64,000 nucleotides of DNA, taken from the NCBI GenBank assembly GCA_963734115.1, contig CAVTFV010000008.1, positions 211,581 to 275,580 on the forward strand, in the 5' to 3' direction. Every line of letters starts with the position of its first letter. The first letter of the stretch is position 1. The position numbers were made by a program, and so were the translations under genes. Source of the DNA: an uncultured Acidobacteriota bacterium. Its GTDB lineage: Bacteria; Actinomycetota; Acidimicrobiia; Spongiisociales; ZC4RG35. Of the stretch, positions 1 through 64,000 are shown one piece after another. Below the pieces are notes generated by a model, which worked only from the letters and a program-made list of their open reading frames with translations, was not told the DNA's origin and did not search any database.

Positions 1-480
1 CCTCGATCGGCCCCAAGCCCTCGAGGGCGATGACTGCGGACAGCATGCTGAAAGAGCCGGCGAGCCAGAGCCCGGGGATTATCAAGGCGAACAAGCCCGC
101 GACGACCAGGACGATGGCGACGAGCCCGGCGACGATGAGTGGGATGAACCGCGCCAGGGCCTTGGAGGATGCGTCTCTTGCGCCCACGGGCTCGCCGGCG
201 AGCTCCGACGCCACGATGCGATGCACGGTGAGGTTCAGGAACCCGGTTCCCAGAAGTTGGAAGACGAGCACGATCGACCCCGCCTGCAGAAGTAGCAGGC
301 CCGCTTCGGTGACCTCAGCCTCACCCATCGCCTGAAACGCCGCGGGATCGCTCAGTAGCAGCTGAAGGACGGCGTCGGCCCCGGTCAGCACGAAGGCCGC
401 GATCGTCATAGCCCCGATGACGACGAAAACCCAGAAGGCGGGTGCCAGGATTCGCCTCCACACCCTCCCCAGCATCGTCA
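1..480 (-). CDS. integral membrane protein, N-terminal part only (gene continues beyond the window start)
   Basis: My own translation of the minus strand from the ATG at 480..478 gives an open frame to position 1. The protein is hydrophobic and multi-helix (AFWVFVVIGAMTIAAFVLTG, IPLIVAGLVAIVLVVAGLFALIIPGLWLAG). It is not in the ORF track because it is partial, and the plus-strand ORF 30..335 is its antisense artefact. Confidence 0.45.
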
Positions 481-567
481 TGCCCTCACCGAGGATCTCA
501 CCAAACGGCTTGGGGGCTATCTCCATTGGCCCGGGTACGGTAACCAGCCCTCGACCCGGAGCCTTGC

Positions 568-1411
568 TTGCCCGAGCTGCCAGAAGTGGAGATCACCCGG
601 CGTCATCTGGACGATGCGATGGCGGGGCGCCGACTGGTCAGCGTGCGCACCACTCACCCCCGCACGGCCCGCAACAACGCCGGTGGCCCCAAGGAGATCG
701 ACGAGCGGCTCCAGGGGCGGACGGTTCTCGGAGTCGGCCGAAAGGGGAAGTTCCTCGCCGCCCCACTCGATGACGGGCAGACACTCGTCGCCCACCTGGG
801 AATGTCTGGCCGGTTCTCCGATCGGCGACCCTTCCGAGGCCGAGCCTGCGCACACTCATTTCCGGGCGCGGCTGGATGACGGTCTCGAGGTCCGCTTCAT
901 CGACCCTCGCACGTTCGGTTTCGTGGCCGTCGTCACCAGCGATGAGATCGGGGACTCGGGGTTCGCTCGCATTGGGCCCGACGCCTGGGACACAACACCC
1001 TCCGCGGAGGAACTGACGGAGGCACTCGCCAGGAGATCCGCCCCCGTCAAGGCACTCCTTCTCGACCAGGTCATCGTCTCCGGTCTTGGCAACATCTACG
1101 CCGACGAGGCGCTGCACATGTCCGGGATCCACCCGTTGCGGCCCGGCGGTGATCTGACCGAGGCCGAATTGGGCCGGCTGCTGCAAGCCACCCGCAGCGT
1201 TCTCGGCGATGCCATCGACAACGGTGGGACCAGTCTCGATGACCTGGCATATCTGTTGCCCGATGGCCGGGCGGGGGAGAACCTGGACCGACTCCGCGTG
1301 TATGGCCGAACCGACCTGCCGTGCCCCAACTGTGGCACTCCGATCCAGCGCATCGTCATCAGGGCGAGATCGAGCCATTTCTGCCCTGAGTGTCAGCCGG
1401 AGAGGCCTTGA
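568..1411 (+). CDS. fpg: formamidopyrimidine-DNA glycosylase (Fpg/MutM), reading frame broken by a 1-nt indel near 825-835
   Basis: N-terminus MPELPEVE...LVAHLGMSGRF is in the frame of ORF 568..879. The remainder, ...PAHTHFRARLDDGLEVRFIDPRTFGF...CPNCGTPIQRIVIRARSSHFCPECQ (zinc finger), is in the frame of ORF 614..1411. The length 844 nt is 3n+1. Confidence 0.8.
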
Positions 1412-1701
1412 TCAAAGCGGCTCATGCCTTTGTCTCGGGGCACGTGCAGCAGGTCGGATACCGCCAGAGCTGCCGCCAAATGGCGCGCTCGCTTGGTCTC
1501 GTTGGCTGGGTGAGGAACGTCGCCGACGGCCGTGTCGAGGTCTTTGCCCAGGGTCCGCCTGACGGGGTGGACCGACTCGTGGGGTGGCTTTGGGCCGGCC
1601 CGTCCTCGGCCATGGTGGCGGGCGTGGAATCGGACGCGGTGGCCCCGGACCAGACCTTGCGGGACTTCTTCATCTACCCCAATCCGATGAAGAGCGACTG
1701 A
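1390..1701 (+). CDS. acyP: acylphosphatase
   Basis: 103 aa with the motifs VSGHVQQVGYRQ and GWVRNVADGRVEV typical of acylphosphatase. The GTG start overlaps the fpg 3' end. Confidence 0.7.
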   Translation: MSAGEALIKAAHAFVSGHVQQVGYRQSCRQMARSLGLVGWVRNVADGRVEVFAQGPPDGVDRLVGWLWAGPSSAMVAGVESDAVAPDQTLRDFFIYPNPMKSD

Positions 1702-1755
1702 GCCCTGAGCCGCTGTTAGCCTGCTTCGGGTAATCACAGTCGTGTCATTTGCCAG

Positions 1756-4700
1756 GTGTTTACTGTGTATTTGAAGTCACTGAAGCTCGTCGGTTTCAAG
1801 TCGTTCGCCGACCGGACCCGACTCGAGTTCCGACCCGGGGTGACCGTGGTCGTTGGCCCCAACGGCTCTGGCAAGTCCAACCTGGTCGACGCGCTGTCCT
1901 GGGTGATGGGGACACAATCCACCAAGGCGCTGCGGACCGGGAAGATGGAGGACGTCGTCTTCGCCGGCACAGCCACCCGACCTTCGCTGAACCGGGCGGA
2001 GGCCACTCTGATCATCGACAATGCCGAGCGGAGGCTGCCCCTGGATCTCGACGAGGTGGCGCTCACCCGTCGCCTGTACCGGGACGGCTCGTCCGACTAT
2101 GAGATCAACGGAGTGGGGTGCAGGCTGCTCGATGTGCAGGAGTTGCTCAGTGACTCCGGCGTGGGGCGTCATCAACATGTGATCATCGGGCAGGGTCAGG
2201 TCGACGAGGTGCTGAGCGCCTCACCCGAAGATCATCGCGCCGTGATCGAGGAGGCAGCGGGCATCCTCAAGCACCGTCGCCGCAAGGAGAAAGCCGAACG
2301 CCGTCTCGAACGGACCGACGAGGACGTGCTCCGGCTTCAGGACCTCATCGGCGAGATCGAGCGGCAGTTGAGACCGCTCCGTCGGCAAGCGCGGGCAGCG
2401 GAGCGGTATCAGGGCCTGAAATCCGAAGTGCGCGATCTCACCCTCTATCTCGCAGGGCTGGCCCTGGATTCCTACGAAACCGAGATGGAGACCGGTGGCC
2501 TGACTCTGGCAACTCTGACCGGTCAGATCGAGTCGGACGAGTCGCTGTTGGGCGCGTTGACGGCATCGGTCGAGGCGTTGACGGCTCGGGCATCGTCGGT
2601 CGGGGTCGACCTCGATCGCGACACCGGGGCCGCGGCCCGTCTCGAAACGACGATCGAGCGACTGCGGCGCCTGGGTGCTGTGGCCCAGGAGCGCAGTCGG
2701 GCGGTCAGCGGCAGGCGGCAGGCCGGGATCGAGCGCCGGTCTGACCTTCTGCAGGAGCTCGGTGGGATCGCCGAGGAGCTCAGCGGGGTAATCGCATCCG
2801 AGACCGAGGCGACGGGGAGTGCCGAGGCAATGGAGGCTCGATTCAGGCGGCTGGAAGACGAAGAGCGGGCCATCGCCACCCAAAACGCATTGTCTCCGGA
2901 AGGGGCGCTCGCTGCGGTGCGTGGCGAGCTGTCGGTCCTCCAGGCTGCCGGTGTGCGAGACACCCGCGAGGTCGAGGCGGTCGAGCGCAGGCTCGATGTC
3001 GTGGACTCCCAGCTCGGTGACGAATCGGGTGAGATATCGCGGATCAACGATGAGATCCGTGTCCTCGATGAGGAGGTGTCCGGGCTCCAGGATGGCTATC
3101 AGAAGGCAAACCGACGACGGGAGTCCGATCAGAAGACCTGGTCCGGCGCAGAGGAGGTGATCACCGCGGCAAGACTGACTGTGGCGGCCGCCGATGCCAG
3201 GGTCGACGCCTTGGAAGCAGCTCTGTCCGGCAGCCTCGACATCGAAGCGAGGCGCACTGTGGAGAAGGTGGATGGGGCTCTCGGTGCCCTCGTCTCGCGT
3301 CTCGACATCCCGGCGGGTCTCGAGAAAGCAGTCGACGCGGCGCTGGGCCGGTGGGCCGACGCCGTCGCCTTCCAAAATGTCGATCGGCTGAAGGGCGCGG
3401 TGGAGGTCGTGAAAGCCTCGGGTGGGGGCGGCGTGCCAGTCGTGTCCGCTGTGAACCGCGGGTCGGCGCCGGCGTCCGAGGTAGCTTCGGCATCGGGAGT
3501 CGAGGCGTTGGTCGATCTGCTTGGGCCGCGCGCCGATCTCGGCCTGGGCCGCCACCTCCTCGGCGACGTCCTCCTGGTAGAGGGATGGGCCACCGCGCTC
3601 GCGCTGGTTGCCCGTCATCCCGCTCTGAGGGCGGTGACACCCGAAGGCGACTTGATCTCGATAGACGGCGTCCAGATCGCCCAGCCCGATGGCGCCGGTC
3701 CGGCCATGCTCGAGACCGCCCGGGCGACGGCCGAGCAGGCGAAGACCGATCTTTCCCGGGCATCGTCTATCCACACTGCCGCCAAGCGTGATTTCGAGAA
3801 GAGCCGTGACCTGGAGCGGGCAGCGCTGGAGAAGCTCGAGTCGGCCGAGACAACGCTGGCTGGACGCGCCGAGGCGATGGGCCGGCTCCAGAAGTCGGTC
3901 GATGCTCTCGAAGGAGAACGAGCACGTCTCAAGGAGCGCCTTGGCTCGATCGAGGAGGGTGTGGCCGGCAGAGAGGGTCAAATTGCGGACCTGGCCGGGC
4001 GTCTCCAGGCCCTCGAAGGGGAAGAAGCCAGCCGGATGCGGGTCTGGGAGGAGTTGGAGAGCCGACGCATCCAGATCGCCGCCGATCGGGAGATCGCCCG
4101 ATCCGACTGGCAGGAAGCAACCTCCGCACTGGGAGTCGTATCCGAGCGTCGTCGGCTCCTCGAGGAGCGTGTTTCGAGGATCGAGGCGGACCTGGCTCGG
4201 GTCGATGGCGACGACCCGGCCCCTATCGCGGTCGAGCGGCTGGATGTGGTCGACAGATATGCTCGCCGCGCCGTCGACATCCTCCAAGGCAGGCTTGCAA
4301 TCTTGCGGGAGCGTCAGGCCGGTCTCCGCGCCGAGAACGAGGGCACCGTCGCGGAGCTGTCCCGGGCACACGCCGACATGGACGAGAGACGAAACGCGGT
4401 GGCCGCGTCACGTGAGACGGTTGCTGCTCTCCAGGTGCGTTTGACCGAGTTGCGTCTCATGAAGGAGAACGTCATCGAGAGCGTCCGTCGTGACGCCGAT
4501 GCCGATGCCGAGGCGGCTCGCGGCGCGCCCCGCCCGCCGTATCCAGACGACGCCGATCTACCCGCGGTTCTCGAGGAGCGATCGGCTCAGCTTCGTCGGT
4601 TGGGCCCGATCAACCCACTGGCGGCCGACGAGTTCACCGAGCTTGACGAGCGACACACCTTCCTGGTCGACCAGCTCGGCGATGTCGAATCGTCACGCTC

Positions 4701-5214
4701 GGAGCTTCGGAAGGTGATCAGGGCGCTGGAGGATGAGATCGAGCTCCGATTCCGGGAGGCATTCGCCGAGGTGGCCGAGGCATATCAGCGCTACTTCACG
4801 GTGCTCTTCCCGGGCGGGAGGGGGCGCATCCGGCTCGCCGAACCCGACGACCCGCATTCGGGGTTGATGATCGAGGCGCAACCACTGGGCAAGAAAGTCA
4901 GCCAGCTCACCCTGCTCTCGGGTGGGGAACGGAGTCTTGCGGCTCTCGCCTTTCTCTTCTCCATATTCGAGGCCAGACCGAGCCCGTTCTACGTGCTCGA
5001 CGAGGTCGAGGCCGCCCTCGACGATGCCAATCTGCGGCGCTTCCTCCGCATCGTCGACGAATTCCGTCAGAGGGCGCAATTGCTGATCGTGACCCATCAA
5101 CAGCAAACGATGGAGGCAGCCGATGTGCTGTACGGGGTCACGATGGAGCCGGGTGGGTCATCCCAGGTGGTCCGAAAAGACATGACCTCGGTCGGTGTCG
5201 ATCTCGCCGTCTAA
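1756..5214 (+). CDS. smc: chromosome segregation protein SMC
   Basis: 1152 aa. Walker A GPNGSGKSN at the N-terminus, long coiled-coil middle, and C-terminal LSGGERSLAALAFLFSIF...YVLDEVEAALD signature and Walker B. Confidence 0.95.
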   Translation: MFTVYLKSLKLVGFKSFADRTRLEFRPGVTVVVGPNGSGKSNLVDALSWVMGTQSTKALRTGKMEDVVFAGTATRPSLNRAEATLIIDNAERRLPLDLDEVALTRRLYRDGSSDYEINGVGCRLLDVQELLSDSGVGRHQHVIIGQGQVDEVLSASPEDHRAVIEEAAGILKHRRRKEKAERRLERTDEDVLRLQDLIGEIERQLRPLRRQARAAERYQGLKSEVRDLTLYLAGLALDSYETEMETGGLTLATLTGQIESDESLLGALTASVEALTARASSVGVDLDRDTGAAARLETTIERLRRLGAVAQERSRAVSGRRQAGIERRSDLLQELGGIAEELSGVIASETEATGSAEAMEARFRRLEDEERAIATQNALSPEGALAAVRGELSVLQAAGVRDTREVEAVERRLDVVDSQLGDESGEISRINDEIRVLDEEVSGLQDGYQKANRRRESDQKTWSGAEEVITAARLTVAAADARVDALEAALSGSLDIEARRTVEKVDGALGALVSRLDIPAGLEKAVDAALGRWADAVAFQNVDRLKGAVEVVKASGGGGVPVVSAVNRGSAPASEVASASGVEALVDLLGPRADLGLGRHLLGDVLLVEGWATALALVARHPALRAVTPEGDLISIDGVQIAQPDGAGPAMLETARATAEQAKTDLSRASSIHTAAKRDFEKSRDLERAALEKLESAETTLAGRAEAMGRLQKSVDALEGERARLKERLGSIEEGVAGREGQIADLAGRLQALEGEEASRMRVWEELESRRIQIAADREIARSDWQEATSALGVVSERRRLLEERVSRIEADLARVDGDDPAPIAVERLDVVDRYARRAVDILQGRLAILRERQAGLRAENEGTVAELSRAHADMDERRNAVAASRETVAALQVRLTELRLMKENVIESVRRDADADAEAARGAPRPPYPDDADLPAVLEERSAQLRRLGPINPLAADEFTELDERHTFLVDQLGDVESSRSELRKVIRALEDEIELRFREAFAEVAEAYQRYFTVLFPGGRGRIRLAEPDDPHSGLMIEAQPLGKKVSQLTLLSGGERSLAALAFLFSIFEARPSPFYVLDEVEAALDDANLRRFLRIVDEFRQRAQLLIVTHQQQTMEAADVLYGVTMEPGGSSQVVRKDMTSVGVDLAV

Positions 5215-5230
5215 TTAGCTTGGCGTAGCA

Positions 5231-6229
5231 ATGGGAACGAGCGAATGGGCCCTGATCCTCGTCATCGTCGCGCTCGTCGTCGTGATCGCGATCGTCCTGG
5301 TGGTCCGTCGCCGGCGTCGGTCCGATCGTCAACTGCCGGCAGTGGAGGCGAAACGGCCTTCCCGAATCGGGCGGAGTGCTACTGCCCTTGGATCTTCGCT
5401 GCGGAAGGCTTGGGGCACCGGTCTGGATGACCACACTTGGCTGGAGCTCGAGGAGGCGCTCCTCGCCGCCGACGTCGGGCTCGAGGCTACGACCTCTGTG
5501 GTGGCCGGGGTCAGGTCGGCCGCCCCCGAAACGCCGGAAGAGGCACGTCAGGTGCTGGCGACGAAGTTGAGGGCGGAGCTCGGCAACAAGGACCGCGAGC
5601 TGCATCTGGCCGGTGCTCCGGCGGTGATCCTCGTGGTGGGTGTCAACGGGACCGGGAAGACGACCACCATCGCCAAGCTGGCCGCCCGACTCCAGAGCGA
5701 AGGCAGCGGAGTCGTTATCGCCGCTGGAGACACATTCCGGGCCGCCGCCGGCGCCCAACTGGAGACGTGGGGGGATCGGCTCGGGGTGAAGGTGATCTCG
5801 GGGCAGGAGGGGGGGGACCCGGCCTCTGTGGCGTTCGACGCCATCGGGTCGGCGCGTGCCCGTGGTGACGACGTCGTGATCATCGACACCGCCGGCCGCC
5901 TTCACGCCAAGAAGAACCTCATGGCCGAGTTGGGGAAGATCCATCGCGTGGCCGCTGGGGACCGTGACGGGGTCGATGAGGTTCTGCTGGTGCTCGATGC
6001 AACCGGCGGCCAGAACGGGGTCACCCAGGTGCGCGAGTTCTCCGCCGCGGTCCCGATCAGTGGCATCGTGCTAACCAAGCTCGACGGGACGGCCAAAGGA
6101 GGCATCGTCGTCGCGATCGAGCGTCAACTCGGTGTCCCGATTAAGTTCGTCGGGCTGGGTGAGGGGATCGACGATCTCGTGCCCTTCGACCCGGACTCAT
6201 TCGTCGCCGATCTCCTGGAGCAGTCGTGA
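5231..6229 (+). CDS. ftsY: signal recognition particle receptor FtsY
   Basis: N-terminal TM helix plus R-rich region, then the SRP GTPase domain ([27 protein letters not shown]). It sits immediately downstream of smc, as in other actinobacteria. Confidence 0.95.
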
Positions 6230-6615
6230 ATCGAGATGAACTAGTGGCTGCAGCTCGCGCCGCTGCCGAGAATGCGTACTCGCCGTATTCGCACTTTCGA
6301 GTCGGTGCGGTGGTCGTCGCGCCAGATGGAGGGACCTTCACCGGGGCCAACATCGAGAACGCGGCATATCCATCCTCCAATTGCGCCGAGGCCACCGCCA
6401 TCCACACCGCAGTCGCTGCCGGGATTCGCAAGATCGACACCCTTGCCGTCTCCTGCATCGATGCAACCGACGTGCGGGGGGCATACCCTTGCGGACGCTG
6501 TCGTCAGATAATGGCCGAGTTCGGGGTTGACACGGTCGTCGTGGCGGCGGGTGAGGGATCCGAGGTACGGGAGCACACCCTCGACGAGCTTCTGCCCTAT
6601 CGCTTTAGCCTCTGA
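6226..6615 (+). CDS. cdd: cytidine deaminase
   Basis: 129 aa with YSPYSHFRVGA and CAEATAI...PCGRCRQ zinc-binding motifs. The GTG start overlaps the ftsY stop (GTGA). Confidence 0.85.
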   Translation: MNRDELVAAARAAAENAYSPYSHFRVGAVVVAPDGGTFTGANIENAAYPSSNCAEATAIHTAVAAGIRKIDTLAVSCIDATDVRGAYPCGRCRQIMAEFGVDTVVVAAGEGSEVREHTLDELLPYRFSL

Positions 6616-6617
6616 GA

Positions 6618-7040
6618 TCAGGCAGCGGGCCAGCCCTCGCGATTCTCCTTGCGGACAACGAACCGGAGACCCGACCAGGTCTCGTCGACTGCTACCACCT
6701 TGTTGTCCACCATTCCCGTCGGAAGGAATAGGTCCCGCAGCGTCTGCTCGGTCAGGTCGGTGTCCACGCCCGAGCTCTTCTTGGGCCAGAACACCCAGAT
6801 CGCCCCGTCCGCCGGCAGAGCGGTGATCGCAGTCTGAAACCCGCGTTCGGCCTCATCCGAGCGCTCGGCGAACACGATGAAGACTTCCGCCGGGAAGTCA
6901 CCGCGGTGGACCTGGACATCGGCGGGAAGATCGCCCAGGTCGAGGTCGTAGTAGTTGGGCATGTTGAGGATGCCCACCGTCATCCCCTCTTTGATGCCCA
7001 GCTTCTGGACGAGCGGTGTTCCGCTATATCCCGCCATCAT
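6618..7040 (-). CDS. DUF3052-family conserved actinobacterial protein
   Basis: I placed the start at the internal ATG, giving MAGYSGTPLVQKLGIKEG, the typical family N-terminus. This ATG overlaps the stop of the upstream pirin gene in an ATGA arrangement. Confidence 0.55.
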   Translation of the reverse strand: MMAGYSGTPLVQKLGIKEGMTVGILNMPNYYDLDLGDLPADVQVHRGDFPAEVFIVFAERSDEAERGFQTAITALPADGAIWVFWPKKSSGVDTDLTEQTLRDLFLPTGMVDNKVVAVDETWSGLRFVVRKENREGWPAA

Positions 7041-8059
7041 CCCGCCGGGATCATGTCCCGATGCTCCACCCTTCCGTCGGCATGAATGGCGAACCGCCCT
7101 TCTCTTCGCGGATGGACCGGATCGCGGCGCGACCACGGCCAGCCGCCGAACTGGGTGCGGTGGTAGTCGTCGACAGCCTGCCGCAGCTCCTCGGCCGAGT
7201 TCATGACGAAGGGGCCCAATTGGAAGACGGGAGCGCCGATCGGCTGACCTTGGAGAAGGAGGAAGGCGGCCGGCTCACCGTGGTTCTCGATGATGGTTGA
7301 TATCTCAGGTCGAAGCCTGACCCCGACCTTCTGGCCGAAGCGATCGGCGCCGATGCGCACATCGTCTCCCTGGACGCAGTGGAGCATCCGATTCACCCCG
7401 ACGGGTGCGAGTGGCATCTCCCAGCGGGCGCCGGGCTCGAGGGTGATGTGCCAGATGGCGAGATGTGAGTCGCTCTGCGACCCCCACGAGTCAGGCGGGG
7501 GAGAGGGTGGACGATTGGACCCGATGGTGCCGGCCATGACCTCGACCTCGACACCTGGGGACGGGGAGATCCTCGGGATGTCCTCGCCCCAGAGCATCCC
7601 GAAATACGCCGGGACCATCTTCGACTCGGGCGGAAGGTTCAACCAGATCTGGAACAGCTCCATCGGGTTGGGCCCGTCGGGGTCGAGGAGGGGAAACATC
7701 TCGGCGTGCATGATCCCGCTCCCGGTGGTGAGCCATTGCACGTCACCCTGGCCGTACCGGGCGGTGGCGCCGAGGGAATCGGAGTGGTCGACATATCCAC
7801 GGCGGACCACGGTGACGGTCTCGAACCCACGATGAGGGTGCTGGGGGAATCCGGGCACCACGTCCCCGTGATACATGCTCCAACCGTCGAGATAGGAGAA
7901 GTCGACTCCGATGTCACGCCCGCCGAGCGAAGCGGCCGGGCCGAGGTCGTCGTTTCCTTCCGGGTAGGCATCGAAGTGGTGGACAGTGAAGATGAACGGG
8001 TCGAGACCGGGCCAGGGGAATCCCAGTTCAACGAGTTCGATGACAGATTGTGTCGTGAT
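7037..8059 (-). CDS. pirin-family cupin protein; probable non-AUG (ATC) start
   Basis: HPHRGFETVT...GSGIMHAEM pirin motifs. The conserved N-terminal LDPFIF...HF segment extends 61 codons upstream of the first ATG (7876). An in-frame TAG lies 5 codons upstream of an ATC codon (8059..8057). That ATC is preceded by AAGGAG with 5-nt spacing. Confidence 0.75.
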   Translation of the reverse strand: MTTQSVIELVELGFPWPGLDPFIFTVHHFDAYPEGNDDLGPAASLGGRDIGVDFSYLDGWSMYHGDVVPGFPQHPHRGFETVTVVRRGYVDHSDSLGATARYGQGDVQWLTTGSGIMHAEMFPLLDPDGPNPMELFQIWLNLPPESKMVPAYFGMLWGEDIPRISPSPGVEVEVMAGTIGSNRPPSPPPDSWGSQSDSHLAIWHITLEPGARWEMPLAPVGVNRMLHCVQGDDVRIGADRFGQKVGVRLRPEISTIIENHGEPAAFLLLQGQPIGAPVFQLGPFVMNSAEELRQAVDDYHRTQFGGWPWSRRDPVHPRREGRFAIHADGRVEHRDMIPAG

Positions 8060-8096
8060 GGCGCTCCTTGCCTATTGGGGGAATGCCCAGCGAATG

Positions 8097-8720
8097 TTAT
8101 CGGGGTGGTCGGGTCATCAACCAATAGGTCGGCCCGCCCGGCATCAATTCGATTCCCTGTTGGTCGATCTCGAAACCGGCCCGAAGATAGAAGGGCACCG
8201 CTTTCTCATTCGAGGTCTCCAGATAACACGGGATGCGATCGCGGTCGGCGAGGCCAAGCGCCGGCTCGAGGAGACGGCCCCCAACTCCGAGTCCTTGCGC
8301 TTCGGGGCTGACCCCGATCACCTGGAGGTACCAGACAGACGTTTCAGGAAAATGGGAGTCGATGTTGGATCCGAACTTGATCAGGTCACGGAGCGATCTC
8401 GGTGCATGTCGGAGGACTGAGAACATGGCCGGCAAAGCTCGGAGGTTCCGAACCATCGACCACGGGTAGCGACCCGGCGCCTGCCAGGCAGCGACGCCGA
8501 GCAGGATGGCCCCATCGGTCGCCATCCAACAGTTGCCTTCCGCCTGGCTGTCGCGTACCGGGGCGCGCATGAAGCCGCGCAGAGCGTCCCTGCGTGCGTA
8601 GGGGTCCGGGAACATGTGGGTGTAGTCGGGTGTCGTCTCGAAGCTGCGGGCGAGGAGCTCGGCTGCCTGATCGATCCCGTCTGGCCGGAGCTTTTCGATC
8701 CGGACCGTGTTTCGCTGCAT
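8097..8720 (-). CDS. GNAT-family N-acetyltransferase
   Basis: 207 aa with an acetyl-CoA binding region ([19 protein letters not shown]). Confidence 0.75.
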
Positions 8721-8763
8721 CCCTCAGGTGCTACCCGGACGGGAAGAAGCTCAAACGGTGCGA

Positions 8764-9711
8764 CTATCTGCCCTCCAGCGCCTCGATGAGCTTGGGAAGC
8801 ACTTTGTGCACATCACCCACGACACCGAGGTCGGCGATGGAGAAGATCGGGGCATCTGCGTCCTTGTTGATGGCGATGATGGTCTTGGAGTCCTTCATCC
8901 CGACCAGGTGCTGCATTGCTCCTGAGATCCCACAGGCGATGTAGACGTCGGGTTTGACCGTCTTTCCGGTCTGTCCCACCTGCTTGGCGTAGGGGACCCA
9001 CCCGGCGTCGACGATGGCGCGGGTTGCCCCGGTGGCTGCCTTCAGCTGCTTGCCCAGCTTCTCCACCAGCTCATAGGCCTCCGGCGAGCCGAGCCCACGA
9101 CCTCCGGAGACAATGATCGAGGCGTCACCGAGCTGGGGGCCCTCCCTCTCTTCGACGTGAGACTCGGCGATCTTCGCCTCCGCCGCCCCGGCCTCGGGCA
9201 GCTCCAGCTTCTCGACCTGTGGGGCTCCGCCGCCAATAGCCTCGGCGACGAACGACTTGGGCCGGGCCAGCACGATGTATGGCCCCTGGGATGCACTGGC
9301 AGTGGCGATCTGCGTCCCGCCGAGGATCTCGTGGTCGGTCTCGACCCCTCCACCATTCAGCCGGACGTCGCTGGCATTGGAGAGAACGCCCACCCCAAGC
9401 CTGGCGGCAAGACGCCCGGCGATATCTCGGTCGTTGTACGCCTGGCCGAGGAGGATCAGGTCAGGGGAGTTGGCCGCCACTCGTTCAGCCAGGGCAGCCG
9501 CCACCGGGGCAGCGGGCAATCGATCGCCGCTGTCCACGTGCAGGACCGTCTTCGCTCCGTGGTCGCCGAGCGTCGAGAAGATGGCATCCGAACCGGAGCC
9601 GAGGAAGATGGCGGTGACGTCTCCGAGCTCGCCGGCCTTTGCCAACAGCTCCAGTCCCAATGCCGTGGGCTTCTCGTCTTCCTGCTCGATAAAGACCCAT
9701 ACCGAGGCCAC
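8764..9711 (-). CDS. etfA: electron transfer flavoprotein alpha subunit
   Basis: 315 aa with a C-terminal FAD-binding region ([19 protein letters not shown]). Confidence 0.9.
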
Positions 9712-10470
9712 TCAGATCACCTTCCTCTCGGAGAGGAGGGTGACGATCGCCTGATGCGCCTCCCCGTCGTCCTCGATCTTTTGCCCGCCTGTGCGCTCTG
9801 GGGCGTCGACGATAGAGAGGACGAGTTGCTCCGGGGCGCGCTTCGCTCCGAGATCTCCCATCGAGAGTGTCTCGATGGGCTTCTTCTTGGCGTCCATGAT
9901 CCCTTTGAACGTCGGGTAACGAGGCTCGACGACGCCGGCCGTGACGGACACGACAGCGGGGAGGTCCGCGGTCACGACGTCGTATCCGGCCACAGTCTGG
10001 CGGTGGATTGTCACCGTGCCGTCACCGGTCTCGACTTGGGTCGCGTAGGTGAGTGCCGGCACTCCGAGGATCTCGGCCAGCATCTGGGGCACGACGCCGG
10101 AGTAGCCATCGGTGGACTCAGTGCCGGCAATGACCAGATCGAATTCATTGCGGCCGATCGCCGCTGCCAACACCCTCGCTGTCGTCAGGGCGTCCGACCC
10201 TCTGAGGGATCCGTCTTCGATGAGGATCGCATCGTCTGCTCCCATCGCCAGCGCCTGCCGGATTCCCTGCCCGGTGCCGGACGGGCCCATGCTCACGACG
10301 GTCACGGTCCCGTCGGTGGCCTGGGCGATCTGCAGACCCATCTCCACTCCGTACCGGTCAGTGTCATCGAGGATCTGCTCCTCGGGACGGATCAACCAGT
10401 TGCTGCCCTCCTCGAGACGATAGGGGGTAGCCGGGTCGGGGATTTGCTTTACGCAGACCATGACTTTCAT
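9712..10470 (-). CDS. etfB: electron transfer flavoprotein beta subunit
   Basis: 252 aa beginning MKVMVCVKQIPD. It lies directly upstream of etfA with 1-nt spacing. Confidence 0.9.
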   Translation of the reverse strand: MKVMVCVKQIPDPATPYRLEEGSNWLIRPEEQILDDTDRYGVEMGLQIAQATDGTVTVVSMGPSGTGQGIRQALAMGADDAILIEDGSLRGSDALTTARVLAAAIGRNEFDLVIAGTESTDGYSGVVPQMLAEILGVPALTYATQVETGDGTVTIHRQTVAGYDVVTADLPAVVSVTAGVVEPRYPTFKGIMDAKKKPIETLSMGDLGAKRAPEQLVLSIVDAPERTGGQKIEDDGEAHQAIVTLLSERKVI

Positions 10471-10572
10471 CCGCGGACCTTCATCTCCATGTCTTGGTGG
10501 TCAGATGCCGGGCGATGGTAACGAGCAGTCACCGCTCGGCTAATTGGACCGACCGTGGCCCCGCTCGTGTGA

Positions 10573-11877
10573 TTACGAGGCTTCGATTCGTTCCCTGACG
10601 AGGTCCTGTGGTTTCGGCGGCGTATCTTCGATGGCCCAAGCCGAGGCGAGGGATTCTTCTTGAGCCTGCCAGCGGGCGGAGTCGTTGTACTGAACCCGCG
10701 CCAGGGTTTGCCCGGCTGCGACCCGGTCCCCGACTTTGGCTTCGAGGCTGATGCCGACTCCTGTGTCGATCAGGTCCTCCTGATGCTCTCTCCCTGCCCC
10801 GAGCCTCGTGGCCACCACTCCGATCGTCAGGGCATCACAACGCGTCACAAAGCCTGCGTGAGGCGCGGTGACAGCCGCCTCCTGCGAGCATTTCGGGAGG
10901 AGGCCTGGATCCTCTATGAATGAGGGATCCCCACCCTGTGCGGCGACGACGTCGATCAGCTTCTGCAGTGCCTTGCCTGAGTCGATGGCATCCTCGAGAG
11001 CGGTCCGTCCCCCGTCGATGCCGGCCAATTCCATCATGACCTCGCCCAGGCTCATGGTGAGCTCGACGACATCGGCCGGGCCCTGCCCGCGGAGCACGTC
11101 GATCGATTCGCTCAACTCGTTGGCGTTCCCCACCTCCTGCCCGAGCGGCTGGTCCATCCCGGTGATCAAGGCGATCGTCCGCACTCCGTGTCTGGCACCG
11201 ATCTCGACCATGGTGTGGGCGAGCAGACGTGACCCTTCGAGGTCTTTCATGAAGGCGCCGGAGCCGGTCTTCACGTCGAGTACCAGTCCGTCGAGGCCTT
11301 CGGCCAGCTTCTTCGACATGATCGATGAAGATATGAGGGGCAGCGAGGGGACGGTGGCGGTGGCGTCGCGAAGGGCGTAGAGCTTTCGGTCGGCCGGGAC
11401 CAGAGTTTCGGTCTGTCCCGCGAACACCATGCCGTGATCGGAAAGCACTTCCCGAAATCGGTCGGGTTCAAGACGGGTGGTGAACCCGGGAATCGTCTCC
11501 AGCTTGTCGAGGGTCCCGCCGGTGTGCCCCAACCCACGCCCTGACATCATCGGCACCACCACCCCGACCGAGGCCACCAGTGGGGCGAGGGGGATCGAGA
11601 CCTTGTCGCCAACCCCGCCGGTCGAGTGCTTGTCGACCTTGGCTGCGCCGATGTCGCTCAGATCGAATACCTCTCCGGAATGGAGCATTGCGGTGGTCCA
11701 GGCAGCGAGCTCAGCGGAGCTCATGCCTTTGAGAAAGATGGCCATCGCCAGTGCCGCCATCTGGTAGTCCGGAACGTCCCCGGCGGTGTATCTCTCGATC
11801 AACCACTCGATGGCCTCCGGGCTCAGCTCCCGGCCGTCCCTCTTGGCCTCGATCAGCTCGACTGCGGTGAATGCCAT
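10573..11877 (-). CDS. deoA: thymidine / pyrimidine-nucleoside phosphorylase
   Basis: KHSTGGVGDKVSIPLAPLVAS and SGRGLGHTGGTLDKLE motifs. I placed the start at the internal ATG (MAFTAVELIEAKRDG). Confidence 0.85.
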   Translation of the reverse strand: MAFTAVELIEAKRDGRELSPEAIEWLIERYTAGDVPDYQMAALAMAIFLKGMSSAELAAWTTAMLHSGEVFDLSDIGAAKVDKHSTGGVGDKVSIPLAPLVASVGVVVPMMSGRGLGHTGGTLDKLETIPGFTTRLEPDRFREVLSDHGMVFAGQTETLVPADRKLYALRDATATVPSLPLISSSIMSKKLAEGLDGLVLDVKTGSGAFMKDLEGSRLLAHTMVEIGARHGVRTIALITGMDQPLGQEVGNANELSESIDVLRGQGPADVVELTMSLGEVMMELAGIDGGRTALEDAIDSGKALQKLIDVVAAQGGDPSFIEDPGLLPKCSQEAAVTAPHAGFVTRCDALTIGVVATRLGAGREHQEDLIDTGVGISLEAKVGDRVAAGQTLARVQYNDSARWQAQEESLASAWAIEDTPPKPQDLVRERIEAS

Positions 11878-11902
11878 GCGACGAGACGTTATCGACAGAC
11901 CA

Positions 11903-12544
11903 CTAGGCGGCGGTGGGACCGGTTGGGGCCAGCCCTCGAAGGGTGGTGGCGAGAGCCTGGCGGAACACGTCCCCTCCGGCATCGGGGGAGTCGATCAGCC
12001 AGCCAGACAGTGGTCGGCGAGCGGCGTGGGTCAGCTCCAGACTCACCGCACCATGGGCCGCAGTCCACAGCGTGTAGGCCGCGACGAGAGGGCTCTCGGC
12101 CACGATCATCTCTTGTTCCATTGCCTCGCTCACCGCCTCGAACACCATCGAGAACGTCGATTCGAGCACATCTGAACGCTGCTGGGGCGGCGGGTCGAAG
12201 CCGACGATTCGCTCGAACATCAACGAGTAAAGGGCGGGATTGGCCACAGCGAACCGGCGATAGGCGAGTCCCAGCTCGATGATCCGGCGCAGCGGGTCCC
12301 GGCGATGCTCGACCGTCGCCATGGCCAGGGCGAGACGCTCGAAACCAGCGGCGTACACCGCGTTGAGAAGTCCCACCTTGTCGCCGAATCGCGAATAGAC
12401 ACACATGGTCGAGACATGGGCGGCAGATGCGACCCGACGCAGGACCAAGGCCTCGGTGCCCTGGTCGGCGAGAAGACGGATCGCCGCTTCGATCAGCTCG
12501 GTCCGAACGGTGTCGCGTTCACGCGTGGGGGTTGCCATATTCAA
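11903..12544 (-). CDS. TetR-family transcriptional regulator
   Basis: N-terminal HTH (LVLRRVASAAHVSTMCVYSRFGDKVGLL). It is divergent from the Mo-oxidoreductase gene. Confidence 0.8.
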   Translation of the reverse strand: MNMATPTRERDTVRTELIEAAIRLLADQGTEALVLRRVASAAHVSTMCVYSRFGDKVGLLNAVYAAGFERLALAMATVEHRRDPLRRIIELGLAYRRFAVANPALYSLMFERIVGFDPPPQQRSDVLESTFSMVFEAVSEAMEQEMIVAESPLVAAYTLWTAAHGAVSLELTHAARRPLSGWLIDSPDAGGDVFRQALATTLRGLAPTGPTAA

Positions 12545-12554
12545 TAACGCGGAG

Positions 12555-12570
12555 TATAACGAGTGTTATA
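12555..12570. promoter_or_regulatory. inverted repeat TATAAC-GAGT-GTTATA in the tetR / Mo-oxidoreductase divergent intergenic region; candidate TetR operator
   Basis: Perfect 6-bp arms with a 4-nt spacer in a 60-bp divergent promoter region. Confidence 0.35.
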
Positions 12571-12605
12571 GCGGAAGTGTAGAGCAGTCATCAACGAGGA
12601 AGGTC

Positions 12606-13598
12606 GTGGGTCGCAGGACGAATCTAGCGCTGGCGGTGTTGCTGGTCACTGCAGTGGTCTCAGGTCTGGCCAGTCAGGCGATCGGGGTCGATTGGCCACT
12701 CGACACCGCCGTCATCCATGGGGCGGTCGCCCTGGCGATCCTGCTCTTGTCGCCGTGGAAGACCGGCATCGTCCGGCGTGGGTTGAGTAAGAAGCGACCG
12801 GGACGCGTCTTCTCTCTGGCCCTTCTCACAATCGTCCTGATCACGCTCGCCTCGGGTCTCCTCCATGCCCTCGGCGCGATCTCGCGCATCGGCCCGCTGA
12901 CGGTGATGCAGATCCATGTGGGAGGCGCCGTCCTCGCACTCGGTCTCGCCACCGACCATTTCCGGCGTCATCCGGTCACACCCAAGCACTTCGATGTCGA
13001 CCGGCGTGCATTTCTCCGGACCTCGGTCCTGTCCGTGGCCGCGGCCGGTATCTGGCTCGCCTGGGAGGGGACCCTCCAGGCGCTGGAGGCGCCGGGGAGG
13101 GAGCGCCGATTCACCGGCATGCACCAGAGAGGTTCGCATGACCCTGCCGGTCTGCCCACGACCTCCTGGCTCGATGACCGTGTGCCGACGATCGAAGGCA
13201 ATGAATGGGCAGCGGTCATCGCGGGACATGAACTGAGTCTGGCCGACCTCGAGACGATGCCTCAGGACACCTTCCCGGCCATCCTCGATTGCACCGGGGG
13301 CTGGTATTCGGAGCAAGAGTGGGCCGGAGTCAGACTCGATCGATTGATCGATCCCGCAGGCAGCCGCAGCTTCGTCGCCTGGTCGGCGACCGGGTATGCA
13401 CGAAGATTCCCGATCGCCGACCTGGAGAGCACATGGCTGGTGACACGTCTCGGCGGCGAGCCCCTGAGCCCGGGACACGGCTTCCCGGCTCGGATCGTGG
13501 CGCCGGCTAGACGTGGGTTCTGGTGGGTGAAGTGGGTAACCCGGATCGAGCCCTCACCGGTGCCGTGGTGGCTTCAGTCGCCGTTCCCGCTCACCTGA
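12606..13598 (+). CDS. membrane-anchored sulfite-oxidase-family molybdopterin oxidoreductase (MsrP/YedY-like catalytic domain fused to an N-terminal 4-helix His-containing membrane domain)
   Basis: C-terminal GHGFPARIVAP..RGFWWVKWVTRIE Moco-domain signature. N-terminal hydrophobic helices carry conserved His residues. GTG start with GGAAGG upstream. Confidence 0.75.
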   Translation: MGRRTNLALAVLLVTAVVSGLASQAIGVDWPLDTAVIHGAVALAILLLSPWKTGIVRRGLSKKRPGRVFSLALLTIVLITLASGLLHALGAISRIGPLTVMQIHVGGAVLALGLATDHFRRHPVTPKHFDVDRRAFLRTSVLSVAAAGIWLAWEGTLQALEAPGRERRFTGMHQRGSHDPAGLPTTSWLDDRVPTIEGNEWAAVIAGHELSLADLETMPQDTFPAILDCTGGWYSEQEWAGVRLDRLIDPAGSRSFVAWSATGYARRFPIADLESTWLVTRLGGEPLSPGHGFPARIVAPARRGFWWVKWVTRIEPSPVPWWLQSPFPLT

Positions 13599-13603
13599 CG
13601 AGG

Positions 13604-14440
13604 TCAGCCCCTCTCGACCGGGACGTTCACCAGCGATCCATACTCCGTCCAGGACCCGTCGTAGTTCTTGACATCCTCGTGGCCGAGGAGTTCGGTCAGG
13701 ACGAACCAAGTATGTGAGGACCGCTCGCCGATGCGGCAGTAGGCGATGATCTCGCCGCCAGTGACGCCGGCCCCCTCGTACAGCTCCTTCAACTCGTCCA
13801 CCGACTTGAAAGTGCCGTCCTCGTTGGCTGCCTTGCCCCACGGGATGTTCTTCGCCCCTGGCACGTGCCCCGCCACGTACGGCTGCTCCTGAGGGAGATG
13901 GTCCGGGGCGATCTTCTCGCCACTGAACTCCTCCGGTGAGCGGACGTCGACGAGCGTGGCCTGTCCCTGCACTTCGAGCACATGGTCCCGGAACGAGCGG
14001 ACCTCGGGTCGCTCTGCCCCGGTGATCGAGAACTCGGTCGGTGCGATGTTCGGGGACTCCGACTCGAGGGGCAACGAGTCGATCTGCCACTTCTTGCGGC
14101 CCCCGTCGAGCAGCTTCACGTTCTCGAAGCCGCGGTACTTGAGCAGCCAATAGGCATACGCGGCAAACCAATTGTTGTTGCCGCCGTAGAGGACGACCGT
14201 CGTGTCGGGACCGACCCCGGCCGCGGACAACAGCTTGCTGAAGCCCTCCTGGTCGAGATAGTCACGGCGCGTTGGGTGGTGGAGGTCGTCGGACCAGCTC
14301 CAGGCGATGGCGCCGGGGATGTGGTCTTTGTCGTAGACCGTGGCGTCCTCGTCTACCTCGATGACCCGGATGTTCGGGTCACTCAGATTGGCTTTGAGCC
14401 AGTCGGTGGTGACGAGGGCGTCGGGGTTTGCATAAGCCAT
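13604..14440 (-). CDS. sseA: thiosulfate/3-mercaptopyruvate sulfurtransferase (two rhodanese domains)
   Basis: 278 aa with two rhodanese domains and an active-site Cys in CRIGERSS. Confidence 0.85.
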   Translation of the reverse strand: MAYANPDALVTTDWLKANLSDPNIRVIEVDEDATVYDKDHIPGAIAWSWSDDLHHPTRRDYLDQEGFSKLLSAAGVGPDTTVVLYGGNNNWFAAYAYWLLKYRGFENVKLLDGGRKKWQIDSLPLESESPNIAPTEFSITGAERPEVRSFRDHVLEVQGQATLVDVRSPEEFSGEKIAPDHLPQEQPYVAGHVPGAKNIPWGKAANEDGTFKSVDELKELYEGAGVTGGEIIAYCRIGERSSHTWFVLTELLGHEDVKNYDGSWTEYGSLVNVPVERG

Positions 14441-14648
14441 GTGTCATTGCTCCTTTGACATGCGATAGATGGTGAGACGCCGGAGAGGTCTTGGCTCTCG
14501 GGTGGTGGCGTCTTCAGGAGCGCTGACGGTGTGCGGCGTCGGCGCCCGGGCTGACCACCCGAGAGCTCTCACAGAGACACGCGCACATCGTCATTCGAGA
14601 CACACCGGAACGTTATGCACAGGTCTGGGCGAAGTCAATGTGGGCCGG

Positions 14649-14849
14649 TCACCCGAAGAAACCGACAACGATCAGGGCCACCACGATCGACATGAAACCG
14701 GCTACCAAGGTGAGCTGCATCCGATCGAAGCGATCCGACAGGTGACGGATCGCTGCACGGAACTCCGCCTGCAACCCGTCACGCACCGCGTAGAGATCGT
14801 CCCTGGTCGCAAAGGCGGTTTCGGGGCTCACCCTGCCACCTTGCCGCAT
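14649..14849 (-). CDS. small tail-anchored hypothetical protein
   Basis: About 66 aa starting MRQGGRV, with a C-terminal TM helix LTLVAGFMSIVVALIVVGFFG. It lies just downstream of argC. This is a weak call. Confidence 0.3.
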   Translation of the reverse strand: MRQGGRVSPETAFATRDDLYAVRDGLQAEFRAAIRHLSDRFDRMQLTLVAGFMSIVVALIVVGFFG

Positions 14850-14877
14850 GGACGCCTCGACTGCAAAGGGTTTGCCA

Positions 14878-15801
14878 TCAGTTGAGGCCCTCGAACTCGG
14901 GCAGACCCAAGGCCAGGTTGATGTTCTGCAACGCCTGCACCGCCGCCCCCTTGAGCAGATTGTCCTCGGCGGCGATAACCACTGCGTTGTGGCCATCGGC
15001 GCTGGTCTCGAATCCACCGACAATCACGCCCTGGTGTTCCGCCCCGTCTCTCAATTCCGGGATCGTGTTCCGGATCTCGATCAGTGGCTCCTCGCCGTAC
15101 ATCTCCTCATAGCGCGCCATGATCTCGATAGAGGTCATAGCCCGACCCAAGGGGATGTGGGCCGTCACGAGGAGACCACGGAAAGCCGGGTGGACGTGGG
15201 GGATGAACCGCACCGGGATCCCGAGATGTCTGACCGTCTCCCGCTCGTGGTTGTGTCCCACCAGCTTGTACGGCATCAGATTGTCTCGAAGTTGGTCGGG
15301 ATCGTTGCGCGGTCCGGGCGTGGTCCCCGCGCCGGAGTACCCGGAAACCCCGAACACCGCCGGCACGCCGGAGATGGCCTCGAGTAGGGGAGCGAGCGCG
15401 ATCTGGGTTGCAGTGGCGTAGCACCCCGGGTTGGCGATCCGCCGCGCCCCGTTCAGCTTCTCCCGGAAAAGCTCTGGCAGACCGTACGCCCAGGTGTCGT
15501 CGAATCGATGATCCGCGGAGATATCGACGATCACGGTCTCTTCGTCGATGCCGTCCACATAGGGGTCGCCGGCACCATCGGGGAGGGCCAGGACCACAAC
15601 GTCCAGGTCGCGCCCCGCCAGATCCTCAGAACCGATCGACTCGTAGCGGACGTCATCCAGCCCTGGCACTGGCTCACCGGCCAGTTCCCGGGACGCGGCG
15701 AAGACGAGCTCTAGAGACGGTTGATCCCTGATCAACCGCACCAACTCCGCTCCAGTGTGGCCGCGGGCTCCCACCACGCCAACGCGGTAAGAGTCACTCA
15801 T
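14878..15801 (-). CDS. argC: N-acetyl-gamma-glutamyl-phosphate reductase
   Basis: Start MSDSYRVGVVGARGHTG, active-site GCYATA. The ATG overlaps the stop of the upstream gene (ATGA). Confidence 0.9.
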   Translation of the reverse strand: MSDSYRVGVVGARGHTGAELVRLIRDQPSLELVFAASRELAGEPVPGLDDVRYESIGSEDLAGRDLDVVVLALPDGAGDPYVDGIDEETVIVDISADHRFDDTWAYGLPELFREKLNGARRIANPGCYATATQIALAPLLEAISGVPAVFGVSGYSGAGTTPGPRNDPDQLRDNLMPYKLVGHNHERETVRHLGIPVRFIPHVHPAFRGLLVTAHIPLGRAMTSIEIMARYEEMYGEEPLIEIRNTIPELRDGAEHQGVIVGGFETSADGHNAVVIAAEDNLLKGAAVQALQNINLALGLPEFEGLN

Positions 15802-17143
15802 CGTCGTCGCCGACGAAGGATGGGGGCAGGGTCGCGATCGACTCGACACGGGGTGCGATGCGGTCGAAGTTCGTCTCGCCTTTCCAGAATACGGTCCACG
15901 GCCCACGCTTCACGGAGCCATCGGCCTCGTCGACATAGAAGGAGTTGAACCGATTGTCGGTCCGCGACCGCCAGTAGAGCACAGGGTGATCGGCGATCAG
16001 CTGTGCCCAGACGGTCCTGGCCAGCCCCTCACCACGGGCGTCCTCGAGGATGGCGAACTTGTCCAGGTACGAGACGTCGCCGACACGGCTGACGATGGCC
16101 CCGGCTCTGAGGCTCTCCGATAGATAGGCGCTGTGCAGGTCGAGGTGCTGCCACCACCCTTCTTTCAAAGGCCGCCCGAATGCCTCCTCGACCAGCTTGA
16201 CCACCTGACTCCCGTCGATCGAGTCGGGATCGGTGATTCGATCGATGAGCTCTCCCTTCCGCACCAGAGTGCCCGACCCGCCATGGGTGAAAAGCTCTTT
16301 GACCAGGCCCGACGGGGTGGTGATGGAGACGGAGGTGGAAAGCGGAGTGTCGTCCAGCAGCCGTTTGATCTCGGCCAGCTTTAGCCGCATCCCGGAGTGG
16401 ACCCAGTCCTGGGTCATGAGGTGGTCGTAGTCGGAGGCGAGGTTGATCGACTCGATCGGCCGCGCATCGTCGTCGAGGAGGCCACCGACATCGACCAGGA
16501 AGATGATCTTCAGGGGCTGCACCGCATGTACGAGCGCTCGGGTCGCTGCGTCGGCGTTCATGTTGACGATCTGCCCGCCCGGGGCGACACCGAGACAGGT
16601 CAGGATGGGAATCGCACCGGAATCGACGATGGAGCGGATGAGGGCGATGTGCACCTCCGTCGGCTCGCCGACGAGCCCGTACTTGTCCCGGTCGACGTAG
16701 TCGGCTTCGAAGGCGCCGGCCGTGAGACCGTGGGCGGCAACCCCCTGCTCCCTTATCGCCTCGACGAGGAGGATGTTCTGCTCGATGAAGGTGTCGCGGG
16801 CCGCGTCGAGCACGTCGGGCTCGGTGACTCTGAGCCCGTCGATCCTGCGGCTCTCGATCCCACGCTGGTCGAGTGCACGGTCCAGCTGCGTGCCGCCACC
16901 GTGAATCACGATCGGGGTCAGCCCGACGGTATGGAGAAAGGCCAGGGCAGCGGCCGTCTCTTCCAGATGCTCGGCGAGGATCGCTCCACCGATCTTGATC
17001 ACGGCGAAACGTGACCGGTCAACTTCGGAGAACCGTTGCAGGTAGGAGCGGATCTCCCTCCCATCACTCATGTTGGAGAGGAGATGGACGATGGTCTGGC
17101 GCACGTCCCGGCTCTGTGAAGCCGGAACCCGATCTTCGCTCAT
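15794..17143 (-). CDS. argA: ArgA-type N-acetylglutamate synthase with fused amino-acid-kinase and GNAT domains (possibly bifunctional NAGS/NAGK)
   Basis: AAK domain (FAVIKIGGAIL, IVIHGGGTQLD) followed by a C-terminal acetyltransferase domain. I placed the start at the internal ATG (MSEDRVPASQ). Confidence 0.8.
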   Translation of the reverse strand: MSEDRVPASQSRDVRQTIVHLLSNMSDGREIRSYLQRFSEVDRSRFAVIKIGGAILAEHLEETAAALAFLHTVGLTPIVIHGGGTQLDRALDQRGIESRRIDGLRVTEPDVLDAARDTFIEQNILLVEAIREQGVAAHGLTAGAFEADYVDRDKYGLVGEPTEVHIALIRSIVDSGAIPILTCLGVAPGGQIVNMNADAATRALVHAVQPLKIIFLVDVGGLLDDDARPIESINLASDYDHLMTQDWVHSGMRLKLAEIKRLLDDTPLSTSVSITTPSGLVKELFTHGGSGTLVRKGELIDRITDPDSIDGSQVVKLVEEAFGRPLKEGWWQHLDLHSAYLSESLRAGAIVSRVGDVSYLDKFAILEDARGEGLARTVWAQLIADHPVLYWRSRTDNRFNSFYVDEADGSVKRGPWTVFWKGETNFDRIAPRVESIATLPPSFVGDDDE

Positions 17144-18138
17144 TGCCCGATCAGATTGGTCATGATCGCTTTCTGGACGTGGAGACGGTTCTCGGCTTCG
17201 TCGTAGGCCATGCAGCTCGAGCTGTCGAACACGTCGTCGGTCATGATGACGTTGCGTCTCATCGGGAGGCAGTGGCTCACCACCGCATCGCTTGTCATCG
17301 CCATCTTGCGCGAGTCGACGATGAAATCCTGGTACTTGTCCCGGATCGGCTTTTCCTCCTCCCACCGCCCGAAGAAAGGGATCGCTCCCCAGCTCTTGGC
17401 GTACACGACATCGGCTCCCTCGTAGCCGGTCTCGATGTCATAGGTCACGGTCACGCTTCTCCCGTTTGCCCCTGCATCGCGGGTGGCGATGTTCATGTAC
17501 CGGTCGTCGAGCAGAAAATCCTCCGTCGGGCAGAGCAGGGTGACGTTCATCCCGAACTTGGCGGCGATCAGGAGTGCAGAATTTGCCACCGCTGTGTTCA
17601 ATGGTTTGGGGTGGTAGCTCCAGGTCAGCAGATAGCGCTTGCCGTCGAGTGGCCCGAGACGCTCTTGGAGGGCCATGACGTGGGCCAGCTCCTGACAGGG
17701 ATGGGTGATGGTCTCCATGTTGATGACGGGAACGTCGGCGTGCGTGGCGAAGGCCTGGAGGATGGTGTCCTTGCGGTCCTCCTCCCAGTTCTCGAATTTG
17801 GGAAACGCCCTGATCCCGATCAGGTCGCAGTAACGGGAGAGGACCTTGGCCGCCTCTTTGACGTGCTCCTCGGCGTCATCGAGCATGATCGCCCCGTCTT
17901 CGAACTCGAGCGGCCACATACCGCCGGAGGGGGAGAGCACGACTGCGTGCCCTCCCAGCTGGTTGGCGCCGACGTCGAAGGACGTGCGCGTTCGCAGCGA
18001 GTTGTTGAGGAAGAGCAGGGCGACGGTCTTCCCCTCGAGTGCCTTGCCATATGGTGATTCCTTGAGACGGCGCCCCTCGTCAACCATCGACTGAAGCTCG
18101 GGTCGGGTCCAATCGAAGGTGTTCAGGAAGTGGCGCAT
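17140..18138 (-). CDS. argF: N-acyl-ornithine (AOTCase/SOTCase-like) carbamoyltransferase
   Basis: SLRTRTS carbamoyl-phosphate motif, HPCQ and HCLP motifs. It lacks the DxxxSMG ornithine-binding motif of classical OTCase. I placed the start at the internal ATG (MRHFLNTFDW). Confidence 0.8.
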   Translation of the reverse strand: MRHFLNTFDWTRPELQSMVDEGRRLKESPYGKALEGKTVALLFLNNSLRTRTSFDVGANQLGGHAVVLSPSGGMWPLEFEDGAIMLDDAEEHVKEAAKVLSRYCDLIGIRAFPKFENWEEDRKDTILQAFATHADVPVINMETITHPCQELAHVMALQERLGPLDGKRYLLTWSYHPKPLNTAVANSALLIAAKFGMNVTLLCPTEDFLLDDRYMNIATRDAGANGRSVTVTYDIETGYEGADVVYAKSWGAIPFFGRWEEEKPIRDKYQDFIVDSRKMAMTSDAVVSHCLPMRRNVIMTDDVFDSSSCMAYDEAENRLHVQKAIMTNLIGQ

Positions 18139-18332
18139 CGTCGCAGTTTGATTGGGCAAACCGCGAAATCCAAGAGAGCTGGCATTGCCTTGGAGCGGCA
18201 GCCCCGGCCGACCGGCGTCTGTTCGCCCTGAGGTGTGGGGCGGGGCGAACTTGAACCCCTGGAGGAGTGAGGGTTGCCGAAGGGCAAAGTCGGCCGGCAA
18301 TCAAGGCAGCCGCCACTCGACGGCAAGTCTCG

Positions 18333-19670
18333 CTACCCGCGTTGGGTCTCGTAACCCTTCTCCGCCCACTCTGTGATGCCCCCGGTGATGCTGTGGGCGT
18401 CCCGATAGCCGAGTGAGTTGATGTAGAGCACCCCAGGCAGGGAGATGTTGCCACGGGCGCAGACGATCAGCACCGGGGTGTCGAGACCTGCGGGCAGCTG
18501 GTCCTGGTTGTCCGGTAGCTCCATGAGAGGGATGTTGATGGCTCCCGGGATGTGCTCCTGAGCGAACTCCTCGGCCGATCTGACATCGACCACGAAGGGC
18601 CTCTCTGCCTCCCACCGGTCGTGGGCCGCTTCGGCATCGACGGTGAGATGGGGGTTGTGCCGGGTGTGCTCGATGATGGCGTCGAACAGCTCTTCCCGGC
18701 GGCTCTTGGCCCGAGGCAGCGCCGTTGGAGCCAGCCCGGGGATGTGCCTGGCCATCGACGAGGCGTACTTGAAGGCGTTGTCCGGGAACATCACGACGAC
18801 CCTGGTCCCGGGCGCATCGGGAACCATCGCCAGGGCGCCGGCGAGAGCCATCCCCGAGCTCGGCCCGGCAGGGATGCTCTCCTCGCGGTTGAGTCGCAAC
18901 GTAAGCGCGTAGGCGTCCTCGTTGCCGATCTCGATCATCCCGTCGTATTCATCGGGGAGGAAGAACTCGGTCTGCTTGAGCTGGCGGATGCTGCGCACTC
19001 CGGGGATGTCGTGGCCCTCGCCCGGGTGGACCCCGATGACCTGCACGCTGGAGCTTTGCTCCTTGAGGAACCGCCCGGTACCCGTGATCGTGCCGCAGGT
19101 CCCCATCCCGGCCACGAAATGGGTGATCGCCCCGTCCATCTGACGCCAGATCTCCGGCCCGGTGGTCCGATAGTGGGCATCGGGGTTCGACGGGTTCCGG
19201 TACTGGTTCAGCATGAGGAAGTCCGGCTTCTCGGCGATCTCCGTCGCCCGGGCGATCGCACCCTCGGGTGCCCACGGAGCGGGGCAGAGGTCGTCCTCCA
19301 ACTCCTCGACGTTGGCACCGAAGAATCGGAGCATCGTCCGCTTCTCGATGGGGATGGCGCTGGACAGCGGAGTGGTCAGGTCATAGCCGAGGAGATTGCC
19401 CATCATGACCAGGCCGAGACCGGTGTTGCCTGACGTTGGCTCGACCAGATCTTCGTCGGTCAGTTCACCCTGCTCCCGGGCCTGCTGGATCATGTTGGAG
19501 GCGATTCGGTCCTTGACGGAGCCGAACGGGTTGTACCACTCGAGCTTGACGTAGACCTCGGTGTGCTGGAACGGGACAACGTGGTTGAGCTTGACTATCG
19601 GAGTCGGGTTCTCGGCGTTCGAGAGCAGCCCGAGCATCGAGTCGTAGATGCGGCGTGAGTGGTCGTTCAA
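18333..19670 (-). CDS. cysteine synthase (PLP fold-type II, CysK/CysM-like) fused to a C-terminal rhodanese domain
   Basis: N-terminal region with the catalytic Lys in PFGSVKDRIA and EPTSGNTGLGL. C-terminal region FVVDVRSAEEFAQEHIPGAINIP...VCARGNIS with the rhodanese catalytic Cys. TTG start. Confidence 0.85.
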   Translation of the reverse strand: MNDHSRRIYDSMLGLLSNAENPTPIVKLNHVVPFQHTEVYVKLEWYNPFGSVKDRIASNMIQQAREQGELTDEDLVEPTSGNTGLGLVMMGNLLGYDLTTPLSSAIPIEKRTMLRFFGANVEELEDDLCPAPWAPEGAIARATEIAEKPDFLMLNQYRNPSNPDAHYRTTGPEIWRQMDGAITHFVAGMGTCGTITGTGRFLKEQSSSVQVIGVHPGEGHDIPGVRSIRQLKQTEFFLPDEYDGMIEIGNEDAYALTLRLNREESIPAGPSSGMALAGALAMVPDAPGTRVVVMFPDNAFKYASSMARHIPGLAPTALPRAKSRREELFDAIIEHTRHNPHLTVDAEAAHDRWEAERPFVVDVRSAEEFAQEHIPGAINIPLMELPDNQDQLPAGLDTPVLIVCARGNISLPGVLYINSLGYRDAHSITGGITEWAEKGYETQRG

Positions 19671-19707
19671 TTGCGCTCGCCTGTTGCCACTCTCAAGGAT
19701 AGGAGAG

Positions 19708-19725
19708 CCGGGGGTATTCCCCCGG
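19708..19725 (-). terminator. GC-rich hairpin CCGGGGG-TATT-CCCCCGG about 7 nt after the SIMPL gene stop; candidate intrinsic terminator
   Basis: 7-bp perfect stem with a 4-nt loop, followed on the minus strand by a CUCUCCUAUCC tract. Coordinates are good to +/-3 nt. Confidence 0.35.
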
Positions 19726-19731
19726 GGCGGT

Positions 19732-20358
19732 TTACTCCCGGAATCCGAACTCCACCTGGAGTGTTACCGTCACCGATGATGTCCCCGGCTGGATCGGGGT
19801 CGATGCTCTCTCAGGCGCCATGTCGGCAGCCATCATCCTCGGCATCGGCAGCACCGGACCCTGGATCGTCTCAGTTATGGAGGTCGCCTTACCGAGCGTG
19901 TGCCCGGATAGGGCCGCCAGTTGCTCTGCCTTGGCCTTGGCGTCGTTCCAGGCCGCTTCCCGCGCCCTTGCCAGGAGTGACGTCTCGTCGGCGACGCCGA
20001 AGGTGAGGCCGTTGACCCTGGTCTCGTCGCCCCCGGCGGAGGCTATGGAGTCGAGCAGTGGGCCGGTGGTTGCGATGTCACGAAGCTTGGCTCGGACGGT
20101 GTTGCTCACTCGATAACCCAGCAACCGCTGGCTGTTGGTGGAGTAGTCGTACTCGGGGCGGATGGAGTATTCGGTGGTCGCCATGTCGTCGGCGGCAATA
20201 CCACCCGCGGTGAGGGCCGAGGACACAGCCTCCGCCCGTTCCGCTGCAATCCGCGTGGCCTCCTGAACTGTGTCGGAGAGGGCCGAGACACCGACATCTA
20301 ATTCGACGATGTCCGGGGCGGCGCTTGCCTCCCCGGCAGCTGAAACCGCGATACCCAC
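19732..20358 (-). CDS. SIMPL/DUF541-domain protein (no signal peptide)
   Basis: LLGYRVSNTVRAKLRD...AWNDAKAKAEQLA core. It is a paralog of the next gene but lacks the N-terminal roughly 58 aa. Confidence 0.75.
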   Translation of the reverse strand: MGIAVSAAGEASAAPDIVELDVGVSALSDTVQEATRIAAERAEAVSSALTAGGIAADDMATTEYSIRPEYDYSTNSQRLLGYRVSNTVRAKLRDIATTGPLLDSIASAGGDETRVNGLTFGVADETSLLARAREAAWNDAKAKAEQLAALSGHTLGKATSITETIQGPVLPMPRMMAADMAPERASTPIQPGTSSVTVTLQVEFGFRE

Positions 20359-20397
20359 AAACGACCTCCAGATCGCGCCTGCGGTGGAGCCTATCCC

Positions 20398-21177
20398 TCA
20401 GCCGGCGAGGCCGAACTGGACCTGGAGTGTGATGGTCACAGCCGACGTCCCCGGCTCGATCGGGGTCTCGACCGCCCGCTCGGCCGCTGCATCAGCGGCG
20501 TAGGGGATCGGAATCGGAGGCATGCTCACAGTCTCGGTGATCGTGGTTGCCTCGCCCAGCGTCTGCCCGGAGAGCTCGGCGAGCTGGCTGGCCTTGGTCA
20601 TCGCGTCATTCCATGCCGCCTCCCTGGCGGCGGCGACCAATTCGTCGTTGTCCTCGATGCTGAATGAGAGCCCGTTGACTACGACATCGTCCCCACCTGC
20701 GACAGCGGCTGCGTCCAGGACTGCGCCAGTGCTGTCGAGGTCCCGGATCTTCGCTTCGACCGTGTTGCTGACCCGATACCCGATGAGCCGCTGTTCGTTG
20801 CTCGAGTAGTCGTATTCGGGGTATATCGAATAGTCGGTGGTGGTGATGTCCTCTTCGGCGACACCGTTGGAGGTCAGTGAATCGATGAGTGCCTGGGCCT
20901 TCTCAGCCGCCGTGGTGGCTGCCTGGTCGACGGTCTCACCGAGGACCGAGACACCGAGGCCGACCTCGACGGTGTCTGGCGTGCCGGTCACCTCGCCCAT
21001 CCCCGATACCGAGATGCCCGAGGTTGCCTCTTGCGATGTGTTCACCGTGATCTCTTGTGGCGTCGACCCGGCTGCGGTGCCACAGGCGGCGAGAATGACG
21101 GCCAGGCCGCCAATAAGTGCGATGTTGCGAGGGCGTGTGGTCCATGTCATGCCGCTTGGACGAGTGGGCGGCCTCAA
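20398..21177 (-). CDS. SIMPL/DUF541-domain lipoprotein
   Basis: Signal peptide with lipobox (LAVILAACG), then LIGYRVSNTVEAKIRD...AWNDAMTKASQLA. Confidence 0.8.
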   Translation of the reverse strand: MRPPTRPSGMTWTTRPRNIALIGGLAVILAACGTAAGSTPQEITVNTSQEATSGISVSGMGEVTGTPDTVEVGLGVSVLGETVDQAATTAAEKAQALIDSLTSNGVAEEDITTTDYSIYPEYDYSSNEQRLIGYRVSNTVEAKIRDLDSTGAVLDAAAVAGGDDVVVNGLSFSIEDNDELVAAAREAAWNDAMTKASQLAELSGQTLGEATTITETVSMPPIPIPYAADAAAERAVETPIEPGTSAVTITLQVQFGLAG

Positions 21178-21452
21178 CGGTTCCTGGTGCCGACGACCTT
21201 TCCATCTATGACGAGGATGCCCTCAGACTTGAGGAGGTCCGCCTGTCTTTCCTTGCCGGGGGTGCGGATGACTCCGCGGGCGCCGACCACACGCCACCAA
21301 GGGACGTCCCCATCGCAAGTTCGGAGAACCGTGCCCACCGCACGCGCCGCACCAGGGAACCCTGCCTGATCGGCGACCTCGCCATAGGTGACCACCTCGC
21401 CCCGCTCCAGCGAGGTGATGACCTCGAGCACGGCGTCTTCAAAAGCGGTCAC
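21174..21452 (-). CDS. atl: alkyltransferase-like protein (MGMT DNA-binding domain with Trp replacing the catalytic Cys)
   Basis: 92 aa. PWWRVVG occupies the position of the PCHRV motif. Confidence 0.75.
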   Translation of the reverse strand: MTAFEDAVLEVITSLERGEVVTYGEVADQAGFPGAARAVGTVLRTCDGDVPWWRVVGARGVIRTPGKERQADLLKSEGILVIDGKVVGTRNR

Positions 21453-22069
21453 AGGGTCCCGAAAAGCCGGTCTCCCATGTCCCCGAGACCAGGTGCGATG
21501 TAGAAGCTGGGGTTCAGCTCGCGGTCGAGGGCGGCGGCCACGATGCGGACGTCCGGGTGTTTCTCTTCGATGACCGCCAGGCCTTCAGGGGCGGTGACGA
21601 CGCACACGGCGGTGATGTCCTTTGCGCCGTTCTCCTTTACCTTGTCGATGGCCCACGAGAGGGAGCCGCCGGTGGCCAGCATCGGCTCGAGAATGAGGAC
21701 TCGGGCCGAGGAGAGCTGGGGGAACTTGGTGTAGTACTCGATGGGCTCGGCCGTCTCCTCGTTCCTCTGCACGCCGGCGAAGCCGATGGCGGCATCCGGC
21801 ACAAGAGTCAGCACCGACTCGAGGAGCCCCAGCCCGGCGCGGAGGACGGCGACGGCGACCACCGGTCGCCGTAGCTGACGGCCGCTTGTCTTCTCGAGAG
21901 GGGTCTCGATCTCGACTTCGACTGTCGTCATGTCCGAGAGAGCCTCGGCCACCAGCAAGTAGCCGAGTCGTCCCGCGATCTGTCGAAACTCCGGTGGCTC
22001 GGTGTCCTTGCTGCGAAGAATGGCGAGGAGGTCGGCGGCGAGGGGGTGGTCGAGGATGGTTACGGGCAT
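21449..22069 (-). CDS. upp: uracil phosphoribosyltransferase
   Basis: 206 aa with a PRPP-binding loop (VLILEPMLATGGS). Confidence 0.9.
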   Translation of the reverse strand: MPVTILDHPLAADLLAILRSKDTEPPEFRQIAGRLGYLLVAEALSDMTTVEVEIETPLEKTSGRQLRRPVVAVAVLRAGLGLLESVLTLVPDAAIGFAGVQRNEETAEPIEYYTKFPQLSSARVLILEPMLATGGSLSWAIDKVKENGAKDITAVCVVTAPEGLAVIEEKHPDVRIVAAALDRELNPSFYIAPGLGDMGDRLFGTL

Positions 22070-22084
22070 GGGGCCGGAGATTAT

Positions 22085-24793
22085 CTAACCGGTGTTTCGC
22101 ATCCCGGCCGCGATCCCGTTGACGGTGAGGAGGAGGGCGCGGTCGAGGTCGTCGCCCACCTCGCCGTCCCGGCTGCGGGCGAGGAGGGATACCTGAAGGT
22201 AGCTGATGGGGTCGAGATAGACGTCGCGCACGCCCAGGGTGCGTCGCAATAGCGGCAGATCTCCCAACAGGTCCGGTTGGTGGCGAAGGGCGAGGATCTC
22301 CTCGGTGGCCAGCTCGCACTCGGCCCGGATCAGGTCCAGAAGCCCGCGATGCTCCTCCGCCACCAGGCTGGCCACATAGCGGCCCGCTATCTCGAGATCG
22401 GTCTTGGCCAATGTCATCTCGACATTGGAGAGGAACGTCTGGAAGAAACCCCATTCTCGTGCCATCTCGTCCAGCACATCGCCGAATCCTGCCTTCCTGG
22501 CCGCCCTGATCCCGGTTCCGACCCCGAACCAGCCAGGGACGATCTGGCGGGTCTGGGTCCAGCCGAACACCCAGGGGATGGCCCGGAGGTCCTCGATTCC
22601 GCCCACGCCACCGGGGCGTCGGGAGGGCCGGCTCCCCAGGTTGAGACGGCCCAGCTCCTCGACCGGGGTGGAGCTCAGGAAATAGGGGACCAGGCTTGGG
22701 TGCTGGACGAAGTCCCGGTATGACGAGTAAGCCTCGGCGGAGAAGAAGTCCATGGCCTCGGTCCATCGGTCGAGTGTCTCTTTGGGCTTGCGTGAGCGCC
22801 GATGAAGAAGCGAGGACTCCAGGACCGCGGAGAGGGCGAGCTCGAGGTTTCGGGCGGCGATGGCAGGGTGCCCGTATTTCTCCGAGATCACCTCGCCCTG
22901 CTCGGTGACCTTCAATTCACCGTCCACGGTGCCAAACGGCTGGGCCAGGATGGCGGCGTTGGTAGGCCCACCCCCGCGACCGATGGTGCCTCCGCGGCCG
23001 TGGAACAGCCGCAGATGGACTCCGTGCCGCTCGGCGACGTTCCGCATCGAGCGTTGGGCCTTGTAGATCTCCCATTGCGATGTGGTGATCCCGCCCTCCT
23101 TGTTGGAGTCGGAGTAGCCGAGGACGACCTCCTGGCTGTTGCCCCGGAGCTCGAGGATCTGTCGGTAGGGGGGATCATTGAAAAGAGCCTCCAGGAGTCC
23201 GCCGGCGTTCCGGAGATCGTCGATTGTCTCGACCAGGGGCACCAGACCGATCCGGGCGATGCCTCGATGAAGGTCGATCAGACCGGCCTCCCGGGCCAGA
23301 ACTGCCGTCTCGAGGACGTCGGCGGGGCTCTCGGTCATCGAGATGATGTACGACTCGATGACCTGATCCCCATAGAGGTCCTGGGCCTCCCTGATCGAGC
23401 GAAAGGCGCCGAGGGTGAGATCTGCCTGCTCGCTCAGCGTTGTGGTCAGGCCGCTCAGAGGCCGGCTGCCTTGTAGCTCGGCCGAAAGCACGTTGGATCG
23501 CAGGTCGTCCGCCATCGTCCGGTAGTCGACACCGACCAGGGAGAACAACTCGGTGACTGCGTCGCGATGCTTGCTCGCGTGCTCGCGGACATCGAGGGTC
23601 GCCATTTGAAATCCAAACGTCTCCACCGACCGACGCATCCGAGACACGGCCCCGTGGGCGATCAATTCCCCGCGGGCGCGGGAGAGTGACTCCGCCATCA
23701 GGTCGAGATCGGCGATGAGCTCATCGGGGTGGGCATAGTCCCTGCGATCGAAATGGGGCAGGCCTTGCTGAAGCCGCCGGTTGGTGTTGACGAGTCGGGC
23801 CCGGATATAGGAGCACTCGAGGCGGTAGGGCTCGGCAGCCGTTCGTCGACCCTCGCGCTGCCAGACCTCGGGTAGCGCCTCGCGGTCCGATGCCAAGGAC
23901 GCCCTCATCTCGTCACTGATCGGTGCCAGGCGCTCGGACACCGAGAGCTCGTCGGCGAGTTCTTCGATGAGTCCGATGAGGTGGCGGATTCCGCGATCGT
24001 GCTGGAGGAGAAGGGTTTCGAGTGTGGTCTCCGGAGTGACGCCAGGGTTTCCATCACGATCGCCCCCCACCCATGACCCGAATCGGATGGGGCTCCTGCC
24101 GACGACGACTCCAAGCCGAGCCATCTCGAGTGCCACTCTCTCGCTCAGCGCGGGCATGACCTCCGATGCGATCTGCACCAGGTAGTAGAGGGCGGAGCGG
24201 GCCTCCTCGACCGGGTTTGGCTTCTCGAGCCGCAGCTCGTCGGTCTGCCAGATTTGATCGATCAACTCGGCGGAGCGGCGGTCCACGAGGATCAGATCGG
24301 AATCAGCCGCGTCGAGTCGCTGCCCGATCAGCTCGGCGAGGCGGGCGGTCTTGGTCAGTATCGAACGTCTTGCCGCTTCGGTGGGATGGGCCGTGAACAC
24401 CGGCCTCATCTCGAGTCTTTGCAGGACCTCGGCCAGGACATCGGGCTCGACGCCGGCCTCGAGGACGCGGTCAACCGTGGCCGAGAGGCCGAGCTCGGCG
24501 ATGGCGAGCTGGTCGATCCGGTGGACCTGCTCGGCGACATTGGCCAAATAGAAGTAAGTGGTGAACGCCCTGACCAGCGGGATCACCTCGTCGATCTCCA
24601 GATCGGCGAGCCGGTGGTCGAGTTGTGCAGCAGCCTCGGTGCTCCCGCCCCGGCGGGACGACTTGCCCAACGCTCGGACCTCTTCGACCAGTTCGAGGAG
24701 CTCGGGGCCGTGCTGACGAACCAGGGCATCGCCTAGCTGGTTGCCGAGACGTCTGATGTCGGCCCGAAGTGTCTCATCCGAGGTGGGTGTCAC
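22085..24793 (-). CDS. ppc: phosphoenolpyruvate carboxylase
   Basis: 902 aa with VFTAHPTE and FHGRGGTIGRGGGP motifs. GTG start. Confidence 0.95.
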   Translation of the reverse strand: MTPTSDETLRADIRRLGNQLGDALVRQHGPELLELVEEVRALGKSSRRGGSTEAAAQLDHRLADLEIDEVIPLVRAFTTYFYLANVAEQVHRIDQLAIAELGLSATVDRVLEAGVEPDVLAEVLQRLEMRPVFTAHPTEAARRSILTKTARLAELIGQRLDAADSDLILVDRRSAELIDQIWQTDELRLEKPNPVEEARSALYYLVQIASEVMPALSERVALEMARLGVVVGRSPIRFGSWVGGDRDGNPGVTPETTLETLLLQHDRGIRHLIGLIEELADELSVSERLAPISDEMRASLASDREALPEVWQREGRRTAAEPYRLECSYIRARLVNTNRRLQQGLPHFDRRDYAHPDELIADLDLMAESLSRARGELIAHGAVSRMRRSVETFGFQMATLDVREHASKHRDAVTELFSLVGVDYRTMADDLRSNVLSAELQGSRPLSGLTTTLSEQADLTLGAFRSIREAQDLYGDQVIESYIISMTESPADVLETAVLAREAGLIDLHRGIARIGLVPLVETIDDLRNAGGLLEALFNDPPYRQILELRGNSQEVVLGYSDSNKEGGITTSQWEIYKAQRSMRNVAERHGVHLRLFHGRGGTIGRGGGPTNAAILAQPFGTVDGELKVTEQGEVISEKYGHPAIAARNLELALSAVLESSLLHRRSRKPKETLDRWTEAMDFFSAEAYSSYRDFVQHPSLVPYFLSSTPVEELGRLNLGSRPSRRPGGVGGIEDLRAIPWVFGWTQTRQIVPGWFGVGTGIRAARKAGFGDVLDEMAREWGFFQTFLSNVEMTLAKTDLEIAGRYVASLVAEEHRGLLDLIRAECELATEEILALRHQPDLLGDLPLLRRTLGVRDVYLDPISYLQVSLLARSRDGEVGDDLDRALLLTVNGIAAGMRNTG

Positions 24794-24807
24794 GGGGCCA
24801 GGCTATT

Positions 24808-24850
24808 CAGCGTGTGCAGATGGACACGCTGTACCTGTTCGTCTGCACAC
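24808..24850. other. two overlapping, mutually exclusive inverted repeats (CAGCGTG...CACGCTG and GTGTGCAGA...TCTGCACAC) between the ppc start and the end of the xdhC pseudogene
   Basis: 7-bp and 9-bp perfect arms share sequence, so only one hairpin can form at a time. The region lies in the ppc 5' leader and the 3' end of the cox accessory operon. Confidence 0.3.
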
Positions 24851-24852
24851 GC

Positions 24853-25929
24853 TTATTCGTCCTCGGGTCGTTGCTTGTGGACCCTTCCCTCGATCCCGTG
24901 GAGCGAGAGACCGGTGCCATGTCCATAGCGAACCATGGTCATCTCGGCCAGGATGGAGACCGCCACCTCCTGCGGGCTCTCGGCGCCGATATCTAGGCCT
25001 ACCGGGCCCCGCACACGGGCTATGTCCTCCTCCGAGAAACCCATCTCATGCAGTCGCCCGACTCTGAGATCCTGCGTTCGACGGCTCCCCATGCATCCGA
25101 TGTAGCGCACCGGGCTCTTCAGACGCGGCCTCCAGCACCGGGTCTTCGTGGGGCGGGGCATGAGACAGGATGACCACCCATGTACGCCGATCGAGATCGA
25201 CTTGGCCGATGACCCTCTCCGGCCACCCGACCAGGACCCGGGCGGTAGGGAAGCGCTCCGGTGTGGCGAAGGCGCCCCGCGAGTCGATCACCGTCACCCG
25301 GTAGCCCATCTGGCCGGCGAAGTTGGCGAGAGCCTGACCGATATGGACCGCGCCCACGATCAGCATCTCCTGGGGCGGGGCGAGCGACTCGATGAACACC
25401 CCATGGGGTGGGTACTCCATGGCACGGTGCTGCTCATGATCCATGAGCACCAGGGCATCCGCCGTCACATCGGCGGCGATCTCCGATGGGAGCTCCCCGG
25501 ACACCTGCTGACCGGTGGAATCGAGAACCACCTTGGACCCCAATGATGGTCCGTCGACGAAGGTGACGACTGACCCGTACTCCTCGCGATCGAGGATGCC
25601 CTGGACCGCCTCGAGCGGCTTCACCAGGGCTCGATGAAGACGTCGATGGTCCCGCCGCAGGCCATGCCTACTTCGAAGGCGTCGTCGTCGGCGATCCCGT
25701 AGGTGACGGTCTTCGGCTTGCCCGACTCGATCACCTCTTGGGCGTGGAGGAAGACATCGTTCTCGACGCACCCGCCACTGACCGACCCTTCCATGTCTCC
25801 GGCATCCGAGACCAGGAACTTGGAGCCCTCGGGCCTGGGGGCGCTGCCCTGGACCCGGATCACCGTTGCGACGGCGACCTTCTTCCCTTCCGATGCCCAT
25901 CGGTTGCGCACTTCGATCTGATTTCTCAT
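24853..25929 (-). pseudogene. XdhC/CoxI-family accessory protein with two compensating frameshifts
   Basis: N-terminal domain (ORF 25621..25929, ...[12 protein letters not shown]). The middle Rossmann part (VKPLEAV...[29 protein letters not shown]) is in another frame. The C-terminal part ([10 protein letters not shown]...[19 protein letters not shown]) returns to the first frame. The first break maps to a C-run (FIEP-L-VKPLE is restored by adding one C). Confidence 0.7.
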
Positions 25930-27038
25930 CGCCTCGCTCCAGCCACTGAATCGAGCACCCGCACCACCCCCCGGAAGTCACTGACGCTAGCGGCGGGCAA
26001 TAGCCGATCGATGCTCGGCATCACCGCCTGCATGCCACGCGTCAGCGGCTGATATGAGGCCCTCGCCGCGAGGGGGTTGAGCCAGATCACCTGATGGACC
26101 GATCGGGCGAGTCGGGCCATTTCCGACGAGAGGACGGCGGGGTCGCCGCAATCCCAGCCGTCGGAGAGAATCATCACGACCGGGCCGCCCCTGGCCAGAC
26201 GACGGCTCCACCGTCGATTCCACTCGGCGAGAGCGTCACCGATCTGGGTCCCCCCCGACCAGTCGGTCACTCGATCGGCGACGCGGGCCAGTGCGGCCTT
26301 GGTGTCCCGACGGCGCATGTCCTCGGTGATGCGGCTGAGATGGGTGGAGAAGGTGAAGATCTCGACTTCACGCAGCCGACGCTGGGCAGCGTGGGCGAAT
26401 ACGAGGAATATGTCGGCGTACTTCTCCATCGACCCGGAGATGTCGGCGATGATGATGAGGGGGCGCTCCTTCCGCCGGCGCTGCTTCCAGCTCATAGTCA
26501 TCATGTCCCCGGTCGGTCCCACCGCGTCCCGCAGGGTGCGGCGCAGGTCGGGCCTGACCCCATCGCCGGGTGTCCATCGCCGGGTCCTGTAGTCGGTGGG
26601 ATGCCACATCATCGTCATCACCAGGCGTCGCGCCTCCTGGAGGTCCTCGTCATCGAGATCGGCGAAATCCCTGGTTGAGATCCTCTCCACCGCCGAGGCG
26701 CCACCCTGGTCGGTGACCGGCGCCACGCTGGACCCGGCCGAGCCCTGGATCGCATAACTCGACGCGTCGGTGCCCGGCTCATCCGGGTGCCGGTCGACCC
26801 ATGATGGCAGGAGGCGCCCGAAGAAGATCTCGAACTCCCGGTCGAACACCGGGATCTGATCGGGGTCGGTGACGGTCAACGAGCGCAGAGCGGCTTCGGC
26901 CTGCGACCGCCGGCTCATGTCGACCATGGAGAGGGCGCGGGCCATGTCGGTGGTCTGGTCGGAGGTGACCGTGAGACCGCGATTACGCAGGGCCGCTGAG
27001 AAGAGACTCAATTGGTCGATCAGCCCGGGCCGGCTCAT
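25926..27038 (-). CDS. coxE: VWA-domain CoxE-like accessory protein
   Basis: DISGSM MIDAS motif, C-terminal VWA. The start ATG overlaps the coxD stop (ATGA). Confidence 0.85.
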
Positions 27039-27913
27039 CCCACCAAGCTGTCGACTCCGGCGGACCGGACCATGTCGATGTCGTCCTTGTACTTGAGCAC
27101 GACGCCGATCGTGCGGTCGATCGTTGCCGGAGACAGCTCGCCCGCCTCCAGCAAACGCAACGACTCTGCCCAATCGAGTGTTTCTGCCACTCCGGGGGGC
27201 TTGAAGAGCTCCATCTCCCTGAGCCTCCTCATCGCCTCGGCCAGAGATACCGCCAGACGCCCCTCGAGATCGGGCACCTTGCGGATGATGATCTCGGCCT
27301 CCTTGGCCGCGGTTGGATAGTCGATCCAGTGATACACACAACGACGTTTGAGGGCGTCGTGTATCTCCCGGGTGCGGTTCGACGTGAGGACGACGATCGG
27401 CCTGCTCAGTGCCTTGATCGTTCCGATCTCGGGAATCGTTATCTGGAAATCGGACAGCAACTCGAGGAGAAAGGCCTCGAACTCCTCGTCCGCCCGGTCC
27501 AACTCGTCGATGAGAAGCACCGGACGGTGCCCCTCGGTGCTGGCCTCGATCGCCTGGAGCAGGGGACGAGCGATCAGGTAGTCCCGACTCATTATGTCGT
27601 CGGGGGTGGCTTCAGCGCCCTGTCCCCTTGCCTCGAGAAGGCGGATCGCCATCATCTGGCGGGCGTAATCCCACTCGTATAGCGCCTGGCCGACGTCCAG
27701 ACCCTCATAGCACTGGAGACGGATGAGCTCGGTCCCGCCCATGGCCGCCAGGACCTTGGCCACCTCGGTCTTGCCAACTCCGGCCTCCCCCTCCAGGAAA
27801 AGCGGTCTCCCCAGTTGAACTGCGAGGTGGATGGCCACTACGAGGCTCTCGTTGGCGAAGTAGTCCTGCTCGTCGAGACGTTTCTCGAGCTCGCCGATCG
27901 TGTCGGGGATCAC
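27035..27913 (-). CDS. coxD: MoxR-family AAA+ ATPase (CoxD-like)
   Basis: Walker A GEAGVGKT, Walker B LLIDELDRAD, and the MoxR C-terminal domain. Confidence 0.9.
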   Translation of the reverse strand: MIPDTIGELEKRLDEQDYFANESLVVAIHLAVQLGRPLFLEGEAGVGKTEVAKVLAAMGGTELIRLQCYEGLDVGQALYEWDYARQMMAIRLLEARGQGAEATPDDIMSRDYLIARPLLQAIEASTEGHRPVLLIDELDRADEEFEAFLLELLSDFQITIPEIGTIKALSRPIVVLTSNRTREIHDALKRRCVYHWIDYPTAAKEAEIIIRKVPDLEGRLAVSLAEAMRRLREMELFKPPGVAETLDWAESLRLLEAGELSPATIDRTIGVVLKYKDDIDMVRSAGVDSLVG

Positions 27914-27948
27914 CGGATGAAGCCTAAACGTCGCCGTACAATCGGTCT

Positions 27949-28872
27949 GTGTACGGGGTGGCGCTCACGGTTCTCGCCTGTCTCCGCTCGGGAACCCGCG
28001 CCGACGTGGCGTGGCTGGTCGAGGCGGAAGGATTGCCCGTGACGGACTGGTCCGATGCAGTCGTGTTCACCCCTGGCGGCGGCCGGATCGGAGGATTGGC
28101 GGGCGGCGCAGTGGATGGGCAGCTGGCCGACGAGGCGGGTCGAAGGGACGTCGGTCGACTGGTCGATATCGAGGTGAGCGAGATCGACGCCTTGATCGCC
28201 GGCCTGTCGTCGGCCGGCTCCGCAAGATGCCTGCTCGTGCCGGCAGACACGCTTCCTCGAGAACTCTGGGACCTGGCGGTCGCACGGGAGCCGATCTGTC
28301 TGATCTGCAATGTCGAAGGCGGCGAAGTGGGAGACGTCAGCGTCTACACGACCGCCACGGCGGCGGGTGGCGGGGAAATCGTCGAGGGTTTGTTCGCTGC
28401 CGGCAAGAGCGGGTCGACAGTCACCGGAGATCAGGTGATCTCTGTGTTTCGGGCAGTGCCTCAGTTGGTCGTGGTGGGGGACACCGACGTCGCCACCGCT
28501 CTGGTCGAGCTGGCATCCCGGATCGGCTGGAACGCCCGCCTGGCGGCCGACTCCGGTTCGGCCACCGGCATGATCGCCACGCTGTCGGGTCAGGACAAGG
28601 TCGTGGTGACCGCGCACGATCTCGAGTTTGCGGGGACTGCGCTCAAGGCTGCCCTGGAGAGCGATGCCGGCTACATCGGGGCGATGGGCGCTCGACGGAT
28701 GCAGGAGAACCGTGCCGACTGGCTCGCCTACCGGGGGGTGACGGATCTCTCTCGAATCCATGGTCCCGCCGGACTCGACATCGGCGCCGAAACACCGGCC
28801 GAGATCGCTGTCTCGATCCTCGCCGAAGCGATCGCAGAGAACGCTGGGAATCATGTCGTTTCCAGCAGCTAG
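27949..28872 (+). CDS. XdhC/CoxI-family molybdoenzyme maturation factor (intact)
   Basis: 307 aa with the C-terminal YIGAMGARRM...GLDIGAETPAEIAVSILAE signature. Divergent from coxD. Confidence 0.85.
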   Translation: MYGVALTVLACLRSGTRADVAWLVEAEGLPVTDWSDAVVFTPGGGRIGGLAGGAVDGQLADEAGRRDVGRLVDIEVSEIDALIAGLSSAGSARCLLVPADTLPRELWDLAVAREPICLICNVEGGEVGDVSVYTTATAAGGGEIVEGLFAAGKSGSTVTGDQVISVFRAVPQLVVVGDTDVATALVELASRIGWNARLAADSGSATGMIATLSGQDKVVVTAHDLEFAGTALKAALESDAGYIGAMGARRMQENRADWLAYRGVTDLSRIHGPAGLDIGAETPAEIAVSILAEAIAENAGNHVVSSS

Positions 28873-28937
28873 CCATGGAGTACACAGGTGACCGTCACTA
28901 CACTCGATGATGGACGAGACCTTCCCGGGAGGACTGG

Positions 28938-29189
28938 ATGACCGCCCAATACGAGACCACGGCAGAGGCCCTGAAGTCGATTTGGATCAGCAGTCACGAC
29001 CACGACCCGCTCGACGAGGACTGCAGCCCCACCAAGGCCTGTCGCAACATGAAAGACGTCACATTCGACGGTTATGCCGAGCCGGGCACTGACCTCGGCG
29101 CCGCCTGGCGGGCCAAGCTGGCGCGGGAGGGAAAGCTGTCCACGTCCGGGGGGAGTGTCCGCGACCTGATCCTCGGTCAGGGCGAATAG
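28938..29189 (+). CDS. hypothetical small protein (83 aa)
   Basis: ATG-initiated ORF between xdhC and the second MoxR gene. I do not recognise a domain. Confidence 0.4.
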   Translation: MTAQYETTAEALKSIWISSHDHDPLDEDCSPTKACRNMKDVTFDGYAEPGTDLGAAWRAKLAREGKLSTSGGSVRDLILGQGE

Positions 29190-29230
29190 CCCTGGGCAAC
29201 GACGACCTCTCACCCACGCGGGATCACGCC

Positions 29231-30121
29231 GTGAGCGCCGATGGGGCATCCACACCGCCTGCGAGCGTCGATGAGGTGATCGCGCGTCTCGGCGAGGGTC
29301 GCTATCTGGCCGACCGCGGCCTGGCCACCGCCGTCTACGTCGCGCTGACACTGGGTCGCCCGCTCCTCCTCGAAGGTGAAGTGGGAGTGGGCAAGACAGA
29401 AGTGGCCAAGGTTCTGGCCACGGTCCTGGGGCGCCGCCTCATCCGTCTCCAGTGCTACGAGGGGATAGACACCAACCAGGCCCTCTACGAGTGGGACTAC
29501 GCCCGACAGATGCTCCAGATCAGGGCGCTGTCGGAACGCGAGCTGGCCGAAGACCATGTCGACAAGCTCTTCGGACCCAAATTCCTGCTCGAGCGTCCGC
29601 TGCTGACCGCGGTCAGGGAAGGTGACCGGGCGGTGCTGCTCATCGACGAGATCGATCGGGCCGACGACGAATTCGAGGCCTTCCTGCTCGAGTTGCTGTC
29701 CGACTATCAAATCACCATCCCGGAGATCGGCACTATCTCTGCCTCAGCCCCCCCGCTTGTCATCCTCACATCCAATCGCACCCGCGAGCTACACGACGCG
29801 TTGAAGCGGCGGTGTCTCTATCACTGGGTCGGATATCCGAGCGCCGAACGCGAAGTGGAGATCGTCCTGGTCCGTGCCCCTGGTGCCAGCGAAACCCTGG
29901 CCCGCAAGGTCGTCGCCGCCGTCGGCCATCTCCGCCAGCTCGATCTGGCAAAGCCACCCGGGGTTGCCGAGACGCTCGACTGGGTCGCCACTTTGAACGT
30001 TCTCGGCTCGGAAGACCTCGATGCCGGGACCGTGGAGGACACCCTCGGTGCCGTGGTCAAGGAGCGCGACGACCTCGAAACGGTCCTCGACCACCTCGAG
30101 GAGCTCGTCGCCGATGGCTGA
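29231..30121 (+). CDS. MoxR-family AAA+ ATPase, second copy
   Basis: Walker A GEVGVGKT, Walker B LLIDEIDRAD. About 60% identical to the first copy by eye. Confidence 0.9.
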   Translation: MSADGASTPPASVDEVIARLGEGRYLADRGLATAVYVALTLGRPLLLEGEVGVGKTEVAKVLATVLGRRLIRLQCYEGIDTNQALYEWDYARQMLQIRALSERELAEDHVDKLFGPKFLLERPLLTAVREGDRAVLLIDEIDRADDEFEAFLLELLSDYQITIPEIGTISASAPPLVILTSNRTRELHDALKRRCLYHWVGYPSAEREVEIVLVRAPGASETLARKVVAAVGHLRQLDLAKPPGVAETLDWVATLNVLGSEDLDAGTVEDTLGAVVKERDDLETVLDHLEELVADG

Positions 30122-31265
30122 ACAGTCGATCGCGGTTGATGACCGGACGTCTTTCATAGGGATGCTGGTCGGCTTCGGGGACGAGCTGCGGGACGCTGGA
30201 GTCCCGGTCGGCTCGGGAGATGTCCTCACCTATTGCGCAGCGATGGCGTTGCTCGACCCGGGCGATGTCCTCGATCTCTACTGGGCCGGCCGAACCTCGC
30301 TGGTGACACGGCGGGATCACATCCCGACATACGACCGTGTGTTCCGTACCTATTTCCTCGACCAACCTGCGAAGCCGAAGGGTCCGGCCCTCGCGATTCT
30401 GAAGCAGTCGCTCATCGAGAACCAATCGGTGATCGAGGTACCCGCCGCCGAGCCGGCACGGCCGGGCAAGGAGGAGGAGGCACGACTCGGGCTGATGGCC
30501 TCCGACATCGAGATCTGGCGGAACAAGGCATTCGCCGCCTGCACCGATGAGGAGCTCGCGGCGTTGCGCCGGATCATGAACCAGGTCAAAGTGATCCCAC
30601 CCCGACGACGCTCCCGACGAACGACCCAGTCTCGGTCCGGGAGCAGACCCGACCTTCGTCGCACCGTCCGCACCACGATGCGCACTCATGGCGAGCCCTC
30701 GGAGTTGTTTTGGCGACAGCGACGGCTTAAGACGCGACCGTTGGTCCTCATCCTCGATGTGTCGGGCTCGATGGCCGATTACTCCCGCAACCTCCTCCAG
30801 TTTGCCTATTCGACCCGGCGGGCTGCCACCAAGGTCGAGGTGTTCTGCTTTGGGACGCGGCTCACTCGCATCACGCGGGCCTTGGAGCGACGTCGCCCTG
30901 ACGATGCTCTGGACCAAGCGGCGAAGTCGGTCTTCGACTGGGAGGGCGGTACCCGGATCGGCGAATCGATCGACACCTTCGTCCGCCAGTGGGGTCGCAG
31001 GGGGATGAGCCGGGGAGCGATCGTCGTCATCTGTTCGGATGGGCTCGATCGTGGTGACCCGGCGGTCCTGGCCGCGGCCATGGAGCGGCTGTCCCGGCTA
31101 TGCCACAAGGTGGTGTGGATGAACCCCCACAAGGGCAATGACCCTGAGTTCAAGCTGACGACGCTGGGGATGATGGTTGCGGAGCCATACATCGACTTGC
31201 TTCTCTCCGGGCACGATCTGGCCAGTCTCGAGGAGCTCGCCGAGCGGCTGCCGGAGTTGAGGTGA
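30114..31265 (+). CDS. VWA-domain CoxE-like protein, second copy
   Basis: I placed the start at the internal ATG (MAEQSIAVDD), overlapping the MoxR stop by 8 nt. DVSGSM MIDAS motif. Confidence 0.85.
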   Translation: MAEQSIAVDDRTSFIGMLVGFGDELRDAGVPVGSGDVLTYCAAMALLDPGDVLDLYWAGRTSLVTRRDHIPTYDRVFRTYFLDQPAKPKGPALAILKQSLIENQSVIEVPAAEPARPGKEEEARLGLMASDIEIWRNKAFAACTDEELAALRRIMNQVKVIPPRRRSRRTTQSRSGSRPDLRRTVRTTMRTHGEPSELFWRQRRLKTRPLVLILDVSGSMADYSRNLLQFAYSTRRAATKVEVFCFGTRLTRITRALERRRPDDALDQAAKSVFDWEGGTRIGESIDTFVRQWGRRGMSRGAIVVICSDGLDRGDPAVLAAAMERLSRLCHKVVWMNPHKGNDPEFKLTTLGMMVAEPYIDLLLSGHDLASLEELAERLPELR

Positions 31266-31269
31266 GCCA

Positions 31270-31563
31270 GTGAGATGGAGTGTCTCCCTCCAGACCGAGG
31301 GTGATCGTGTGATCGAGCTAGACGAGGTGGTCGAGCTCGCTGACGCGGTGGCCGCCAGCGATGGGATCGCTTCGGGGATGGGCACCTATGGATACGGGGT
31401 CCAGGTCGTCGTTGAGGCCGATGACAGTGGTCACGCCGTGGAGCTGGCCATGGCGGTGCTCGCCGGGGCCGTGGAGAAGTCGGGTCTCCCGTCCTGGCCG
31501 GTGGTGACCATGGAGACCATCGCCGAGGACGAAGAGATGTTCTACGACATGGTCGAAGAGTGA
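31270..31563 (+). CDS. hypothetical small acidic protein (97 aa)
   Basis: The ORF lies 4 nt after the VWA gene. No recognisable motif. Confidence 0.45.
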   Translation: MRWSVSLQTEGDRVIELDEVVELADAVAASDGIASGMGTYGYGVQVVVEADDSGHAVELAMAVLAGAVEKSGLPSWPVVTMETIAEDEEMFYDMVEE

Positions 31564-31605
31564 TCCGTCTCGGATCGCTCGCCGGGTATCCCTTCGAGGG
31601 GCCGC

Positions 31606-32034
31606 GTGTTCTCGGGGGTTGGACCGCGCCGGAAGCGCCCGCCGTGTTTCGCGGTCATGTACAAGCCGGACCCGTCCCGTAAGCCCGAGGAGTACGGCGG
31701 TCCTCTACGTCGGGCATTCCGACGATCTCTCGACGCGAACGGCTCCCGTTCAACCACCCCAGCGCCGCATGCTGGCTCGAGCCGGGTGGGTGGGAAGAAG
31801 TTCGACCTCTACATCGGCACCTACGAGGCGCCCGGCGCCAACTCTGCGGCACCGCGAGCAGATCGTCCGAGAGCTGGTCGCGATCTACAAGCCGGGCTGC
31901 AACCCCGATCAGTACGACCAGGCCTGGGAGGATCACTGGATCGGGGATTACCAGACCCCGGGCACCACCGGCCCGCTGACGACTCGACGAGAGCCGCCTG
32001 GGGCCGGTGGCTGAAGATACCGACTAAGGCGTGA
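31606..32034 (+). pseudogene. decayed ORF with coding-like segments alternating between two frames and an internal repeat (AVMYKPDPSRKPEEYGG / VAIYKPGCNPDQYDQAW)
   Basis: ORFs 31606..32034 and 31619..32014 overlap in different frames. Each carries plausible segments (a YVGHSDDLSTR-like segment in one frame) and low-complexity junk in the other. Confidence 0.3.
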
Positions 32035-32876
32035 TCACCAGGGTGTCGAGAACGTCCTGCAACTCGGTCACGTCCTCCTCCGGTGACGATCCGGGCGCCC
32101 AGCTCGCCTCGATCATGACCGGGGTGCCCTCCACATCGAGGAACCAGTATTCGACCATATCGGCTGGGTCGTACCAACGCTCGTGGTCGAAAACGGGGCC
32201 CGTCCAGGCCGGTTTGACGTCACCGCCGCACCCGGCAGGCACCTCTCCGACCAGGTGGTACCCGTTGTGGCCGAAGGCATTGACCGGCGCCAACGCCTCC
32301 CGGACCGTCAATCCATTGGTGGCGATCTGGTTGGCCAGATCGGCCGCCGTCGTCCCCGCCGCCACCGGAGCGGTCGGCTCACATACCGATGACCACACCT
32401 CGTCGACCTCGACGACCAAAAGCGACAACAGAGTGCTCGCCGCCACCACCCTCTTTTAGCGCCCCGGATGAAAACACGTCCGTCCACCCGTCACCTTCGA
32501 TGACGAACGTGCCACGAGTCGCCGTCTCCTCGTTGCCGTCGGTGTCGGCGAAGTAGGCGCCGGGGGCGAGGGGCTGAAACTCGTCCGTCAGTTCAGTGGC
32601 ATTCGGGGCCGGCTCGGCCACCGAGGTGTCGTCCCTGGTCAAGAACAGGACGAGCCCTGCGACCAGGATCACCGCCGCCGCCGCCGCGATCCCGACCAGG
32701 GGGCCCCGCCGGCGATTGCGGTCCGCCTGGACCTCAGTCGGTCTGTCATCGATCTGCATTTCCGTTCTCCTCTCGAGAAGGGTCGTGAGGACGGGCACAT
32801 CCACAGGCTCGAGGGCGTTCAGGTCCGGCAGAGGATTTGCCTTGCGGACCATGCGATCGATCTGATCGTGTGTCAT
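32024..32876 (-). pseudogene. anti-sigma-like membrane protein with extracytoplasmic domain, copy 1 (one frameshift near 32440)
   Basis: MTHDQIDRMVRKANPLPD...TM helix (GPLVGIAAAAAVILVAGLVLFL) in the frame of ORF 32379..33437. The C-terminal domain continues in the frame of ORF 32024..32449. Total length is 3n+1. Confidence 0.6.
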
Positions 32877-33437
32877 GTCGCTCCTTCCTCGGCGACCGGA
32901 GGGGAAGGGATCGGCTTGATGAGGGGCTGGAGAGCCCGAGCGAGTCTCTGGTAGGAACGGTGGATTCTCTGGTCGACCGCGGACCTGGTCATGCCCATGA
33001 TCTCGGCGATGTCGTCCCTGGGCAGATCCTCCCAGGCGTAGAGCATCACGATCTCGCGGTCTCGTCGGGCTCAGGTTCCTAACCGCCGCTGCGACGTCGG
33101 CGTCGTCAGAGCTCTGGACGACGAGGAACGCCGGGTCGACCGGGGGAGCGACACCCAGGTTGCGCAACTTCTCGTCGAGACGTGATCTGCGACGAAAAGA
33201 TCGGGTGTGATTGGAGACCACCTTGCCCGCGATGCCGTAGATGTAGAGGAGGGTCTTGGGCGGCGGTGGAATCTCGTCGATCCGGCGCCATACCACCAGG
33301 AATATCTCGGCACAGACGTCGTCGGCATCGTGTGCTGCGACCCTTCGTATGCAGTAGGCGCGCACCTTCAGCGAGTGCTCGGCCCAAATCGCTTCGAAGC
33401 GAGCCCTCCGCTCCATGTCCACCGTCGTCGTCATCAA
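32873..33437 (-). pseudogene. ECF (sigma-70 family) sigma factor, copy 1 (frameshift between region 2 and region 4 near 33065)
   Basis: Region 2 (FLVVWRRIDEIP...LLYIYGIAG) is in one frame. Region 4 (DREIVMLYAWEDLPRDDIAEIMGMTRSAVDQRIHRSYQRL) is in another. The stop overlaps the anti-sigma ATG (ATGA). Confidence 0.65.
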
Positions 33438-33522
33438 TCAGTTCCTGTCCGGATACGACACCCCGTTGACAGGATTCTGTTCGAATCTCCACCCCTATGC
33501 CTGTAGGCGGGGATACAAATGA

Positions 33523-33552
33523 GGAACGGGTCGGCGTGTGCCGACCCGTTCC
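33523..33552 (-). terminator. perfect 13-bp GC-rich hairpin (GGAACGGGTCGGC-loop-GCCGACCCGTTCC) downstream of copy 2; candidate intrinsic terminator
   Basis: Sits in the roughly 150-bp spacer between copy 1 and copy 2, about 40 nt after the copy-2 stop. On the minus strand it is followed by UCAUUUGUAU. Confidence 0.4.
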
Positions 33553-33590
33553 GTGGATAAATCGATGGTGGCTGCCCGACTAGGGGGTGA

Positions 33591-34427
33591 TCACCAGAGT
33601 GTCGAGCACCGCTTGGAGCTCGGCCACATCCTCTTCCGGGGAGCTGGCGAACGAGGCCGCTTCGACCATGACCGGGGTCCCCTCCACATCGAGGAACCAG
33701 TAATCCACGACCTGACCGGTGCCTGGTAGAAGCGCCCGAATGTGGGTCCTTCCCAGACCGGGACTCTGGTCGCCCAGCGCACCCGGTAGGGATCTCGACC
33801 ACCAGGTGGTAGCCCGTCATGGCCAAAGGCAGTGACCGGTGCCAACGCCTCCCGGATTGTGAATCCAGCGGCGGCGAACTGGTTGGCCAGGGTCCTCCGC
33901 AGTCGATCCCGGCAGCCAGGGGTTCACCACCGCCACACGCCGGCGACCACACCTCGTCGACCTGGACGACCAGGAGCGAGACAAAGTCCTCGCCAAATGC
34001 CTTTCTCGCCCCCGCTGGCATGCGATGACCACCCGCTGTCTTCGATCACGAAAGTGCCTCCGAGCGACGACGCCTCGTCTCCGTCGGTGTCGACGAAGTA
34101 GGCGCCGGGCGCGAGCCCGAATCCATCTCGTCTGGGCTGATCCGGGTCGCATTCGGGGCCGGCTCGGCCACCGGGCGTGTTATCCTTGGTCAGTAAGAAG
34201 ACGAGCCCTGCGATCAGGATCACAGCCGCCGCCGCGATCCCGACCAGGGGGCCACGCCGGCGATTGCGGTCCGCCTGGACCTCAGTCCCGGGTCTGTCAT
34301 CGATTTGCATTTCCGTCCTCCTCTCCAGAGGGGTCGTGAGGACAGGCACATCGACGATCTCGAGCGTGCTCGGGTCCGGGATCGGGTTCACCCGGCGGAC
34401 CATCTCTCGGATCTGGTCGTGCGTCAT
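33591..34427 (-). pseudogene. anti-sigma-like membrane protein, copy 2 (heavily decayed C-terminal domain)
   Basis: MTHDQIREMVRRVNPIPD...TM in the frame of ORF 33924..34988. The C-terminal domain is fragmented across ORFs 33434..34021 and 33591..33845. Confidence 0.55.
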
Positions 34428-34988
34428 GTTCACTCCTTCCTCGGCGATCGGAGGGGAATTCAGTGAACTGATCTCCAGGACGGGCACCAGGGCCCGGGAG
34501 AGCTTTTGATAGGCGCGGTGGATCCGCTGATCGACGGCGGCCCTCGTCATGCCCATCACATCGGCGATCTCTGCCCGGGACAGGCCCTCCCAGACGTCGA
34601 GCATCACGATCTCCCGGTCGACGGGCTTGAGCCGTCGGACCGCGTCCGTCACGACCTTGTCGTCGGCGCGCTGCACGACGACGAGCATCGGGTCGGCGGC
34701 AGGCGCCATCCCGAGGTTGGTGAGCTTGGTGTGGAGACGGCCCCTTCGATAGAAGGCTCGCGATCTGATTCGACAGCGATTTTGCGGGCGATCCCGTAGA
34801 GACAAGGAAGGGTCTTGGGGGCCGGCGGTATCTCGTCGATGCGCCGCCACACGACGAGAAACGTCTCGGCGCAGGCGTCCTCCGCATCGGCCGACGAGGC
34901 GCGCCGCAGGCAATAGGCCAGCACCTGGTGCCGGTGTGCGCGCCAGATCGCCTCGAATCGAGACCTGCTGGTCGGTCTGCGAAGTCAT
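34424..34988 (-). pseudogene. ECF sigma factor, copy 2 (frameshifted; region 4 reads through into the anti-sigma frame)
   Basis: Region 2 is in ORF 34649..34924 (FLVVWRRIDEIPPAPKTL). Region 4 is in ORF 33924..34988 (DREIVMLDVWEGLSRAEIADVMGMTRAAVDQRIHRAY). There is no stop before MTHDQ. Confidence 0.6.
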
Positions 34989-35118
34989 TGCCCCTTAGTG
35001 TCCACCCGTGGTGGATCGCTGACGAGATTCTTGCTCAGATCTCGTGTCATGGGTCGCGGTCACCCGGACACAAACGGGTTGCCGGAACACCGGTCAGGTG
35101 ATCCGGAGGGGAAAGAGA

Positions 35119-35143
35119 TGGGCCGGGTCGGCCCCGGCCCATC
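35119..35143 (-). terminator. perfect 10-bp hairpin (ATGGGCCGGG-TCGGC-CCCGGCCCAT) about 35 nt after the stop of the last small membrane protein; candidate terminator of the cox operon
   Basis: GC-rich stem followed on the minus strand by CUCUUUCCCCUCC. Confidence 0.35.
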
Positions 35144-35176
35144 TCGACTAAGAGCACGGAGAGGATGCGACTCGAC

Positions 35177-35588
35177 CTACGAAGGCTCTGACGTATCGGC
35201 CAGGGGGGCGTGGGCCCTGCTCCCTGGGCCGTCCGGCATGTAGCCGATGGCGTCATGCAGACGTGAGCGGCGACGACCGGATGCGGGTACCGCCGGGCCT
35301 CGCTCCGGCACCGTCTCGGGGTCGTAGGTGGCCCCGACCACGATCTTCTCGGCCATCCCATATAGGAGGGGGAGTGCGGCTGCGACGACGCCTCCCGTGC
35401 GGTTCACGTGCTCGAGATTGCCTTCGATCGAAGCGGCGTTGCCGCCGATCTTCTGCACCAGGTCGTTGCACTCCTCGAGATTGGTGGCGATCCGGGTGAG
35501 CTGCCCCCCGACGATCCATAGATAGATCGCCAGCCCGGCGATGAGCAGGACGATGTCGACGACGGTGAAGATGCACCAGGTTGCTCAT
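35177..35588 (-). CDS. small single-pass membrane protein (DUF948-like architecture), 5th of a tandem array; 1-nt frameshift just after the start
   Basis: ATG at 35588 with AAGGTG 6 nt upstream, overlapping the previous stop (ATGA). Removing one base near 35570 gives MSNLVIFTVVDIVLLIAGLAIYLWIVGGQLTRIATNLEECNDLVQKIGGNAASIEGNLEHVNR, continuous with ORF 35177..35458. Confidence 0.5.
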
Positions 35589-35878
35589 GAGCGCACCTTC
35601 CCCAGCACCCGGCCCAGGAAGAGATGGTGCTCGAGACCCTCTGCGAGGACCAGGTCGACTCCGGCAGCAGTGGTGTTCAGCAGCTCGGCATCAGCGGTGT
35701 TGGCCTCGGCCTGGGTCAGGGTCGCTTTGATGTTCTTGACTCTCTTGTCGATTCTGTGGACGAGGAGCACAAGGATCGTGAGCAAGAGCGCTACGGCGAC
35801 CACGACGGCGAGGCCGGCCCAGTTGGCGATCCGCCACAGCGTCTCCTGATTCTCGGTCAGGGCAAAGATCACGGTCAA
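35585..35878 (-). CDS. small single-pass membrane protein (DUF948-like), 4th of array
   Basis: 97 aa with TM helix WAGLAVVVAVALLLTILVLLV followed by a polar helical region. Confidence 0.55.
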   Translation of the reverse strand: MTVIFALTENQETLWRIANWAGLAVVVAVALLLTILVLLVHRIDKRVKNIKATLTQAEANTADAELLNTTAAGVDLVLAEGLEHHLFLGRVLGKVRS

Positions 35879-36135
35879 CCTCCCAACCTCTGCCGGCCCC
35901 GCTTCAAACCCTCGATCACGTTGATCGCCATGGTGTTGGTGGTTGCCAGGTCGGCCAACGCCGCGGTGTTTCGCACCGACTCCTGGAGGCTTTCGTCGAT
36001 CAGCTGGGCCTCGTTCCCGATCTTGCGGGCCAGGACCAGGATCGGCACCACCAGCGCGACCACGACCAGGACGACGACGATCCCGATGATGTATCCGACC
36101 AGCCAGCCCGTGTTTCCCTCGAATAGTTCGCTCAT
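35875..36135 (-). CDS. small single-pass membrane protein (DUF948-like), 3rd of array
   Basis: 86 aa with TM helix WLVGYIIGIVVVLVVVALVVPILVLA followed by a polar helical region. The start overlaps the upstream stop. Confidence 0.55.
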   Translation of the reverse strand: MSELFEGNTGWLVGYIIGIVVVLVVVALVVPILVLARKIGNEAQLIDESLQESVRNTAALADLATTNTMAINVIEGLKRGRQRLGG

Positions 36136-36359
36136 ATCGATTCGCAGAAGTCGCTGACGGGCTTGAGGTTGGCGTTGACCGAGCCCACCACCGCGGGCAC
36201 CGTGCTGGTCTTGTCGGCCACCACTCCGACGCCGCCGGTGAGGGCCCGGAGCGTCCCGAGAGTGGCGCTGAGGTGGCCGATGACCCGCATCAGGCCGAGG
36301 GCCGCCGCGGCGATGATGAGTGTCGCGATCATCAGGGTCACGATTGCTGCTGCAGGCAT
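36132..36359 (-). CDS. small single-pass membrane protein, 2nd of array
   Basis: 75 aa with TM helix AIVTLMIATLIIAAAALGLM. Confidence 0.5.
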   Translation of the reverse strand: MPAAAIVTLMIATLIIAAAALGLMRVIGHLSATLGTLRALTGGVGVVADKTSTVPAVVGSVNANLKPVSDFCESI

Positions 36360-36374
36360 ATGACTCGTCCTCTC

Positions 36375-36629
36375 CTAACCCAGCAACTTCGCCACGGAGC
36401 CGGCGTAGCGGACTGCGCCGGTGGAAACGTCTTCGATCGCCTTGTCGGTGACCGCCAGCAGCTCAGGCACCCTGTCGACCTCGCCGATCAGGGCGACGCC
36501 ACCGCCGAGGATCTCATCAGAGGCACCCCTGATCCGCTCGAGAGCTGCCAGCACCCGATTGAGAAGTGCGACCAACACCGGCACCACCACCAGCAGCAGC
36601 ACCGCATTTCCGATCCACCACCAAGTCAT
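36375..36629 (-). CDS. small single-pass membrane protein (DUF948-like), 1st of array
   Basis: I placed the start at the internal ATG. MTWWWIGNAVLLLVVVPVLVALL TM helix followed by a polar region. It begins 10 nt after coxG. Confidence 0.55.
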   Translation of the reverse strand: MTWWWIGNAVLLLVVVPVLVALLNRVLAALERIRGASDEILGGGVALIGEVDRVPELLAVTDKAIEDVSTGAVRYAGSVAKLLG

Positions 36630-36639
36630 CAGCGCCTCC

Positions 36640-37221
36640 TCAGATCCGGTCGGGTTGGTAGGGGAGAAAGAACCGGCGCCCGACTCTCTTGAGCGCCATC
36701 CATGCCGCCGCGATGGCGATACCGAAGCCACTGGCGGATTTCGTCTGGATCTGGTCGGGTGAGACACCGCGGTCGTAGGCATCGATCCGCGTCTGCATGT
36801 TCGTGGCGAAGTCCCGCATCATCACCGCGCTCACGTCGCTGATCATGCCCCGCCCGTACTGCGCAGCGGCGCCGGACAACTCCAGGTCCTGCTCCACCTC
36901 CACCCTCGTTCCGTTGGCGGTGGGGACGAGGCGGGCAGTCAGCCCGAGGTTCGCCTGACCCCGGCCCTTGTCGTCGGCGCCCGAGGCGTCGACGACGATG
37001 GTCCTGTTGGCGTGATCGCGCTCCTTTACCGCGGCTTGTCCGGCGAATTGCATCTGGACTGGACCGAGCCGGATGCCGACATTCCCTGCGTATTGATCGG
37101 GGCCGATCTCGTCGGTGAGCGAGGCGCCAGGGAGACAGGCGGCGACCTGGGGGATGTCCTGACAGAACTCCCACACCTTGTCTACGTCGACCGGCACCTC
37201 GAAGTCATGTTTGATCAGCAT
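36640..37221 (-). CDS. coxG: CO dehydrogenase subunit G (SRPBCC family CoxG)
   Basis: 193 aa beginning MLIKHDFEVPVDVDKVWEF, with a C-terminal hydrophobic anchor. Confidence 0.85.
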   Translation of the reverse strand: MLIKHDFEVPVDVDKVWEFCQDIPQVAACLPGASLTDEIGPDQYAGNVGIRLGPVQMQFAGQAAVKERDHANRTIVVDASGADDKGRGQANLGLTARLVPTANGTRVEVEQDLELSGAAAQYGRGMISDVSAVMMRDFATNMQTRIDAYDRGVSPDQIQTKSASGFGIAIAAAWMALKRVGRRFFLPYQPDRI

Positions 37222-37222
37222 C

Positions 37223-38173
37223 TCATCCCCTGACTGTCATGTACGCGGAGGGGTCTTTCTCGAAGGCCGCCCGGCATCCCGGGCAGCAGAAGTAATAGGT
37301 CTGACCCTCGTATTCGAACGGGCGACTGCTCTCATCGGCAGGCACGGTCATGCCGCAAACGAGGTCTACGGCGGTGCCTGCGGCTGCGTGCTCATGGCCA
37401 TGACCGGAATGGTGGTGCTCGATGGGCATCGCGTTCGATTCCGCCAGGGGCGCGGGGTCGAAGGCACCCTTGGCCCGAAGCTCCACCAACTCGGCAAGAA
37501 CGGAGACTGCGATTTCGGGATGTGACGTGTGGCCGAGGTCGAGGCCTACGGGGACCCTCACTTGATCCAAGAGGTCACGGGGGACACCCCGTTCGGCGAG
37601 GTAGCCGAGGACCGCCTCGCCACGCTTGGACGAGGCTACGAGCCCCACGAAGGCCGGGCGCGCGTTCACTGCCTGCTCGACCGCCTCCTCGTCACCGTGA
37701 CCCTGAGTGGCGACCACCACGACCGACCAGCTGCCGACATGAGCGGTCTTGAAGTCGGGTACATCGACCAAGTCAGCGCGCCAGCCGACCCCGGCCGCAA
37801 GCTCCACCAGGGTGGCGGCCATTGGGGATCTGCCCACGACCACCAGGTGGGGGCTGGGAAGTACTGGCTCGACATAGAGCTGCAGCGCGCCCTCGGACTG
37901 GCACGACATCTGGACGAACGTCATGCCTTCGGCAACCTCGCCGAACTGGTCGGGGTCGCCGAGCAAGATCAGACGCGGGACCCGTTCTTCGATGGCGCGC
38001 TGCGCCTCCCGAACGACGACCGGCTCGGCACAGGCCCCGCCGATCCAGCCGTGCATCTGGCCGTCGGCAGTGATGATGGCCCGCGACCCTTGCTGCCCTG
38101 AGGAGGGCGCCTGGCGCCAGACCACGGTGGCCAGGGCGAATTCGACGCCCTGGCGGGCGAGATCGCTGGCCAT
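37223..38173 (-). CDS. XdhC/CoxF-family maturation factor fused to a C-terminal YHS (TRASH-like) metal-binding domain
   Basis: XdhC core (VPVGLDLGHTSHPEIAVSVLAE), a His-rich linker (HHHSGHGHEH), then CGMTV...YEGQTYYFCCPGCRAAFEKDP. The start has GGAGG 9 nt upstream. This gene was artificially joined to coxL in the 1183-aa ORF 37223..40774. Confidence 0.8.
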   Translation of the reverse strand: MASDLARQGVEFALATVVWRQAPSSGQQGSRAIITADGQMHGWIGGACAEPVVVREAQRAIEERVPRLILLGDPDQFGEVAEGMTFVQMSCQSEGALQLYVEPVLPSPHLVVVGRSPMAATLVELAAGVGWRADLVDVPDFKTAHVGSWSVVVVATQGHGDEEAVEQAVNARPAFVGLVASSKRGEAVLGYLAERGVPRDLLDQVRVPVGLDLGHTSHPEIAVSVLAELVELRAKGAFDPAPLAESNAMPIEHHHSGHGHEHAAAGTAVDLVCGMTVPADESSRPFEYEGQTYYFCCPGCRAAFEKDPSAYMTVRG

Positions 38174-38208
38174 CTCGATCATCCTCCACCCATCGGCAGG
38201 CTGGGCAC

Positions 38209-40593
<2,385 letters not shown>

Positions 40594-40597
<4 letters not shown>

Positions 40598-41118
40598 CCT
40601 TGATCCTCCAGCTTCTTTGCCGCCCACATGACCGCCTTGACGATGTTCTGGTAGCCGGTGCAGCGGCAGAGATTGCCGCTCAATGCCCATCGGATCTCGT
40701 CCTCGGTCGGGTTCGGGTTCTCCTCGAGCAGGGCCTTGGAGGCCATCATCATCCCGGGAGTGCAGAACCCGCACTGGAGCCCGTGCTCCTCCTTGAACCC
40801 TTCCTGTATGGCGTGCAGCTCACTGGGACCTGCCAGGCCCTCAACGGTCATCACGTCATGCCCGTCGGCTTGGACGGCGAACATCGTGCAGCTCTTCACC
40901 GGCGTGCCGTCGAAGAGCACGGTGCATGCCCCGCAGTTGGAGGTGTCGCAGCCGGTGTGGGTGCCGGTGAGATGGAATCCCTGACGGAGGAGATGGGCGA
41001 GGACGAGACGGGGCTCGACCACGGCTGTTCGGGTCTCGCCGTTGACCGTGACTGTGATCTGCCTCGTCGGCGTCTCCGCGGCCGCCCCCGGGCTGACCTC
41101 TTGGAACAGGCTGGTCAT
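40594..41118 (-). CDS. coxS: CO dehydrogenase small [2Fe-2S] subunit CoxS
   Basis: 174 aa with both cysteine clusters ([11 protein letters not shown] and [10 protein letters not shown]...CRCTGY). Confidence 0.95.
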
Positions 41119-41119
41119 G

Positions 41120-41995
41120 TCAGGCCGCCTCCTCTTCCGATCGAATCAACCCGGTCAGGATCCTGCTGGTGAAGACGCTGACCAGCTGCTTCTTGTAGGA
41201 GGCGCTGCCTCGATGATCGGTCCGGGGTTGGGCTGCCTGCGCCGCCAGCGAGGCGGCCTCACCGATCACATCGGCTGTGAGCGAACTGCCAACCAGCACC
41301 TGGGCGGCATCATCGGCTGAGATGGTCGAAGGACCCACTCCGGTCAGGCCAATGCCCGCCCTGGTGACCTCACGGCCGTTTCGGTCGACGGAAACGGCGA
41401 CCCCGACCGTGGCGAAATCGCCCACGCGGCGCTCCAACTTCAGATAGCCGCCAGCCGGCTCGCCCTGGGGGGCGGGAGCGATCGCCTCCACCACCACCTC
41501 GTCGTAGGCGAGGTTTGTCTGGAACGGGCCGCGGACGAGCTCCTTGACCGGGATTGTCCGCCGGCCACCTTGACCCTGTGCCACAACCGAGGCATCCAAC
41601 GAGACCATCACCGATGCCCAGTCTCCCTGTGGGTCGGCGTGACACAGGGAACCGACCAGAGTGCCGCGATTTCGCACGATCGGGTCGGCGACGAGTGGCG
41701 CCGCCGCAGCCATGGTGGGCTGATGGCCGGCCAGCAACGAAGAGCGCTCCAGGTCGGCGTGACGGCACAGCGCCCCGACGTGGATCGATCCGTCGGCATC
41801 GATCCGGTGATAGTCCAAACCGGCAATCTCGTTGATGTCGACCAGCATCTCCGGGGAAGCGAACCGGAGCTTGATCATCGGGACCAGGCTCTGGCCTCCG
41901 GCCAGCACCTTGGCATCGCCACCCCCGTCGGCCAGGAGCGCGGAAGCTTCCTCGATCGACCTGGGAGCCTCGTAGCGAAATCGAGAGGGGTAGAT
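41120..41995 (-). CDS. coxM: CO dehydrogenase medium FAD-binding subunit CoxM; probable ATC initiation codon
   Basis: FAD-binding motifs ([28 protein letters not shown]). The N-terminus (I)[20 protein letters not shown] aligns to M-I-P-G-S-F-D-Y... of characterised CoxM, so the ATC at 41995..41993 sits at the initiator position. AAGGAGG lies 5 nt upstream. There is no in-frame ATG/GTG/TTG for 75 codons upstream. Confidence 0.85.
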
Positions 41996-42015
41996 GTCTG
42001 CCTCCTTGGTTTGCT

Positions 42016-42462
42016 TCAGGTCTGTGGCCCGAGCTGGTCTTGGGGCCCGGGCTGGGGGGCGGGAGATTCGGGCTCGGGCTGACGGAACGAAGACTGGGGG
42101 TCGGGGACGGCAACGGGTAGGGATTCCGCGGTCGGGTCGGGCCGGGGTTGCTGATGGGGCGGCCAGGGGCCCTGAACCGGCTGACCGGCGACCTTGAAGT
42201 AGTCGATGATCTCCGGCCACGCCCAGATCGTGGGGCTCTCGCCCTCCTTGGGGGCGTTCTCGATCAACTCATACAGCCGGGGATTGCCGCGGCTGTGCCC
42301 GGACGTCTCGACTGCCAAGGTCCACCTCCCAGTCTCGTGGGCCAACCGTTTGCAAACGAACGGCCGGACCACCAATTGCCACAAAGGATTCCGGCTGCAC
42401 CGGAATCCTGCCCGCCGGAACCTTACGCATTCGGCGCCCGTCGCGTCGGCCTTCTTGGCCAT
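42016..42462 (-). CDS. hypothetical protein with Pro-rich C-terminal tail
   Basis: ORF 42016..42522, with the start taken at the internal ATG ([11 protein letters not shown]). The segment [45 protein letters not shown] looks coding-like. This is a weak call. Confidence 0.25.
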
Positions 42463-42551
42463 TACGTCGGCGGCTCGGATCCGGTTCTCGTCGGTACGGC
42501 CAGCACACTTCCGTTTCGGCAAGGATGACCCGAACCTACGATCAGGGTGTC

Positions 42552-43448
42552 ATGACCAACGCAATATCCGTCTCCGGTCTCGTCAAGAACTTCGGGCACG
42601 TCCGGGCCCTCGACGGGCTCGACCTGGAGGTGGCACCCGGCGAGGTTCATGGCTTCCTCGGTCCCAACGGGGCGGGCAAGACCACCACCATCCGCGTCCT
42701 GCTCGGCCTCATCCGCCACGATGCCGGCACAGCTACTTTGTTGGGAGGCGACCCCTGGGCAGGGGCAACCGAGCTCCATCGACGGCTGGCCTATGTCCCC
42801 GGGGATGTGACGCTCTGGCCCAAGCTCACTGGGGGTGAGGTGATCGATCTCCTCGGCCGACTTCGGGGTGGCCTCGACGAGTCGAGAAAGGCGATGCTGC
42901 TGGAGCGATTCGACCTCGACCCCACGAAGAAGGGCCGGACGTACTCCAAGGGCAACCGTCAGAAGGTGGCCCTGATCGCCGCATTGGCCTCGGATGTCGA
43001 GCTCTTGATCCTGGACGAGCCGACTGCCGGTCTGGATCCGCTCATGGAGGAGCAGTTCCGCAAATGCATCGAGGAAGACCGGGCCACCGGGCGCACGGTG
43101 CTGCTGGCCAGTCACATCCTCGCCGAGGTCGAGGCCCTCTGTGACCGGGTCAGCATCATTCGCAAGGGCAAGACCGTGGAGAGCGGGACGCTTTCGGACC
43201 TGCGGCATCTGACACGCACGACCATCAGCGCCGAGTTGAGCTCGGACCCATCACCTGTTGCCGGGCTGTCCGGCGTTCACGACCTACGTCTCCACGATCA
43301 CAAGGTGGAGTTCGAAGTGGACTCCGACCGCCTCGATGAAGTTATCCGGACCCTCGCCCCTCTCGGCGTTCGCAGCCTGGTGAGCCATCCGCCCACACTC
43401 GAGGAGCTGTTTCTCCGGCACTACGAGGACGAAGAGGTCCCGGCGTGA
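42552..43448 (+). CDS. ABC transporter ATP-binding protein
   Basis: Walker [10 protein letters not shown], signature YSKGNRQKV, Walker B LLILDEP. Confidence 0.85.
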
Positions 43449-45037
43449 CCTCCCTGGCGGGTACGGGGAAGCTCATCCGCCTGATCCTCCGCCGCGAGAG
43501 ACTCCGCCTCGGCATATGGGTGGTGGTCCTCGTGGTCGTCCCTGTCTTCACGGCAACTGCTTTCATCGACCTGTACCCCGACCAAGCATCACGCCAGGCG
43601 CTGGCGGCGACGGTCGCTTCCAGCCCAGCGCTCACTGCCCTTCTCGGACCGCTGTACGACTCGGGCATCGGCGGCCTCACCGCCTGGCGCGCCGGCACCC
43701 TGGGTGCGTTTTTCGTGGCCCTCATGGCGATCCTGACCATGATCCGGCACACCCGGGAAGAGGAGGAGACGGGCAGGCGCGAGTTGCTGGGGGCCACCGT
43801 TGTTGGGCGTCACGCCCCGTTGGTGGCTGCGTTGACCGTGACCATCGGAGCGGGTCTCCTCGTGGCCGGCCTGCTCACGGCGGGCTTGGCTGGAGTCGGG
43901 CTCCCGCTGGCAGGATCAATCGCATTCGGGCTGGGTTACGCCGGTGTCGCCGCGGTCTTTGCCGGAGTCGGCGCTGTCGCCGCACAGTTGACCGAGGCGT
44001 CCTCGACGGCGCGCGGGATCGGCGTCGGTATCGCCGGGGTCACCTTTCTCCTCCGCATGGCAGGCGACTCGGGTGGGGAGGCAATGGAGTGGGTGGCGTG
44101 GCTTTCACCGATCGGCTGGTTCAGCCGTTTGCGGCCCTTCGCCGATGAGCAGTGGTGGGTGCTCGTGCTCTGGCTGGGCCTCTCCGTGGTCCTCATCACG
44201 ACCGCCGCCCTGGTCGCCTCCAGACGGGACGTCGGCGCGGGTGCCCTCCCACCTCGGCCTGGCCCTGCCGATGCGGCTCCCGGATTCAGTAGCCCGCTCG
44301 GATTGGCGTGGCGTCTGCACCGCGGCTCCGTCTTGGGCTGGACGATCGGCCTGGCGGTGCTCGGGGCGGTCTATGGGGCCGCCGGAGACAGCATCCAGGG
44401 CATGCTCGAGGGCAATCCCCAACTGCAGGAGATATTCGAGCAAATGGGAGGTGCACAGGGGCTCACTGACACATTCTTCTCCACAGTCGTCGGGATCATC
44501 GCCCTCATCACTTCCGCCTACGCCATTCGAGCCGTTCTCCGTCTCGATGTGGAAGAGGAAGCCATGCGCGCCGAATGGATCCTTGCAACGGCAACTCCAC
44601 GTGCTCGCTTTGCATGGAGCCATTTGATCTTCGGATTGGCAGTGCCGGTCCTCATCCTTGCGGTCGCCGGTCTGGTAGCCGGTGCGACCTACGGGGCGAT
44701 CGTCGGCGATGTCGCCGACCAGGCCATGCGGGTACTCGGCGCGGCGATGCTTCAACTCCCGGCCGTCTGGATCCTCACCGGTACCGCCATGGCCTTGTAC
44801 GGCCTCGCCCCCAAACGTGTGAGCCTCAGCTGGGGGGTGCTGGTGGCGTGTCTGATCCTTGGTCAGCTCGGCCAGATCCTTCGCTTCCCGCAGTGGAGTC
44901 TGAACCTGTCCCCATTCACTCATATCCCGGTGTTCGCCGATGACATCGACGTGTTGCCCTTGGCGGTCCTCCTCGTCGTAGCCGTCGCTCTGATCGCGGC
45001 AGGTCTGGTCGGTTTCCGTCGACGCGACATGACCTAG
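43445..45037 (+). CDS. ABC-2 family transporter permease (multi-pass)
   Basis: 530 aa, about 12 predicted TM helices, translationally coupled to the ATPase gene. Confidence 0.8.
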
Positions 45038-45067
45038 CGGTCACTCGCCACCTACCGTTCGCAGGAC

Positions 45068-46403
45068 ATGTTCGACAGCCTGACCCAACGATTCGAGGAC
45101 GTCTTTGCCTCGCTGCGAGGAAAAGGGCGTCTCTCCGAGAAGGACATCGACGCTGCTTTGCGCGAGGTCCGTCTCGCCCTGCTCGAAGCGGATGTCAACG
45201 TCAAGGTGGTCAAGGACTTCCTGGCTCGGGTCAAGGAACGGGCCATAGGGGAGGATGTCTCCAAGTCGCTCTCACCGGGCCAACAGGTGATCAAGATCGT
45301 CCACGAGGAGTTGGTGAGAACCCTCGGCTCGGAGGCGGTGCCGCTGAAGAAGGCCGCCCCGCCACTGACCATCCTCATGGTCGGGCTCCAAGGCTCGGGT
45401 AAGACCACTACCGCCGGCAAACTCGCCCGTCTGCTCAAGAGCCAGGGCAAGAAGCCATTGCTCGTGGCGGCAGACCTGCAGCGCCCCGCCGCGATCGACC
45501 AGCTCGAAACTCTTGGTGGCCGTATCGACGTCCCGGTCTTCGTCGATCGCAAGGGCAAACCCGCGCGCCTGGTCAAGGCCGCATTGAAGGAAGCGACGCG
45601 GACAGGGCGTGACGTGGTGATCGTCGATACCGCGGGCCGTCTTCAGATCGACCAACAGCTGATGCGTGAATTGGACGATGTCCGGAAGTCCGCCGACCCC
45701 GACGAGGTGCTTCTCGTCGTCGATGCCATGACCGGCCAGGATGCAGTCAATGTCGCTTCCGGCTTCCAGGAGCAGGTTGGCCTCACCGGCGTCGTCCTCT
45801 CCAAGCTCGACGGTGACGCACGAGGGGGGGCCGCGATCTCGGTGCGGGAAGTGACCGGGGCTCCGGTGAAATTCGCCGGCATGGGTGAGGGTCTCGACGA
45901 CCTCGAGCCGTTCTATCCCGACCGGATGGCCTCCCGGATCCTGGGCATGGGCGACGTGATGAGCCTGATAGAGAAGGCCGAGGCGACTTTCGACGAGGCG
46001 GAGGCGGAGAAGACCGCCAAGAAGCTGCAGAAGGGTGAATTCACCCTGGAGGACTTCCTCGCTCAGTTCCAGGCGATGAAGCAGATGGGGCCTCTCAAGG
46101 ACATCCTTGCTATGATCCCGGGTTCCGGTTCGCTCATGCGCGAGGTGGATGTCGACGACCGTGACCTGCGTCGCGTCGAGGCAATCATTCAGTCGATGAC
46201 TCCAGAAGAGCGCCGGAACCCAAAGCTCATCGGCGGCAGCCGAAAGCGCCGTATCGCTGTCCGGTTCGGGCACCAGGCCTCAGGACGTGAATCGGGTGCT
46301 CAAGCAGTTCGTCGACGCGCAGAAGATGATGAAGATGCTGGCCGGCGGCAAAGGGGCCCCCTCGTTGCAGGGTCTCTTCCCGGCACAGCGAACCAAGAGG
46401 TGA
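45068..46403 (+). CDS. ffh: signal recognition particle protein Ffh; single-base frameshift near 46258 in the M domain
   Basis: NG domain is intact ([15 protein letters not shown]). The true C-terminus, [50 protein letters not shown], is in the +1 frame. Removing one base from GCTGTCCGG restores it. This is an essential gene. Confidence 0.9.
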
Positions 46404-46407
46404 ATCG

Positions 46408-46890
46408 ATGGCCGTGAAGATGAGATTGATGCGGATGGGGAAGAAGAAGACCCCTTCGTATCGCGTCGTGGTGGTGGACGGCCGTGCGCCGCGTGATGGC
46501 CGCTACATCGAGCAGATCGGGCGGTACGACCCGCAGCAGGACCCATCGCTCGTCGAGATCGACAATGAGAAGGCCGCTTCGTGGCTGTCGAAGGGGGCAC
46601 AACCCACCGAGGCCGTCGAGAAGCTCCTCAACATCTCTGGGGCGATGAACACGATGAAGGTCCGCACCGGCCAGATCCACACCGTCGGCTCCACGCGCCC
46701 CGCGGCCGAGGAGGCCGCCAGTGGAGTCGCCGAGCCCGCTGCGGCTTCTGCCGCGGTGGATGAGCCGGTGGTCGAGACTTCCGCCTCTGAGGAGGCGGCC
46801 GACACCGAGACCCTGGCTGCTCAGGAGCCGGTAGTCGAAGAGCCGGTTGCCGAGGAGATAGCAGCCGACACGTCCAACGAGGAGGAGTGA
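46408..46890 (+). CDS. rpsP: 30S ribosomal protein S16 with acidic Ala/Glu-rich C-terminal extension
   Basis: [42 protein letters not shown]. Confidence 0.9.
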
Positions 46891-47144
46891 TCTTGGCCAA
46901 AGGCGAGATCGTCGAGCGAGTGGTGACCTATGTGGTCAAGAGCATCGTGGAAGAGCCCGACGAGGTCTCCGTGACGATGGTCGAGCAAGGGCCCGACGAG
47001 GTGGTGGCCGAGGTCCGCACCGCCAAGGGCGACATGGGCCGTGTCATCGGGCGCCGGGGCCGGGTGGCCAAGGCGATCCGTGCTGCCGCGGGTGCGGCCG
47101 GGGACGAAGAGGGCATCAACGCTGGCGTCGAGTTCCTCGACTGA
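46887..47144 (+). CDS. KH-domain RNA-binding protein (YlqC/UPF0109 family)
   Basis: 85 aa with the [20 protein letters not shown] motif, in the conserved position between rpsP and rimM. Confidence 0.8.
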
Positions 47145-47160
47145 TCCCGAGCGATTCGTC

Positions 47161-47640
47161 ATCGGGAGGCTTGGACGGCCTCACGGGCTCGATGGCTATC
47201 TAGGGATCTACGTCGACGAAGAGGACACGGTCAGCCTCCAACCCGGTTCGACCGTCTATCTGGAGGACCGTCCGCATGTGGTGCGGGCGGTTCGTCGCGC
47301 CGACCGTGGTTTCCAGGTGGCATTCGAGGGGGTCGGCAGTAGGGAGGCCGCGGAGGAGATCAGGGGTTCCGTGGTTTCGGTCGATGAGCGCCGGCCGCTA
47401 GGGGATGGTGAGTTCTGGCCCGAGGACCTGATCGGGCTGAGCGTTTTCGAAGAGTCGGGTGCGCCGGTCGGAGTCGTCGAGCAGGTCGTCTTCGGGCCCG
47501 GGCAGGATCGTTTGGTGATCACCACCAACGATGGGGCCAGGTTCGAGGTCCCATTCGTCGACGAGTTGGTCCCGGTGGTCGACCTGGGCGCCCGACGAGT
47601 CGAGATCAACTCGATCCCAGGGTTGATCGAGCCGGGCTGA
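47161..47640 (+). CDS. rimM: 16S rRNA processing protein RimM (start codon unresolved)
   Basis: FVIGRLGRPHGLDGYLGIYV...PRC-barrel C-terminus. No ATG/GTG/TTG lies in frame between the KH gene stop (47144) and the conserved VIGRLG motif. The annotated start is the first in-frame ATC. The true start could be an indel-masked codon near 47145-47160. Confidence 0.7.
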   Translation: MGRLGRPHGLDGYLGIYVDEEDTVSLQPGSTVYLEDRPHVVRAVRRADRGFQVAFEGVGSREAAEEIRGSVVSVDERRPLGDGEFWPEDLIGLSVFEESGAPVGVVEQVVFGPGQDRLVITTNDGARFEVPFVDELVPVVDLGARRVEINSIPGLIEPG

Positions 47641-47700
47641 CACGATCCGGTCACTACTAAATTGAGCGTCTGATCAAAAAATCCTCGACGGGAGCACACC

Positions 47701-48864
47701 ATGCCCGAAGCAGTGATCGTCGCCACCACCCGCTCTCCCATAGGCCGTGCCTACAAGGGGTCACTCATCGACGTCCGCGCCGATGACCTGGCGGGCTTCG
47801 CCATCGACGCCGTGATGTCGAAGGTTCCGGAGGTGGATCGCGCCTCGGTAGCGGATGTGATGATTGGTTGCGCCCTCACCCACCACGAGCAGGGGTTCAA
47901 CGTGGCCCGACCGGCTTCCCTCCTCGGCGGGATGCCAGAGAGTGTGCCGGCCACCACCGTAAATCGCTTCTGCGCTTCGTCTTTGCAGACGATCCGCATG
48001 GCCTTTCACGCCATCGAGCTGGGCGAAGGGGACACGTACGTAGCGGGAGGCGTCGACTCGGTGACCCGGACCTATGGCAAGGGATTCGACAGCGACGACC
48101 TCAATCCGCGATTCACCGACGAGACCCGCGACGACTTCATCGACCAGGTATACATCCCAATGGGAAACACTGCCGAGAACGTCGCGGAGCGATACGGGAT
48201 CACCCGGGAGCGCATGGACGAGTTCGCCAAGCGATCTCAGGACCGGGCGGTCGAGGCACAGAAGAACGGCTTCTTCGACCGGGAGATCACACCGATCGAG
48301 GTGCCCGACGGTCGTACCATCGCCGTCGACGACGGGCCCCGTCCCAACACCACCCTCGAGAAGCTGGCCGAGCTCCCGCCGGTCTTCAAACCCGACGGCA
48401 CTGTGACCGCAGGCAATTCGTGCCCGCTCAATGATGGTTCCGCCGCCGTCCTGGTCATGTCCTCCGACAGGGCGTCGGAACTGGGGCTGCAACCAACGGC
48501 CCGGATCATCGCCTCCTCTGTCGTCGGCCTCGAGCCGGAGTACATGGGAATGGGCCCGGTGGGTGCGGTGAGAGCCGTGCTTGCCCAGGCCGACATGGAG
48601 CTCGGGGACATCGACATCATCGAGATCAACGAGGCGTTTGCCGCGCAGGTCCTGGCCAGCGCCGATGAGCTTGGCATCGACATGGACAAGCTGAACCCTC
48701 ATGGTGGGGCGATCGCCCTCGGCCATCCCTTCGGCATGACCGGAGCCCGGATAATGGGAACCCTGATCAACGATCTCCGGACCCTCGACAAGACAATCGG
48801 CCTCGAGACGATGTGTGTCGGCGGAGGTCAGGGGATGGCGATGATCGTGGAGCGTCTGAGCTAG
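47701..48864 (+). CDS. acetyl-CoA C-acyltransferase (thiolase)
   Basis: 387 aa with active-site NRFCASSLQ, a GNSCPLNDGSAA region, and C-terminal GHPFGMTGAR...CVGGGQG. Confidence 0.9.
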   Translation: MPEAVIVATTRSPIGRAYKGSLIDVRADDLAGFAIDAVMSKVPEVDRASVADVMIGCALTHHEQGFNVARPASLLGGMPESVPATTVNRFCASSLQTIRMAFHAIELGEGDTYVAGGVDSVTRTYGKGFDSDDLNPRFTDETRDDFIDQVYIPMGNTAENVAERYGITRERMDEFAKRSQDRAVEAQKNGFFDREITPIEVPDGRTIAVDDGPRPNTTLEKLAELPPVFKPDGTVTAGNSCPLNDGSAAVLVMSSDRASELGLQPTARIIASSVVGLEPEYMGMGPVGAVRAVLAQADMELGDIDIIEINEAFAAQVLASADELGIDMDKLNPHGGAIALGHPFGMTGARIMGTLINDLRTLDKTIGLETMCVGGGQGMAMIVERLS

Positions 48865-50345
48865 CCGGCCTCAGCGCTACCGGTCATCTCGCCGCGGGCC
48901 CACGCCGTCGCCTCACGCACCCTGTCGTGGCCACTGTTCACCGCCACCATCAGGAAGTCACCCGAGGCGAACACCGTGTCCGCCGTTGGGATCGTTGCCT
49001 TGTGATCCCGGATCATCGTCGTGATCAGCATTCCATCCGGGGGCGGGTTGCTTCCAAGACTGGTGCCGACCAGCGCTAGGTCATCGGTCACCTCGATCTC
49101 GATGAGGTCTACGTCCACGTCTTCCAGCTCCACGGCATCGGCGATGGATTGCCACGCTGGCCGATCGACCACGAGGTCGAGACGCTTGGCGAGGGGCCCA
49201 ATCGTGGTGCCCTGGAGAAGAGCTGACACGAGCACCACGAAGAACACGATGTTGAAGATGGTGTCACCGAGGGCCACTCCCGCAGTGGCCGGGAACGTGG
49301 CGAGGACGATAGGTAGTGCTCCCCGCAATCCTGCCCAGGAGAGAAAGGTCATCTCCTTCCAGGACAATCGGAAGGGGAGCATGGCTAGGACCACCGCCAG
49401 GGGCCGGCCCACCAACAACAAGATGGCGGCCACCGCCAACGCCTCGACTGCGACTCCGGGCAATTCGGCCGGGAACACGAGCAGCCCCAGCAGGAGAAAC
49501 AACGCGATGTCGGCCCCGTTGGCCAGGCTGGCGTGGAAGCTCCGCACGACCCTGCGGTGACGCGGGGCCAGGGCACCGATCATGAGCCCGCAGATGTAGA
49601 CCGCCAGGAATCCCGAGCTCCCGATGTAGGCAGCTACCGCGAAGGTGAGTCCGGCCATGGCCAGGGCCAACAGCGGATAGAGACCGGAAGATCTCAATCG
49701 AAGCCGCAGCAGTCTGGAGCCGATCCAGCCTCCAAGCAGGCCAACCGCAATGCCTCCAATTAGTTGCCGGGCACCAAACAACAGCCAGTCCTCGACGCCG
49801 GGATTCGACCTGGTGACCTCGATGAGACCGATGGTGAGGAGGATGGCGAAGGGGTCGTTCACACCCGACTCGACCTCGAGGATTCCGGCCAGGCGCTTTG
49901 GGATCGGAGTGCGACGGATGACGTCGAACACGACCGCGGCATCGGTGGAGGCGACTACCGCCCCGATGATGAGGGCCGTCTCCCATCCGGTATCGAATAG
50001 AAGCTGCACGCCGGCGGCAACCACACCGGCGCTGACCAGGACGCCGACGTTGGCGAGGACGAATCCCGGTACGCCCGACTCTCGAAGGACGGACGGCTTG
50101 GTGGTGAGGCCGCCCTCGAAGAGGATGATCATGAGGGCGACGACGCTGATGTCCCTGACCATCGCCATGTCGCTGACTTCGACCAGCCCGAGGACATCGC
50201 TTCCGAAGAGGATGCCGATCCCGAGCGAGAGGAGGGCGGCGGGCACCCTGAGCCGATCGGAAGCTCCGACGATGAGGACCCCGATGACCATGAGCCCGGC
50301 TGCGACCAGCAGAATGCCGTCGACCGGGAGGTGTTCGACAGTCAC
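48861..50345 (-). CDS. monovalent cation/H+ antiporter (CPA1 family, NhaP-type) with C-terminal TrkA-C-like domain
   Basis: 494 aa. 12-13 TM helices followed by a soluble C-terminal domain. Confidence 0.85.
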   Translation of the reverse strand: MTVEHLPVDGILLVAAGLMVIGVLIVGASDRLRVPAALLSLGIGILFGSDVLGLVEVSDMAMVRDISVVALMIILFEGGLTTKPSVLRESGVPGFVLANVGVLVSAGVVAAGVQLLFDTGWETALIIGAVVASTDAAVVFDVIRRTPIPKRLAGILEVESGVNDPFAILLTIGLIEVTRSNPGVEDWLLFGARQLIGGIAVGLLGGWIGSRLLRLRLRSSGLYPLLALAMAGLTFAVAAYIGSSGFLAVYICGLMIGALAPRHRRVVRSFHASLANGADIALFLLLGLLVFPAELPGVAVEALAVAAILLLVGRPLAVVLAMLPFRLSWKEMTFLSWAGLRGALPIVLATFPATAGVALGDTIFNIVFFVVLVSALLQGTTIGPLAKRLDLVVDRPAWQSIADAVELEDVDVDLIEIEVTDDLALVGTSLGSNPPPDGMLITTMIRDHKATIPTADTVFASGDFLMVAVNSGHDRVREATAWARGEMTGSAEAG

Positions 50346-50452
50346 GCTATGAGGCTGTGGTCGATGGACATGTCAACTCTCCGGATGAGCCGGGGGAATC
50401 GCCCGGGAACCGAGGATATCGGCGATCTCTGCCCCGCCCTAGCCTTCCCGAC

Positions 50453-51136
50453 GTGCGCATCAACGTGGTGACCATGTTCCCCGGCTTCTTCGATGGCGCT
50501 CTCGGTGTCTCGATCGTGGCTCGGGGAATCGAGGCCGGTCTGCTCGAAGTCGACCTCCTCGACCTGCGCGAGCACGGCCTGGGTCGGCATCGACAGCTGG
50601 ACGACGCCCCCTTTGGCGGCGGGCCGGGGATGGTGATGATGGTCGAGCCTTTGGCCGCCGCATTGGAGCCGCTGGCAGACACCCATCGCGTCCTGTTCAC
50701 CCCTGCAGGGACGGCACTGACCCAGTCCACGCTCGACCGATGGGCCGGAATGCCCGTGATCACGTTCGTTTGCGGTCGATTCGAGGGCGTGGACCAGCGG
50801 GTGGTGGACCACTACGTCGATGAAGAGACATCCGTCGGCGACTTCGTCCTGGCCGGGGGCGAGGTGGTCGCCGCCCTCGCCATCGAGGGCATTGCCCGTC
50901 TGCTACCCGGTGTCGTGGGGAATCCCGACTCGACAGAGAGCGAGTCGTTCCGGGACGGGCTGATCGAGGAGCCGGTGTACACCCGGCCTGCCGACTTCAA
51001 GGGTTGGCAGGTACCCGAGGTGCTGCTCTCGGGCAACCACGCGCTGGTCGAGGAGTGGAGAAGAGAGCAGAGAATACGACGCACCCGGGAGCGCCGACCA
51101 GACCTCCTGCCGGATGGCGAGACTCCGGATACCTGA
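50453..51136 (+). CDS. trmD: tRNA (guanine37-N1)-methyltransferase
   Basis: GTG start giving VRINVVTMFPGFFDG. The SPOUT knot region is VLAGGEVVAALAIEG. Confidence 0.9.
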   Translation: MRINVVTMFPGFFDGALGVSIVARGIEAGLLEVDLLDLREHGLGRHRQLDDAPFGGGPGMVMMVEPLAAALEPLADTHRVLFTPAGTALTQSTLDRWAGMPVITFVCGRFEGVDQRVVDHYVDEETSVGDFVLAGGEVVAALAIEGIARLLPGVVGNPDSTESESFRDGLIEEPVYTRPADFKGWQVPEVLLSGNHALVEEWRREQRIRRTRERRPDLLPDGETPDT

Positions 51137-51193
51137 TACAATTCGCCTCGGCCGGGACTACCGAGCTACTCCCGGCGCCTCTAGGAGTCCTCC

Positions 51194-51538
51194 ATGAACG
51201 ATCTTCACGTAGTTGAGAGCGCGCACGTCCGCGACGATATCCCCGATTTCCGGTCCGGCGACACCGTAAAGGTGCACGTCCGGGTGGTCGAAGGCGGCAG
51301 AGAGCGCGTCCAGATATTCGAGGGACTTGTTATCGCCCGGAACGGGGCAGGGGCACGGGCCTCCTTCACCGTCCGCAAGTTGAGCTTCGGGGTGGGCGTC
51401 GAGCGGGTTTTCCCGGTTCACGCCCCGATCCTCTCCAAGATCGAGGTCGTCCGACGTGGTGACGTCCGTCGCTCCAAGCTGTACTACCTGCGCGATCGGG
51501 TCGGGAAATCGGCCCGCATCAAGGAGCTTCGCGACTGA
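51194..51538 (+). CDS. rplS: 50S ribosomal protein L19
   Basis: 114 aa. AGGAG lies 7 nt upstream of the ATG. Confidence 0.95.
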
Positions 51539-51615
51539 TCTCGCACGACACAGGCCCCATCGACGAGGAGACGGTCCCGCAGACGCCGCCACGTCGGCGT
51601 TCATTCCTCGCCGAG

Positions 51616-52170
51616 TTGCCCGGATTGCTGTTGACGGCACTGGCCATCGCGGTCGTCATCAAGACATTCTTGATCCAGCCGTTCTGGATCCCGTCGGAGT
51701 CGATGCTCCCCACTATCGAGGTCAACGACCGGGTAATGGTCAACAAGCTGGCATATCAGTGGGGTGAGCCACAGCGTGGTGACATCGTTGTATTCCGCGA
51801 TCCCCGCGAGGAGGAGATCGAAGAGTCCATCCCCGAAGCGGTTATTCGCTCTGTCCTCGAGGCGGTCGGCATTCGCACTCGGGGTCATGAGGACCTGATC
51901 AAACGGGTCGTCGGCCTGCCGGGAGAGACCATCGAAGTCACGAACAACCGGGTCGTTGTCGACGGGACTCCGCTCGATGAGCCCTACTTGCCCGACGTCT
52001 TCATGCCAGACGAGCCGGCTGTCACCGTCGGGGCCGACGAGGTGTTCCTCATGGGAGACAACCGCGATGCGTCCTTCGACAGCAGGCGCTTCGGCCCGAT
52101 ACCGCTCGAAGACCTCATCGGGAGGGCCTTCGTGACCATTTGGCCCGTCTCACACATCGGCGGCCTTTAG
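51616..52170 (+). CDS. lepB: signal peptidase I (LepB); N-terminus may extend upstream to about 51538
   Basis: Catalytic IPSESMLPT (Ser) and KRVVGLPGE (Lys) boxes. The annotated TTG start omits the in-frame RRRSFLAELPG positive n-region. That region has no canonical start upstream except the ATC overlapping the rplS stop (TGATC). Confidence 0.85.
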   Translation: MPGLLLTALAIAVVIKTFLIQPFWIPSESMLPTIEVNDRVMVNKLAYQWGEPQRGDIVVFRDPREEEIEESIPEAVIRSVLEAVGIRTRGHEDLIKRVVGLPGETIEVTNNRVVVDGTPLDEPYLPDVFMPDEPAVTVGADEVFLMGDNRDASFDSRRFGPIPLEDLIGRAFVTIWPVSHIGGL

Positions 52171-52279
52171 AGGCGCGTCTCTATTCACCGACAGACGACT
52201 GAAAACGTCACCGGATTGTTAGCCGTTAAGTAACGAGCCGTGCATATGATCTTTTGTCGGCCTGTGTGAAGAGGAGAGC

Positions 52280-52576
52280 ATGGAAGAAGACCTGGAGCGG
52301 TACGAATCCGAGGTTGAGCTCAAGATCTACAAGGAGTACCACGACGTCCTTCCGATGTTCCGGTACGTGGTGGAGACCGAGCGCCGCTTCTATCTGGCCA
52401 ACCACGTCGATCTCCAGGTGCGTGAGGCCAACGGATCGGTCTTCTTCGAGGTCGAGATGAAGGATGCATGGGTATGGGACATGTTCCGACCGGCCCGGTT
52501 CCTGGAACACGTCAAGGTCCTGACATTCCGCGACGTGAACGTCGAAGAGCTGGAGCAGCAAGAGATCTCGATCTGA
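52280..52576 (+). CDS. DUF2469-family conserved actinobacterial protein
   Basis: 98 aa, sitting immediately after lepB as in other actinobacteria. It is preceded by an AT-rich spacer with a TATGAT box. Confidence 0.7.
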   Translation: MEEDLERYESEVELKIYKEYHDVLPMFRYVVETERRFYLANHVDLQVREANGSVFFEVEMKDAWVWDMFRPARFLEHVKVLTFRDVNVEELEQQEISI

Positions 52577-52599
52577 CCGATCGGGCGAAGGTTGGGGAG

Positions 52600-52896
52600 T
52601 TGGGCGAGCGGATCGCCGCCACATTCCTTACCAGCCACGGGCTCGATGTGGTCAGACGCAACTTCGAGGTTGGCTGTGGCGAGCTCGACCTTCTCGCCCT
52701 CGACCGGGGACAACGGGTTGTCGTCGAGGTGAGGGCCATAACTTCCGATCGCGACCCCATCGATGCCATAGGGCCAAGCAAGCGACGACGGGTCTCCCGG
52801 CTGGCTGGCGCAGTGGGTGCCTCACGTGTCGATCTCCTTGGAATCCGGATCGGGCCCGATGACGTGGTGGTCCATTGGGTGCCGGGACGTGGTTGA
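52600..52896 (+). CDS. YraN-family (UPF0102) endonuclease
   Basis: GERIAATFLTSHGLDVVRRNFEVGCGELDLLALDRGQRVVVEVRA. I placed the start at the in-frame TTG after the DUF2469 stop. The start is uncertain. Confidence 0.6.
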   Translation: MGERIAATFLTSHGLDVVRRNFEVGCGELDLLALDRGQRVVVEVRAITSDRDPIDAIGPSKRRRVSRLAGAVGASRVDLLGIRIGPDDVVVHWVPGRG

Positions 52897-52929
52897 CTGC
52901 CCGGCCATGTCGCATGACCGGCTCCCCGA

Positions 52930-53829
52930 GTGAACCTGACCAATCCTGCGATAGAGATCGAGGGTCTGGTCAAGCGGTACAAGTCGACTACCGCGCTGGA
53001 TGGTCTCGATTGCGTGCTCCCTTCGGGAGCCATCACCGGGCTGCTCGGACCGAACGGGGCCGGCAAGACGACGCTGTTTCGCTCGCTCCTTGGCCTCACC
53101 AGGACCGATGCCGGGCGCATCCTCGTCCTCGATCAGGAGATTCCCCGTGGCCTGGTCGAGGTAACGAAGAAGATCGGGGCGATCATCGAGGAGCCTGGTC
53201 TGATCAGGGCGCTCACCGGGCGTGTCAATCTCCAGGTTGCGGCCGACCAACTCGGCTTCGGCCACGATCGCATCGATGAGTTGCTCGACTTCGTCGGCCT
53301 GCAGGGCGATGCGGGGCGCAAGGTCGACGAGTACTCCAAGGGAATGCGGCAGCGTCTCGCCCTTGCCGCGGCGCTGATCGGTGACCCTCAGCTCCTGCTG
53401 CTCGACGAGCCTCTCGACGGGCTCGACCCTGCCGGGCAGATGGCGTTTCGGGCACGTCTCCGTGAGATCGCGGACAGCGGCCAAACGGTCGTGGTTTCGA
53501 GTCACGACCTGGCCGATATCGAGGCGCTGGCCGACTATGTGGTGGTCCTCAACCACGGGAAGCTGGTTACGGAAGGTCCTTTGGAGGACATGCTGTCTGG
53601 CGGCGCCACCCGGGTGGTCACCGACAACAGGGATGCCGCAATTGCCGCCCTGTCGACGGCCGGCATCGATGTCAGTCAGGACGGCGGGGCGCTGATGGTG
53701 GATGAGAGTGACGGAAGCCGGGTGGTCAGAGTGTTGGCCGAGGCGGGCATCTATCCAAGGGAGATCGGGCCGGCCCGATCGACCCTGGAGTCCGTGTTCC
53801 TCGGTATGACCGGCGAGGAACGGTCGTGA
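52930..53829 (+). CDS. ABC transporter ATP-binding protein
   Basis: Walker [10 protein letters not shown], signature YSKGMRQRL, Walker B LLLLDEP. Confidence 0.85.
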   Translation: MNLTNPAIEIEGLVKRYKSTTALDGLDCVLPSGAITGLLGPNGAGKTTLFRSLLGLTRTDAGRILVLDQEIPRGLVEVTKKIGAIIEEPGLIRALTGRVNLQVAADQLGFGHDRIDELLDFVGLQGDAGRKVDEYSKGMRQRLALAAALIGDPQLLLLDEPLDGLDPAGQMAFRARLREIADSGQTVVVSSHDLADIEALADYVVVLNHGKLVTEGPLEDMLSGGATRVVTDNRDAAIAALSTAGIDVSQDGGALMVDESDGSRVVRVLAEAGIYPREIGPARSTLESVFLGMTGEERS

Positions 53830-54590
53830 GTCTGATTCATGCCGAATACCTGAAGCTGAGCCGTCGCCGGCTCTACTACATGATGGTGGTCATCCTGGCC
53901 GCGCTGGTCGGCTTGCTCGCCTTCTTCTTGTTGATCTTCGCCCAGATCGCCCCCGAGCTGGCCGAAGACGTGCCGCTGCTGAGGAAACCCGTCGCCTACG
54001 TCTTCGGCGCCCAGCAGGTGGCAGGGCAGACTTGGTTCCCGCTGATCCTGGCCGTTGTAATGCTGGGGAGCGAGTTCGGGAGCACGGTGTGGGCCACGGC
54101 GTTGACCAGGGATCCGCGTCGGGTCAGCCAGATCTCCGCCCGTTTCTTGGTTCTGGCCCTCGCCTCGCTGCTCGCGATCGCGGCCGGCATCGCCGGGTGG
54201 TCGATCGTCACAGCGATCGCCGTGCCGGGCGAAGGTGGTCCCGGCGTCGAGGAATGGCTGAACCTGGTGTGGAAGGTCGGGCTGATCGAGCTGGCGTGGA
54301 CTGCGATTGGCCTCGGGGCCGTGGCTCAGCTTCGATCGGTCGGGCCTGCGATCGGAGCTGCGCTCGCCCTCTACTTCATCGACCCGATCCTCGGCCTCTG
54401 GGGACCTTGGGAAACCGTCTCCCTGTCTGCAGCTAGCAGCGCGCTCTTCCAGATCGACATCCCCGGCGGGTTCGGTGCCTTCCTACCCGGGACAGACTTG
54501 TCACTGCCTCACGCGGTGGCGGTCATGTTGGGCTGGACCGCTCTCGGACTGTTTCTGACCTGGTGGGGTCTTCACCGCCGCGACGCCTGA
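53826..54590 (+). CDS. ABC-2 family transporter permease
   Basis: 254 aa, 6 TM helices, start overlapping the ATPase stop. Confidence 0.7.
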   Translation: MSLIHAEYLKLSRRRLYYMMVVILAALVGLLAFFLLIFAQIAPELAEDVPLLRKPVAYVFGAQQVAGQTWFPLILAVVMLGSEFGSTVWATALTRDPRRVSQISARFLVLALASLLAIAAGIAGWSIVTAIAVPGEGGPGVEEWLNLVWKVGLIELAWTAIGLGAVAQLRSVGPAIGAALALYFIDPILGLWGPWETVSLSAASSALFQIDIPGGFGAFLPGTDLSLPHAVAVMLGWTALGLFLTWWGLHRRDA

Positions 54591-54879
54591 GCGCCAAATC
54601 GCCGCCGCATCTCCTTGTGCCAGCACCCGTGATGCCAGTGCCGTCGTAGGTCGGGCTCGTGGTCGGGCACGACCACCAGATGAAACATGCCGGGAGCAAT
54701 GATGGTGTTGCAGCCGGGACAGATGTACTCCTTGCGCGCCGCATAGGGCTGCACTGGGGAGACGGTCACCCCGAGAAGATCGCCCACGCCAGGACCGCGA
54801 ATATCGCCAGGAACGCGACCACCACCGCGACGATGTCGGCCGTGCTCTTCTCGTGATCGCGAAACGGGTTGAACCCCAT
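54572..54879 (-). CDS. membrane-anchored zinc-ribbon protein; frameshift in a G-run near 54770
   Basis: MGFNPFRDHEKSTADIVAVVVAFLAIFAVLAWAIFSG (TM helix), then after a shift VTVSPVQPYAARKEYICPGCNTIIAPGMFHLVVVPDHEPDLRRHWHHGCWHK. Adding one G to GGGG restores one ORF. Coordinates are good to +/-2 nt. Confidence 0.5.
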
Positions 54880-54920
54880 GCTCGGAACGGTAACCAAGGC
54901 CGGCGCTGTCTACCGTCATC

Positions 54921-55703
54921 GTGGTGAGCTGGTTGCACACCGAGGATCGCGAGCTAGTGCGCTGGCTCACGATCGATCGCCCCGACAGGAAGAACGCCAT
55001 CCCGTTCGATGGCTGGGGCGAGCTGCGGGCGGCCTTCGATACATTCGAGGCATCGGAACAGCGGGTGCTGGTGATCACCGGTTCCGGTGGAGAGTTCTGC
55101 GCCGGGGCCGACCTGGACCCGGCGCGGGTGGATCGGCTGCAATCCGTCGAGGACCGTCATTCACGGATGAAGGAGGTGGCGGCCGCCGCCATGGCCCTGC
55201 ATCGGTTGACCAAGCCGGCCATCGCCGCCGTCGACGGGGTCGCCGTGGGGGCGGGCTTGAACCTCGCCCTCGGCTGTGACGTCGTCGTCGCCACCGAGCG
55301 GGCCCGGTTCTCCGAGATCTTCGTGAGAAGAGGACTCACGGTGGACTTCGGCGGGTCGTGGCTGCTGCCCCGGGCGGTCGGTATGCAGCGGGCCAAGGAG
55401 TTGGCGCTTTCGGGGCGGATCGTGGAGGCCGATGAGGCTGCGCGGATCGGCCTCGTCACCGAGGTGGTCCCGGTCGAGGCCCTCGAACCGCGGGTCACCG
55501 AGATCGCTCAGAGCTTTCTCGCCGGCGCTCCCGTGGCTCAGATGTTCGCCAAGCAGACGCTCAACGCCAGCTTTCAAATGGGCCTCGCCGATGCCTTGTC
55601 TTGGGAGGGCGAGGCTCAGTCCGTGGCTCTCGGCACCGAGGATGCCGCCGAGGGATTGCTCGCCTTCCTCGAGAAGCGGGACCCGGAATGGAAGGGGAGA
55701 TAG
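54921..55703 (+). CDS. enoyl-CoA hydratase/isomerase (crotonase family)
   Basis: 260 aa with the oxyanion-hole region (GSGGEFCAGADL and AAVDGVAVGAGLNLALGCD). Confidence 0.85.
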   Translation: MVSWLHTEDRELVRWLTIDRPDRKNAIPFDGWGELRAAFDTFEASEQRVLVITGSGGEFCAGADLDPARVDRLQSVEDRHSRMKEVAAAAMALHRLTKPAIAAVDGVAVGAGLNLALGCDVVVATERARFSEIFVRRGLTVDFGGSWLLPRAVGMQRAKELALSGRIVEADEAARIGLVTEVVPVEALEPRVTEIAQSFLAGAPVAQMFAKQTLNASFQMGLADALSWEGEAQSVALGTEDAAEGLLAFLEKRDPEWKGR

Positions 55704-55775
55704 GGGCTCGGCCCGCCCAAGGCCTGCGCTGCATTACGCGCAACTGAGGACAATGCTGTGCAACGCGGTCACCCG

Positions 55776-56219
55776 TTAGACCTCTCCGATGTCCTCGTTC
55801 CACAGATCTGGCCGTGCTTCGATGAACCCCGTCATCATGTCGACGCAGCGCTGATCGTCGACGACGACGACCTCGACGCCATTGGATCTGAGCAGGTCCT
55901 CGGCGCCGAGGAAGGTCCGATTCTCCCCGATCACCACCTTGGGGATCCCGTACAGCAGGATGGCCCCGGTGCACATGTGACATGGGGAGAGCGTGGTGTA
56001 GATCGCCGAGCGCCGATACTCAGCGGCGACGAGACGCCCGGCGTTCTCCAGGGCATCCATCTCACCGTGGAGGATCGGGCTCCCCTTCTGCACTCGACGG
56101 TTGTGACCACGACCCACGACCTCGCTGTCGACCACGAGCACTGCCCCGATCGGGATCCCGCCTTCAGCCAACCCGAGCCCGGCCTCGTCGATGGCAGCGT
56201 CGAGGAACGGGTCGGGCAC
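55776..56219 (-). CDS. CDA-fold zinc-dependent nucleoside/tRNA deaminase (TadA/guanine deaminase-like)
   Basis: HGEMDAL and SPCHMCTGA zinc-binding motifs. Confidence 0.75.
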   Translation of the reverse strand: MPDPFLDAAIDEAGLGLAEGGIPIGAVLVVDSEVVGRGHNRRVQKGSPILHGEMDALENAGRLVAAEYRRSAIYTTLSPCHMCTGAILLYGIPKVVIGENRTFLGAEDLLRSNGVEVVVVDDQRCVDMMTGFIEARPDLWNEDIGEV

Positions 56220-56249
56220 GTGCAGATCCTACGTCCCCGACCCCATCCC

Positions 56250-56876
56250 TCACTGGCCCGGGTAGGCCTCGACGAACCGCTCGGTGTTGATCTGGTAGAG
56301 GTCGAGGATCACCTGGTCCACATCGACCTCGCGGTTGAACATAATCTCGGCGTCCGCTGGATGGTGGGTCCCAACCCATCTGGCGAAGACCTCGAATGAC
56401 TCCGGTATCCACTGGCTGCGGAAGTTCTCGTCCTTGTCGATTACAGCAGTAATGCCCGTGTCGCCGAACTCCATCACGTGCACGCCGACGATCGGCTCCA
56501 GACCCATTGCATCAGACCAGTCATTGCGTGCCGCAACCCTGCACTCGATCCCACCGCCGTCGATCTCGAGGCATTGGTCGAGACTCCACTGCCAGCCGGT
56601 TGCCTCATACCAGTCGAACTGACGTTCAAGTGACCACGCACGACCGAACAAACTCACCTCCTCGGATCCGGCCGCAGCAGGGTCCAGGTACGAGATGGCC
56701 GTCTCCCGATCACCAGCCGACACCGCCATCCAGAAAGCTGTCGCACGATCCAGTGGTGCGGCGACTTGAGGCCCGCGAGTCGCAATCAGCGCGCCGATCC
56801 CGATGGCGATCACCACCGCCGCCACCGCTGCAGCCACCAAAGGCCCCCGGCTCCGATCCGGACGCGATTCGCTCAT
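56250..56876 (-). CDS. hypothetical N-terminally anchored protein; its soluble domain is paralogous to the C-terminal domain of the adjacent anti-sigma-like protein
   Basis: TM helix LVAAAVAAVVIAIGIGALIA. Its ...FEVFARWVGTHHPADAEIMFN...ERFVEAY segment resembles ...FAEFRSWVQGNHPDDESVMYS...IDEFVAEV in the 56873..57685 gene. Confidence 0.5.
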   Translation of the reverse strand: MSESRPDRSRGPLVAAAVAAVVIAIGIGALIATRGPQVAAPLDRATAFWMAVSAGDRETAISYLDPAAAGSEEVSLFGRAWSLERQFDWYEATGWQWSLDQCLEIDGGGIECRVAARNDWSDAMGLEPIVGVHVMEFGDTGITAVIDKDENFRSQWIPESFEVFARWVGTHHPADAEIMFNREVDVDQVILDLYQINTERFVEAYPGQ

Positions 56877-57685
56877 CCGTCTACCTCCGCCACGAACTCA
56901 TCGATGTATTGCTTCCAAAGACCTAAGGACTCGGGCTCGACGGCTGCGTAGTCATTCGCGTACGGGGTCTGCCGGGTATCCGGTGGGGTCGAGTACATGA
57001 CCGATTCGTCGTCAGGGTGGTTCCCCTGCACCCATGACCGAAACTCGGCGAACGACTCATCCATGCTGCTCGATTCGGGCCAGGTCTCGACAGCGCGCAC
57101 GATTTCACCGCCGCTGACGTACACCGTGTATGTCCCTTCAGTGGCCCCGAGCCCGAGAGCCTTCGTCAGGTCGTGCTGAAGTGCCCAGGAGCACTCGACC
57201 GGGGTTGCCTCTCTGCCTGCGTAAGAAATCGGCGGGCGCTCCACGCAATTGACGCCTGTGTACTCGAAGCCCAGTGCCCGATTGAGATCGGTGACTGCCG
57301 GCCATAGGTCGGGGTTCCACATGAGTTCCTGGTCCTCGAGCGCATACATTCCTCGGATTGCCATTCCATCGTGCTCATTGATCGCCGCCATGAACCCATT
57401 CGCCACCTGCTCGGCACGTGTCGGATTCGCGGCCAGCGGCGTCACGTTGATCAAGATCGGGATCGCCACCACGAGGACTGCGATCATGGCCATCGCCGCC
57501 GCAAGCTTGGGCCGGCCCGGCCGGGAAACGGTGGTCTGGATCGTCTTTTCTGTCAGATCACCCCTCGTGACGGATCGAGTCTTGATGGAATCGATGTCCA
57601 CCGGCTCGATCGGATCGAGCAGATCCACCGAGGGCACCGGGTTCGCCCGGGCGAAGAGAGCAGCCGCCTGATCTTCGATGTTCAC
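56873..57685 (-). CDS. anti-sigma-like membrane protein with extracytoplasmic domain (intact paralog of the decayed copies at 32-35 kb)
   Basis: GTG start (VNIEDQAAALFARANPVPSVDLLDPIEP). It overlaps the sigma gene stop (GTGA) and has one TM helix (LAAAMAMIAVLVVAIPILINV). Colinear with MTHDQI..NP.PD..LEPVDVPVLTT of the decayed copies. Confidence 0.65.
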   Translation of the reverse strand: MNIEDQAAALFARANPVPSVDLLDPIEPVDIDSIKTRSVTRGDLTEKTIQTTVSRPGRPKLAAAMAMIAVLVVAIPILINVTPLAANPTRAEQVANGFMAAINEHDGMAIRGMYALEDQELMWNPDLWPAVTDLNRALGFEYTGVNCVERPPISYAGREATPVECSWALQHDLTKALGLGATEGTYTVYVSGGEIVRAVETWPESSSMDESFAEFRSWVQGNHPDDESVMYSTPPDTRQTPYANDYAAVEPESLGLWKQYIDEFVAEVDG

Positions 57686-58227
57686 GATCGACCTCCGTTC
57701 CGAGCAGCGGGGGGTTGACGATCTTCGGTGAGCTTGTGGTACTCGGCGGCCAGGTTGCGCCGAGCGCGATAGGCCCGTTCTTTGACCGCGGTGATGGCGA
57801 TTCCGAGAACGAGGGCGACATCGGCGTGGGTCAGCTCCTCCCACAAGGTGAGACGGAGGATCTCCTGATCGATGGGCCGGAGACGAGCGGCGGCGTCGAG
57901 GACGTCCCGGTATTCCTCGTTTCTGAGCACTACGACGTCGGGTGAAAAGGTGTCGATCTGGGCAAGCCCTTGCAGGCGTTGCAGGAGCCGCCGGCTGCGG
58001 GCCTTGTGCCTCCATTGATGAGAAAGGACCCTGTAGGCGACGGCGTAGAGCCAGGGCAGAGCGGCATCACCGTCCGGAATCTGATCAACTCTTCGCCAGG
58101 CCACGAGGAAGACGTCGGCGACTGCATCGGCAACCTGTGAGCCGGCAGTGCGACGAGCGCAGTACGCCTGTATGGGCTGGGCGTAGCGGCGGTAGATCTC
58201 GACAAATCGCGCTTCGTCGTCGGTCAT
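57682..58227 (-). CDS. ECF-type RNA polymerase sigma factor
   Basis: Region 2 (ADVFLVAWRRVDQIP...PWLYAVAYRV) and region 4 (LTLWEELTHADVALVLGIAITAVKERAYRARRNL). Confidence 0.8.
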   Translation of the reverse strand: MTDDEARFVEIYRRYAQPIQAYCARRTAGSQVADAVADVFLVAWRRVDQIPDGDAALPWLYAVAYRVLSHQWRHKARSRRLLQRLQGLAQIDTFSPDVVVLRNEEYRDVLDAAARLRPIDQEILRLTLWEELTHADVALVLGIAITAVKERAYRARRNLAAEYHKLTEDRQPPAARNGGRS

Positions 58228-58408
58228 TGCGGCCCGAGGTTGGGTGCCGGTCCTCATCACCGATCCTTGTGCCCGTACCTGGTGCCTGGTAACCGTATCT
58301 TTTCCGTTACCCGATCAGGGAAGCGGGCATTGTCCACACGGAGCAACCGGGGGGTTGCCAGGCGAGCACCACGTTCCCGGGACGTGGAGCCCGTCCCGAC
58401 GGGGAAAC

Positions 58409-59413
58409 CTACTGAGCGGGAAGTGGCTGACCGGCGCTGAAGGCGTTGAGCACGTCGGTTGCCGCCGGCTCGGAGCGCACCAGATAGGCGACCCCGCCCT
58501 CCTCGGCGCCGACTACCGGAAGCGTCATGGACTCGGTGACGTCGGCCGAGCGCATGTCCCAGCCGGTCCTCGCCAGGTCGAAAAGGGTCAGATCGGAATC
58601 GGCGGTGAGGTGGGAACCGACAGCAGTCACTACAAGCGGGCTCCGCACCGCGCCCGAGGGCGAGGACGCCTCGGCCATGATCTTGGTCAGCACCTCGCGC
58701 TGTCGGGCCGCCCTGGCGATATCGCCACCACCCTGAGGGACCCAGACGCCATCGATGAACTCTTCGTAGCTACGCGAGCGGGCATACGCCAGCGCGGTGG
58801 CGCCATCGACCTTCTGCACACCCGCTTCGACGTTCAACCCCGACTTTGCATCTCGGGCCGGATAGGGGATGTCGAGCTCGATACCACCCAATGCATCGAC
58901 GATTCCGGCGAACCCGCCGAACTCGACCTCCATGTAGTGATTGGGTCGTATCCCGGTGGCGTTGGCCACTGTCTCGACGAGGAGATCCGGACCACCGAAG
59001 GCGTAAGCGGCGTTGATCCGATTGACCCCCTGGCCGGGGATCTCCACTTTGAGGTCGCGGGGAATGGAGAGCAGCTGCCTTCGCCCGTCCACCACTTGGG
59101 CCAGGATGATGACGTCGGCCCGTGAGCCGGCGAAGTCTCCGAAGTTGCCTTGGTTCAGGTCGTCGGGCAAGTTCTCACGGCTGTCGGTTCCGACGATGAG
59201 ATAGACCCCGTCCCCGGCGGCCAGCGAAGGCATCGGCCCCGCGTCCTCCATCTGGAAGTCGGCCAGCACTGTCATCCCGACCAGGAGGGCCAGCGCCAGC
59301 ACCAGGAACAGAAGGATCCGGATGGTCCAGCGCTGACCGCGGCTGTAGCGACGACGCTTCGTTGTCGACGGCGCAGGACGTGGCTGGGTCTTGGTCGTGG
59401 GGTTGTGGCTCAT
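58409..59413 (-). CDS. LytR-CpsA-Psr (LCP) family cell-envelope phosphotransferase
   Basis: N-terminal TM helix, then the LCP core (LIVGTDSR...RADVIILAQV...RINAAYAFGG). Confidence 0.8.
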   Translation of the reverse strand: MSHNPTTKTQPRPAPSTTKRRRYSRGQRWTIRILLFLVLALALLVGMTVLADFQMEDAGPMPSLAAGDGVYLIVGTDSRENLPDDLNQGNFGDFAGSRADVIILAQVVDGRRQLLSIPRDLKVEIPGQGVNRINAAYAFGGPDLLVETVANATGIRPNHYMEVEFGGFAGIVDALGGIELDIPYPARDAKSGLNVEAGVQKVDGATALAYARSRSYEEFIDGVWVPQGGGDIARAARQREVLTKIMAEASSPSGAVRSPLVVTAVGSHLTADSDLTLFDLARTGWDMRSADVTESMTLPVVGAEEGGVAYLVRSEPAATDVLNAFSAGQPLPAQ

Positions 59414-59525
59414 GGCGAATCGGCACCAGGGTGCCGGTAAGACGGTAAACCTGACCTAACAGTTAGTCGCGTACCTGCGGCACAGACCCCTTCCAACCAG
59501 AGTTTCCGCCTCGTACGTTCGGGCC

Positions 59526-60999
59526 ATGTATGCAGCCGCCACTTCGGTGGCGCTAGTCGGAGGGGAGGCGCGACCGGTCCGCGTCGAGGCCCACGTCGGG
59601 CGTCAGATTGAGGCATTCAAACTGTCGGGACTTCCCGACACCGCGGTTCGGGAGGCCAAGGATCGGGTGCGAGCGGCGGTCGCTTCGGCCGGGATCCGCT
59701 TCCCCAACAGGACGGTCACCGTGAATCTTGCACCCGCCGACCTTCCCAAGGGCGGGACCGACTACGACCTCCCGATCGCATTGGGGATCCTCGCCGCCAG
59801 CAAGGAGATCCCGCCCCTACGTGAAGCCGTTGTGGTGGGCGAGCTCGCCCTCGACGGTGCGGTCAGACCGGGCTCCAACGCATTTGGCGCAGGCGTGCTG
59901 AGTGCCCGGCAGAAGGTGCCCTGTCTCGTGGCCTCATCGGTGGTCGGTGAGTCGGCATCCATCCCCGGGGCCAGGGCCTATGGCGTCGACAGCCTTGCGG
60001 CCGCGGTGGACCTACTCCGTGAGGGTCTGGGAAACGTCGAGCCGGCGGAACCCGGCGCTCCCATCGTCGGGGAGAAGGCGCCCGACCTGGCCGACATCAG
60101 GGGCCAGCCAATGGCGAGACGGGCGCTCGAGGTGGCGGCGGCAGGCGGTCATCACCTCCTGATGCATGGTCCGCCCGGGTCGGGCAAGACGATGTTGGCC
60201 CGGCGGATCATCGGCATCCTCCCTCCTCTCGAGATCGAGCATGCCGTGGAGACGGCGATGCTCTGGGCGGCGGCGGGCCGGCGCCGGGGGCTGGTGGTGA
60301 CGCCGCCGTTTCGCTCTCCTCATCACACGGCCTCCAAGGCGGCCCTGGTCGGGGGCGGCAGTGGCAATCCGGTCCCGGGAGAAGTTTCCTTGGCACATCG
60401 AGGTGTGCTCTTCTTGGACGAGCTGGCCGAGTTCCCCCGCAGTCATCTCGACACGCTCCGCCAGCCGTTGGAAGAAGGTGTCGTGTCGGTCGCCCGCCGG
60501 GGATCCTCTCTCGATTTCCCGGCTTCGTTTCAACTGCTGGCTGCAACCAACCCGTGCCCCTGCGGTTTCTACGGAGACGGGCGACGACCGTGCGACTGTC
60601 GTCCGGCCATCCTCGGCCGCTATCGGTCCCGCATCTCCGGACCTCTGATCGACCGGTTCGACCTCATCGTCCGCGTAGGCCGCGTCGATGCAGCGGAATA
60701 CTCGGGGCCACGGGGCGAGGCGAGCGCTTCGGTCGCCGCCCGCGTCGAGCAGGCCCGTGAAGCGCAAATGCGACGAGGGCAGATCAATCGCTACCTGGAC
60801 CCTCAGTGACGGTCGCGAGTCGGAAGCTGCCGGCCGATTGGTTGCCATGGCCGTCGGCAACGGGGTCCTGACGGCCCGCGGTGGAGACCGTGTCCGGCGA
60901 GTGGCGCGCACCATTGCCGACCTGGACGGGGTGGATCAGGTCGAAGAGCAACATATGGCCGAGGCGATCGGCCTCCGCGGCGAGTGGCGGGATGAATGA
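59526..60999 (+). CDS. yifB: YifB/ComM-family Mg-chelatase-like AAA+ ATPase; frameshift near 60790
   Basis: Lon-like N-domain, Walker A GPPGSGKTMLA, sensor motifs. The C-terminal LTARGGDRVRRVARTIADLDGVDQV...AEAIGLR lies in the frame of ORF 60688..60999. Total length is 3n+1. Confidence 0.85.
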
Positions 61000-61822
61000 C
61001 GTTCGAGTGATGGCCCCGGACGGGCCTGACTATCCCATGGGCCTGCTCGATCTGGAGGACCCTCCTCGGTTGTACGCAATCGGGGATACCACCACGGCGC
61101 CGGCAGTGGCAGTAGTCGGCACACGCAGGTGCACCAGATATGGCCTCAATCTCGCCGATGCCTTCGGCCACGCCCTGTCCCGCGCCGGGTGGACCACCGT
61201 GAGCGGTCTGGCCCGCGGCATCGACGCCGCCGCTCATCGAGGGACGCTGCAAGGCCCCGGCGACGCCGTGGCGGTGCTGGGGTCCGGTGTCGACGTCGTC
61301 TACCCGGTGGAGAACACCGATCTCTATCGGGCGATCTTGCGGAGCCGCGGGGCGATCTTGTCCGAGTACCCACCAGGGACCAGGCCCGACCGATGGCGGT
61401 TTCCGGCGCGGAACCGGATCATCGCCGGCATCTCCTCGGCTGTCGTCGTGGTCGAGGCCGGGGAGAAGGGGGGAGCGCTGATCACGGCGCGGCTGGCGGC
61501 CGAGCTGGGAAGGCCGGTGTTCGTGGTCCCGGGCGACATCGATCGGCCCGCCTCCGTTGGCTGCAATCGGCTGATCCGGGATGGTGCCCATCCGGTCCTG
61601 GGAGTCGACGACTTTCTGGCCGAGCTCGAGTTGATCCTCGGCAAACCGCCCAACCAGGTGCCGCCTTCAGAGGGAGTCATCCCGGCGACTGGTCTCGCCA
61701 TTGACGATCTTCCCTCGTTCTGGGACTGCACCCCAGCCGAGGCCCTGGCCCGTCTCGCTCGCATGGAGATCGCGGGCGAGGCGCGTCGCGTGGGGGATCT
61801 GGTGCTCCCGGGCTCGGGTTGA
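60992..61822 (+). CDS. dprA: DNA-processing protein DprA (Smf)
   Basis: AVAVVGTRRCTRYG...GIDAAAHRG...VVEAGEKGGALITARLAAELGRPVFVVPG Rossmann core. The ATG overlaps the yifB stop. Confidence 0.8.
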   Translation: MNDVRVMAPDGPDYPMGLLDLEDPPRLYAIGDTTTAPAVAVVGTRRCTRYGLNLADAFGHALSRAGWTTVSGLARGIDAAAHRGTLQGPGDAVAVLGSGVDVVYPVENTDLYRAILRSRGAILSEYPPGTRPDRWRFPARNRIIAGISSAVVVVEAGEKGGALITARLAAELGRPVFVVPGDIDRPASVGCNRLIRDGAHPVLGVDDFLAELELILGKPPNQVPPSEGVIPATGLAIDDLPSFWDCTPAEALARLARMEIAGEARRVGDLVLPGSG

Positions 61823-61874
61823 CGGGTCCGGGGACCGCCCCGCCAATAGCATCTCCAATGTGAGGATTCCCCCC

Positions 61875-62748
61875 ATGCCGGACTGGGCGGTGGTGCCCGT
61901 CGACGGATATCTCGATCGGATGCGTGACCAGCGAGAGCTCTCGCCGCACACCCTCGAGGCATACCGGCGTGACCTGGCCCAATTCTTCGCCTACTGCGAC
62001 GACGAAGGGGTGAGCTCGATCGGCGCCGTGCGCCGACAGCATGCCCGCCGGTATCTCGGTTCCCTCTCCGCCCAGGGCTACTCGAAGCGGTCGATGACCC
62101 GCAAGGCCTCCGCCGTTCGCTCCTTCTACAACGACGCCGGCCGCCGCAATTCGGCGACGGTCAACCCATTCGAGGGTGTCTCCCGGCCCCGTCTCGACAA
62201 GCCTCTGCCCCATGCCCTACCCAGTCGGATCCTGGTGCACGCCATCGAGTCGATCGATCCCACCACCCCAGAAGGGCTTCGCGACCGAGCCCTGATCGAC
62301 ACGCTTTACTCGACCGGTCTCCGGGTCTCCGAGCTCGCCTCGCTTTCTATCGACGACGTGGGCGATGAAATGGTGACGGTGGTCGGAAAAGGCAGGAAGA
62401 CCCGTCGTGTTCCCGTGGGCAGGCCGGCCCAGGAGTCGGTGCGCCGCTATCTCGGTCAGGGGACGGCCAAAACTGGCCGGCCCGGACGCAGGGAACGCCC
62501 TTTGGGTCGGTTTGCGGGGCGGTCCGCTGGGGACGCGGGGCATCCGCTCGGTGGTGAGAAAGCGTGTCGCCACCTTCCCCCACGCCCTCAGACACAGCTT
62601 CGCCACTCATCTCCTCGAAGGTGGCGCCGATCTCCGATCCGTGCAGGACCTGCTCGGTCACACCGACCTGGCGACGACCCAGATCTACACTGCCGTCACC
62701 CGGCAGCACCTGAGAGGAACATATGACCGAAGCCACCCGAGGGCCTGA
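61875..62748 (+). CDS. xerC: tyrosine recombinase XerC/XerD-type; frameshift in a G-run near 62455
   Basis: N-terminal core-binding domain ([17 protein letters not shown]). The catalytic C-terminus ([39 protein letters not shown], Tyr in IYT) lies in the frame of ORF 62407..62748. Removing one G from CAGGGGAC restores [13 protein letters not shown]. Confidence 0.85.
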
Positions 62749-63502
62749 GACCGGTCAGGTCGATGCCCTATGGGAGCGCTTCAAGGCATCGGCGGACGCC
62801 GACGCCCGTGAGCGGCTGATCCTGCACTACTCGCCCCTGGTCAAGTACGTGGCGGGTCGGATCGGAGCCGGGCTGCCGCGTTCGGTCGATCAGAACGATC
62901 TCGCCAGCTACGGGCTGTTCGGCCTGATCGACGCCATCGACAAATTCGAGCTCGAGCGTGGCTTCAAGTTCGAGACGTATGCCATCAACCGCATCAGGGG
63001 AGCCATCCTCGACGAGCTTCGGGCCCTCGACTGGGTTCCTAGATCGGTCCGCTCGCGGGCCCGCCAGATCGAGACCGCCGTCGCCGAGCTGGAGCACAGC
63101 CTGCAGCGGGCACCCACCGACCAGGAGCTGGCCGACACTCTCGACATGGACGTCGGTGATCTGCAGGGCGCCCTCGCCGAGATCGGCCGCTCGGGGATCG
63201 CCGCGCTCGACGAATTCGTCGGATCCGACTCGTCGACGTCGGTGGGCGACATGCTGGCCGACCCGACCGGGGTATCGCCGGAGACCGCATTCCAGGCGGA
63301 GGAGACCCGGCATGGATTGGTCGACGCCATCAATCGTCTGCCACAGCGGGAGCGGCTGGTGGTCACCCTCTACTACTACGAGGGCATGACCCTGGCCGAG
63401 ATCGGCGACGTGCTCGGGGTCACCGAGTCGCGGGTCTGCCAGATCCACGCCAAGACGATGATGTCGCTCCGCAATCGCCTCGGCGAGCCGTCCTGGCAAT
63501 AG
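62723..63502 (+). CDS. whiG: RNA polymerase sigma factor, FliA/WhiG (sigma-28) family
   Basis: Regions 2.x ([15 protein letters not shown]...[14 protein letters not shown]), 3 and 4 ([34 protein letters not shown]). Confidence 0.8.
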
Positions 63503-63667
63503 CGTTCGTCGCACGTTTTACGTTCTACGTGAATCGTCCATAGACTTCGCGCCATCACACACGCTTGCTGACCCTCACTGGTCGGGCGAGTCCCGAAAGA
63601 GGGTCATCCGTGCAAAACGGGTAGGCACTGGCCGGCAGGCGGAGGAACAACCAGGAAAGGAGCAGCT

Positions 63668-64000
63668 TTGGCTGTCTCGATGAAGCAACTCTTGGAGGCT
63701 GGTGTCCATTTCGGGCATCAGACCCGCCGCTGGAATCCCAAGATGCGCCCCTACATCTATGGGGAGCGCAACGGGATCCACATAATCGACCTGCGGCAGA
63801 CGGTGGACCAGACCGCCGCCGCTGCCGACTACGTGAGGAATCTCACCTCCGATGGGGGCGTGGTCCTGTTTGTTGGCACCAAGAAGCAGGCCCAGGCGGC
63901 CGTCGCCGAGCACGCCGACCCGTTCCGGCATGCCCTACGTCAACTATCGCTGGCTCGGTGGGATGCTCACCAACTTCCAGACCATCCAGAAGCGCATCTT
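63668..64000 (+). CDS. rpsB: 30S ribosomal protein S2, N-terminal part (gene runs off the window end); frameshift in a C-run near 63918
   Basis: TTG start with AAGGAG 5 nt upstream. The protein begins [26 protein letters not shown] and continues in the +2 frame as [23 protein letters not shown]. Removing one C from GACCCG restores it. Confidence 0.85.

Follow-up and report, generated by a model that had tools for sequence, protein, structure and literature searches.

At which codon does translation begin when the conserved N-terminal segment of a bacterial protein is encoded upstream of the first canonical start codon of its frame? The question is raised by a pirin-family gene of an uncultured Acidimicrobiia bacterium, which carries an ATC at its start instead of ATG, GTG or TTG. 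The gene lies on the minus strand of the stretch of DNA analysed here, 64,000 nucleotides long and hereafter called the window. An original prediction, made from the letters of this stretch, had proposed real and recurring AUC initiation in the pirin gene and in coxM, with lepB as a weaker third case.

Annotated starts in model genomes are ATG, GTG or TTG in 99.95% of cases, and in E. coli reporters AUC initiates with Met at ~1-2% of the level of AUG (10.1101/063800). Exceptions have nevertheless been described. The infC gene starts with ATT in E. coli, with ATC in Streptomyces and with ATA in Deinococcus/Thermus, and is subject to IF3 autoregulation (PMC5472188; PMC2830850); the ATT/ATC starts of infC, as well as the GTC start of sigR, are repressed by IF3 (PMC5472188). 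The ATC start of Deinococcus dnaA has been shown by N-terminal proteomics with TMPP-labelled peptides, and in the same organism rpsL starts with CTG (Baudet et al. 2010, PMC2830850). The AUU start of E. coli pcnB goes with attenuated expression (10.1101/063800). AUC, AUU and AUA starts are thus already known, as in infC and Deinococcus dnaA; what would be new here is their presence in pirin, coxM and lepB genes of a poorly studied class.

The pirin-family gene and its start region

The features of the pirin locus are as follows.

8057 to 8059, minus strand: putative initiation codon ATC of the pirin-family gene, in frame, aligned with the M/V start of homologs and ATC/ATT in orthologs.
8064 to 8069, minus strand: Shine-Dalgarno (SD) sequence AAGGAG, 4 nt (CGCC) upstream of the ATC.
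8072 to 8074, minus strand: in-frame TAG that closes the pirin frame, with 4 sense codons between it and the ATC.
7037 to 8059, minus strand: pirin-family (YhaK-like bicupin) coding sequence of 340 codons plus TGA, supported by Pfam domains and ortholog length.
7874 to 7876, minus strand: first canonical start codon of the pirin frame, an ATG at codon 62, apparently not the real start.
8094 to 8099, minus strand: putative -10 hexamer TAACAT, which shares bases with the stop codon of the GNAT gene lying upstream.
7037 to 7042, minus strand: stop/start overlap GGATGATGG from pirin to the downstream DUF3052 gene, suggestive of translational coupling.

Read on the minus strand, the pirin frame runs from the TAG through GCA AGG AGC GCC to the ATC (8059-8057), continues with ACG ACA CAA TCT GTC ATC GAA CTC GTT GAA CTG GGA TTC CCC TGG and ends with the stop at 7037-7039. 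From the TAG to the ATG at 7876 the frame holds 65 sense codons, with no ATG, GTG or TTG among them; the absence of these three had been noted in the original prediction. The near-cognate codons of interest in this part of the frame are limited to the ATCs at 8059, 8041, 7993 and 7912 and the CTG at 8026. Also as proposed, the sequence coding for the conserved segment ELVELGFPWPGLDPFIFTVHH...HPHRGFE precedes the first ATG. If the AUC is used, the predicted protein would begin with Met (MTTQSVIELVELGFPW...), and the N-terminal peptide would read (M)TTQSVIELVELGFPWPGLDPF....

The AAGGAG had been described with a 5-nt spacer; the motif is there, but the spacer measures 4 nt, below that of most SD-led genes in the window (5-9 nt). 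Its duplex with the anti-SD, at -8.2 kcal/mol, ranks 15 of 38 starts in the window. A scan for sigma-70 promoters and terminators between 7950 and 8350 gave no match. An Rfam scan of the whole window gave none either, so that no leader or riboswitch accounts for the pirin start.

The product has the domain order of the Pirin family (PF02678 + PF05726), an N-terminal Pirin cupin (Pfam Pirin, E=3.1e-24, 85.5 bits, cutoff 26.1) followed by a Pirin_C cupin (E=1.3e-20, 74.1 bits, cutoff 27), and it matches the PDB entries of YhaK (7te5, 6.7e-36) and human pirin (1j1l, 7.2e-34). In a 40-sequence alignment the pattern His-x-His...His-x-Glu is invariant, being formed by H74 and H76 (in HPHRGFE) and by H118 and E120 (in IMHAEMF), four residues that, judging by pirin structures, are the probable metal ligands. 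About 70 residues stand ahead of the HxH metal site when the protein is counted from the ATC, compared with ~45-60 in the solved pirins (7te5 and 1j1l), and these ~70 residues between the ATC and HPH are highly conserved, L12, P15, W16, G18, D20, P21, F22, T25, V26, H27 and H28 being invariant among the 40 homologs. A start at ATG 7876, on the other hand, would leave 8 residues before GFPQHPHRGFE. An AlphaFold2 model of the 340-aa protein, built on the 40-sequence alignment, had a mean pLDDT of 49.7 with the N-terminal domain unresolved, and was set aside. Together with the purifying selection on these codons described below, the conserved N-terminus and the pirin structures require translation to begin between the TAG and about codon 8, an interval in which the ATC appears to be the only conserved start candidate with an SD.

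Conservation of the ATC among pirin orthologs

A database search with the pirin protein returned thousands of family proteins, the closest of them from Acidimicrobiia MAGs. In many 340-aa homologs the initial M or V coincides exactly with the ATC; their N-termini read, for example, MTAQSILELVELGFPW and VTTEPILELVELGFPW. Among the closest relatives, some gene calls are short (MELVALGFPW, MGFPWPGL) and others are extended through an Ile at the ATC position (..GDLITTQSV, MRKERHISAQPV, ..KENRIPTQSV), often with K-E directly before this Ile, which is the translated SD. Short and extended calls are what is expected if the whole group is devoid of a canonical start and the gene callers allow canonical starts only.

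Ortholog loci were taken from species-representative genomes and from metagenomes, and the codon aligned with 8059 was read in each. It is ATC at 12 loci (L001, L002, L003, L081-L086, L088, L098 and L181), ATT at L087, and ATG at L112 and at the more distant L004, L005, L006, L018, L090 and L107. Every ATC/ATT locus has an SD (AAGGAG, CAGGAG, TAGGAG or GGAGGAG) 4-6 nt upstream of the codon. These loci belong to unrelated assemblies, for the most part contigs from different metagenome projects, and synonymous sites close to the codon vary among them. Their agreement bears on the alternative that a mistake of base calling or assembly, made with long reads, turned an ATG into the ATC. Apparent indel errors do occur in the window, where they frameshift fpg and coxL; however, the same ATC/ATT at 13 other loci from unrelated assemblies excludes an assembly error for the pirin ATC, the coxM ATC recurs likewise in 7 loci, and the probability left for this alternative is practically nil.

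In a neighbour-joining tree of 43 loci, from which L088, L098 and L181 are absent, the ATC/ATT loci form one clade, with the ATG-bearing L090 as its sister and L112 nested inside it as a single reversion to ATG. The change from ATG to ATC in pirin appears to have had a single origin at the base of this Acidimicrobiia clade and to have been kept across a synonymous divergence of more than 1.

The sequence on the two sides of the codon behaves differently. Variable sites in codons 2-62 of 13 clade members are distributed 26/11/51 over codon positions 1/2/3, a pattern which argues that these codons are translated and constrained, whereas the 60 nt upstream of the start can be aligned only with indels of 1, 2, 5 and 11 nt and are accordingly non-coding. 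By the Nei-Gojobori method (window against 11 clade members), dN/dS is 0.05-0.13 for the whole gene and 0.02-0.18 for the roughly 60 codons upstream of the first ATG (codons 2-61), indicating strong purifying selection, at dS values from 0.6 for the closest relatives to >1 for the deepest. Moreover, in 12 of 12 full-length clade genes the reading frame that opens with the ATH/ATG is exactly 340 codons long. A decaying pseudogene, or a protein made only in an N-terminally shortened form (279 aa) from ATG 7876, the first canonical start and the choice of gene callers, is very hard to reconcile with this selection before and after that ATG, with the constant length or with the 11 N-terminal residues (L12...H28) invariant in 40 homologs, and the short product would be without the ~50 residues found ahead of the metal site in solved pirins. 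We consider it very improbable.

A further alternative is that translation starts at another nearby non-canonical codon (AGG 8068, ACG 8056, ATC 8041 or CTG 8026), or that certain lineages use a canonical codon further upstream, the Ile at 8059 being internal. ACG 8056 sits 7 nt past the SD, a more typical spacing; an in-frame GTG occurs two codons upstream of the start, inside the SD, in L003 and L083 (and is missing elsewhere); and far-upstream in-frame ATGs are found in L082 and L084/085, so that other pirin starts could be usable in these lineages. Against this, codon 2 varies across the clade (ACG, GCG, GCA, TCA, TCG; ACG in the window) whereas the ATH is conserved, and codon 6, a GTG in some members, is GTC or ATC in the subclade of the window. 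Furthermore, the window and L086 have an in-frame stop upstream of the ATC with no canonical codon between. The upstream ATGs of L082 and L084 sit within a -10-like hexamer, TAnnnT (TAATAT, TAGCAT, TACCAT; TAACAT at 8099-8094 in the window), conserved ~17-30 nt upstream of the start across the clade, which suggests that they belong to the promoter rather than to the mRNA, and the upstream indels break the frame. The conserved quantity is the distance from the SD to the ATH, and a start elsewhere is improbable, though less so than the pseudogene or shortened protein.

Translation of the pirin-family gene from the AUC at 8059-8057 is thus the reading we favour, at a probability of about 0.85. 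Directly observed for pirin are where the ATC lies, that it is conserved, that the sequence upstream is non-coding and that purifying selection acts downstream. These comparative data speak for AUC initiation more strongly than the argument of the original prediction, by which base substitutions are rare in an assembly whose errors are homopolymer indels.

A parallel case in coxM

The gene for the medium subunit of CO dehydrogenase, coxM, offers the following features.

41993 to 41995, minus strand: putative initiation codon ATC of coxM, whose coding sequence covers 41120-41995.
42001 to 42007, minus strand: Shine-Dalgarno AAGGAGG of coxM, 5 nt upstream of the ATC.

The minus strand reads AAGGAGG CAGAC ATC TAC CCC TCT CGA TTT CGC TAC GAG, and with an AUC start the predicted N-terminus would be MYPSRFR.... 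The pirin and coxM sites had been described as identical in geometry; they are similar, but the coxM ATC follows AAGGAG at a distance of 6 nt, or AAGGAGG at 5 nt. The comparison of coxM covered 121 sequences, that of the window and 120 database clusters: 95 begin exactly at the ATC position, 9 have an Ile there, and 17 are calls cut short, all of them in the window's own clade. At the DNA level the SD-ATC arrangement is kept in 7 related loci from at least 3 tree groups, the ATC being found in the syntenic relative L161 and in L162-164 and L177-180, preceded by AAGGAGG, GAGGAGG or GAGAGGAG, and non-canonical states occur in at least 3 distinct regions of the coxM tree. Shortly before the start the window and L161 differ by a 1-nt indel, which shows that the sequence there is non-coding. 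The duplex of the coxM SD, at -11.2 kcal/mol, ranks 6 of 38.

By its pattern coxM seems to be a case of AUC start parallel to pirin, and both genes share the traits of a near-cognate AUH-start class. The AUH lies at the homology-defined N-terminus with no ATG, GTG or TTG at or upstream of it; the ribosome binding site is at a suitable distance (AAGGAG + 4 nt in pirin, AAGGAGG + 5 nt in coxM, 4-6 nt in orthologs); and the codon is kept in orthologs, in pirin with coding constraint beginning directly after it. Compensation of the weak codon by an exceptionally strong SD was also considered; the two SDs are clear, but with ranks of 6 (coxM) and 15 (pirin) among 38 they are not the strongest, and compensation is only modestly supported.

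A missing canonical start in lepB

The third gene is lepB, on the plus strand.

51535 to 51576, plus strand: lepB 5' region with near-cognate start candidates only (CTG 51535, ATC 51538, ATC 51559, GTC 51574).
51616 to 51618, plus strand: first canonical codon of lepB, a TTG inside the membrane anchor and not conserved (CTG in L161).

From the rplS stop to the TTG at 51616, ATG, GTG and TTG are absent in all frames, in both the window and L161. The two differ almost only synonymously over the PPRRRSFLAEL region, which indicates that the PPRRRSFL part is translated. It had been suggested that the positively charged RRRSF can be reached only from ATC 51538, which forms a TGATC overlap with the rplS stop (TGA 51536-51538). 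The absence of a canonical start holds, but CTG 51535, ATC 51559 and GTC 51574 stand in the same frame, and the relatives with a canonical start favour another codon than the TGATC one, placing the start at the position of ATC 51559. In fact, most homologs start with (M/V)EEE(L/Q)(V/A)PE.PEEPRRRSF, and the GTG of L165/167, 20 nt after the rplS stop, corresponds exactly to 51559, a position that is ATC in the window, L161 and L169/170 and GTC in L172-176. No clear SD accompanies ATC 51559. As for ATC 51538, it is kept in four lineages that have no canonical lepB start, and the changes downstream of it are biased to third positions (5/9). The candidate N-termini are ISHDTGP... from 51535/51538, M-DEETVPQ... 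from 51559, and a third at 51574; ATC 51538, CTG 51535 and GTC 51574 remain candidates, and homology favours 51559. Whatever the codon, lepB appears to be a real third case of a missing canonical start.

The central claim of the original prediction, that AUC initiation is real, recurs and does not reflect a base error, is in this way supported by comparison of sequences: SD and codon are kept in 13 pirin and 7 coxM loci, purifying selection sets in right after the pirin ATC on a non-coding upstream, and lepB has no canonical start in several lineages.

How common are such starts?

Three of the ~55 genes of the window, near 5%, would have non-canonical starts. The remaining starts were checked by Pfam/NCBIfam profile coordinates and by alignment of stop-to-stop ORFs with the syntenic L161, L162 and L181, and every other checked gene except the ambiguous rimM has a conserved canonical start. 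As a control, the start of fpg is fixed by its catalytic Pro2 and falls on the TTG at 568-570, after GGAG + 6 nt. rimM was considered as a fourth case and is ambiguous: the window and L162 share a GTG at 47092 that is missing from L161, homolog N-termini put the start at ACG 47104, and the region overlaps an upstream KH-domain gene, so that conservation there is uninformative.

By a binomial estimate, three such starts in one window have a probability of ~4 in 1000 even with tenfold under-annotation, a figure to be read for a single window that had been flagged for this very feature. Enrichment of the motif AAGGAG-N4-6-ATC was not retained as evidence: it occurs 6 times in the window against 1.46 expected, and 4 of these are internal Lys-Glu...Ile coding sites. 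What seems to go beyond chance is the placement of the motif at a homology-defined N-terminus together with its conservation in orthologs.

The share of 3 in ~55 genes, set against ~0.05% annotated in model bacteria, and the independent recurrence of the ATG-to-ATC change at coxM lead us to propose, tentatively and at less than even odds, that the lineage may use AUC (and AUU, AUA, GUC and CUG) as a regular start at the percent level. The scan of the window for tRNA genes found no tRNA; infC was not found by tblastn in 936 kb of fetched DNA with a reconstructed E. coli IF3 sequence as query; and in the literature on start-codon usage in Acidimicrobiia no report was found beyond an anti-SD survey.

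Proposed decoding of the AUC and its possible role

Decoding by the initiator tRNA, low efficiency and dependence on IF3 are suggested by analogy with infC, pcnB, sigR and Deinococcus dnaA. The AAGGAG, 4 nt upstream, would position the 30S subunit at the pirin AUC, which the initiator fMet-tRNA (anticodon CAU) would read with a mismatch at the third position, so that pirin would still start with Met. IF3 would proofread near-cognate starts and make pirin initiation weak and sensitive to the IF3 level, and the weak start may keep the output of pirin and of the coupled DUF3052 gene low or conditionally raised. The TGATG overlap between the two genes is kept in 9 clade loci, and its conservation in the subclade means that the weak start probably sets the output of a two-gene pirin/DUF3052 unit.

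The ATC starts may instead be the tolerated, near-neutral decay of ATG under an initiation machinery that discriminates poorly, rather than selected regulatory devices. Consistent with decay, three of ~55 window genes have no canonical start, the coxM ATC arose in at least 3 separate tree groups, and the functions of pirin, coxM and lepB are unrelated; the third base of the pirin start also varies much as third positions ordinarily do, the 12 clade members in the tree having C in 10 cases and T and G in 1 each. Yet G, at 1 of 12, is rarer than a neutral GC-rich third position predicts, a hint that ATG is disfavoured, and the sample is one window. We regard such decay as a serious contender, somewhat short of an even chance. 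It alters why the ATC is there, not where translation starts.

Relation to known non-canonical starts

Like infC, the genes described here have an AUH at a homology-defined start with a ribosome binding site, are conserved in relatives and are routinely mis-annotated. Unlike infC, which codes for a translation factor, they encode a pirin bicupin, CoxM and LepB; they show no evident feedback logic, and the dependence on IF3 is drawn by analogy. Deinococcus dnaA is similar in that an ATC is found on a conserved gene other than infC in related species, re-annotation restores a conserved N-terminus, and several genes per lineage are concerned; the Deinococcus start is proven by peptides, whereas here the evidence is comparative and the organism an uncultured member of the Acidimicrobiia. 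Streptomyces sigR (Feeney et al. 2017, PMC5472188) belongs to the same phylum and combines a non-canonical start with a redox-stress-related gene whose output is limited; the same GTC also occupies the lepB start position in L172-176. It differs in having GTC and not ATC, and its role, which is to keep the sigma below the anti-sigma, was shown experimentally, while no equivalent partner logic is known for pirin. The rare AUH starts of E. coli pcnB (AUU) and Enterococcus faecalis ebpA (ATT), the latter reportedly with attenuated expression as well, hold expression low; each concerns one gene, in another phylum, and no recurrence across a clade in several genes has been reported for them.

Implications

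The finding reveals no new mechanism; it corrects many N-termini in the databases. In the public protein sets of this abundant lineage the N-termini would be systematically wrong: a standard caller would strip 61 residues from the pirin of the window, the database entries of its close relatives lack 6-11 residues or run on through the translated SD, and lepB gene calls drop the positively charged n-region.

If only the single-gene reading is true, the case is a modest extension of the infC/dnaA precedent. The data hint at an unusually frequent use of AUC-type starts in the lineage. Should AUC initiation at the percent level be true, it would imply either a relaxed start-codon proofreading (through changes in IF3, in the initiator tRNA or in the 16S P-site) or a considerable number of genes whose output IF3 tunes. 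AUC starts that are clade-wide and long-maintained on three unrelated genes would be more than is documented for most bacteria, and would make this a lineage in which a possible evolution of start-codon stringency itself can be studied.

Genes Split Across Frames

Several genes of the window are broken across frames:

about 700-900, plus strand: fpg, N-terminal and C-terminal halves in different frames
24853-25977, minus strand: fragments of xdhC/coxI, split across frames
33927-34994, minus strand: sigma factor gene, split across frames
about 38200-38700, minus strand: coxL, split across frames

The C-terminus of coxL lies within the ORF 38212-38676, while the ORF 37226-40819 continues into the xdhC frame. 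The frame breaks in these genes fit indel errors of a long-read assembly. None is close to the three non-canonical starts (pirin, coxM and lepB).

Two further sites are on the minus strand:

19735-21222, minus strand: two ORFs with a SIMPL (DUF541) domain, head to tail and in the same frame
35180-35584, minus strand: small membrane-protein gene, lacking the MNNLV start of the syntenic relatives L161 and L162

The two SIMPL ORFs are divided by a single stop codon (20398-20400), and in the second one, which has no obvious signal peptide, the first canonical start is reached only after 13 codons. The pair may have arisen by tandem duplication; alternatively, the stop may stem from a base error or be read through. 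In the small membrane-protein gene, a stop codon directly precedes IFTVVDIVLLIAG and the first canonical codon lies 42 codons in; the missing MNNLV start may reflect a further indel, or a differing base, in the window.

Start Codons of rimM and lepB

47092-47163, plus strand: junction of the KH-domain gene and rimM, start codons compared with L161 and L162

A conserved canonical start is absent from rimM. GTG 47092 is present in the window and in L162 and absent from L161. The alignment of homolog N-termini (MRKGSQLESSSSTD..., MSSSTD...) places the start at ACG 47104. A difference between ACG and ATG at this codon is synonymous (GAC/GAT) in the frame of the KH-domain gene that overlaps it. The first codon of the RimM domain is ATC in the window (47161) and in L162, and ATA in L161. 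Gene callers cut rimM short, to 137 aa in L161 and 142 aa in L162.

As for lepB, five related loci (L172-L176) carry GTC 20 nt after the rplS stop, where other relatives have GTG or ATC. The rare start codon of Streptomyces sigR, established there by experiment, is likewise GTC.

Surroundings of the Pirin Gene

7037-7042, minus strand: pirin stop TGA, overlapping the ATG at which DUF3052, the next gene downstream, begins (GGATGATGG)
8094-8099, minus strand: TAnnnT hexamer, conserved upstream of the pirin Shine-Dalgarno (SD) sequence at the aligned positions of clade loci

In the close relative L181, a glyoxalase-family gene (8828-9247) separates etfA from the GNAT gene. It is missing from the window (8720-8764), where etfA and GNAT are just 43 nt apart. 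In the window subclade, the ancestral TAGCAT upstream of the pirin SD is split by an 11-nt insertion and replaced by a new TAACAT/TAATAT, which overlaps the GNAT stop codon. Downstream, the TGATG overlap is kept in nine clade loci and missing from the deeper members L084, L086 and L087, a distribution which argues that pirin and DUF3052 are a translationally coupled pair in the window subclade.

Follow-up and report, generated by a model that had tools for sequence, protein, structure and literature searches.

A three-gene arginine locus in an acidimicrobial genome

The window, by which we mean the whole 64-kb stretch of DNA analysed here, comes from an uncultured soil member of the class Acidimicrobiia. 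Sequence analysis identified three genes on the minus strand in the order argF'-argA/B-argC, preceded by a promoter-like element (Table 1). Together they run from the argF' start at 18138 to the argC stop at 14878, exactly the interval that a first-pass annotation had singled out. The ATG of argA/B overlaps the argF' stop codon (ATGA), and the start of argC overlaps the argA/B stop by 8 nt (ATGAGTGA), overlaps that indicate translational coupling of all three genes. That annotation had read the module as argC, a fused N-acetylglutamate synthase and kinase (NAGS/K) and an N-acyl-ornithine carbamoyltransferase, and family scores together with full-length matches to solved N-acetylornithine carbamoyltransferase (AOTCase) and NAGS/K enzymes bore this out.

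Table 1. Features of the arginine locus, with positions in the window
Feature	Position	Strand	Length (aa)	Predicted product or basis
argF'	17140..18138	(-)	332	N-acetyl-L-ornithine carbamoyltransferase (AOTCase), knotted transcarbamylase
argA/B	15794..17143	(-)	449	Bifunctional N-acetylglutamate synthase/kinase, vertebrate-like NAGS/K
argC	14878..15801	(-)	307 (short form)	N-acetyl-gamma-glutamyl-phosphate reductase
Promoter-like element TTGGATTTCGCG-N8-AATCAAACTG	18144..18173	(-)		Conservation among Acidimicrobiia-type loci

Every named relative of the Ffh protein encoded in the window is an 'Acidimicrobiia bacterium'. The synteny had been described as Mycobacterium-like; the gene order smc-ftsY...ffh-rpsP-rimM-trmD-rplS-lepB...dprA-xerC is real, but it is a broadly conserved backbone only, and the host is no relative of Mycobacterium.

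The carbamoyltransferase belongs to the AOTCase subfamily

The argF' product contains the Pfam domains OTCace_N and OTCace and scored 533 bits against the NCBIfam model NF003384, 'N-acetylornithine carbamoyltransferase' (cut-off 288), with lower scores for all OTCase, PTCase, ATCase and YgeW models. The AOTCase of Xanthomonas campestris (Xc; PDB 3kzc) matched it over the full length at 488 bits and 63% identity, with one 2-residue indel. All of the transcarbamylase core motifs, SxRT, HPxQ and HxLP as defined previously (PMC4581275), are present as SLRTR, HPCQ and HCLP, as is the beta4 arginine, R112. The signatures of the knotted subgroup, the proline-rich loop HPKPLNT and the Trp77 of the extended 80's loop, are identical to those of Xc, and the alignment has no indel relative to Xc in the 80's or 120's loops, in keeping with a predicted knot. 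Among the aligned positions listed (active-site, carbamoyl-phosphate-binding, proline-rich-loop and other), 25 of 26 are identical to Xc, and the shared residues include Glu92, Asn185, Glu144, Lys252, Ser253, His293 and Arg112. The two enzymes differ in that the carboxylated Lys302, Thr178 and SMRTR of Xc are Ile, Ser and SLRTR in the window. Both genes lie within an arginine-biosynthesis cluster, although the Xanthomonas operon has eight genes (PMC1865377) and the window cluster three, and the window host belongs to a Gram-positive phylum.

Other transcarbamylase classes were considered and rejected. All models of classical anabolic OTCases fell below cut-off (best 208 bits against 306; cut-offs at least 280), and OTCase sequences reached at most 148 bits, the score of the Mycobacterium tuberculosis enzyme. 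As the first-pass annotation had noted, SLRTR is present (NNSLRTRTSF) and the DxxxSMG loop is absent, with YAKSWG at the place of SMG. It had proposed an acetyl- or succinyl-ornithine or YgeW-like clade, of which the AOTCase part holds, with acetyl most likely, and the YgeW part does not: YgeW models gave 75 bits with partial coverage against cut-offs of 453 and 500, and they span about 391-396 positions, as against 332 aa in the argF' product; YgeW proteins are further marked by additional helices at both termini and by a long 240's loop.

Lys302 is replaced in the acidimicrobial enzymes

According to a review (PMC4581275), AOTCases are distinguished by Glu92, Asn185 and Lys302 (numbering of the X. 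campestris enzyme), where SOTCases have A/S/P/V/Q, Pro and V/I/E, respectively. A check of these specificity residues, proposed in the first-pass annotation, gave a divided answer. Glu92 is present in the window sequence and in each of the 80 related loci, and Asn185, likewise in the AOTCase state, occurs in every sequence compared; however, Lys302, the carboxylated lysine of the Xc enzyme, is replaced in the window by Ile (RRNVIMTD), a SOTCase-type state (PMC4581275). The replacement marks the group: 42 of the 45 Acidimicrobiia-type sequences (window included) have I or V at position 302, and Xc and all 36 alphaproteobacterial loci have Lys. It co-varies with T178S, which adjoins the proline-rich loop. 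With two of the three signature residues and the overall similarity on its side, we classify the argF' product as a variant of the AOTCase subfamily. Retention of Glu92 and Asn185 makes acetyl the most likely acyl group of the substrate, while the SOTCase-type state at position 302 means that specificity or kinetics may differ from those of Xc.

Could the enzyme instead take N-succinylornithine, or a mixed or other acyl substrate, as part of a Bacteroides-like succinylated or hybrid route? Ile302 is among the SOTCase-type states, and its near-fixation with T178S in the Acidimicrobiia-type sequences would fit a shift of substrate. We nevertheless consider this very unlikely, because residues 92 and 185 are in the AOTCase state throughout, and because translational coupling ties its gene to that of a NAGS/K, an enzyme that depends on acetyl-CoA and whose AcCoA P-loop is intact. 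The SOTCase of Bacteroides fragilis, also a knotted transcarbamylase, whose residue at the 302 equivalent is hydrophobic or other than Lys, matched at 173-176 bits, as against 488 for the Xc AOTCase, and of the three positions diagnostic for SOTCases only the third fits the window sequence. Shi et al. 2007 (Protein Sci 16:1689) are also said to have found that residue 92 alone swaps specificity; in their hands P90E reportedly converted the B. fragilis SOTCase to an AOTCase, even though that enzyme has no Lys at the 302 position.

A vertebrate-like NAGS/K and a short ArgC

The acetyltransferase domain noticed earlier at the C-terminal end of the kinase-fold gene was recovered as a NAT domain (PF04768, DUF619; residues 281-437) following an AA_kinase domain (PF00696; residues 47-264). 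The argA/B product scored 616 bits against NF003387 (cut-off 426), 515 bits against the NAGS/K of Maricaulis maris (PDB 3s7y) and 463 bits against that of X. campestris (PDB 3s6k), and is 56% identical to the M. maris enzyme over 431 ungapped residues. When functional residues from a published list (PMC3236213) were compared, 38 of the 40 checked were identical to M. maris. Substitutions comprise Thr436 to Ser and Leu437 to Phe, both conservative and in the glutamate pocket, and Gly369 to Ala in the P-loop, which the consensus [Q/R]xxGx[G/A] allows. The catalytic, ATP-binding and NAG-binding residues of the kinase are all identical (M. maris K44, D192, K249, G47, G77, G97, R99, N190, G215 and G245); in window numbering, the kinase residues include K50, D198 and K255, and the NAG-binding residues G103, R105 and N196. 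The one-residue Gly linker, Gly291 in M. maris, aligns with Gly297. On the synthase side, the NAT-domain motifs YLDKF and WRSR and the AcCoA P-loop RGEGLA are present, the catalytic Y403, S393 and N397 correspond to M. maris Tyr397, Ser387 and Asn391, and the arginine-binding motif E-L-F-(T/S)-x-x-G-x-G-T is intact as ELFTHGGSGT.

We assign the argA/B product to the vertebrate-like bifunctional NAGS/K type, with both activities predicted. Enzymes of this type are the proposed progenitors of vertebrate NAGS. The window protein shares with the M. maris (PDB 3s6g, 3s7y) and X. campestris (3s6k) enzymes the AAK plus NAT architecture and the co-occurrence with AOTCase, but its gene, in contrast to theirs, has argF' directly coupled on the upstream side and argC on the downstream side.

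The name of the NCBIfam family is only 'acetylglutamate kinase', so the synthase function is hidden in automated annotation.

The argC product has Semialdhyde_dh and dimerisation domains, scored 276 bits against TIGR01850 (cut-off 233.6) and carries the active-site Cys motif NPGCY when aligned to Thermotoga ArgC. Solved ArgC structures in the PDB are more distant matches, with 141 bits at best.

A lineage-specific promoter-like element

Upstream of argF', the element reads as a -35 box TTGGAT, a 17-nt spacer and a -10 box CAAACT, followed by 6 nt to the argF' ATG, a spacing that implies a leaderless argF' mRNA. It occurs once in the 64-kb window, where none is expected by chance, and most of the 28 Acidimicrobiia-type loci examined keep it, including loci whose remaining intergenic DNA differs. 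It went unflagged in a generic scan for sigma-70 promoters, and we describe it as promoter-like on the strength of its conservation and layout. An inverted repeat within it, TTTGgATT / AATCAAA with an imperfect match, may serve as an operator.

The block is conserved in Acidimicrobiia and related to alphaproteobacterial clusters

To what extent is this locus shared? In 43 other loci, argF' sits between the same host genes (ppc-upp-SIMPL ... PyNP), and argA/B and argC follow it wherever the contig reaches far enough. The first-pass annotation had called the module unusual for the genome; this did not stand, as at least 43 other related MAG species have the module as a fixed feature and its genes are already named by annotation pipelines. 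Its label of Xanthomonas-style was correct insofar as the X. campestris enzymes match, but the closest relatives outside the group are the marine or saline Alphaproteobacteria Parvularculaceae, Hyphococcus and Marinicaulis (AOTCase 73-80% identity), and the order argF'-argA/B-argC also holds in most alphaproteobacterial loci. In the clusters of these three groups, Aquisalinus and Amphiplicatus, the three genes share order and orientation with the window, and identity to the window proteins is 73-80% (AOTCase), 56-70% (NAGS/K) and 55-63% (ArgC). These clusters differ in that 0.1-2 kb of unrelated DNA or genes usually separate argF' from argA/B, Lys302 and Thr178 are kept, and Aquisalinus has no adjacent argC.

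In neighbour-joining trees with one distant outgroup, the Acidimicrobiia formed one clade for each of the three genes. The AOTCase tree gave this clade a bootstrap of 76/100, with the Alphaproteobacteria monophyletic in 15/100 replicates. The operon has a GC content of 63.2% versus 64.9%, and its GC3 and dinucleotide signature are host-like, which points to a probably old acquisition as a block. We suggest that the block probably entered the lineage a single time, long ago and as one unit, either coming from an alphaproteobacterial lineage (for example, Parvularculaceae or Maricaulales) or being shared with one, and that it has probably been inherited vertically since.

Alphaproteobacterial homologues of up to 80% identity, as the closest outside the Acidimicrobiia, and conflicting phylum labels ('Acidobacteriota') on several source MAGs might also be explained by an error of assembly or binning that joined a piece of proteobacterial DNA to an actinobacterial contig. 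Such an artefact is effectively excluded by replicated synteny: 43 independent assemblies, made in different projects, show the same host-gene junctions, with long contigs of 0.4-2.6 Mb among them. The operon's GC, GC3 and dinucleotide signature also match the surrounding DNA, and the promoter-like element upstream is specific to the lineage.

A more far-reaching proposal, which we regard as rather doubtful, joins the history of the block to the change at position 302. The soil-Acidimicrobiia enzymes would form a distinct AOTCase subfamily in which the CO2-derived carboxy-lysine has been replaced (Ile for Lys302, together with a linked change of Thr178 to Ser), working without the Xanthomonas carboxylation switch or accepting a different or broader N-acyl-ornithine; and the NAGS/K-AOTCase-ArgC block would have crossed as a unit between Alphaproteobacteria and Actinomycetota, displacing the ArgJ cycle in the whole soil clade.

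The operon as part of a proposed N-acetylcitrulline route to arginine

We propose that argF'-argA/B-argC is very probably a biosynthetic operon of the N-acetylcitrulline variant of arginine synthesis, with its own probable promoter, gained anciently as a block. It would supply steps 1, 2 and 3 and the carbamoylation step. Following this scheme, NAGS/K would acetylate glutamate with acetyl-CoA, under predicted feedback inhibition of its synthase activity by arginine, and phosphorylate the product; ArgC would reduce the N-acetylglutamyl-phosphate; and AOTCase would convert N-acetylornithine, made by an ArgD encoded elsewhere, to N-acetylcitrulline. An ArgE-type deacetylase, ArgG and ArgH, also encoded elsewhere, would complete the pathway, whose completeness in this genome we assume. 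Transcription of the three genes would probably start at the operon's own conserved promoter and give a leaderless mRNA. The canonical actinobacterial pathway (argC-argJ-argB-argD-argF-argR in Mycobacterium and Corynebacterium) shares the ArgC chemistry and the N-acetylated intermediates up to N-acetylornithine. The route proposed for the window differs in that the fused NAGS/K replaces a short ArgB plus ArgJ, there is no ArgJ recycling, and carbamoylation precedes deacetylation; the M. tuberculosis enzymes match only distantly, OTCase at 148 bits, ArgB at 85 and ArgC at 111.

The acylated-citrulline route indicated by the first-pass annotation is supported by the AOTCase and NAGS/K matches and by published co-occurrence: genomes with NAGS/K also carry AOTCase, and the pair appears to co-evolve (PMC4490483). 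In Xanthomonas, acetylcitrulline is deacetylated by ArgE and argD is encoded elsewhere (PMC1865377). Some 50 other ORFs throughout the 64 kb were scanned with Pfam, and the scan found no ArgJ, aminotransferase class III, M20 deacetylase, ArgG, ArgH, OTCase or short ArgB, which agrees with the earlier observation that argJ, argD and argB are missing from the window. The flanks of four related loci that we inspected likewise had no argD, deacetylase, argG or argH.

Since our view of the genome is limited to 64 kb and the other arginine genes certainly lie outside it, the module might be redundant or auxiliary, a case already raised in the first-pass annotation, with a canonical actinobacterial argC-J-B-D-F cluster also in the genome and the operon serving, for example, stress-conditional provision of arginine or citrulline or the supply of precursors to another product. 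We think this unlikely. The module's own argC would be a pointless duplicate beside such a cluster, no secondary-metabolite genes flank the operon, and the fixed position has been kept across relatives diverged to ~74% identity in AOTCase and 61-63% in ArgC and NAGS/K, retention that implies long purifying selection. In the NAGS/K plus AOTCase organisms described so far, moreover, acetylcitrulline is the sole arginine route (PMC1865377, PMC4490483).

The biosynthetic reading of the operon does not overturn what is currently understood: both the pathway and its enzymes are known, public pipelines already name the genes, and what we describe extends the known acetylcitrulline pathway to a new group and is no new kind of system. 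Reviews describe the pairing of NAGS/K with AOTCase from just two groups, the Xanthomonadales and the marine Alphaproteobacteria (PMC4490483, PMC1865377); its range now includes a widespread, uncultured soil clade of Actinomycetota. In metabolic reconstructions from Acidimicrobiia MAGs, missing ArgJ, ArgB, ArgA or OTCase should not score arginine synthesis as incomplete. The block also offers a clean example of a co-adapted three-gene unit that would have moved between phyla, and the change of Lys302 to Ile with Thr178 to Ser a natural experiment on how essential the carboxylated lysine of AOTCase is.

Identity and layout of the arginine operon

The interval 14878-18138 is filled exactly by three minus-strand ORFs, argF', argA/B and argC, whose GC3 of 0.76–0.81 is what genuine genes show in this genome of 65% GC. 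The stop codon of argF' and the start of argA/B share an ATGA overlap (CAATGAGC), and argA/B and argC share an 8-nt overlap (GATGAGTGA). From these overlapping starts and stops it follows that the three genes are translationally coupled and form a single operon.

Features of the arginine operon and its surroundings, with flanking genes listed outward from the operon (bit scores are for NCBIfam models, against their cut-offs)
Feature	Place	Position	Strand	Length	Remarks
argF'	operon	18138..17140	-	332 aa	NF003384, N-acetylornithine carbamoyltransferase; 533 bits, cut-off 288
argA/B	operon	17143..15794	-	449 aa	kinase-acetyltransferase fusion; NF003387, long 'acetylglutamate kinase'; 616 bits, cut-off 426
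argC	operon	15801..14878	-	307 aa	TIGR01850; 276 bits, cut-off 233.6
Upstream element	directly upstream of argF' start	18173..18144	-	30 nt	
Small membrane ORF	argC-side flank (lower coordinates)	14649-14849	-	~66 aa	C-terminal hydrophobic helix; ~30 nt downstream of argC
Tandem-rhodanese sulfurtransferase	argC-side flank	13604-14440			
Molybdopterin oxidoreductase	argC-side flank	12405-13598			
TetR regulator	argC-side flank				
Pyrimidine-nucleoside phosphorylase	argC-side flank				
CysK/CysM-rhodanese fusion	argF'-side flank (higher coordinates)	18333-19670	-	445 aa	cysteine-synthase-like PLP enzyme (CysK/CysM family) with C-terminal rhodanese; under equivalog cut-offs
Two tandem SIMPL/DUF541 paralogues	argF'-side flank	19732-21177	-		second with lipoprotein-like N-terminus
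upp	argF'-side flank				
ppc	argF'-side flank				
Two AAA (MoxR/CoxD-like) + VWA CoxE pairs	near 1183-aa fusion	25926-31265			
Separate XdhC	near 1183-aa fusion	27928-28872			
CoxL-type fusion		37223-40774	-	1183 aa	molybdenum-hydroxylase large subunit (CoxL/xanthine-dehydrogenase type) + XdhC + YHS/TRASH metal-binding domain
Ffh		45068-46417	+	449 aa	

Pfam domains were OTCace_N and OTCace in argF', AA_kinase and NAT (PF04768) in argA/B, and both semialdehyde-dehydrogenase domains in argC. Compared with solved structures, the argF' product aligned from end to end with the N-acetylornithine transcarbamylase (AOTCase) of Xanthomonas campestris (488 bits, 63% identity), versus 175 bits for the N-succinylornithine transcarbamylase (SOTCase) of B. 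fragilis and at most 148 bits for ornithine carbamoyltransferases (OTCases). The transcarbamylase motifs described in the first-pass annotation are all borne out: SLRTR is found, DxxxSMG is absent and HCLP is kept. We rejected YgeW, OTCase, putrescine carbamoyltransferase (PTCase) and ATCase as identities for argF', as each NCBIfam model scored far under its own cut-off. The argA/B product aligned with the bifunctional enzyme NAGS/K (N-acetylglutamate synthase and kinase) of Maricaulis maris over 431 ungapped residues (515 bits, 56% identity) and with that of X. campestris at 463 bits, versus only 85 bits for M. tuberculosis ArgB.

Checked against the residue list of PMC3236213, the window NAGS/K conserves all residues for kinase catalysis, ATP binding and NAG binding, the AcCoA P-loop, the glutamate-binding motifs YLDKF and WRSR, and the catalytic Tyr, Ser and Asn; the glutamate pocket has two conservative changes only, T436S and L437F. 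It also keeps the arginine-binding motif (ELFTHGGSGT) and the Gly linker associated with inhibition, not activation, by arginine. For all products of the operon, the enzyme activities are predictions.

Substrate specificity of the transcarbamylase

We aligned the window AOTCase with homologues from 80 related loci, either Acidimicrobiia-type or alphaproteobacterial (L001-L080), and with the X. campestris sequence, whose numbering is used here. At 25 of 26 listed positions the window protein has the same residue as X. campestris. The positions come from the sites that bind carbamoyl phosphate and the second substrate, from the proline-rich loop and from a handful of other places in the alignment; Glu144, Lys252, Trp77, Glu92 and Asn185 are among them. 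AOTCases are separated from SOTCases by three residues, Glu92, Asn185 and Lys302, the SOTCase states being A/S/P/V/Q, P and V/I/E, respectively (PMC4581275). At position 302 the window protein has Ile (window residue 300, context RRNVIMTD), which is among the SOTCase states. Ile or Val occupies this position in 42/45 Acidimicrobiia-type sequences (window counted), and Lys in 36/36 alphaproteobacterial loci and in X. campestris; a Thr178 to Ser change co-varies perfectly with the substitution. According to Li et al. in 2010, Lys302 of the Xanthomonas enzyme is reportedly a post-translationally carboxylated lysine. Three loci (L058, L063 and L080) retain Lys302 and Thr178 and carry K182R instead.

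We conclude that the window transcarbamylase is predicted to be acetyl-specific, because residue 92 is said to be what chiefly sets the specificity (Shi et al. in 2007), because similarity to AOTCase far exceeds that to SOTCase, and because the coupled neighbour would make N-acetylglutamate from acetyl-CoA.

In one otherwise syntenic MAG (L053, ~10000-12340), the match to AOTCase begins late, by ~60 codons, and that to NAGS/K stops early, by ~75 codons, a pattern suggestive of indel errors or pseudogenisation in this assembly.

A conserved element upstream of argF'

The upstream element has the form TTGGATTTCGCG-N8-AATCAAACTG and ends 5 nt short of the argF' ATG. Of 28 related loci examined, most keep it, even with the rest of the spacer differing, and a motif search with the N8 gap found it once in the window; the -35 half searched alone in the window was not significant. 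Read as a promoter, which we infer and offer as a prediction, it comprises a -35 TTGGAT, a 17-nt spacer and a -10 CAAACT, with 6 nt to the ATG. No Shine-Dalgarno sequence precedes the argF' ATG, and the sequence suggests that the argF' transcript may be leaderless; leaderless transcripts are common in Actinomycetota. Since the element contains an imperfect inverted repeat, it is possibly also an operator. Scans with Rfam (gathering threshold) and for tRNAs, generic promoters and terminators were uninformative for the operon and its vicinity, where they showed neither a riboswitch or leader RNA nor a convincing terminator.

Genomic neighbourhood and host

Pfam scans of ~50 further ORFs across the 64 kb showed no other arginine gene, and so bore out the earlier statement that the window lacks argJ, argD and argB. 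Reading ORF N-termini in four loci, in the gaps for the more divergent Acidimicrobiia and also in alphaproteobacterial loci, we recognised none either. Sulfur-transfer genes lie on both sides of the arg block (the CysK/CysM-rhodanese fusion, the tandem rhodanese and the molybdopterin oxidoreductase); the CysK/CysM-rhodanese fusion, which adjoins the operon upstream, is found in closer relatives only (L001-L020), and SIMPL/DUF541 is apparently single-copy in deeper relatives. Genes for CoxG and a flavoprotein subunit lie near the 1183-aa CoxL-type fusion.

The first-pass annotation had described the host as having Mycobacterium-like synteny. The backbone behind this description is present (smc-ftsY ... 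ffh-rpsP-rimM-trmD-rplS-lepB ... yifB-dprA-xerC), but this gene order is conserved in general. Among relatives of the window Ffh, all those with a name are 'Acidimicrobiia bacterium'. Most close Ffh relatives (96-97% identical, 444 aa) cover just 88% of the window protein, reflecting either a differing C-terminal tail or masking of a low-complexity tail.

The nearest AOTCase homologues (98-74% identity) come from soil and environmental Acidimicrobiia MAGs, among which Microflora-Danica-type MAGs bear a conflicting 'Acidobacteriota' label. Twelve loci (L001, L003-L005, L008-L010, L021, L050, L053, L057 and L079) are from long-read soil MAGs deposited as 'uncultured Acidobacteriota bacterium'; they have gene order and 75-98% protein identity in common with Acidimicrobiia-labelled MAGs, and their phylum label looks wrong.

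Distribution and origin of the module

The same host genes flank argF' in 43 other loci, with argA/B and argC next wherever the contig extends. The next AOTCase relatives (73-80% identity) belong to the Alphaproteobacteria Aquisalinus, Hyphococcus, Marinicaulis, Parvularcula and Amphiplicatus, and most of these loci also have the argF'-argA/B-argC order. In neighbour-joining trees of all three genes, the Acidimicrobiia formed one clade per gene and the Alphaproteobacteria were paraphyletic; for AOTCase, bootstrap values were 76/100 for acidimicrobiial and 15/100 for alphaproteobacterial monophyly. The GC content and dinucleotide signature of the module are host-like. We rejected an assembly chimera on the replicated synteny together with this composition, and a recent transfer on the host-like composition and deep vertical conservation. 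Taking the trees, shared gene order and composition together, we favour one old block transfer, in either direction, between Acidimicrobiia and Alphaproteobacteria, followed by vertical inheritance.

In Xanthomonadales and marine Alphaproteobacteria, AOTCase and NAGS/K are established, as are the pairing of the two and the pathway (PMC1865377, PMC3236213, PMC4490483, PMC4581275). These four papers do not mention Actinobacteria, and full-text searches returned incidental matches only, with no paper that connects AOTCase with Acidimicrobiia or with Actinobacteria. Many homologues have already been named 'N-acetylornithine carbamoyltransferase' by IMG and NCBI annotation. By analogy with the organisms in which NAGS/K and AOTCase have been described, the acylated-citrulline pathway would be complete and the sole route to arginine in this host. 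Because enzymes, pairing and pathway alike are established elsewhere and homologues already bear the name, the operon is a known system whose host is new at the phylum level, and it has one notable variant in an active site.

Follow-up and report, generated by a model that had tools for sequence, protein, structure and literature searches.

In textbook cysteine synthesis, free sulfide attacks the aminoacrylate at the end of the pathway. What, then, would a cysteine synthase do with a rhodanese domain, a carrier of sulfur, on the same polypeptide? The question is raised by a gene in the 64-kb stretch of DNA analysed here (the window), which lies at 18333..19670 on the minus strand, as do the other window features given with coordinates below, and is read from 19670 to 18333. 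It encodes 445 amino acids from a TTG start, with an N-terminus (MNDH...) common to its relatives. An earlier note had described the product as a CysK/CysM-type PLP enzyme followed by a single rhodanese domain, and the Pfam matches bear this out, both lying far above the gathering scores. The PALP domain of fold-type II PLP enzymes (PF00291) covers residues 17-297 (18780..19622) with 210.1 bits against a gathering score of 35 (E 5.8e-62), and the rhodanese domain (PF00581) covers residues 346-437 (18360..18635) with 59.4 bits against a cut-off of 22.2 (E 5.1e-16). The solved structures closest to the PALP domain were the CysM enzymes of Salmonella (2jc3, E 2e-60) and E. coli (2bhs, E 1e-58), with TM-scores of 0.86-0.87 normalised to the target in Foldseek and 38-40% identity, and the sequence matches of the rhodanese domain were GlpE-type and other single-domain rhodaneses. 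A Foldseek search of the PDB with the fusion protein returned single-domain matches only, and a scan for promoters and terminators found nothing beyond chance. The observation of the earlier note was thus confirmed: one gene genuinely joins a CysM-like cysteine synthase to a sulfur carrier of the rhodanese type.

We then counted the conservation of residues over 85 aligned members of the family. The residues named in the earlier note were all present when verified by alignment and by coordinate: the PLP Schiff-base lysine, Lys53, in FGSVKDRIA (SVKDR; 19512..19514), the TSGNTG loop that binds the substrate carboxylate (the Asn loop, residues 79-84; 19419..19436), and the rhodanese active-site loop CARGNIS (18441..18461) with its catalytic Cys404 (18459..18461). 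The note had made its reading depend on this last cysteine, which survived careful alignment, being Cys in 85/85 family members and in 120/120 sequences of a second count. The loop runs from Cys404 through ARGNI to Ser410, so that the active-site cysteine opens a six-residue loop as expected of an active domain, and its consensus in the family is C-x-[RIV]-G-[NK]-x-S. Lys53, Thr79-Gly84, Gly190-Thr194 (GTCGT) and Ser271/Ser272 were invariant or nearly so. Judged by alignment, the catalytic sets of both domains are intact and invariant (Lys53, TSGNTG, Gln156, Ser271/272, Arg226 and Cys404). Arg226 (18993..18995; 85/85) occupies the column of Arg210 in E. coli CysM. Arg220 of M. tuberculosis CysM, the residue implicated in the use of O-phosphoserine, falls in the same column, and hence this position does not discriminate between the two enzymes. 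The two domains are joined by a linker (residues 298-345; 18636..18779) that is weakly conserved, with only 10% of its columns at least 90% conserved. In the AlphaFold model (pTM 0.66), linker residues 311-330 had pLDDT values of 53-65 and the lid insertion described below had values of 67-76, and the mutual orientation of the domains is not fixed by it.

The earlier note had held that this architecture is not commonly annotated, which our census did not support: it was found in at least 80 species-level genomes from about 10 phyla, all of the best 120 database matches had it, and JGI already uses the label 'cysteine synthase/rhodanese-related sulfurtransferase'. An exact match to the window protein occurred in no contig on record. 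At NCBI, the genes are labelled 'pyridoxal-phosphate dependent enzyme' or 'cysteine synthase B'. The note had also asked whether the protein was already characterised as an ordinary CysK. It was not, in that the window protein fell under every NCBIfam CysK/CysM cut-off, scoring 246.1 bits against TIGR01138 (cut-off 394.2) and 244.8 against NF008735 (413) for the CysM equivalogs, 234.8 against TIGR01139 (350.95) for the CysK equivalog, and 264.7 against the cysKM subfamily model (344.15). The SbnA and cysteate synthase models matched it weakly, far under their cut-offs. The fusion proteins formed one cluster at 50% identity, and their nearest full-length relatives were at most 46% identical, so that by sequence clustering they stand apart as a separate and compact clade. 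The PALP-rhodanese fusion is common in bacteria, yet our literature search found no description of it, nor of a cysteine synthase that is a selenoprotein.

Besides Cys404, two further cysteines of the window protein are invariant in the family. The first, Cys129 (TGC; 19284..19286), lies in the sequence DDL-C-PAP within a family-specific lid insertion (EELEDDL-C-PAPWAPEGAIA, residues 122-140; 19251..19307) that corresponds to a gap in aligned E. coli CysM, and it is proposed as a relay or resolving residue. The second, Cys192 (19095..19097; 85/85), lies in the PLP-phosphate loop, which reads GTCGT in the fusion family as against GTGGT in CysK and GTTGT in CysM. Cys192 is also common to the TusA-fused and stand-alone relatives that have the lid cysteine.

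Position 129 is Cys in 78/78 of the Cys-form relatives, to which the window gene belongs, and it is an in-frame UGA in 44 other relatives, 7 from genomes and 37 from metagenome contigs. Each of these genes has this single in-frame TGA and is otherwise complete. Upstream and downstream of the TGA alike, dN/dS was 0.04-0.27 at dS values of 0.5-2.3, which shows that purifying selection acts on both halves. A hairpin stem begins 10 nt past the UGA and has a G-containing apical loop, in keeping with a bacterial SECIS element. Folding energy after codon 129 did not separate the Sec and Cys forms, because the codons for APEGA are self-complementary in GC-rich genes, and the only hairpin pair at a synonymous site was therefore tested instead. 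This pair was maintained in 25/25 distinct Sec sequences (C-G in 21 and U-A in 4) as against only 35/77 Cys forms, and none of 2000 shuffles matched the level of the Sec forms. Because there is coding selection on both sides of the UGA and the hairpin is strictly maintained in those forms only, the UGA-bearing relatives are, on this comparative evidence, selenocysteine forms. There was no tRNA-Sec gene in the 10-kb flanks of the Sec loci, and their neighbourhoods had no conserved partner gene. Exchange of Sec and Cys is the usual sign of a reactive, catalytic cysteine, and the replacement of Cys by Sec in the relatives thus indicates that residue 129 is probably reactive and catalytic. A Sec/Cys residue could alternatively serve to regulate by redox state or to deal with peroxides. 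Apparently, the Sec forms constitute a selenoprotein family that is listed neither in a 2026 review table nor in NCBIfam. Several sulfur-trafficking proteins (rhodaneses, DsrE-like proteins, MoeB and YeeE) belong to selenoprotein families already known.

The same lid-Cys enzyme was also met with other partners. In Chloroflexota, a PALP-TusA fusion ('cysteine synthase/TusA-related sulfurtransferase') has about 42% identity to the window protein and shares with it the lid LCP (120/120) and GTCGT motifs. It carries a C-terminal carrier with an active cysteine in the same place (TusA CP in 119/120), but this carrier is TusA rather than a rhodanese. The fusion gene stands in an operon of fixed order, Rrf2-CysK-small sulfite reductase-CysH-(PALP-TusA)-DUF2061, lying between CysH and DUF2061, and the operon also encodes a canonical CysK. 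Where the lid-Cys enzyme stands alone, the gene directly 3' of it encoded a rhodanese of 281-322 amino acids in 5/5 contexts examined. The three of these rhodaneses that we read (L125-L127) all had a CRIGERS loop, and with 48-53% identity they are, by sequence, orthologous to a two-domain rhodanese of 278 amino acids encoded in the window at 13604..14440 (CRIGERS at 13718..13738). The fusions to carriers and the pairing with a rhodanese are Rosetta-stone evidence that ties this enzyme to proteins that carry sulfur.

The two-domain rhodanese of the window had been placed by the earlier note two genes away from the fusion gene, and it was called SseA-type; three genes (argF', argA/B and argC) in fact intervene. 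It is a two-domain rhodanese, as stated, but the SseA label is loose, since CRIGERS is a loop of the thiosulfate-sulfurtransferase type and the protein scores 121 bits against the cut-off of 250 of the NCBIfam model for 3-mercaptopyruvate sulfurtransferase. The suggestion that it feeds the same route fared better, being supported by its orthologs beside the stand-alone lid-Cys form. In addition, a rhodanese with 69% identity to it is encoded directly upstream of the fusion gene at another locus (L025). In the same route, it thus probably precedes the fusion protein as its sulfur donor.

Gene neighbourhoods were taken from about 85 loci with 10-kb flanks, and the neighbours were clustered on greedy non-overlapping ORFs. 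An assimilatory sulfite reductase gene divergently adjoins the fusion gene in 18/85 loci from four phyla, and at one locus (L013) CysG-like, CysH and CysD genes are also nearby. The context of the fusion gene is assimilatory. In the window itself, there are no genes for the assimilation of sulfate or thiosulfate besides the two rhodanese-bearing genes, and the immediate neighbours of the fusion gene are the arginine genes named above. This arginine synteny, considered as a functional clue, was seen in close relatives only and was judged uninformative.

Taken with the catalytic residues, these data led us to a reading to which we give an even chance: the fusion protein would be a persulfide-relay cysteine synthase of the CysM lineage, taking its sulfur at the sulfane (S0) level from a protein-bound persulfide and not from free sulfide. 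The relay would start with a sulfurtransferase, for which the CRIGERS rhodanese at 13604..14440 is the likely candidate in the window, charged by thiosulfate or by some other donor of persulfide. Cys404, in the rhodanese domain of the fusion, would take over the sulfane sulfur and pass it to Cys129, on the lid insertion by the entrance to the PLP site, while the PLP domain would form alpha-aminoacrylate in the usual way from O-acetylserine or O-phosphoserine. The sulfur held on Cys129 would next be given to the aminoacrylate, either by direct attack of the persulfide, producing a disulfide between the enzyme and cysteine, or by a neighbouring thiol freeing HS- within the closed site. Finally, Cys404 or Cys192 would resolve the disulfide, and a thioredoxin-type reductant would reset the enzyme. 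We infer every chemical step of this scheme, as well as the sulfur donor, the serine ester and the reductant. The channelling of sulfane sulfur proposed in the earlier note thus gained indirect, though genuine, comparative support from the Sec at 129, the TusA fusion, the CRIGERS pairing and the sulfite reductase neighbours, while its chemistry stays at the level of inference. The chemistry is plausible because CysK and CysM have been reported to take glutathione persulfide and assimilatory sulfite reductases to release S0 (PMC13188885), and because rhodanese-dependent thiosulfate assimilation is already known (PMC10215317).

Some observations count against this reading. Besides the domain orientation that the structural model leaves free, the absence of other assimilation genes from the window and the operons of Acidobacteriota described below, the canonical CysK in the Chloroflexota operons suggests that the product of the lid-Cys enzyme may differ from plain cysteine, S-sulfocysteine and cysteine persulfide being examples. 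A wider form of the proposal, which we put forward tentatively and think improbable as a whole, is that the rhodanese-fused, TusA-fused and CRIGERS-paired lid-Cys/Sec enzymes catalyse the last step of a protein-bound assimilation in which free sulfide does not occur at any stage. Thiosulfate, or else APS reductase and sulfite reductase, would supply the sulfane sulfur, which would reach residue 129 through carrier cysteines and be inserted directly into the aminoacrylate, and the enzymes would include a previously unlisted selenoprotein family. Such a route would be the modern counterpart of the old idea of a 'carrier-bound' pathway in sulfur assimilation.

The alternative that survives best is that the protein is an ordinary CysM-type enzyme using O-acetylserine with free sulfide, or with thiosulfate to give S-sulfocysteine. 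There would be no relay into the PLP site, and the rhodanese domain would do side work, cleaving S-sulfocysteine or thiosulfate to sulfite, or would be a redox or regulatory appendage. We consider this unlikely, though credible. The best solved relatives are indeed the CysM enzymes of E. coli and Salmonella, Arg226 aligns with CysM Arg210, and an adjoining sulfite reductase would recycle the sulfite freed from S-sulfocysteine. In addition, E. coli depends on a separate thioredoxin or glutaredoxin for the reduction of S-sulfocysteine (PMC3528435), for which a fused thiol domain could substitute. However, the protein lies under all of the NCBIfam CysM/CysK cut-offs, and an invariant lid Cys129 that is swapped for Sec is left unexplained unless Cys129 is the nucleophile that cleaves S-sulfocysteine, in which case this alternative merges into the persulfide relay.

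In about 25 Acidobacteriota loci, an ortholog with about 64% identity is followed directly by JAB, ThiS and ThiF+rhodanese genes. The ThiS proteins extend past the GG motif, which fits processing by JAB, and operons of this kind with a cysteine synthase have been catalogued (PMC1779556). This operon points to a putative thiocarboxylate donor in that phylum. The corresponding alternative is an M. tuberculosis-type CysM, whose donor would be a thiocarboxylated ThiS-like carrier (CysO) made by a MoeZ-like ThiF-rhodanese, with the adduct cut by a Mec-like JAB. We had considered this context as a general one, but the census of about 85 loci confined it to Acidobacteriota, and it was therefore kept only as a rival explanation. 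The 64-kb window contained no JAB, ThiS or ThiF homolog, nor did the 10 kb around the gene in the other phyla, and the linkage expected of a CysO-dependent CysM was likewise absent from the close relatives (L001, L005-L008). Moreover, the ThiF of these operons already carries its own rhodanese, a thiocarboxylate route has no need of a lid Cys/Sec or of another rhodanese, and the window protein scores lower against M. tuberculosis CysM (160 bits) than against E. coli CysM (202-208 bits). As an explanation of the window protein, this seems to us very unlikely.

We attach just as little probability to the reverse direction, in which the enzyme would mobilise sulfur from cysteine or cystine. Cys129 and Cys404 would then bear this sulfur in persulfide form, for the synthesis of Fe-S clusters, thiocarboxylates or cofactors. 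Fold-type II enzymes of the CBS/CysK family can make cysteine persulfide from cystine, and other neighbours of the fusion gene include IscS/SufS-like desulfurases, Rrf2, HesB/IscA, whole suf operons (L053, L079) and ThiS/ThiF. However, those loci already have a dedicated cysteine desulfurase, and the substrate loop and Arg226 are of the synthase type. The strongest neighbour across phyla is moreover an assimilatory sulfite reductase gene, which, like the CysH and CysD genes that go with it, is on the supply side. The synthesis of another beta-substituted alanine (compare SbnA, cysteate synthase and O-ureidoserine synthase), with carrier domains unrelated to the nucleophile, would agree with the weak NCBIfam matches noted above and with the canonical CysK in the Chloroflexota operons, but it is highly improbable given three distinct sulfur-carrier partnerships that it can hardly account for and 85 loci in which genes for sulfur assimilation and Fe-S clusters lie nearby and no biosynthetic cluster was found.

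If the persulfide relay is correct, many bacteria would pass sulfur into cysteine as a protein persulfide and not as free sulfide. The phyla concerned would include Acidimicrobiia, Acidobacteriota, Planctomycetota, Myxococcota, Verrucomicrobiota and Gemmatimonadota, with Chloroflexota through the TusA form. The relay also bears on whether S0, and not H2S, is the real intermediate of assimilatory sulfate and thiosulfate reduction (PMC13188885), and it would change how the fusion genes are annotated and how metabolism is modelled for lineages that abound in soil and in the sea.

Among the known systems, CysM of E. coli and Salmonella (2bhs, 2jc3) has the same fold and catalytic residues over the PLP domain, and it is the isozyme that takes the sulfane-level donor thiosulfate to produce S-sulfocysteine (PMC10215317, PMC3528435). 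Unlike the window protein, it has no lid insertion, no cysteine at the positions of 129 or 192 (GTTGT) and no rhodanese domain. In the CysM-CysO-Mec-MoeZ pathway of M. tuberculosis, a CysM-type enzyme likewise receives its sulfur from a protein carrier (PMC1779556, PMC3227635), but there the rhodanese is on an E1-like enzyme, sulfur is donated by a thiocarboxylate, and the pathway does without a redox-active residue on a lid. Rhodanese-dependent thiosulfate assimilation (PMC10215317) likewise pairs a rhodanese with an O-acetylserine sulfhydrylase for the same net task, the rhodanese forming glutathione persulfide, from which H2S arises for CysK; however, these are separate proteins joined by diffusible glutathione persulfide and H2S, whereas the fusion unites them in a single chain that has an additional Cys/Sec in between. 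The work in PMC13188885 shares with our proposal a persulfide sulfur as the nucleophile towards aminoacrylate and the link to sulfite reductase, but it concerns ordinary CysK/CysM and a small-molecule persulfide, with no carrier domain or lid Cys, and it does not mention a rhodanese. Finally, in the CoA-disulfide/persulfide reductase-rhodanese fusions (3nta, 3icr) and in persulfide dioxygenase-rhodanese fusions such as CstB (PMC12934615), a C-terminal rhodanese trades persulfide sulfur with the catalytic cysteine of its partner, and the rhodanese domains of 3nta/3icr-type fusions were among the sequence matches of that of the window protein. In those fusions, flavoenzymes or Fe(II) dioxygenases of sulfide detoxification serve as the partner, whereas in the window it is a PLP enzyme of beta-replacement.

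The fusion gene is a genuine minus-strand ORF (19670 to 18333) with a TTG start and 445 codons for amino acids, and its relatives match it over the whole length and at the N-terminus. As the earlier note had claimed, a PLP enzyme domain of the CysK/CysM type (PALP; residues 17-297, Pfam E 5.8e-62) and a rhodanese domain (residues 346-437, Pfam E 5.1e-16) share this single frame, and coordinate checks placed the residues it had named where expected: Lys53 in SVKDR, the TSGNTG loop at residues 79-84, and the rhodanese catalytic Cys404 in CARGNIS. The nearest solved structures were those of E. coli and Salmonella CysM (E ~1e-60, 38-40% identity, TM 0.86-0.87), and the rhodanese part resembled GlpE-type and other single-domain rhodaneses; sequence and structure comparison with solved structures revealed no chain containing both domains. 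In the AlphaFold model (pLDDT 82.8, pTM 0.66), the linker and the lid segment around residue 129 were placed uncertainly. The protein scored far under every curated cut-off of the NCBIfam CysK, CysM and cysKM subfamily models; thus, it belongs to the CysK/CysM branch but is outside the curated CysK and CysM equivalogs, and NCBIfam holds no dedicated model for the family.

Contrary to what had been supposed, the architecture proved not to be uncommon. All of the best 120 database relatives combined PALP and rhodanese (62-91% identity), and when a single genome of each species was scanned (>597 matches), the best 80 were all fusion genes (53-93% identity, nearly all full-length). The hosts of these 80 were Acidimicrobiia and other Actinomycetota, Acidobacteriota, Gemmatimonadota, Myxococcota, Planctomycetota, Verrucomicrobiota, Bacteroidota/Ignavibacteria and others, with the isolate Propionicimonas sp. 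T2.31MG-18 among them. Clustering at 50% left a single representative for the rhodanese-fusion family, the next full-length relatives being at most 46% identical. This spread across phyla, together with the single cluster, indicates that the fusion is common, old and sharply delimited. Relatives are named 'cysteine synthase/rhodanese-related sulfurtransferase' by JGI and merely 'pyridoxal-phosphate dependent enzyme' by NCBI. The note had allowed that the architecture might be common and already characterised as ordinary CysK; common it is, but we found no published description of a PALP-rhodanese fusion, and the NCBIfam scores do not support that assignment. A second, distant PALP-rhodanese fusion (P0228 and P0248, 488-500 aa) has a different lid, EDICPDP, and only 36-39% identity.

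On the 3' side of the fusion gene, three minus-strand arginine genes within 14878-18138, namely a Xanthomonas-type N-acetylornithine carbamoyltransferase (argF'; NF003384, 534 bits vs a cut-off of 288), a bifunctional acetylglutamate synthase/kinase and argC, rather than the two genes first reported, precede a 278-aa two-domain rhodanese (13604..14440, minus strand), called CRIGERS after its active loop. Relatives of the genome that holds this Xanthomonas-type set carry the label Acidimicrobiia, and the long N-terminal extensions given to these genes by the ORF finder are probably untranslated. The 5' side holds a pair of SIMPL genes together with upp and ppc. The tandem SIMPL/DUF541 paralogues (19732-21177, minus strand) are directly upstream and are paired also in close relatives; one of them has an N-terminus resembling a signal or lipoprotein sequence. 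The 61-nt gap between the upstream SIMPL stop and the fusion gene holds, shortly past that stop, a GC-rich inverted repeat, CCGGGGG-AATA-CCCCCGG (19700-19730, minus strand), a possible terminator lacking a T-run and absent from the consensus scan output. Because the gene order is repeated only in close relatives (78-91% DNA identity), no functional inference was drawn from the arginine genes. The 64-kb window has no further cysteine synthase and no sulfate-assimilation gene. Two MAGs filed as 'uncultured Acidobacteriota' (CAVQFU010000002.1 and CAVRHE010000007.1) share the gene order of the window at 84-87% DNA identity over ~20 kb; every other close relative bears the label Acidimicrobiia, which makes the Acidobacteriota label look doubtful. 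A sulfite-oxidase-family molybdopterin oxidoreductase (12405-13598, plus strand), hydrophobic in its N-terminal part and weakly matching SoxC and SorT, converges on the CRIGERS gene with ends 5 bases apart, a pairing also present in one related locus (L001); it could remove sulfite released by a thiosulfate sulfurtransferase.

In an alignment of 85 members of the fusion family, three cysteines were invariant: Cys129, Cys192 and Cys404. Cys404, the catalytic residue of the rhodanese domain, is retained in 85/85 members. Cys192, likewise 85/85, makes the PLP-phosphate loop GTCGT, whereas CysM has GTTGT and canonical CysK GTGGT. Cys129 belongs to an inserted stretch, EELEDDL-C-PAPxAPEGA, which the alignment shows to be absent from E. 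coli CysM. Judging by known CysK structures, this segment would precede the G-M-x-G-A element that lines the active-site entrance, and we therefore named it the lid.

In seven species genomes the 'fusion ORF' appeared to start ~130 codons late, because a single in-frame TGA occupies exactly the Cys129 column (10388-10390 in each of L040, L043, L052 and L055; L044, 2584-2586; L048, 7799-7801; L049, 10391-10393). These genomes were assigned to Myxococcota, 'Deltaproteobacteria', a 'Spirochaetaceae' bin and Marinacidobacterales, and the protein is conserved on either side of the TGA (...EELEDDL*PAPGSPEGAIARA...). The dN/dS values among the seven genes were 0.04-0.27 both 5' and 3' of the TGA, at dS 0.5-2.3, so both halves are translated and constrained. 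Scanning metagenome contigs for TGA followed by codons of PAPGxPEGAI revealed 37 more cases (L088-L124), all in frame within otherwise complete fusion genes and forming two sequence subgroups. A hairpin begins 10 nt 3' of the UGA. Folding energy after codon 129 did not separate these forms from the Cys forms, which can fold a similar hairpin because the APEGA codons are self-complementary in GC-rich genes. The only stem pair free to vary, formed between the third positions of codons 134 and 137, was paired in 25/25 distinct TGA sequences (C-G 21, U-A 4), a result matched by 0/2000 shuffles, and in only 35/77 Cys forms (29 expected). We conclude that the TGA forms are selenocysteine forms, and such Sec/Cys exchange marks residue 129 as probably reactive and catalytic. 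Some relatives thus appear to be selenoproteins of a PLP family absent from the prokaryotic selenoproteins tabulated in a 2026 review, which lists rhodaneses, DsrE-like, MoeB and YeeE and has no PF00291, PLP or cysteine synthase entry.

A DDLCP-type lid was found in several clades among the 150 nearest cluster representatives. A lid Cys is present, too, in a 537-aa protein (P0137) that is extended by ~200 aa at its N-terminus and ends in a tail rich in cysteine (KDCNCPPTCSGKNGGDCGCNNY). Of the DDLCP clades, one that is abundant in Chloroflexota carries a TusA domain in place of the rhodanese (L085, 7001-8221; L086 and L087, 7001-8212; LCP 120/120, GTCGT 118/120, TusA Cys-Pro 119/120). Its operon, in three contexts, runs Rrf2, canonical CysK, small sulfite reductase, PAPS/APS reductase, PALP-TusA and DUF2061; the PALP-TusA start touches or overlaps the stop of CysH, and one of the contexts has a serine acetyltransferase-like gene next. 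Another clade stands alone without a carrier domain (LCP 108/120, GTCGT 105/120), and in 5/5 contexts a gene for a 281-322-aa rhodanese follows directly, all other neighbours differing (L125, 6001-8038; L126, 6001-7827; L127, 6001-7898; L128, 4001-5840; L129, 4001-6049). Of these rhodaneses, the three whose sequences were read (L125-L127) share the CRIGERS loop and are 48-53% identical to the CRIGERS rhodanese of the window; in L025, an Acidimicrobiaceae locus, a copy of the latter with 69% identity directly adjoins the fusion gene. These modules, adjacency and identities support the earlier proposal that the stand-alone rhodanese serves the same route. One PLP clade is thus tied in three ways to persulfide carriers, classic Rosetta-stone evidence suggesting a functional link.

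We infer, with even confidence for and against, that the fusion protein is a persulfide-relay cysteine synthase, each chemical step being deduced. Sulfane sulfur would first be captured by a rhodanese, in the window probably the thiosulfate-loaded CRIGERS enzyme, then pass to Cys404 and to the lid Cys129, and from there to the PLP-bound aminoacrylate; to close the cycle, the enzyme would need a second thiol, Cys404 or Cys192, together with a reductant of the thioredoxin type. The interpretation in the earlier note is partly supported, in that channelling of sulfane sulfur gains independent comparative support. The main rival, an ordinary CysM whose fused domain handles only S-sulfocysteine or sulfite, is rather unlikely: the closest structures are CysM, but by itself this reading does not account for the invariant lid Cys129 or its exchange for Sec. 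If Cys129 were the nucleophile cleaving S-sulfocysteine, this rival and the persulfide relay would converge.

Neighbourhoods of the fusion gene bear on the remaining rivals. An assimilatory-type sulfite reductase was divergently adjacent in 18/85 loci (Planctomycetota 12/13, Verrucomicrobiota 3/3, Myxococcota 2/17 and one Acidimicrobiaceae locus that also has CysG-like, CysH and CysD genes). Rrf2 and IscS/SufS-like genes recurred nearby in three to four phyla, and the fusion gene closes a suf operon in one Bacteroidota and one Ignavibacteria genome. At ~25 loci in Acidobacteriota it is the first gene of a JAB-ThiS-ThiF/rhodanese operon, a set of genes known from the CysO pathway of M. tuberculosis (PMC1779556). 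The ThiS-like carriers encoded in these acidobacterial operons (L002, 11982-12266; L003, 11746-12072) end in GG plus three residues (GGGRA, GGADE), tails that fit processing by the adjacent JAB protease. All of these neighbourhoods fit cysteine supply. A CysO-dependent reading is nevertheless improbable: this operon alone points to a particular donor, in one phylum only, and the 64-kb window contained no ThiS, JAB or ThiF homologue. The reverse reading, a sulfur mobiliser, would suit the suf operons but is likewise improbable; a different beta-substituted product is highly improbable.

The most fitting description of the fusion protein is that of a new, widespread, uncharacterised cysteine synthase variant with a putative built-in sulfur relay. 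Published reports make persulfide-relay chemistry plausible: glutathione persulfide is reportedly accepted by CysK and CysM, and S0 is reportedly released by assimilatory sulfite reductases (PMC13188885), while a two-protein route for thiosulfate, through a rhodanese and then CysK, is known (PMC10215317).

Follow-up and report, generated by a model that had tools for sequence, protein, structure and literature searches.

[quoted passage not shown] Our main reading, to which we assign a probability of about 0.6, is that we are dealing with the accessory half of a supercluster for a form I [MoCu] CODH, conserved in actinobacteria, and that both MoxR-VWA pairs are its maturation chaperones. The gene identities, their paralogy, their conservation and their linkage to a single form I CODH are established. 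The cluster is a known maturation system in an unusually elaborate form, and not a novel kind of system.

Gene content of the window

The window, i.e. the whole 64-kb stretch of DNA that was analysed, contains the features listed in Table 1. Pfam and NCBIfam agree on two complete MoxR-VWA pairs, as the first-pass annotation had described them. The first pair belongs to a minus-strand unit (module 1, MoxR1-VWA1-split XdhC), and the second to a plus-strand unit (module 2, XdhC2-s83-MoxR2-VWA2-s97-p149). That these are real genes is supported by GC3 values of 0.79-0.83, overlaps of 4-8 nt between neighbouring genes, and dN/dS of 0.02-0.16 against a relative of 93% identity. Both pairs combine low dN/dS (0.04-0.07; 0.05 for VWA1) with unbroken Walker A/B and MIDAS motifs, and therefore look functional. 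The MIDAS motif reads DISGS in VWA1 and DVSGS in VWA2, with DxSGS in all sampled sequences of either protein, and Walker A/B motifs are present in 27/27 MoxR1 and 69-70 of 70 MoxR2 sequences.

Table 1. Features of the window, with positions counted from its first letter (L001 is a related locus; aa, amino acids)
Feature	Position	Strand	Description and evidence
PEP carboxylase	22085-24793		902 aa; large ORF beside the region; profile match
XdhC1_C	24853..25624	-	Module 1; Rossmann-domain half; PF13478 on two reading-frame pieces
XdhC1_N	25621..25929	-	Module 1; 102 aa; XdhC_CoxI half; PF02625 recorded for equal-length L001 gene
VWA1	25926..27038	-	Module 1; 370 aa; CoxE-like VWA; PF05762, E 1e-54
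MoxR1	27035..27913	-	Module 1; 292 aa; CoxD-like AAA+ ATPase; AAA_5/AAA match
Divergent intergenic region	27914..27948		35 bp, between MoxR1 and XdhC2
XdhC2	27949..28872	+	Module 2, gene 1; 307 aa; divergent XdhC paralogue; PF13478, E 1e-26
s83	28938..29189	+	Module 2; 83 aa; conserved; GGGAGGA ribosome-binding site upstream
MoxR2	29231..30121	+	Module 2; 296 aa; CoxD-like AAA+ ATPase; AAA_5 match
VWA2	30114..31265	+	Module 2; 383 aa; CoxE-like VWA; PF05762, E 4e-56
s97	31270..31563	+	Module 2; 97 aa; acidic, conserved, cysteine-free
p149	31560..32009	+	Module 2, final gene; 149 aa; conserved; intact in L001
p136, p95, p86, p75, p84	35177..36629	-	Five small single-pass membrane-protein genes, end of cox operon
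CoxG	36640..37221	-	SRPBCC protein; PF06240, E 4e-16
XdhC_YHS	37223..38212	-	CoxF-type XdhC; PF02625, PF13478, PF04945
CoxL	38209..40597	-	Form I Mo-Cu CODH large subunit; Pfam MoCoBD_1/2
CoxS	40594..41118	-	2Fe-2S subunit; 62% identical to O. carboxidovorans CoxS
CoxM	41120..41944	-	FAD subunit, start approximate; PF00941, PF03450, tblastn with O. carboxidovorans CoxM

Three XdhC genes had been called at first pass, one intact, one fused to a YHS domain and one doubly frameshifted. The first two descriptions hold, but the third does not: XdhC1 is naturally split into two genes, which overlap by 4 nt, and its C-terminal half carries one 1-nt insertion (position 25124) that is absent from the relatives L001-L003, where XdhC1_C is an intact ORF of 256 aa. 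XdhC1_N is 100% identical to its L001 counterpart at the amino-acid level, and an equivalent two-gene split is annotated in Azospirillum B510. In XdhC2, the Rossmann domain is the only part recognised. XdhC_YHS bears a His-rich linker and, at its C-terminus, a metal-binding domain of the YHS/TRASH type, and matches CoxF of O. carboxidovorans at 35% identity (124-146 bits), against 42 bits for CoxI. Further single-base insertions affect CoxL, which has a window-specific one at 38634 (the protein is 795 aa and intact in L001), and p149, which is broken by five +1 insertions with its peptide segments preserved in shifted frames. The insertions in CoxL, XdhC1_C and p149, if real, would mean that this particular genome is losing the system.

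The two small ORFs s83 and s97 had been described as familyless orphans. Familyless they are, as neither has a Pfam, NCBIfam or PDB match, but orphans they are not, with 523 (s83) and 1052 (s97) homologous clusters at 90% identity, dN/dS of 0.02 and 0.16, respectively, and conservation in related genomes. An invariant motif, C29-S-P-x-K-x-C35-R-N-M38, runs through s83, with T at position 32 in at least 90% of sequences; its Cys-x5-Cys-x2-Met pattern could possibly point to a copper role, and its AF2 model is of low confidence (pLDDT 50). For s97 the fold is ferredoxin-like (beta-alpha-beta-beta-alpha-beta). Neither p149 (Pfam, PDB) nor the five small membrane proteins (Pfam) matched a known family in the databases named; the order p136-p95-p86-p75-p84 is kept in L001 and L004, and the genes are found in nearly all loci. 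Between MoxR1 and XdhC2, a consensus sigma-70 scan found no promoter; a TACAAT box precedes the XdhC2 GTG by 6 nt, a position that suggests a leaderless XdhC2 transcript.

Candidate client and ancestry of the two pairs

The idea that the CODH genes adjoin the pairs was rejected: the 902-aa neighbour is PEP carboxylase, and CoxMSL lie at 38.2-41.9 kb. The xanthine-oxidase family is represented in the window by this form I CoxMSL alone, the remaining content being housekeeping genes, and no other subunit of the family was detectable within the 64 kb, nor in the 20-kb loci of relatives. CoxL, which has the AYRCSFR form I signature and is 54% identical to its O. carboxidovorans counterpart, is thus the single candidate client window-wide, and the CODH is the inferred target of both pairs. 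[quoted passage not shown] In rearranged relatives the extra pair travels with the cox genes, and not with the PEPC/UPRT flank.

The pairs are old paralogues of distinct lineages, in line with the initial view that more than a simple recent duplication was at hand. MoxR1 and MoxR2 share 57% identity and VWA1 and VWA2 35%. In trees for which longer Mdo-linked proteins (389 and 506 aa) served as outgroup, clade bootstrap was 100% for MoxR1, VWA1 and VWA2 and 98% for MoxR2, and exclusive sisterhood of the two copies received 8% (MoxR) and 0% (VWA). A recent copying event or an assembly artefact is an extremely improbable source of the duplication; the many single-base insertion errors in the window do indicate imperfect assembly quality, but such low identities, the separate ancient clades and a layout that recurs in independent assemblies from several samples all speak against it.

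Module 1 is, in our reading, a second, anciently diverged cassette of a generic type that stands beside other xanthine-oxidase-family enzymes, and one that joined the cox cluster chiefly in Acidimicrobiia. The identity of MoxR1 is 57% with the MoxR of the SLM cluster in Azospirillum and 50% with CoxD of O. carboxidovorans; in the trees, MoxR1 and VWA1 fall with SLM-type (form II-like) cassettes at a weak bootstrap of 42-50%. For the split XdhC1, the nearest XdhC genes are those in the SLM cluster of Azospirillum and in the pAO1 cluster, with 47% identity of XdhC1_N to the Azospirillum N-half (38% to O. carboxidovorans CoxI) and 48% of XdhC1_C to the C-half, its nearest match. These affinities, the shared gene order and split XdhC of the cassette beside the S-L-M cluster of Azospirillum B510, and the occurrence in other phyla of form I clusters with just one pair, or none nearby, would suit an unlikely but substantial alternative, in which module 1 matures another xanthine-oxidase-family enzyme encoded elsewhere (e.g. 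a form II CoxL-like one) and its proximity to cox is a matter of history. Against it stand the lack of such a second enzyme in the window and in the 20-kb loci, and the persistence of module 1 beside cox through at least three arrangements, one of which is a tightly packed operon with module 2.

Arrangement in relatives and proposed division of labour

The comparison set consisted of about 70 related genomes, with loci retrieved via s97 alone. Throughout these, the module 2 set is invariably convergent to coxMSL-XdhC_YHS-coxG-p84...p136, and its members are close to universal, both in Acidimicrobiia-type loci (s83 38/39, MoxR2 39/39, VWA2 40/40, p149 38/38) and in Nanopelagicales-type loci (30/30, 32/32, 34/34 and 38/38, respectively). 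Where enough flank was available, XdhC2 was present in 27/28 and 10/10 loci of the two types, relocated beyond coxM in the latter. Module 2 is, in our reading, the universal, cox-linked CoxD/CoxE equivalent. The small ORFs accompany pair 2 and the cox operon generally, and not the duplication, being found also in Nanopelagicales-type loci without pair 1.

Despite rearrangement, 19-23 of 26 Acidimicrobiia-type loci keep module 1 no more than 10 kb from the cluster, where it stands divergent from XdhC2 (in the window, L001 and further loci), upstream of coxM in the same orientation (L008, L014, L026, L038), or with MoxR1-VWA1 directly upstream of, and co-oriented with, XdhC2-s83-MoxR2-VWA2-s97-p149 (L021, L040, L046, L050). 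Junctions of a 4-nt overlap and a 9-nt gap make the L040 set one eight-gene operon with both pairs. Given this single operon, and the co-oriented placement upstream of second-pair genes or coxM elsewhere, the proposal that the extra pair is a specialised chaperone system of its own is improbable. MoxR1-VWA1 was not found within 10 kb in L004, L035 and L067, and the majority of Nanopelagicales-type loci have one pair only; loci of this kind show that the second pair is non-essential for form I CODH of such type. Independently, some Nanopelagicales have a different second pair beside s83, and behind it genes for cofactor synthesis (MoaC and MoaB-like).

On the main reading, by analogy with O. 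carboxidovorans CoxD/CoxE/CoxF and other MoxR-VWA systems, each AAA+ ring would spend ATP remodelling folded apo-CoxMSL, and the VWA partner would dock the ring, via its MIDAS motif, to the client or to an XdhC-type carrier. With its generic split XdhC, module 1 may then carry out molybdopterin cofactor insertion and sulfuration (or sulfur protection), and module 2 with the CoxF-type XdhC_YHS, possibly helped by s83, may deliver Cu(I), completing the [CuSMoO2] site. Such a division between cofactor insertion/sulfuration and copper insertion would parallel the published model, which places CoxD in sulfuration and CoxE/CoxF in copper supply, and the difference in XdhC type (CoxF-type XdhC_YHS versus generic split XdhC1) fits it (PMC4240915).

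Two other readings keep both pairs on the CODH. The pairs may be redundant or condition-specific isoforms (copper, oxygen, starvation) doing the same CoxD/CoxE job, which we regard as very unlikely: neither pair is broken, purifying selection acts on both, the two are members of the CoxD/CoxE-like subfamily (45-61% identity to all references), and the divergent transcription units of the window could permit separate regulation, but the 35% identity of the VWA adaptors implies different docking surfaces, each pair is tied to a distinct XdhC type, and the shared operon of L040-type genomes argues against differential regulation. A little less probable again is a heteromeric two-ring machine of both MoxR proteins with their VWA partners, comparable to the BchI/BchD and CobS/CobT chelatase motors. 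ATP-driven chelatases do pair AAA+ with AAA+-VWA subunits, and some genomes encode both pairs in one operon; against this, Nanopelagicales-type genomes mostly have pair 2 alone, and translational coupling links each MoxR gene to the VWA gene of its own pair.

Comparison with known systems

In NorQ/NorD, CbbQ/CbbO and RavA/ViaA, an AAA+ MoxR ring and a VWA adaptor likewise remodel a folded client for cofactor or metal insertion; these systems differ in their clients and subfamilies, and an XdhC partner is absent from them. The best NCBIfam model for both MoxR proteins is MadB (NF047784), at 282 bits against a cut-off of 475, and MadC (NF047783) matches both VWA proteins weakly, far below its 600-bit cut-off. 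MadB and MadC probably denote the longer MoxR/VWA pair encoded behind mdo, the gene for NDMA-dependent methanol dehydrogenase, in Mycolicibacterium and Rhodococcus; the Mdo-linked proteins, at 389 and 506 aa, exceed those of the window.

MoxR-VWA-XdhC cassettes adjoin S-L-M-order (form II-like) enzymes of the xanthine-dehydrogenase family in Azospirillum sp. B510 (pAB510c), Ralstonia, Microvirga and Halococcus, as well as the nicotine-pathway Kdh genes on pAO1. Module 1 shares with the Azospirillum cassette the order MoxR-VWA-XdhC_N-XdhC_C, split XdhC included; unlike the S-L-M cassettes, it stands, in the window and its relatives, beside a form I (Mo-Cu) CODH. Elsewhere one pair suffices for form I clusters (O. 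carboxidovorans, Deinococcus, Natronorubrum, Marivivens, Paraburkholderia), and in Thermomicrobium and Nonomuraea no pair was found within 15 kb. Clustering of MoxR2 with proteobacterial or Deinococcus form I CoxD had 0% bootstrap.

The closest system is the form I CODH of O. carboxidovorans (Oligotropha/Afipia), encoded on megaplasmid pHCG3 as coxMSLDEFG...I (PMC4240915, PMC3471820). The window differs from it in having two MoxR-VWA pairs instead of one; accessory genes in separate units convergent to coxMSL, and not downstream of coxL; a CoxF homologue that bears a YHS/TRASH domain; three XdhC paralogues, one split in two genes; and at least eight extra conserved small genes (s83, s97, p149 and the five membrane proteins), without the MHYT-type membrane proteins CoxB/C/H/K. 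The protein families are nevertheless equal, with MoxR2 58% identical to CoxD and VWA1 and VWA2 about 29-38% identical to CoxE, and the order of module 1 is that of coxD-coxE-xdhC.

Gene content and reading frames of the cox region

Genes were selected by third-position GC, since the window is about 65% G+C, and Pfam and NCBIfam identified each member of the two MoxR-VWA pairs proposed by the first-pass annotation as a real gene. Pair 1 (MoxR1 and VWA1) belongs to module 1, together with the split gene XdhC1, and pair 2 (MoxR2 and VWA2) to module 2, together with XdhC2 and three small proteins named by their length (s83, s97 and p149). Genes for a CO dehydrogenase (CODH) lie 7-10 kb downstream of the pair region on the minus strand. 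A 902-aa ORF adjoining the region was considered as CoxL and rejected, its Pfam match being PEP carboxylase. Two tandem SIMPL/DUF541 genes at 19732-21177 (minus strand) are unrelated to the cox cluster. A consensus scan for promoters returned none, and terminators were at background level.

Features of the two accessory modules and the cox structural operon, in window coordinates
Feature	Coordinates	Strand	Assignment
XdhC1_C	24853-25624	-	C-domain gene, 256 aa (intact in relatives), PF13478; 4-nt overlap with XdhC1_N
XdhC1_N	25621-25929	-	N-domain gene, 102 aa, PF02625
VWA1	25926-27038	-	VWA_CoxE (Pfam, NCBIfam)
MoxR1	27035-27913	-	MoxR-type AAA+ ATPase (Pfam, NCBIfam)
XdhC2	27949-28872	+	Intact XdhC, PF13478 (Rossmann domain)
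s83	28938-29189	+	Small ORF without family match
MoxR2	29231-30121	+	MoxR-type AAA+ ATPase (Pfam, NCBIfam)
VWA2	30114-31265	+	VWA_CoxE (Pfam, NCBIfam)
s97	31270-31563	+	Small ORF without family match
p149	31560-32009	+	Conserved 149-aa protein, no named family; start overlaps s97 stop codon by 4 nt
p136, p95, p86, p75, p84	35177-36629	-	Follow coxG in cox structural operon
CoxG	36640-37221	-	
XdhC_YHS	37223-38212	-	XdhC-YHS fusion: PF02625 + PF13478 + PF04945
CoxL	38209-40597	-	CODH subunit
CoxS	40594-41118	-	CODH subunit
CoxM	~41120-41944	-	CODH subunit

XdhC family domains were confirmed for XdhC1_N, XdhC1_C, XdhC2 and XdhC_YHS. Of the three XdhC genes counted earlier, the intact and the YHS-fused copies stand, whereas the copy described as doubly frameshifted is naturally divided into two genes. 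Both halves are intact in three relatives (L001-L003) with ~93% identity to the window, and Azospirillum sp. B510 is annotated with the same division. The sole lesion of the window's copy, relative to L001-L003, is a 1-nt insertion at 25124 in XdhC1_C. Comparison with the ~93%-identical relatives also revealed five consecutive +1 insertions in p149 (31649, 31698, 31735, 31781 and 31845), one single-base insertion in CoxL (38634), and several in p136 and neighboring sigma/anti-sigma genes (34429-35572); XdhC1_C, CoxL, the sigma/anti-sigma genes and p136 all have intact counterparts in relatives from three samples. Because the p149 peptide is kept piece by piece across the shifted frames, and its nucleotide identity (94%) is the same as that of the flanking genes, we read these insertions as probable sequencing or assembly errors rather than decay. 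Genuine, very recent lesions are a conceivable alternative; the nearest relatives of the window are long-contig MAGs.

Identity and ancestry of the MoxR-VWA pairs

Both MoxR proteins match Pfam AAA_5/AAA and consist of a single AAA+ module of about 290-300 aa. Their Walker A (GxxGxGKT) and Walker B (hhxDE) motifs are intact, and are kept in 27/27 MoxR1 and 69-70/70 MoxR2 sequences. Over nearly the full length, MoxR2 is 58% identical to Oligotropha carboxidovorans CoxD (297 bits) and MoxR1 50% (262 bits), and both are thus predicted members of the CoxD-like subgroup of MoxR-class AAA+ ATPases. For CoxD itself, ATP hydrolysis and the need for it in sulfuration of the CODH Mo site have been established by biochemistry and genetics (PMC3471820, PMC4240915). 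The VWA proteins score 185.8 and 190.4 bits against VWA_CoxE (PF05762; gathering cut-off 26.4), and carry the MIDAS motif (DxSxS) as DISGS in VWA1 and DVSGS in VWA2, with DxSGS present in every VWA1 and VWA2 sequence sampled. Each VWA gene lies directly downstream of its MoxR gene and overlaps it, by 4 nt (27035-27038) in pair 1 and 8 nt (30114-30121) in pair 2. Both pairs are intact, and their genes have dN/dS values of 0.04-0.07 against L001. An exact-sequence database look-up of the window MoxR2 returned no identical record.

Identity is 57% between MoxR1 and MoxR2 and 35% between VWA1 and VWA2, which sets the two copies as far apart as either is from its homologues of other phyla (45-61% for MoxR, 29-38% for VWA). 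Neighbor-joining trees (200 bootstraps) were built with 12 references, comprising sequences linked to form I (Mo-Cu) CODHs (Oligotropha, Deinococcus, Natronorubrum, Marivivens, Paraburkholderia), S-L-M-type (form II-like) cassettes (Azospirillum, Ralstonia, Microvirga, Halococcus), the pAO1 cassette, and methanol-dehydrogenase-linked sequences as the outgroup. The MoxR1 and MoxR2 clades received 100% and 98% support, with exclusive sisterhood at 8%, and the VWA1 and VWA2 clades 100% each, with exclusive sisterhood at 0%. MoxR1 and VWA1 grouped with proteobacterial S-L-M cassettes at 42-50%, and bootstraps for the deep branching order among CoxD-like clades were at most 64% in these 12-reference trees. 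From the identities and the separate clades we infer that the pairs are paralogues of ancient origin, which evolved together with their partners, and not a recent duplication; an artefact or a recent copy is refuted, and we assign it practically no probability.

Neither pair reached the NCBIfam cut-offs for MadB (281.6 and 282.2 vs 475 bits for the MoxR proteins) or MadC (65.2 and 76.5 vs 600 bits for the VWA proteins), and no relevant paper on a MadB/MadC AAA+/VWA pair was found. Two plasmids, of Mycolicibacterium chubuense NBB4 (L089, 6627-10694) and Rhodococcus sp. WAY2 (L100, 4624-8727), carry mdo, a gene for an NDMA-dependent methanol dehydrogenase, and after it genes for a longer MoxR protein (389-404 aa) and a longer VWA protein (506-508 aa), with both sets located near copper monooxygenase genes. 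These mdo-linked proteins probably correspond to the NCBIfam MadB/MadC family, and they exemplify CoxD/E-like pairs serving a non-molybdenum enzyme.

Conservation of the supercluster in related genomes

The first-pass annotation had described s83 and s97 as orphans of no recognizable family; they indeed lack a recognized family, but are conserved in related genomes, with 523 homologue clusters for s83 and 1052 for s97 (at 90% identity). Relatives of s97 occur across Acidimicrobiia, Nanopelagicales and related Actinomycetota, in at least 394 species-representative genomes. Without exception the best 80 loci come from MAGs, and most of their records are titled Acidimicrobiia, Nanopelagicales or Actinomycetota. 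The closest records (MFD* MAGs; L007-L015 and similar) are titled "uncultured Acidobacteriota bacterium", a label that is probably wrong, and slightly more distant relatives are all Acidimicrobiia/Actinomycetota. A tblastn search of s97 against 72,556 plasmids gave no match, and s97 is thus absent from plasmid-borne cox clusters, including pHCG3.

Gene presence was scored by tblastn of the intact L001 proteins against all loci, counting only those with sufficient flank. A supercluster is conserved, in which [XdhC2]-s83-MoxR2-VWA2-s97-p149 is convergent to coxM-S-L-XdhC_YHS-coxG-p84-p75-p86-p95-p136.

Presence of supercluster genes in loci with sufficient flank (p149, 76/76 together)
Gene	Acidimicrobiia-type loci	Nanopelagicales-type loci
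s83	38/39	30/30
MoxR2	39/39	32/32
VWA2	40/40	34/34
p149	38/38	38/38
CoxL	27/28	18/18

Module 1 lies at most 10 kb away in 19-23 of 26 Acidimicrobiia-type loci, either divergent from XdhC2, as in the window, or upstream of coxM and co-oriented with it (L008, L014, L026, L038). In a third arrangement (L021, L040, L046, L050), MoxR1-VWA1 is co-oriented with and directly upstream of XdhC2-s83-MoxR2-VWA2-s97-p149, and the split XdhC lies beyond coxM, on the far side. With junctions of a 4-nt overlap and a 9-nt gap, both pairs in L040 lie in one eight-gene operon; a heteromeric double-ring machine built from the two pairs nevertheless seems to us very improbable. MoxR1-VWA1 was not found within 10 kb in L004, L035 and L067. 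Three Nanopelagicales-type loci (L042, L044, L083) have a different second MoxR-VWA pair, divergent from s83. In the trees this pair makes up a clade of its own that groups weakly with the pAO1 cassette, and in the locus examined, L044 (4333-7626), MoaC and a MoaB/Mog-like gene come after the pair. Form I clusters of other phyla carry a single pair (Oligotropha, Deinococcus, Natronorubrum, Marivivens, Paraburkholderia), and none was found within 15 kb of the form I cluster in Thermomicrobium and Nonomuraea.

Between the convergent cox operons of the window lie two tandem ECF-type sigma-factor/anti-sigma-like gene pairs (32024-34988, minus strand). They occur only in its close relatives, the operons directly abutting in L004, L008, L014, L026 and others, and were inserted between the operons in the window's immediate relatives.

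Probable client enzyme, proposed maturation roles and comparison with described clusters

Oxidizing atmospheric CO with form I Mo-Cu CO dehydrogenases is a survival strategy in widespread use. To our knowledge, the building of the [CuSMoO2] site is known in outline only, from one proteobacterium. In the window, the subunit order M-S-L, the 54% identity of CoxL to O. carboxidovorans CoxL, and the form I active-site signature AYRCSFR, read in the intact L001 orthologue (97% identical to the window CoxL), identify CoxMSL as a predicted form I aerobic CO dehydrogenase of an uncultured organism represented by MAGs only.

It had been suggested that the extra pair might serve an MsrP-like enzyme (12405-13598). 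This client was rejected, because the protein belongs to the sulfite-oxidase family, outside the range of XdhC-type chaperones, which are specific to the xanthine-oxidase family (PMC2997495), and because module 1 tracks the cox genes, not that flank, in rearranged relatives. The MsrP-like gene, a membrane-extended Oxidored_molyb (MsrP/sulfite-oxidase-like) gene, sits beside a double-rhodanese gene (12405-14440), unrelated to the cox cluster. No other xanthine-oxidase-family subunit was detectable in the 64-kb window. By homology and linkage, both modules would mature the one form I CODH, a reading to which we give a probability of roughly 0.6. That module 1 instead serves a distant second client appears unlikely given its proximity to the cox genes.

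The three XdhC proteins are of different types. XdhC_YHS is of the CoxF type (35% identity; 124-146 bits to CoxF vs 42 bits to CoxI), and has in common with CoxF a short interdomain region and the Cys of its proposed copper site (M107CPSHGTM; PMC4240915). In addition, it has a His-rich linker (EHQHSDHGHAH) and, at the C terminus, a Cys-rich YHS/TRASH domain, predicted features that give independent sequence support to the role in copper handling proposed for CoxF (PMC4240915). XdhC1, the split protein, is generic, being closest to the Azospirillum split XdhC (47-48%), pAO1 XdhC and CoxI, and XdhC2 is a divergent third type with the Rossmann domain alone recognized.

In O. carboxidovorans, CoxD is reported to carry out ATP-dependent sulfuration of the Mo site within the folded apoenzyme, and CoxE and CoxF to supply copper (PMC4240915, PMC3471820). 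A division of labor between the modules is plausible because the two pairs are linked to XdhC proteins of different types, and because module 1 is similar to cassettes from copper-free relatives. We tentatively propose, as a possibility, that in Acidimicrobiia two AAA+/VWA machines, each dedicated to its own part, share the assembly of [CuSMoO2]. Insertion and sulfuration of Moco would fall to module 1 and its generic split XdhC, and module 2, with XdhC2 and the CoxF-YHS protein, possibly also s83, would insert Cu(I); s83 (Cys-x5-Cys-x2-Met) might be a Cu(I) or persulfide carrier and s97 (ferredoxin-like) an adaptor. Redundant or conditional isoforms, as two paralogous pairs beside one CODH could also be read, we consider improbable in view of the different XdhC linkages.

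The candidate carrier s83 has a dN/dS of 0.02, a good ribosome-binding site and an invariant motif (C29-S-P-x-K-x-C35-R-N-M38, with T at position 32 in at least 90% of sequences). It had no Pfam, NCBIfam or PDB match, and at pLDDT 50 its AlphaFold model is too unreliable to serve as a search query. Profiles of s83, s97 and p149 run against PDB sequences gave nothing significant, and neither s83 nor s97 matched known metallochaperone families, or folds with metal-binding residues (heavy-metal-associated and other copper chaperones). Apparent s97-p149 fusions among representatives were rejected as Rosetta-stone evidence, as they look like frameshifted read-throughs of adjacent genes. Three distant s97 homologues (P0360, P0366, P0377) join an s97-like N-terminal domain to a C-terminal HTH-like segment (…VGV.EAA.LLGVSRQRL…GPVW…), an extension without a Pfam match. 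The p136, p95, p86, p75 and p84 proteins, also named by their length in amino acids, each consist of a transmembrane helix at the N terminus and a helical tail after it, and their gene order is kept in nearly all Acidimicrobiia- and Nanopelagicales-type loci; these five, like p149, matched no family (no Pfam family for the five), and have no detectable mutual similarity.

Heterologous CODH production is hampered by the requirement for at least four assembly factors (PMC12202499, PMC4240915). If the modules act at different steps, sulfuration and copper insertion would become separable for study, and the cluster would also supply the set of parts with which to express high-affinity CODHs of actinobacteria; if the split is true, the cluster would amount to a CoxD/E/F pathway with its functions naturally separated. 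What is described here comes from comparative genomics and stays within a known system, and we found no description of its arrangement in the literature searched. Compared with described cox clusters, it keeps two paralogous MoxR-VWA pairs beside a single form I CODH, has three XdhC types, of which one is a YHS fusion, encodes at least eight conserved unnamed small proteins, and has its accessory genes convergent to the structural operon.
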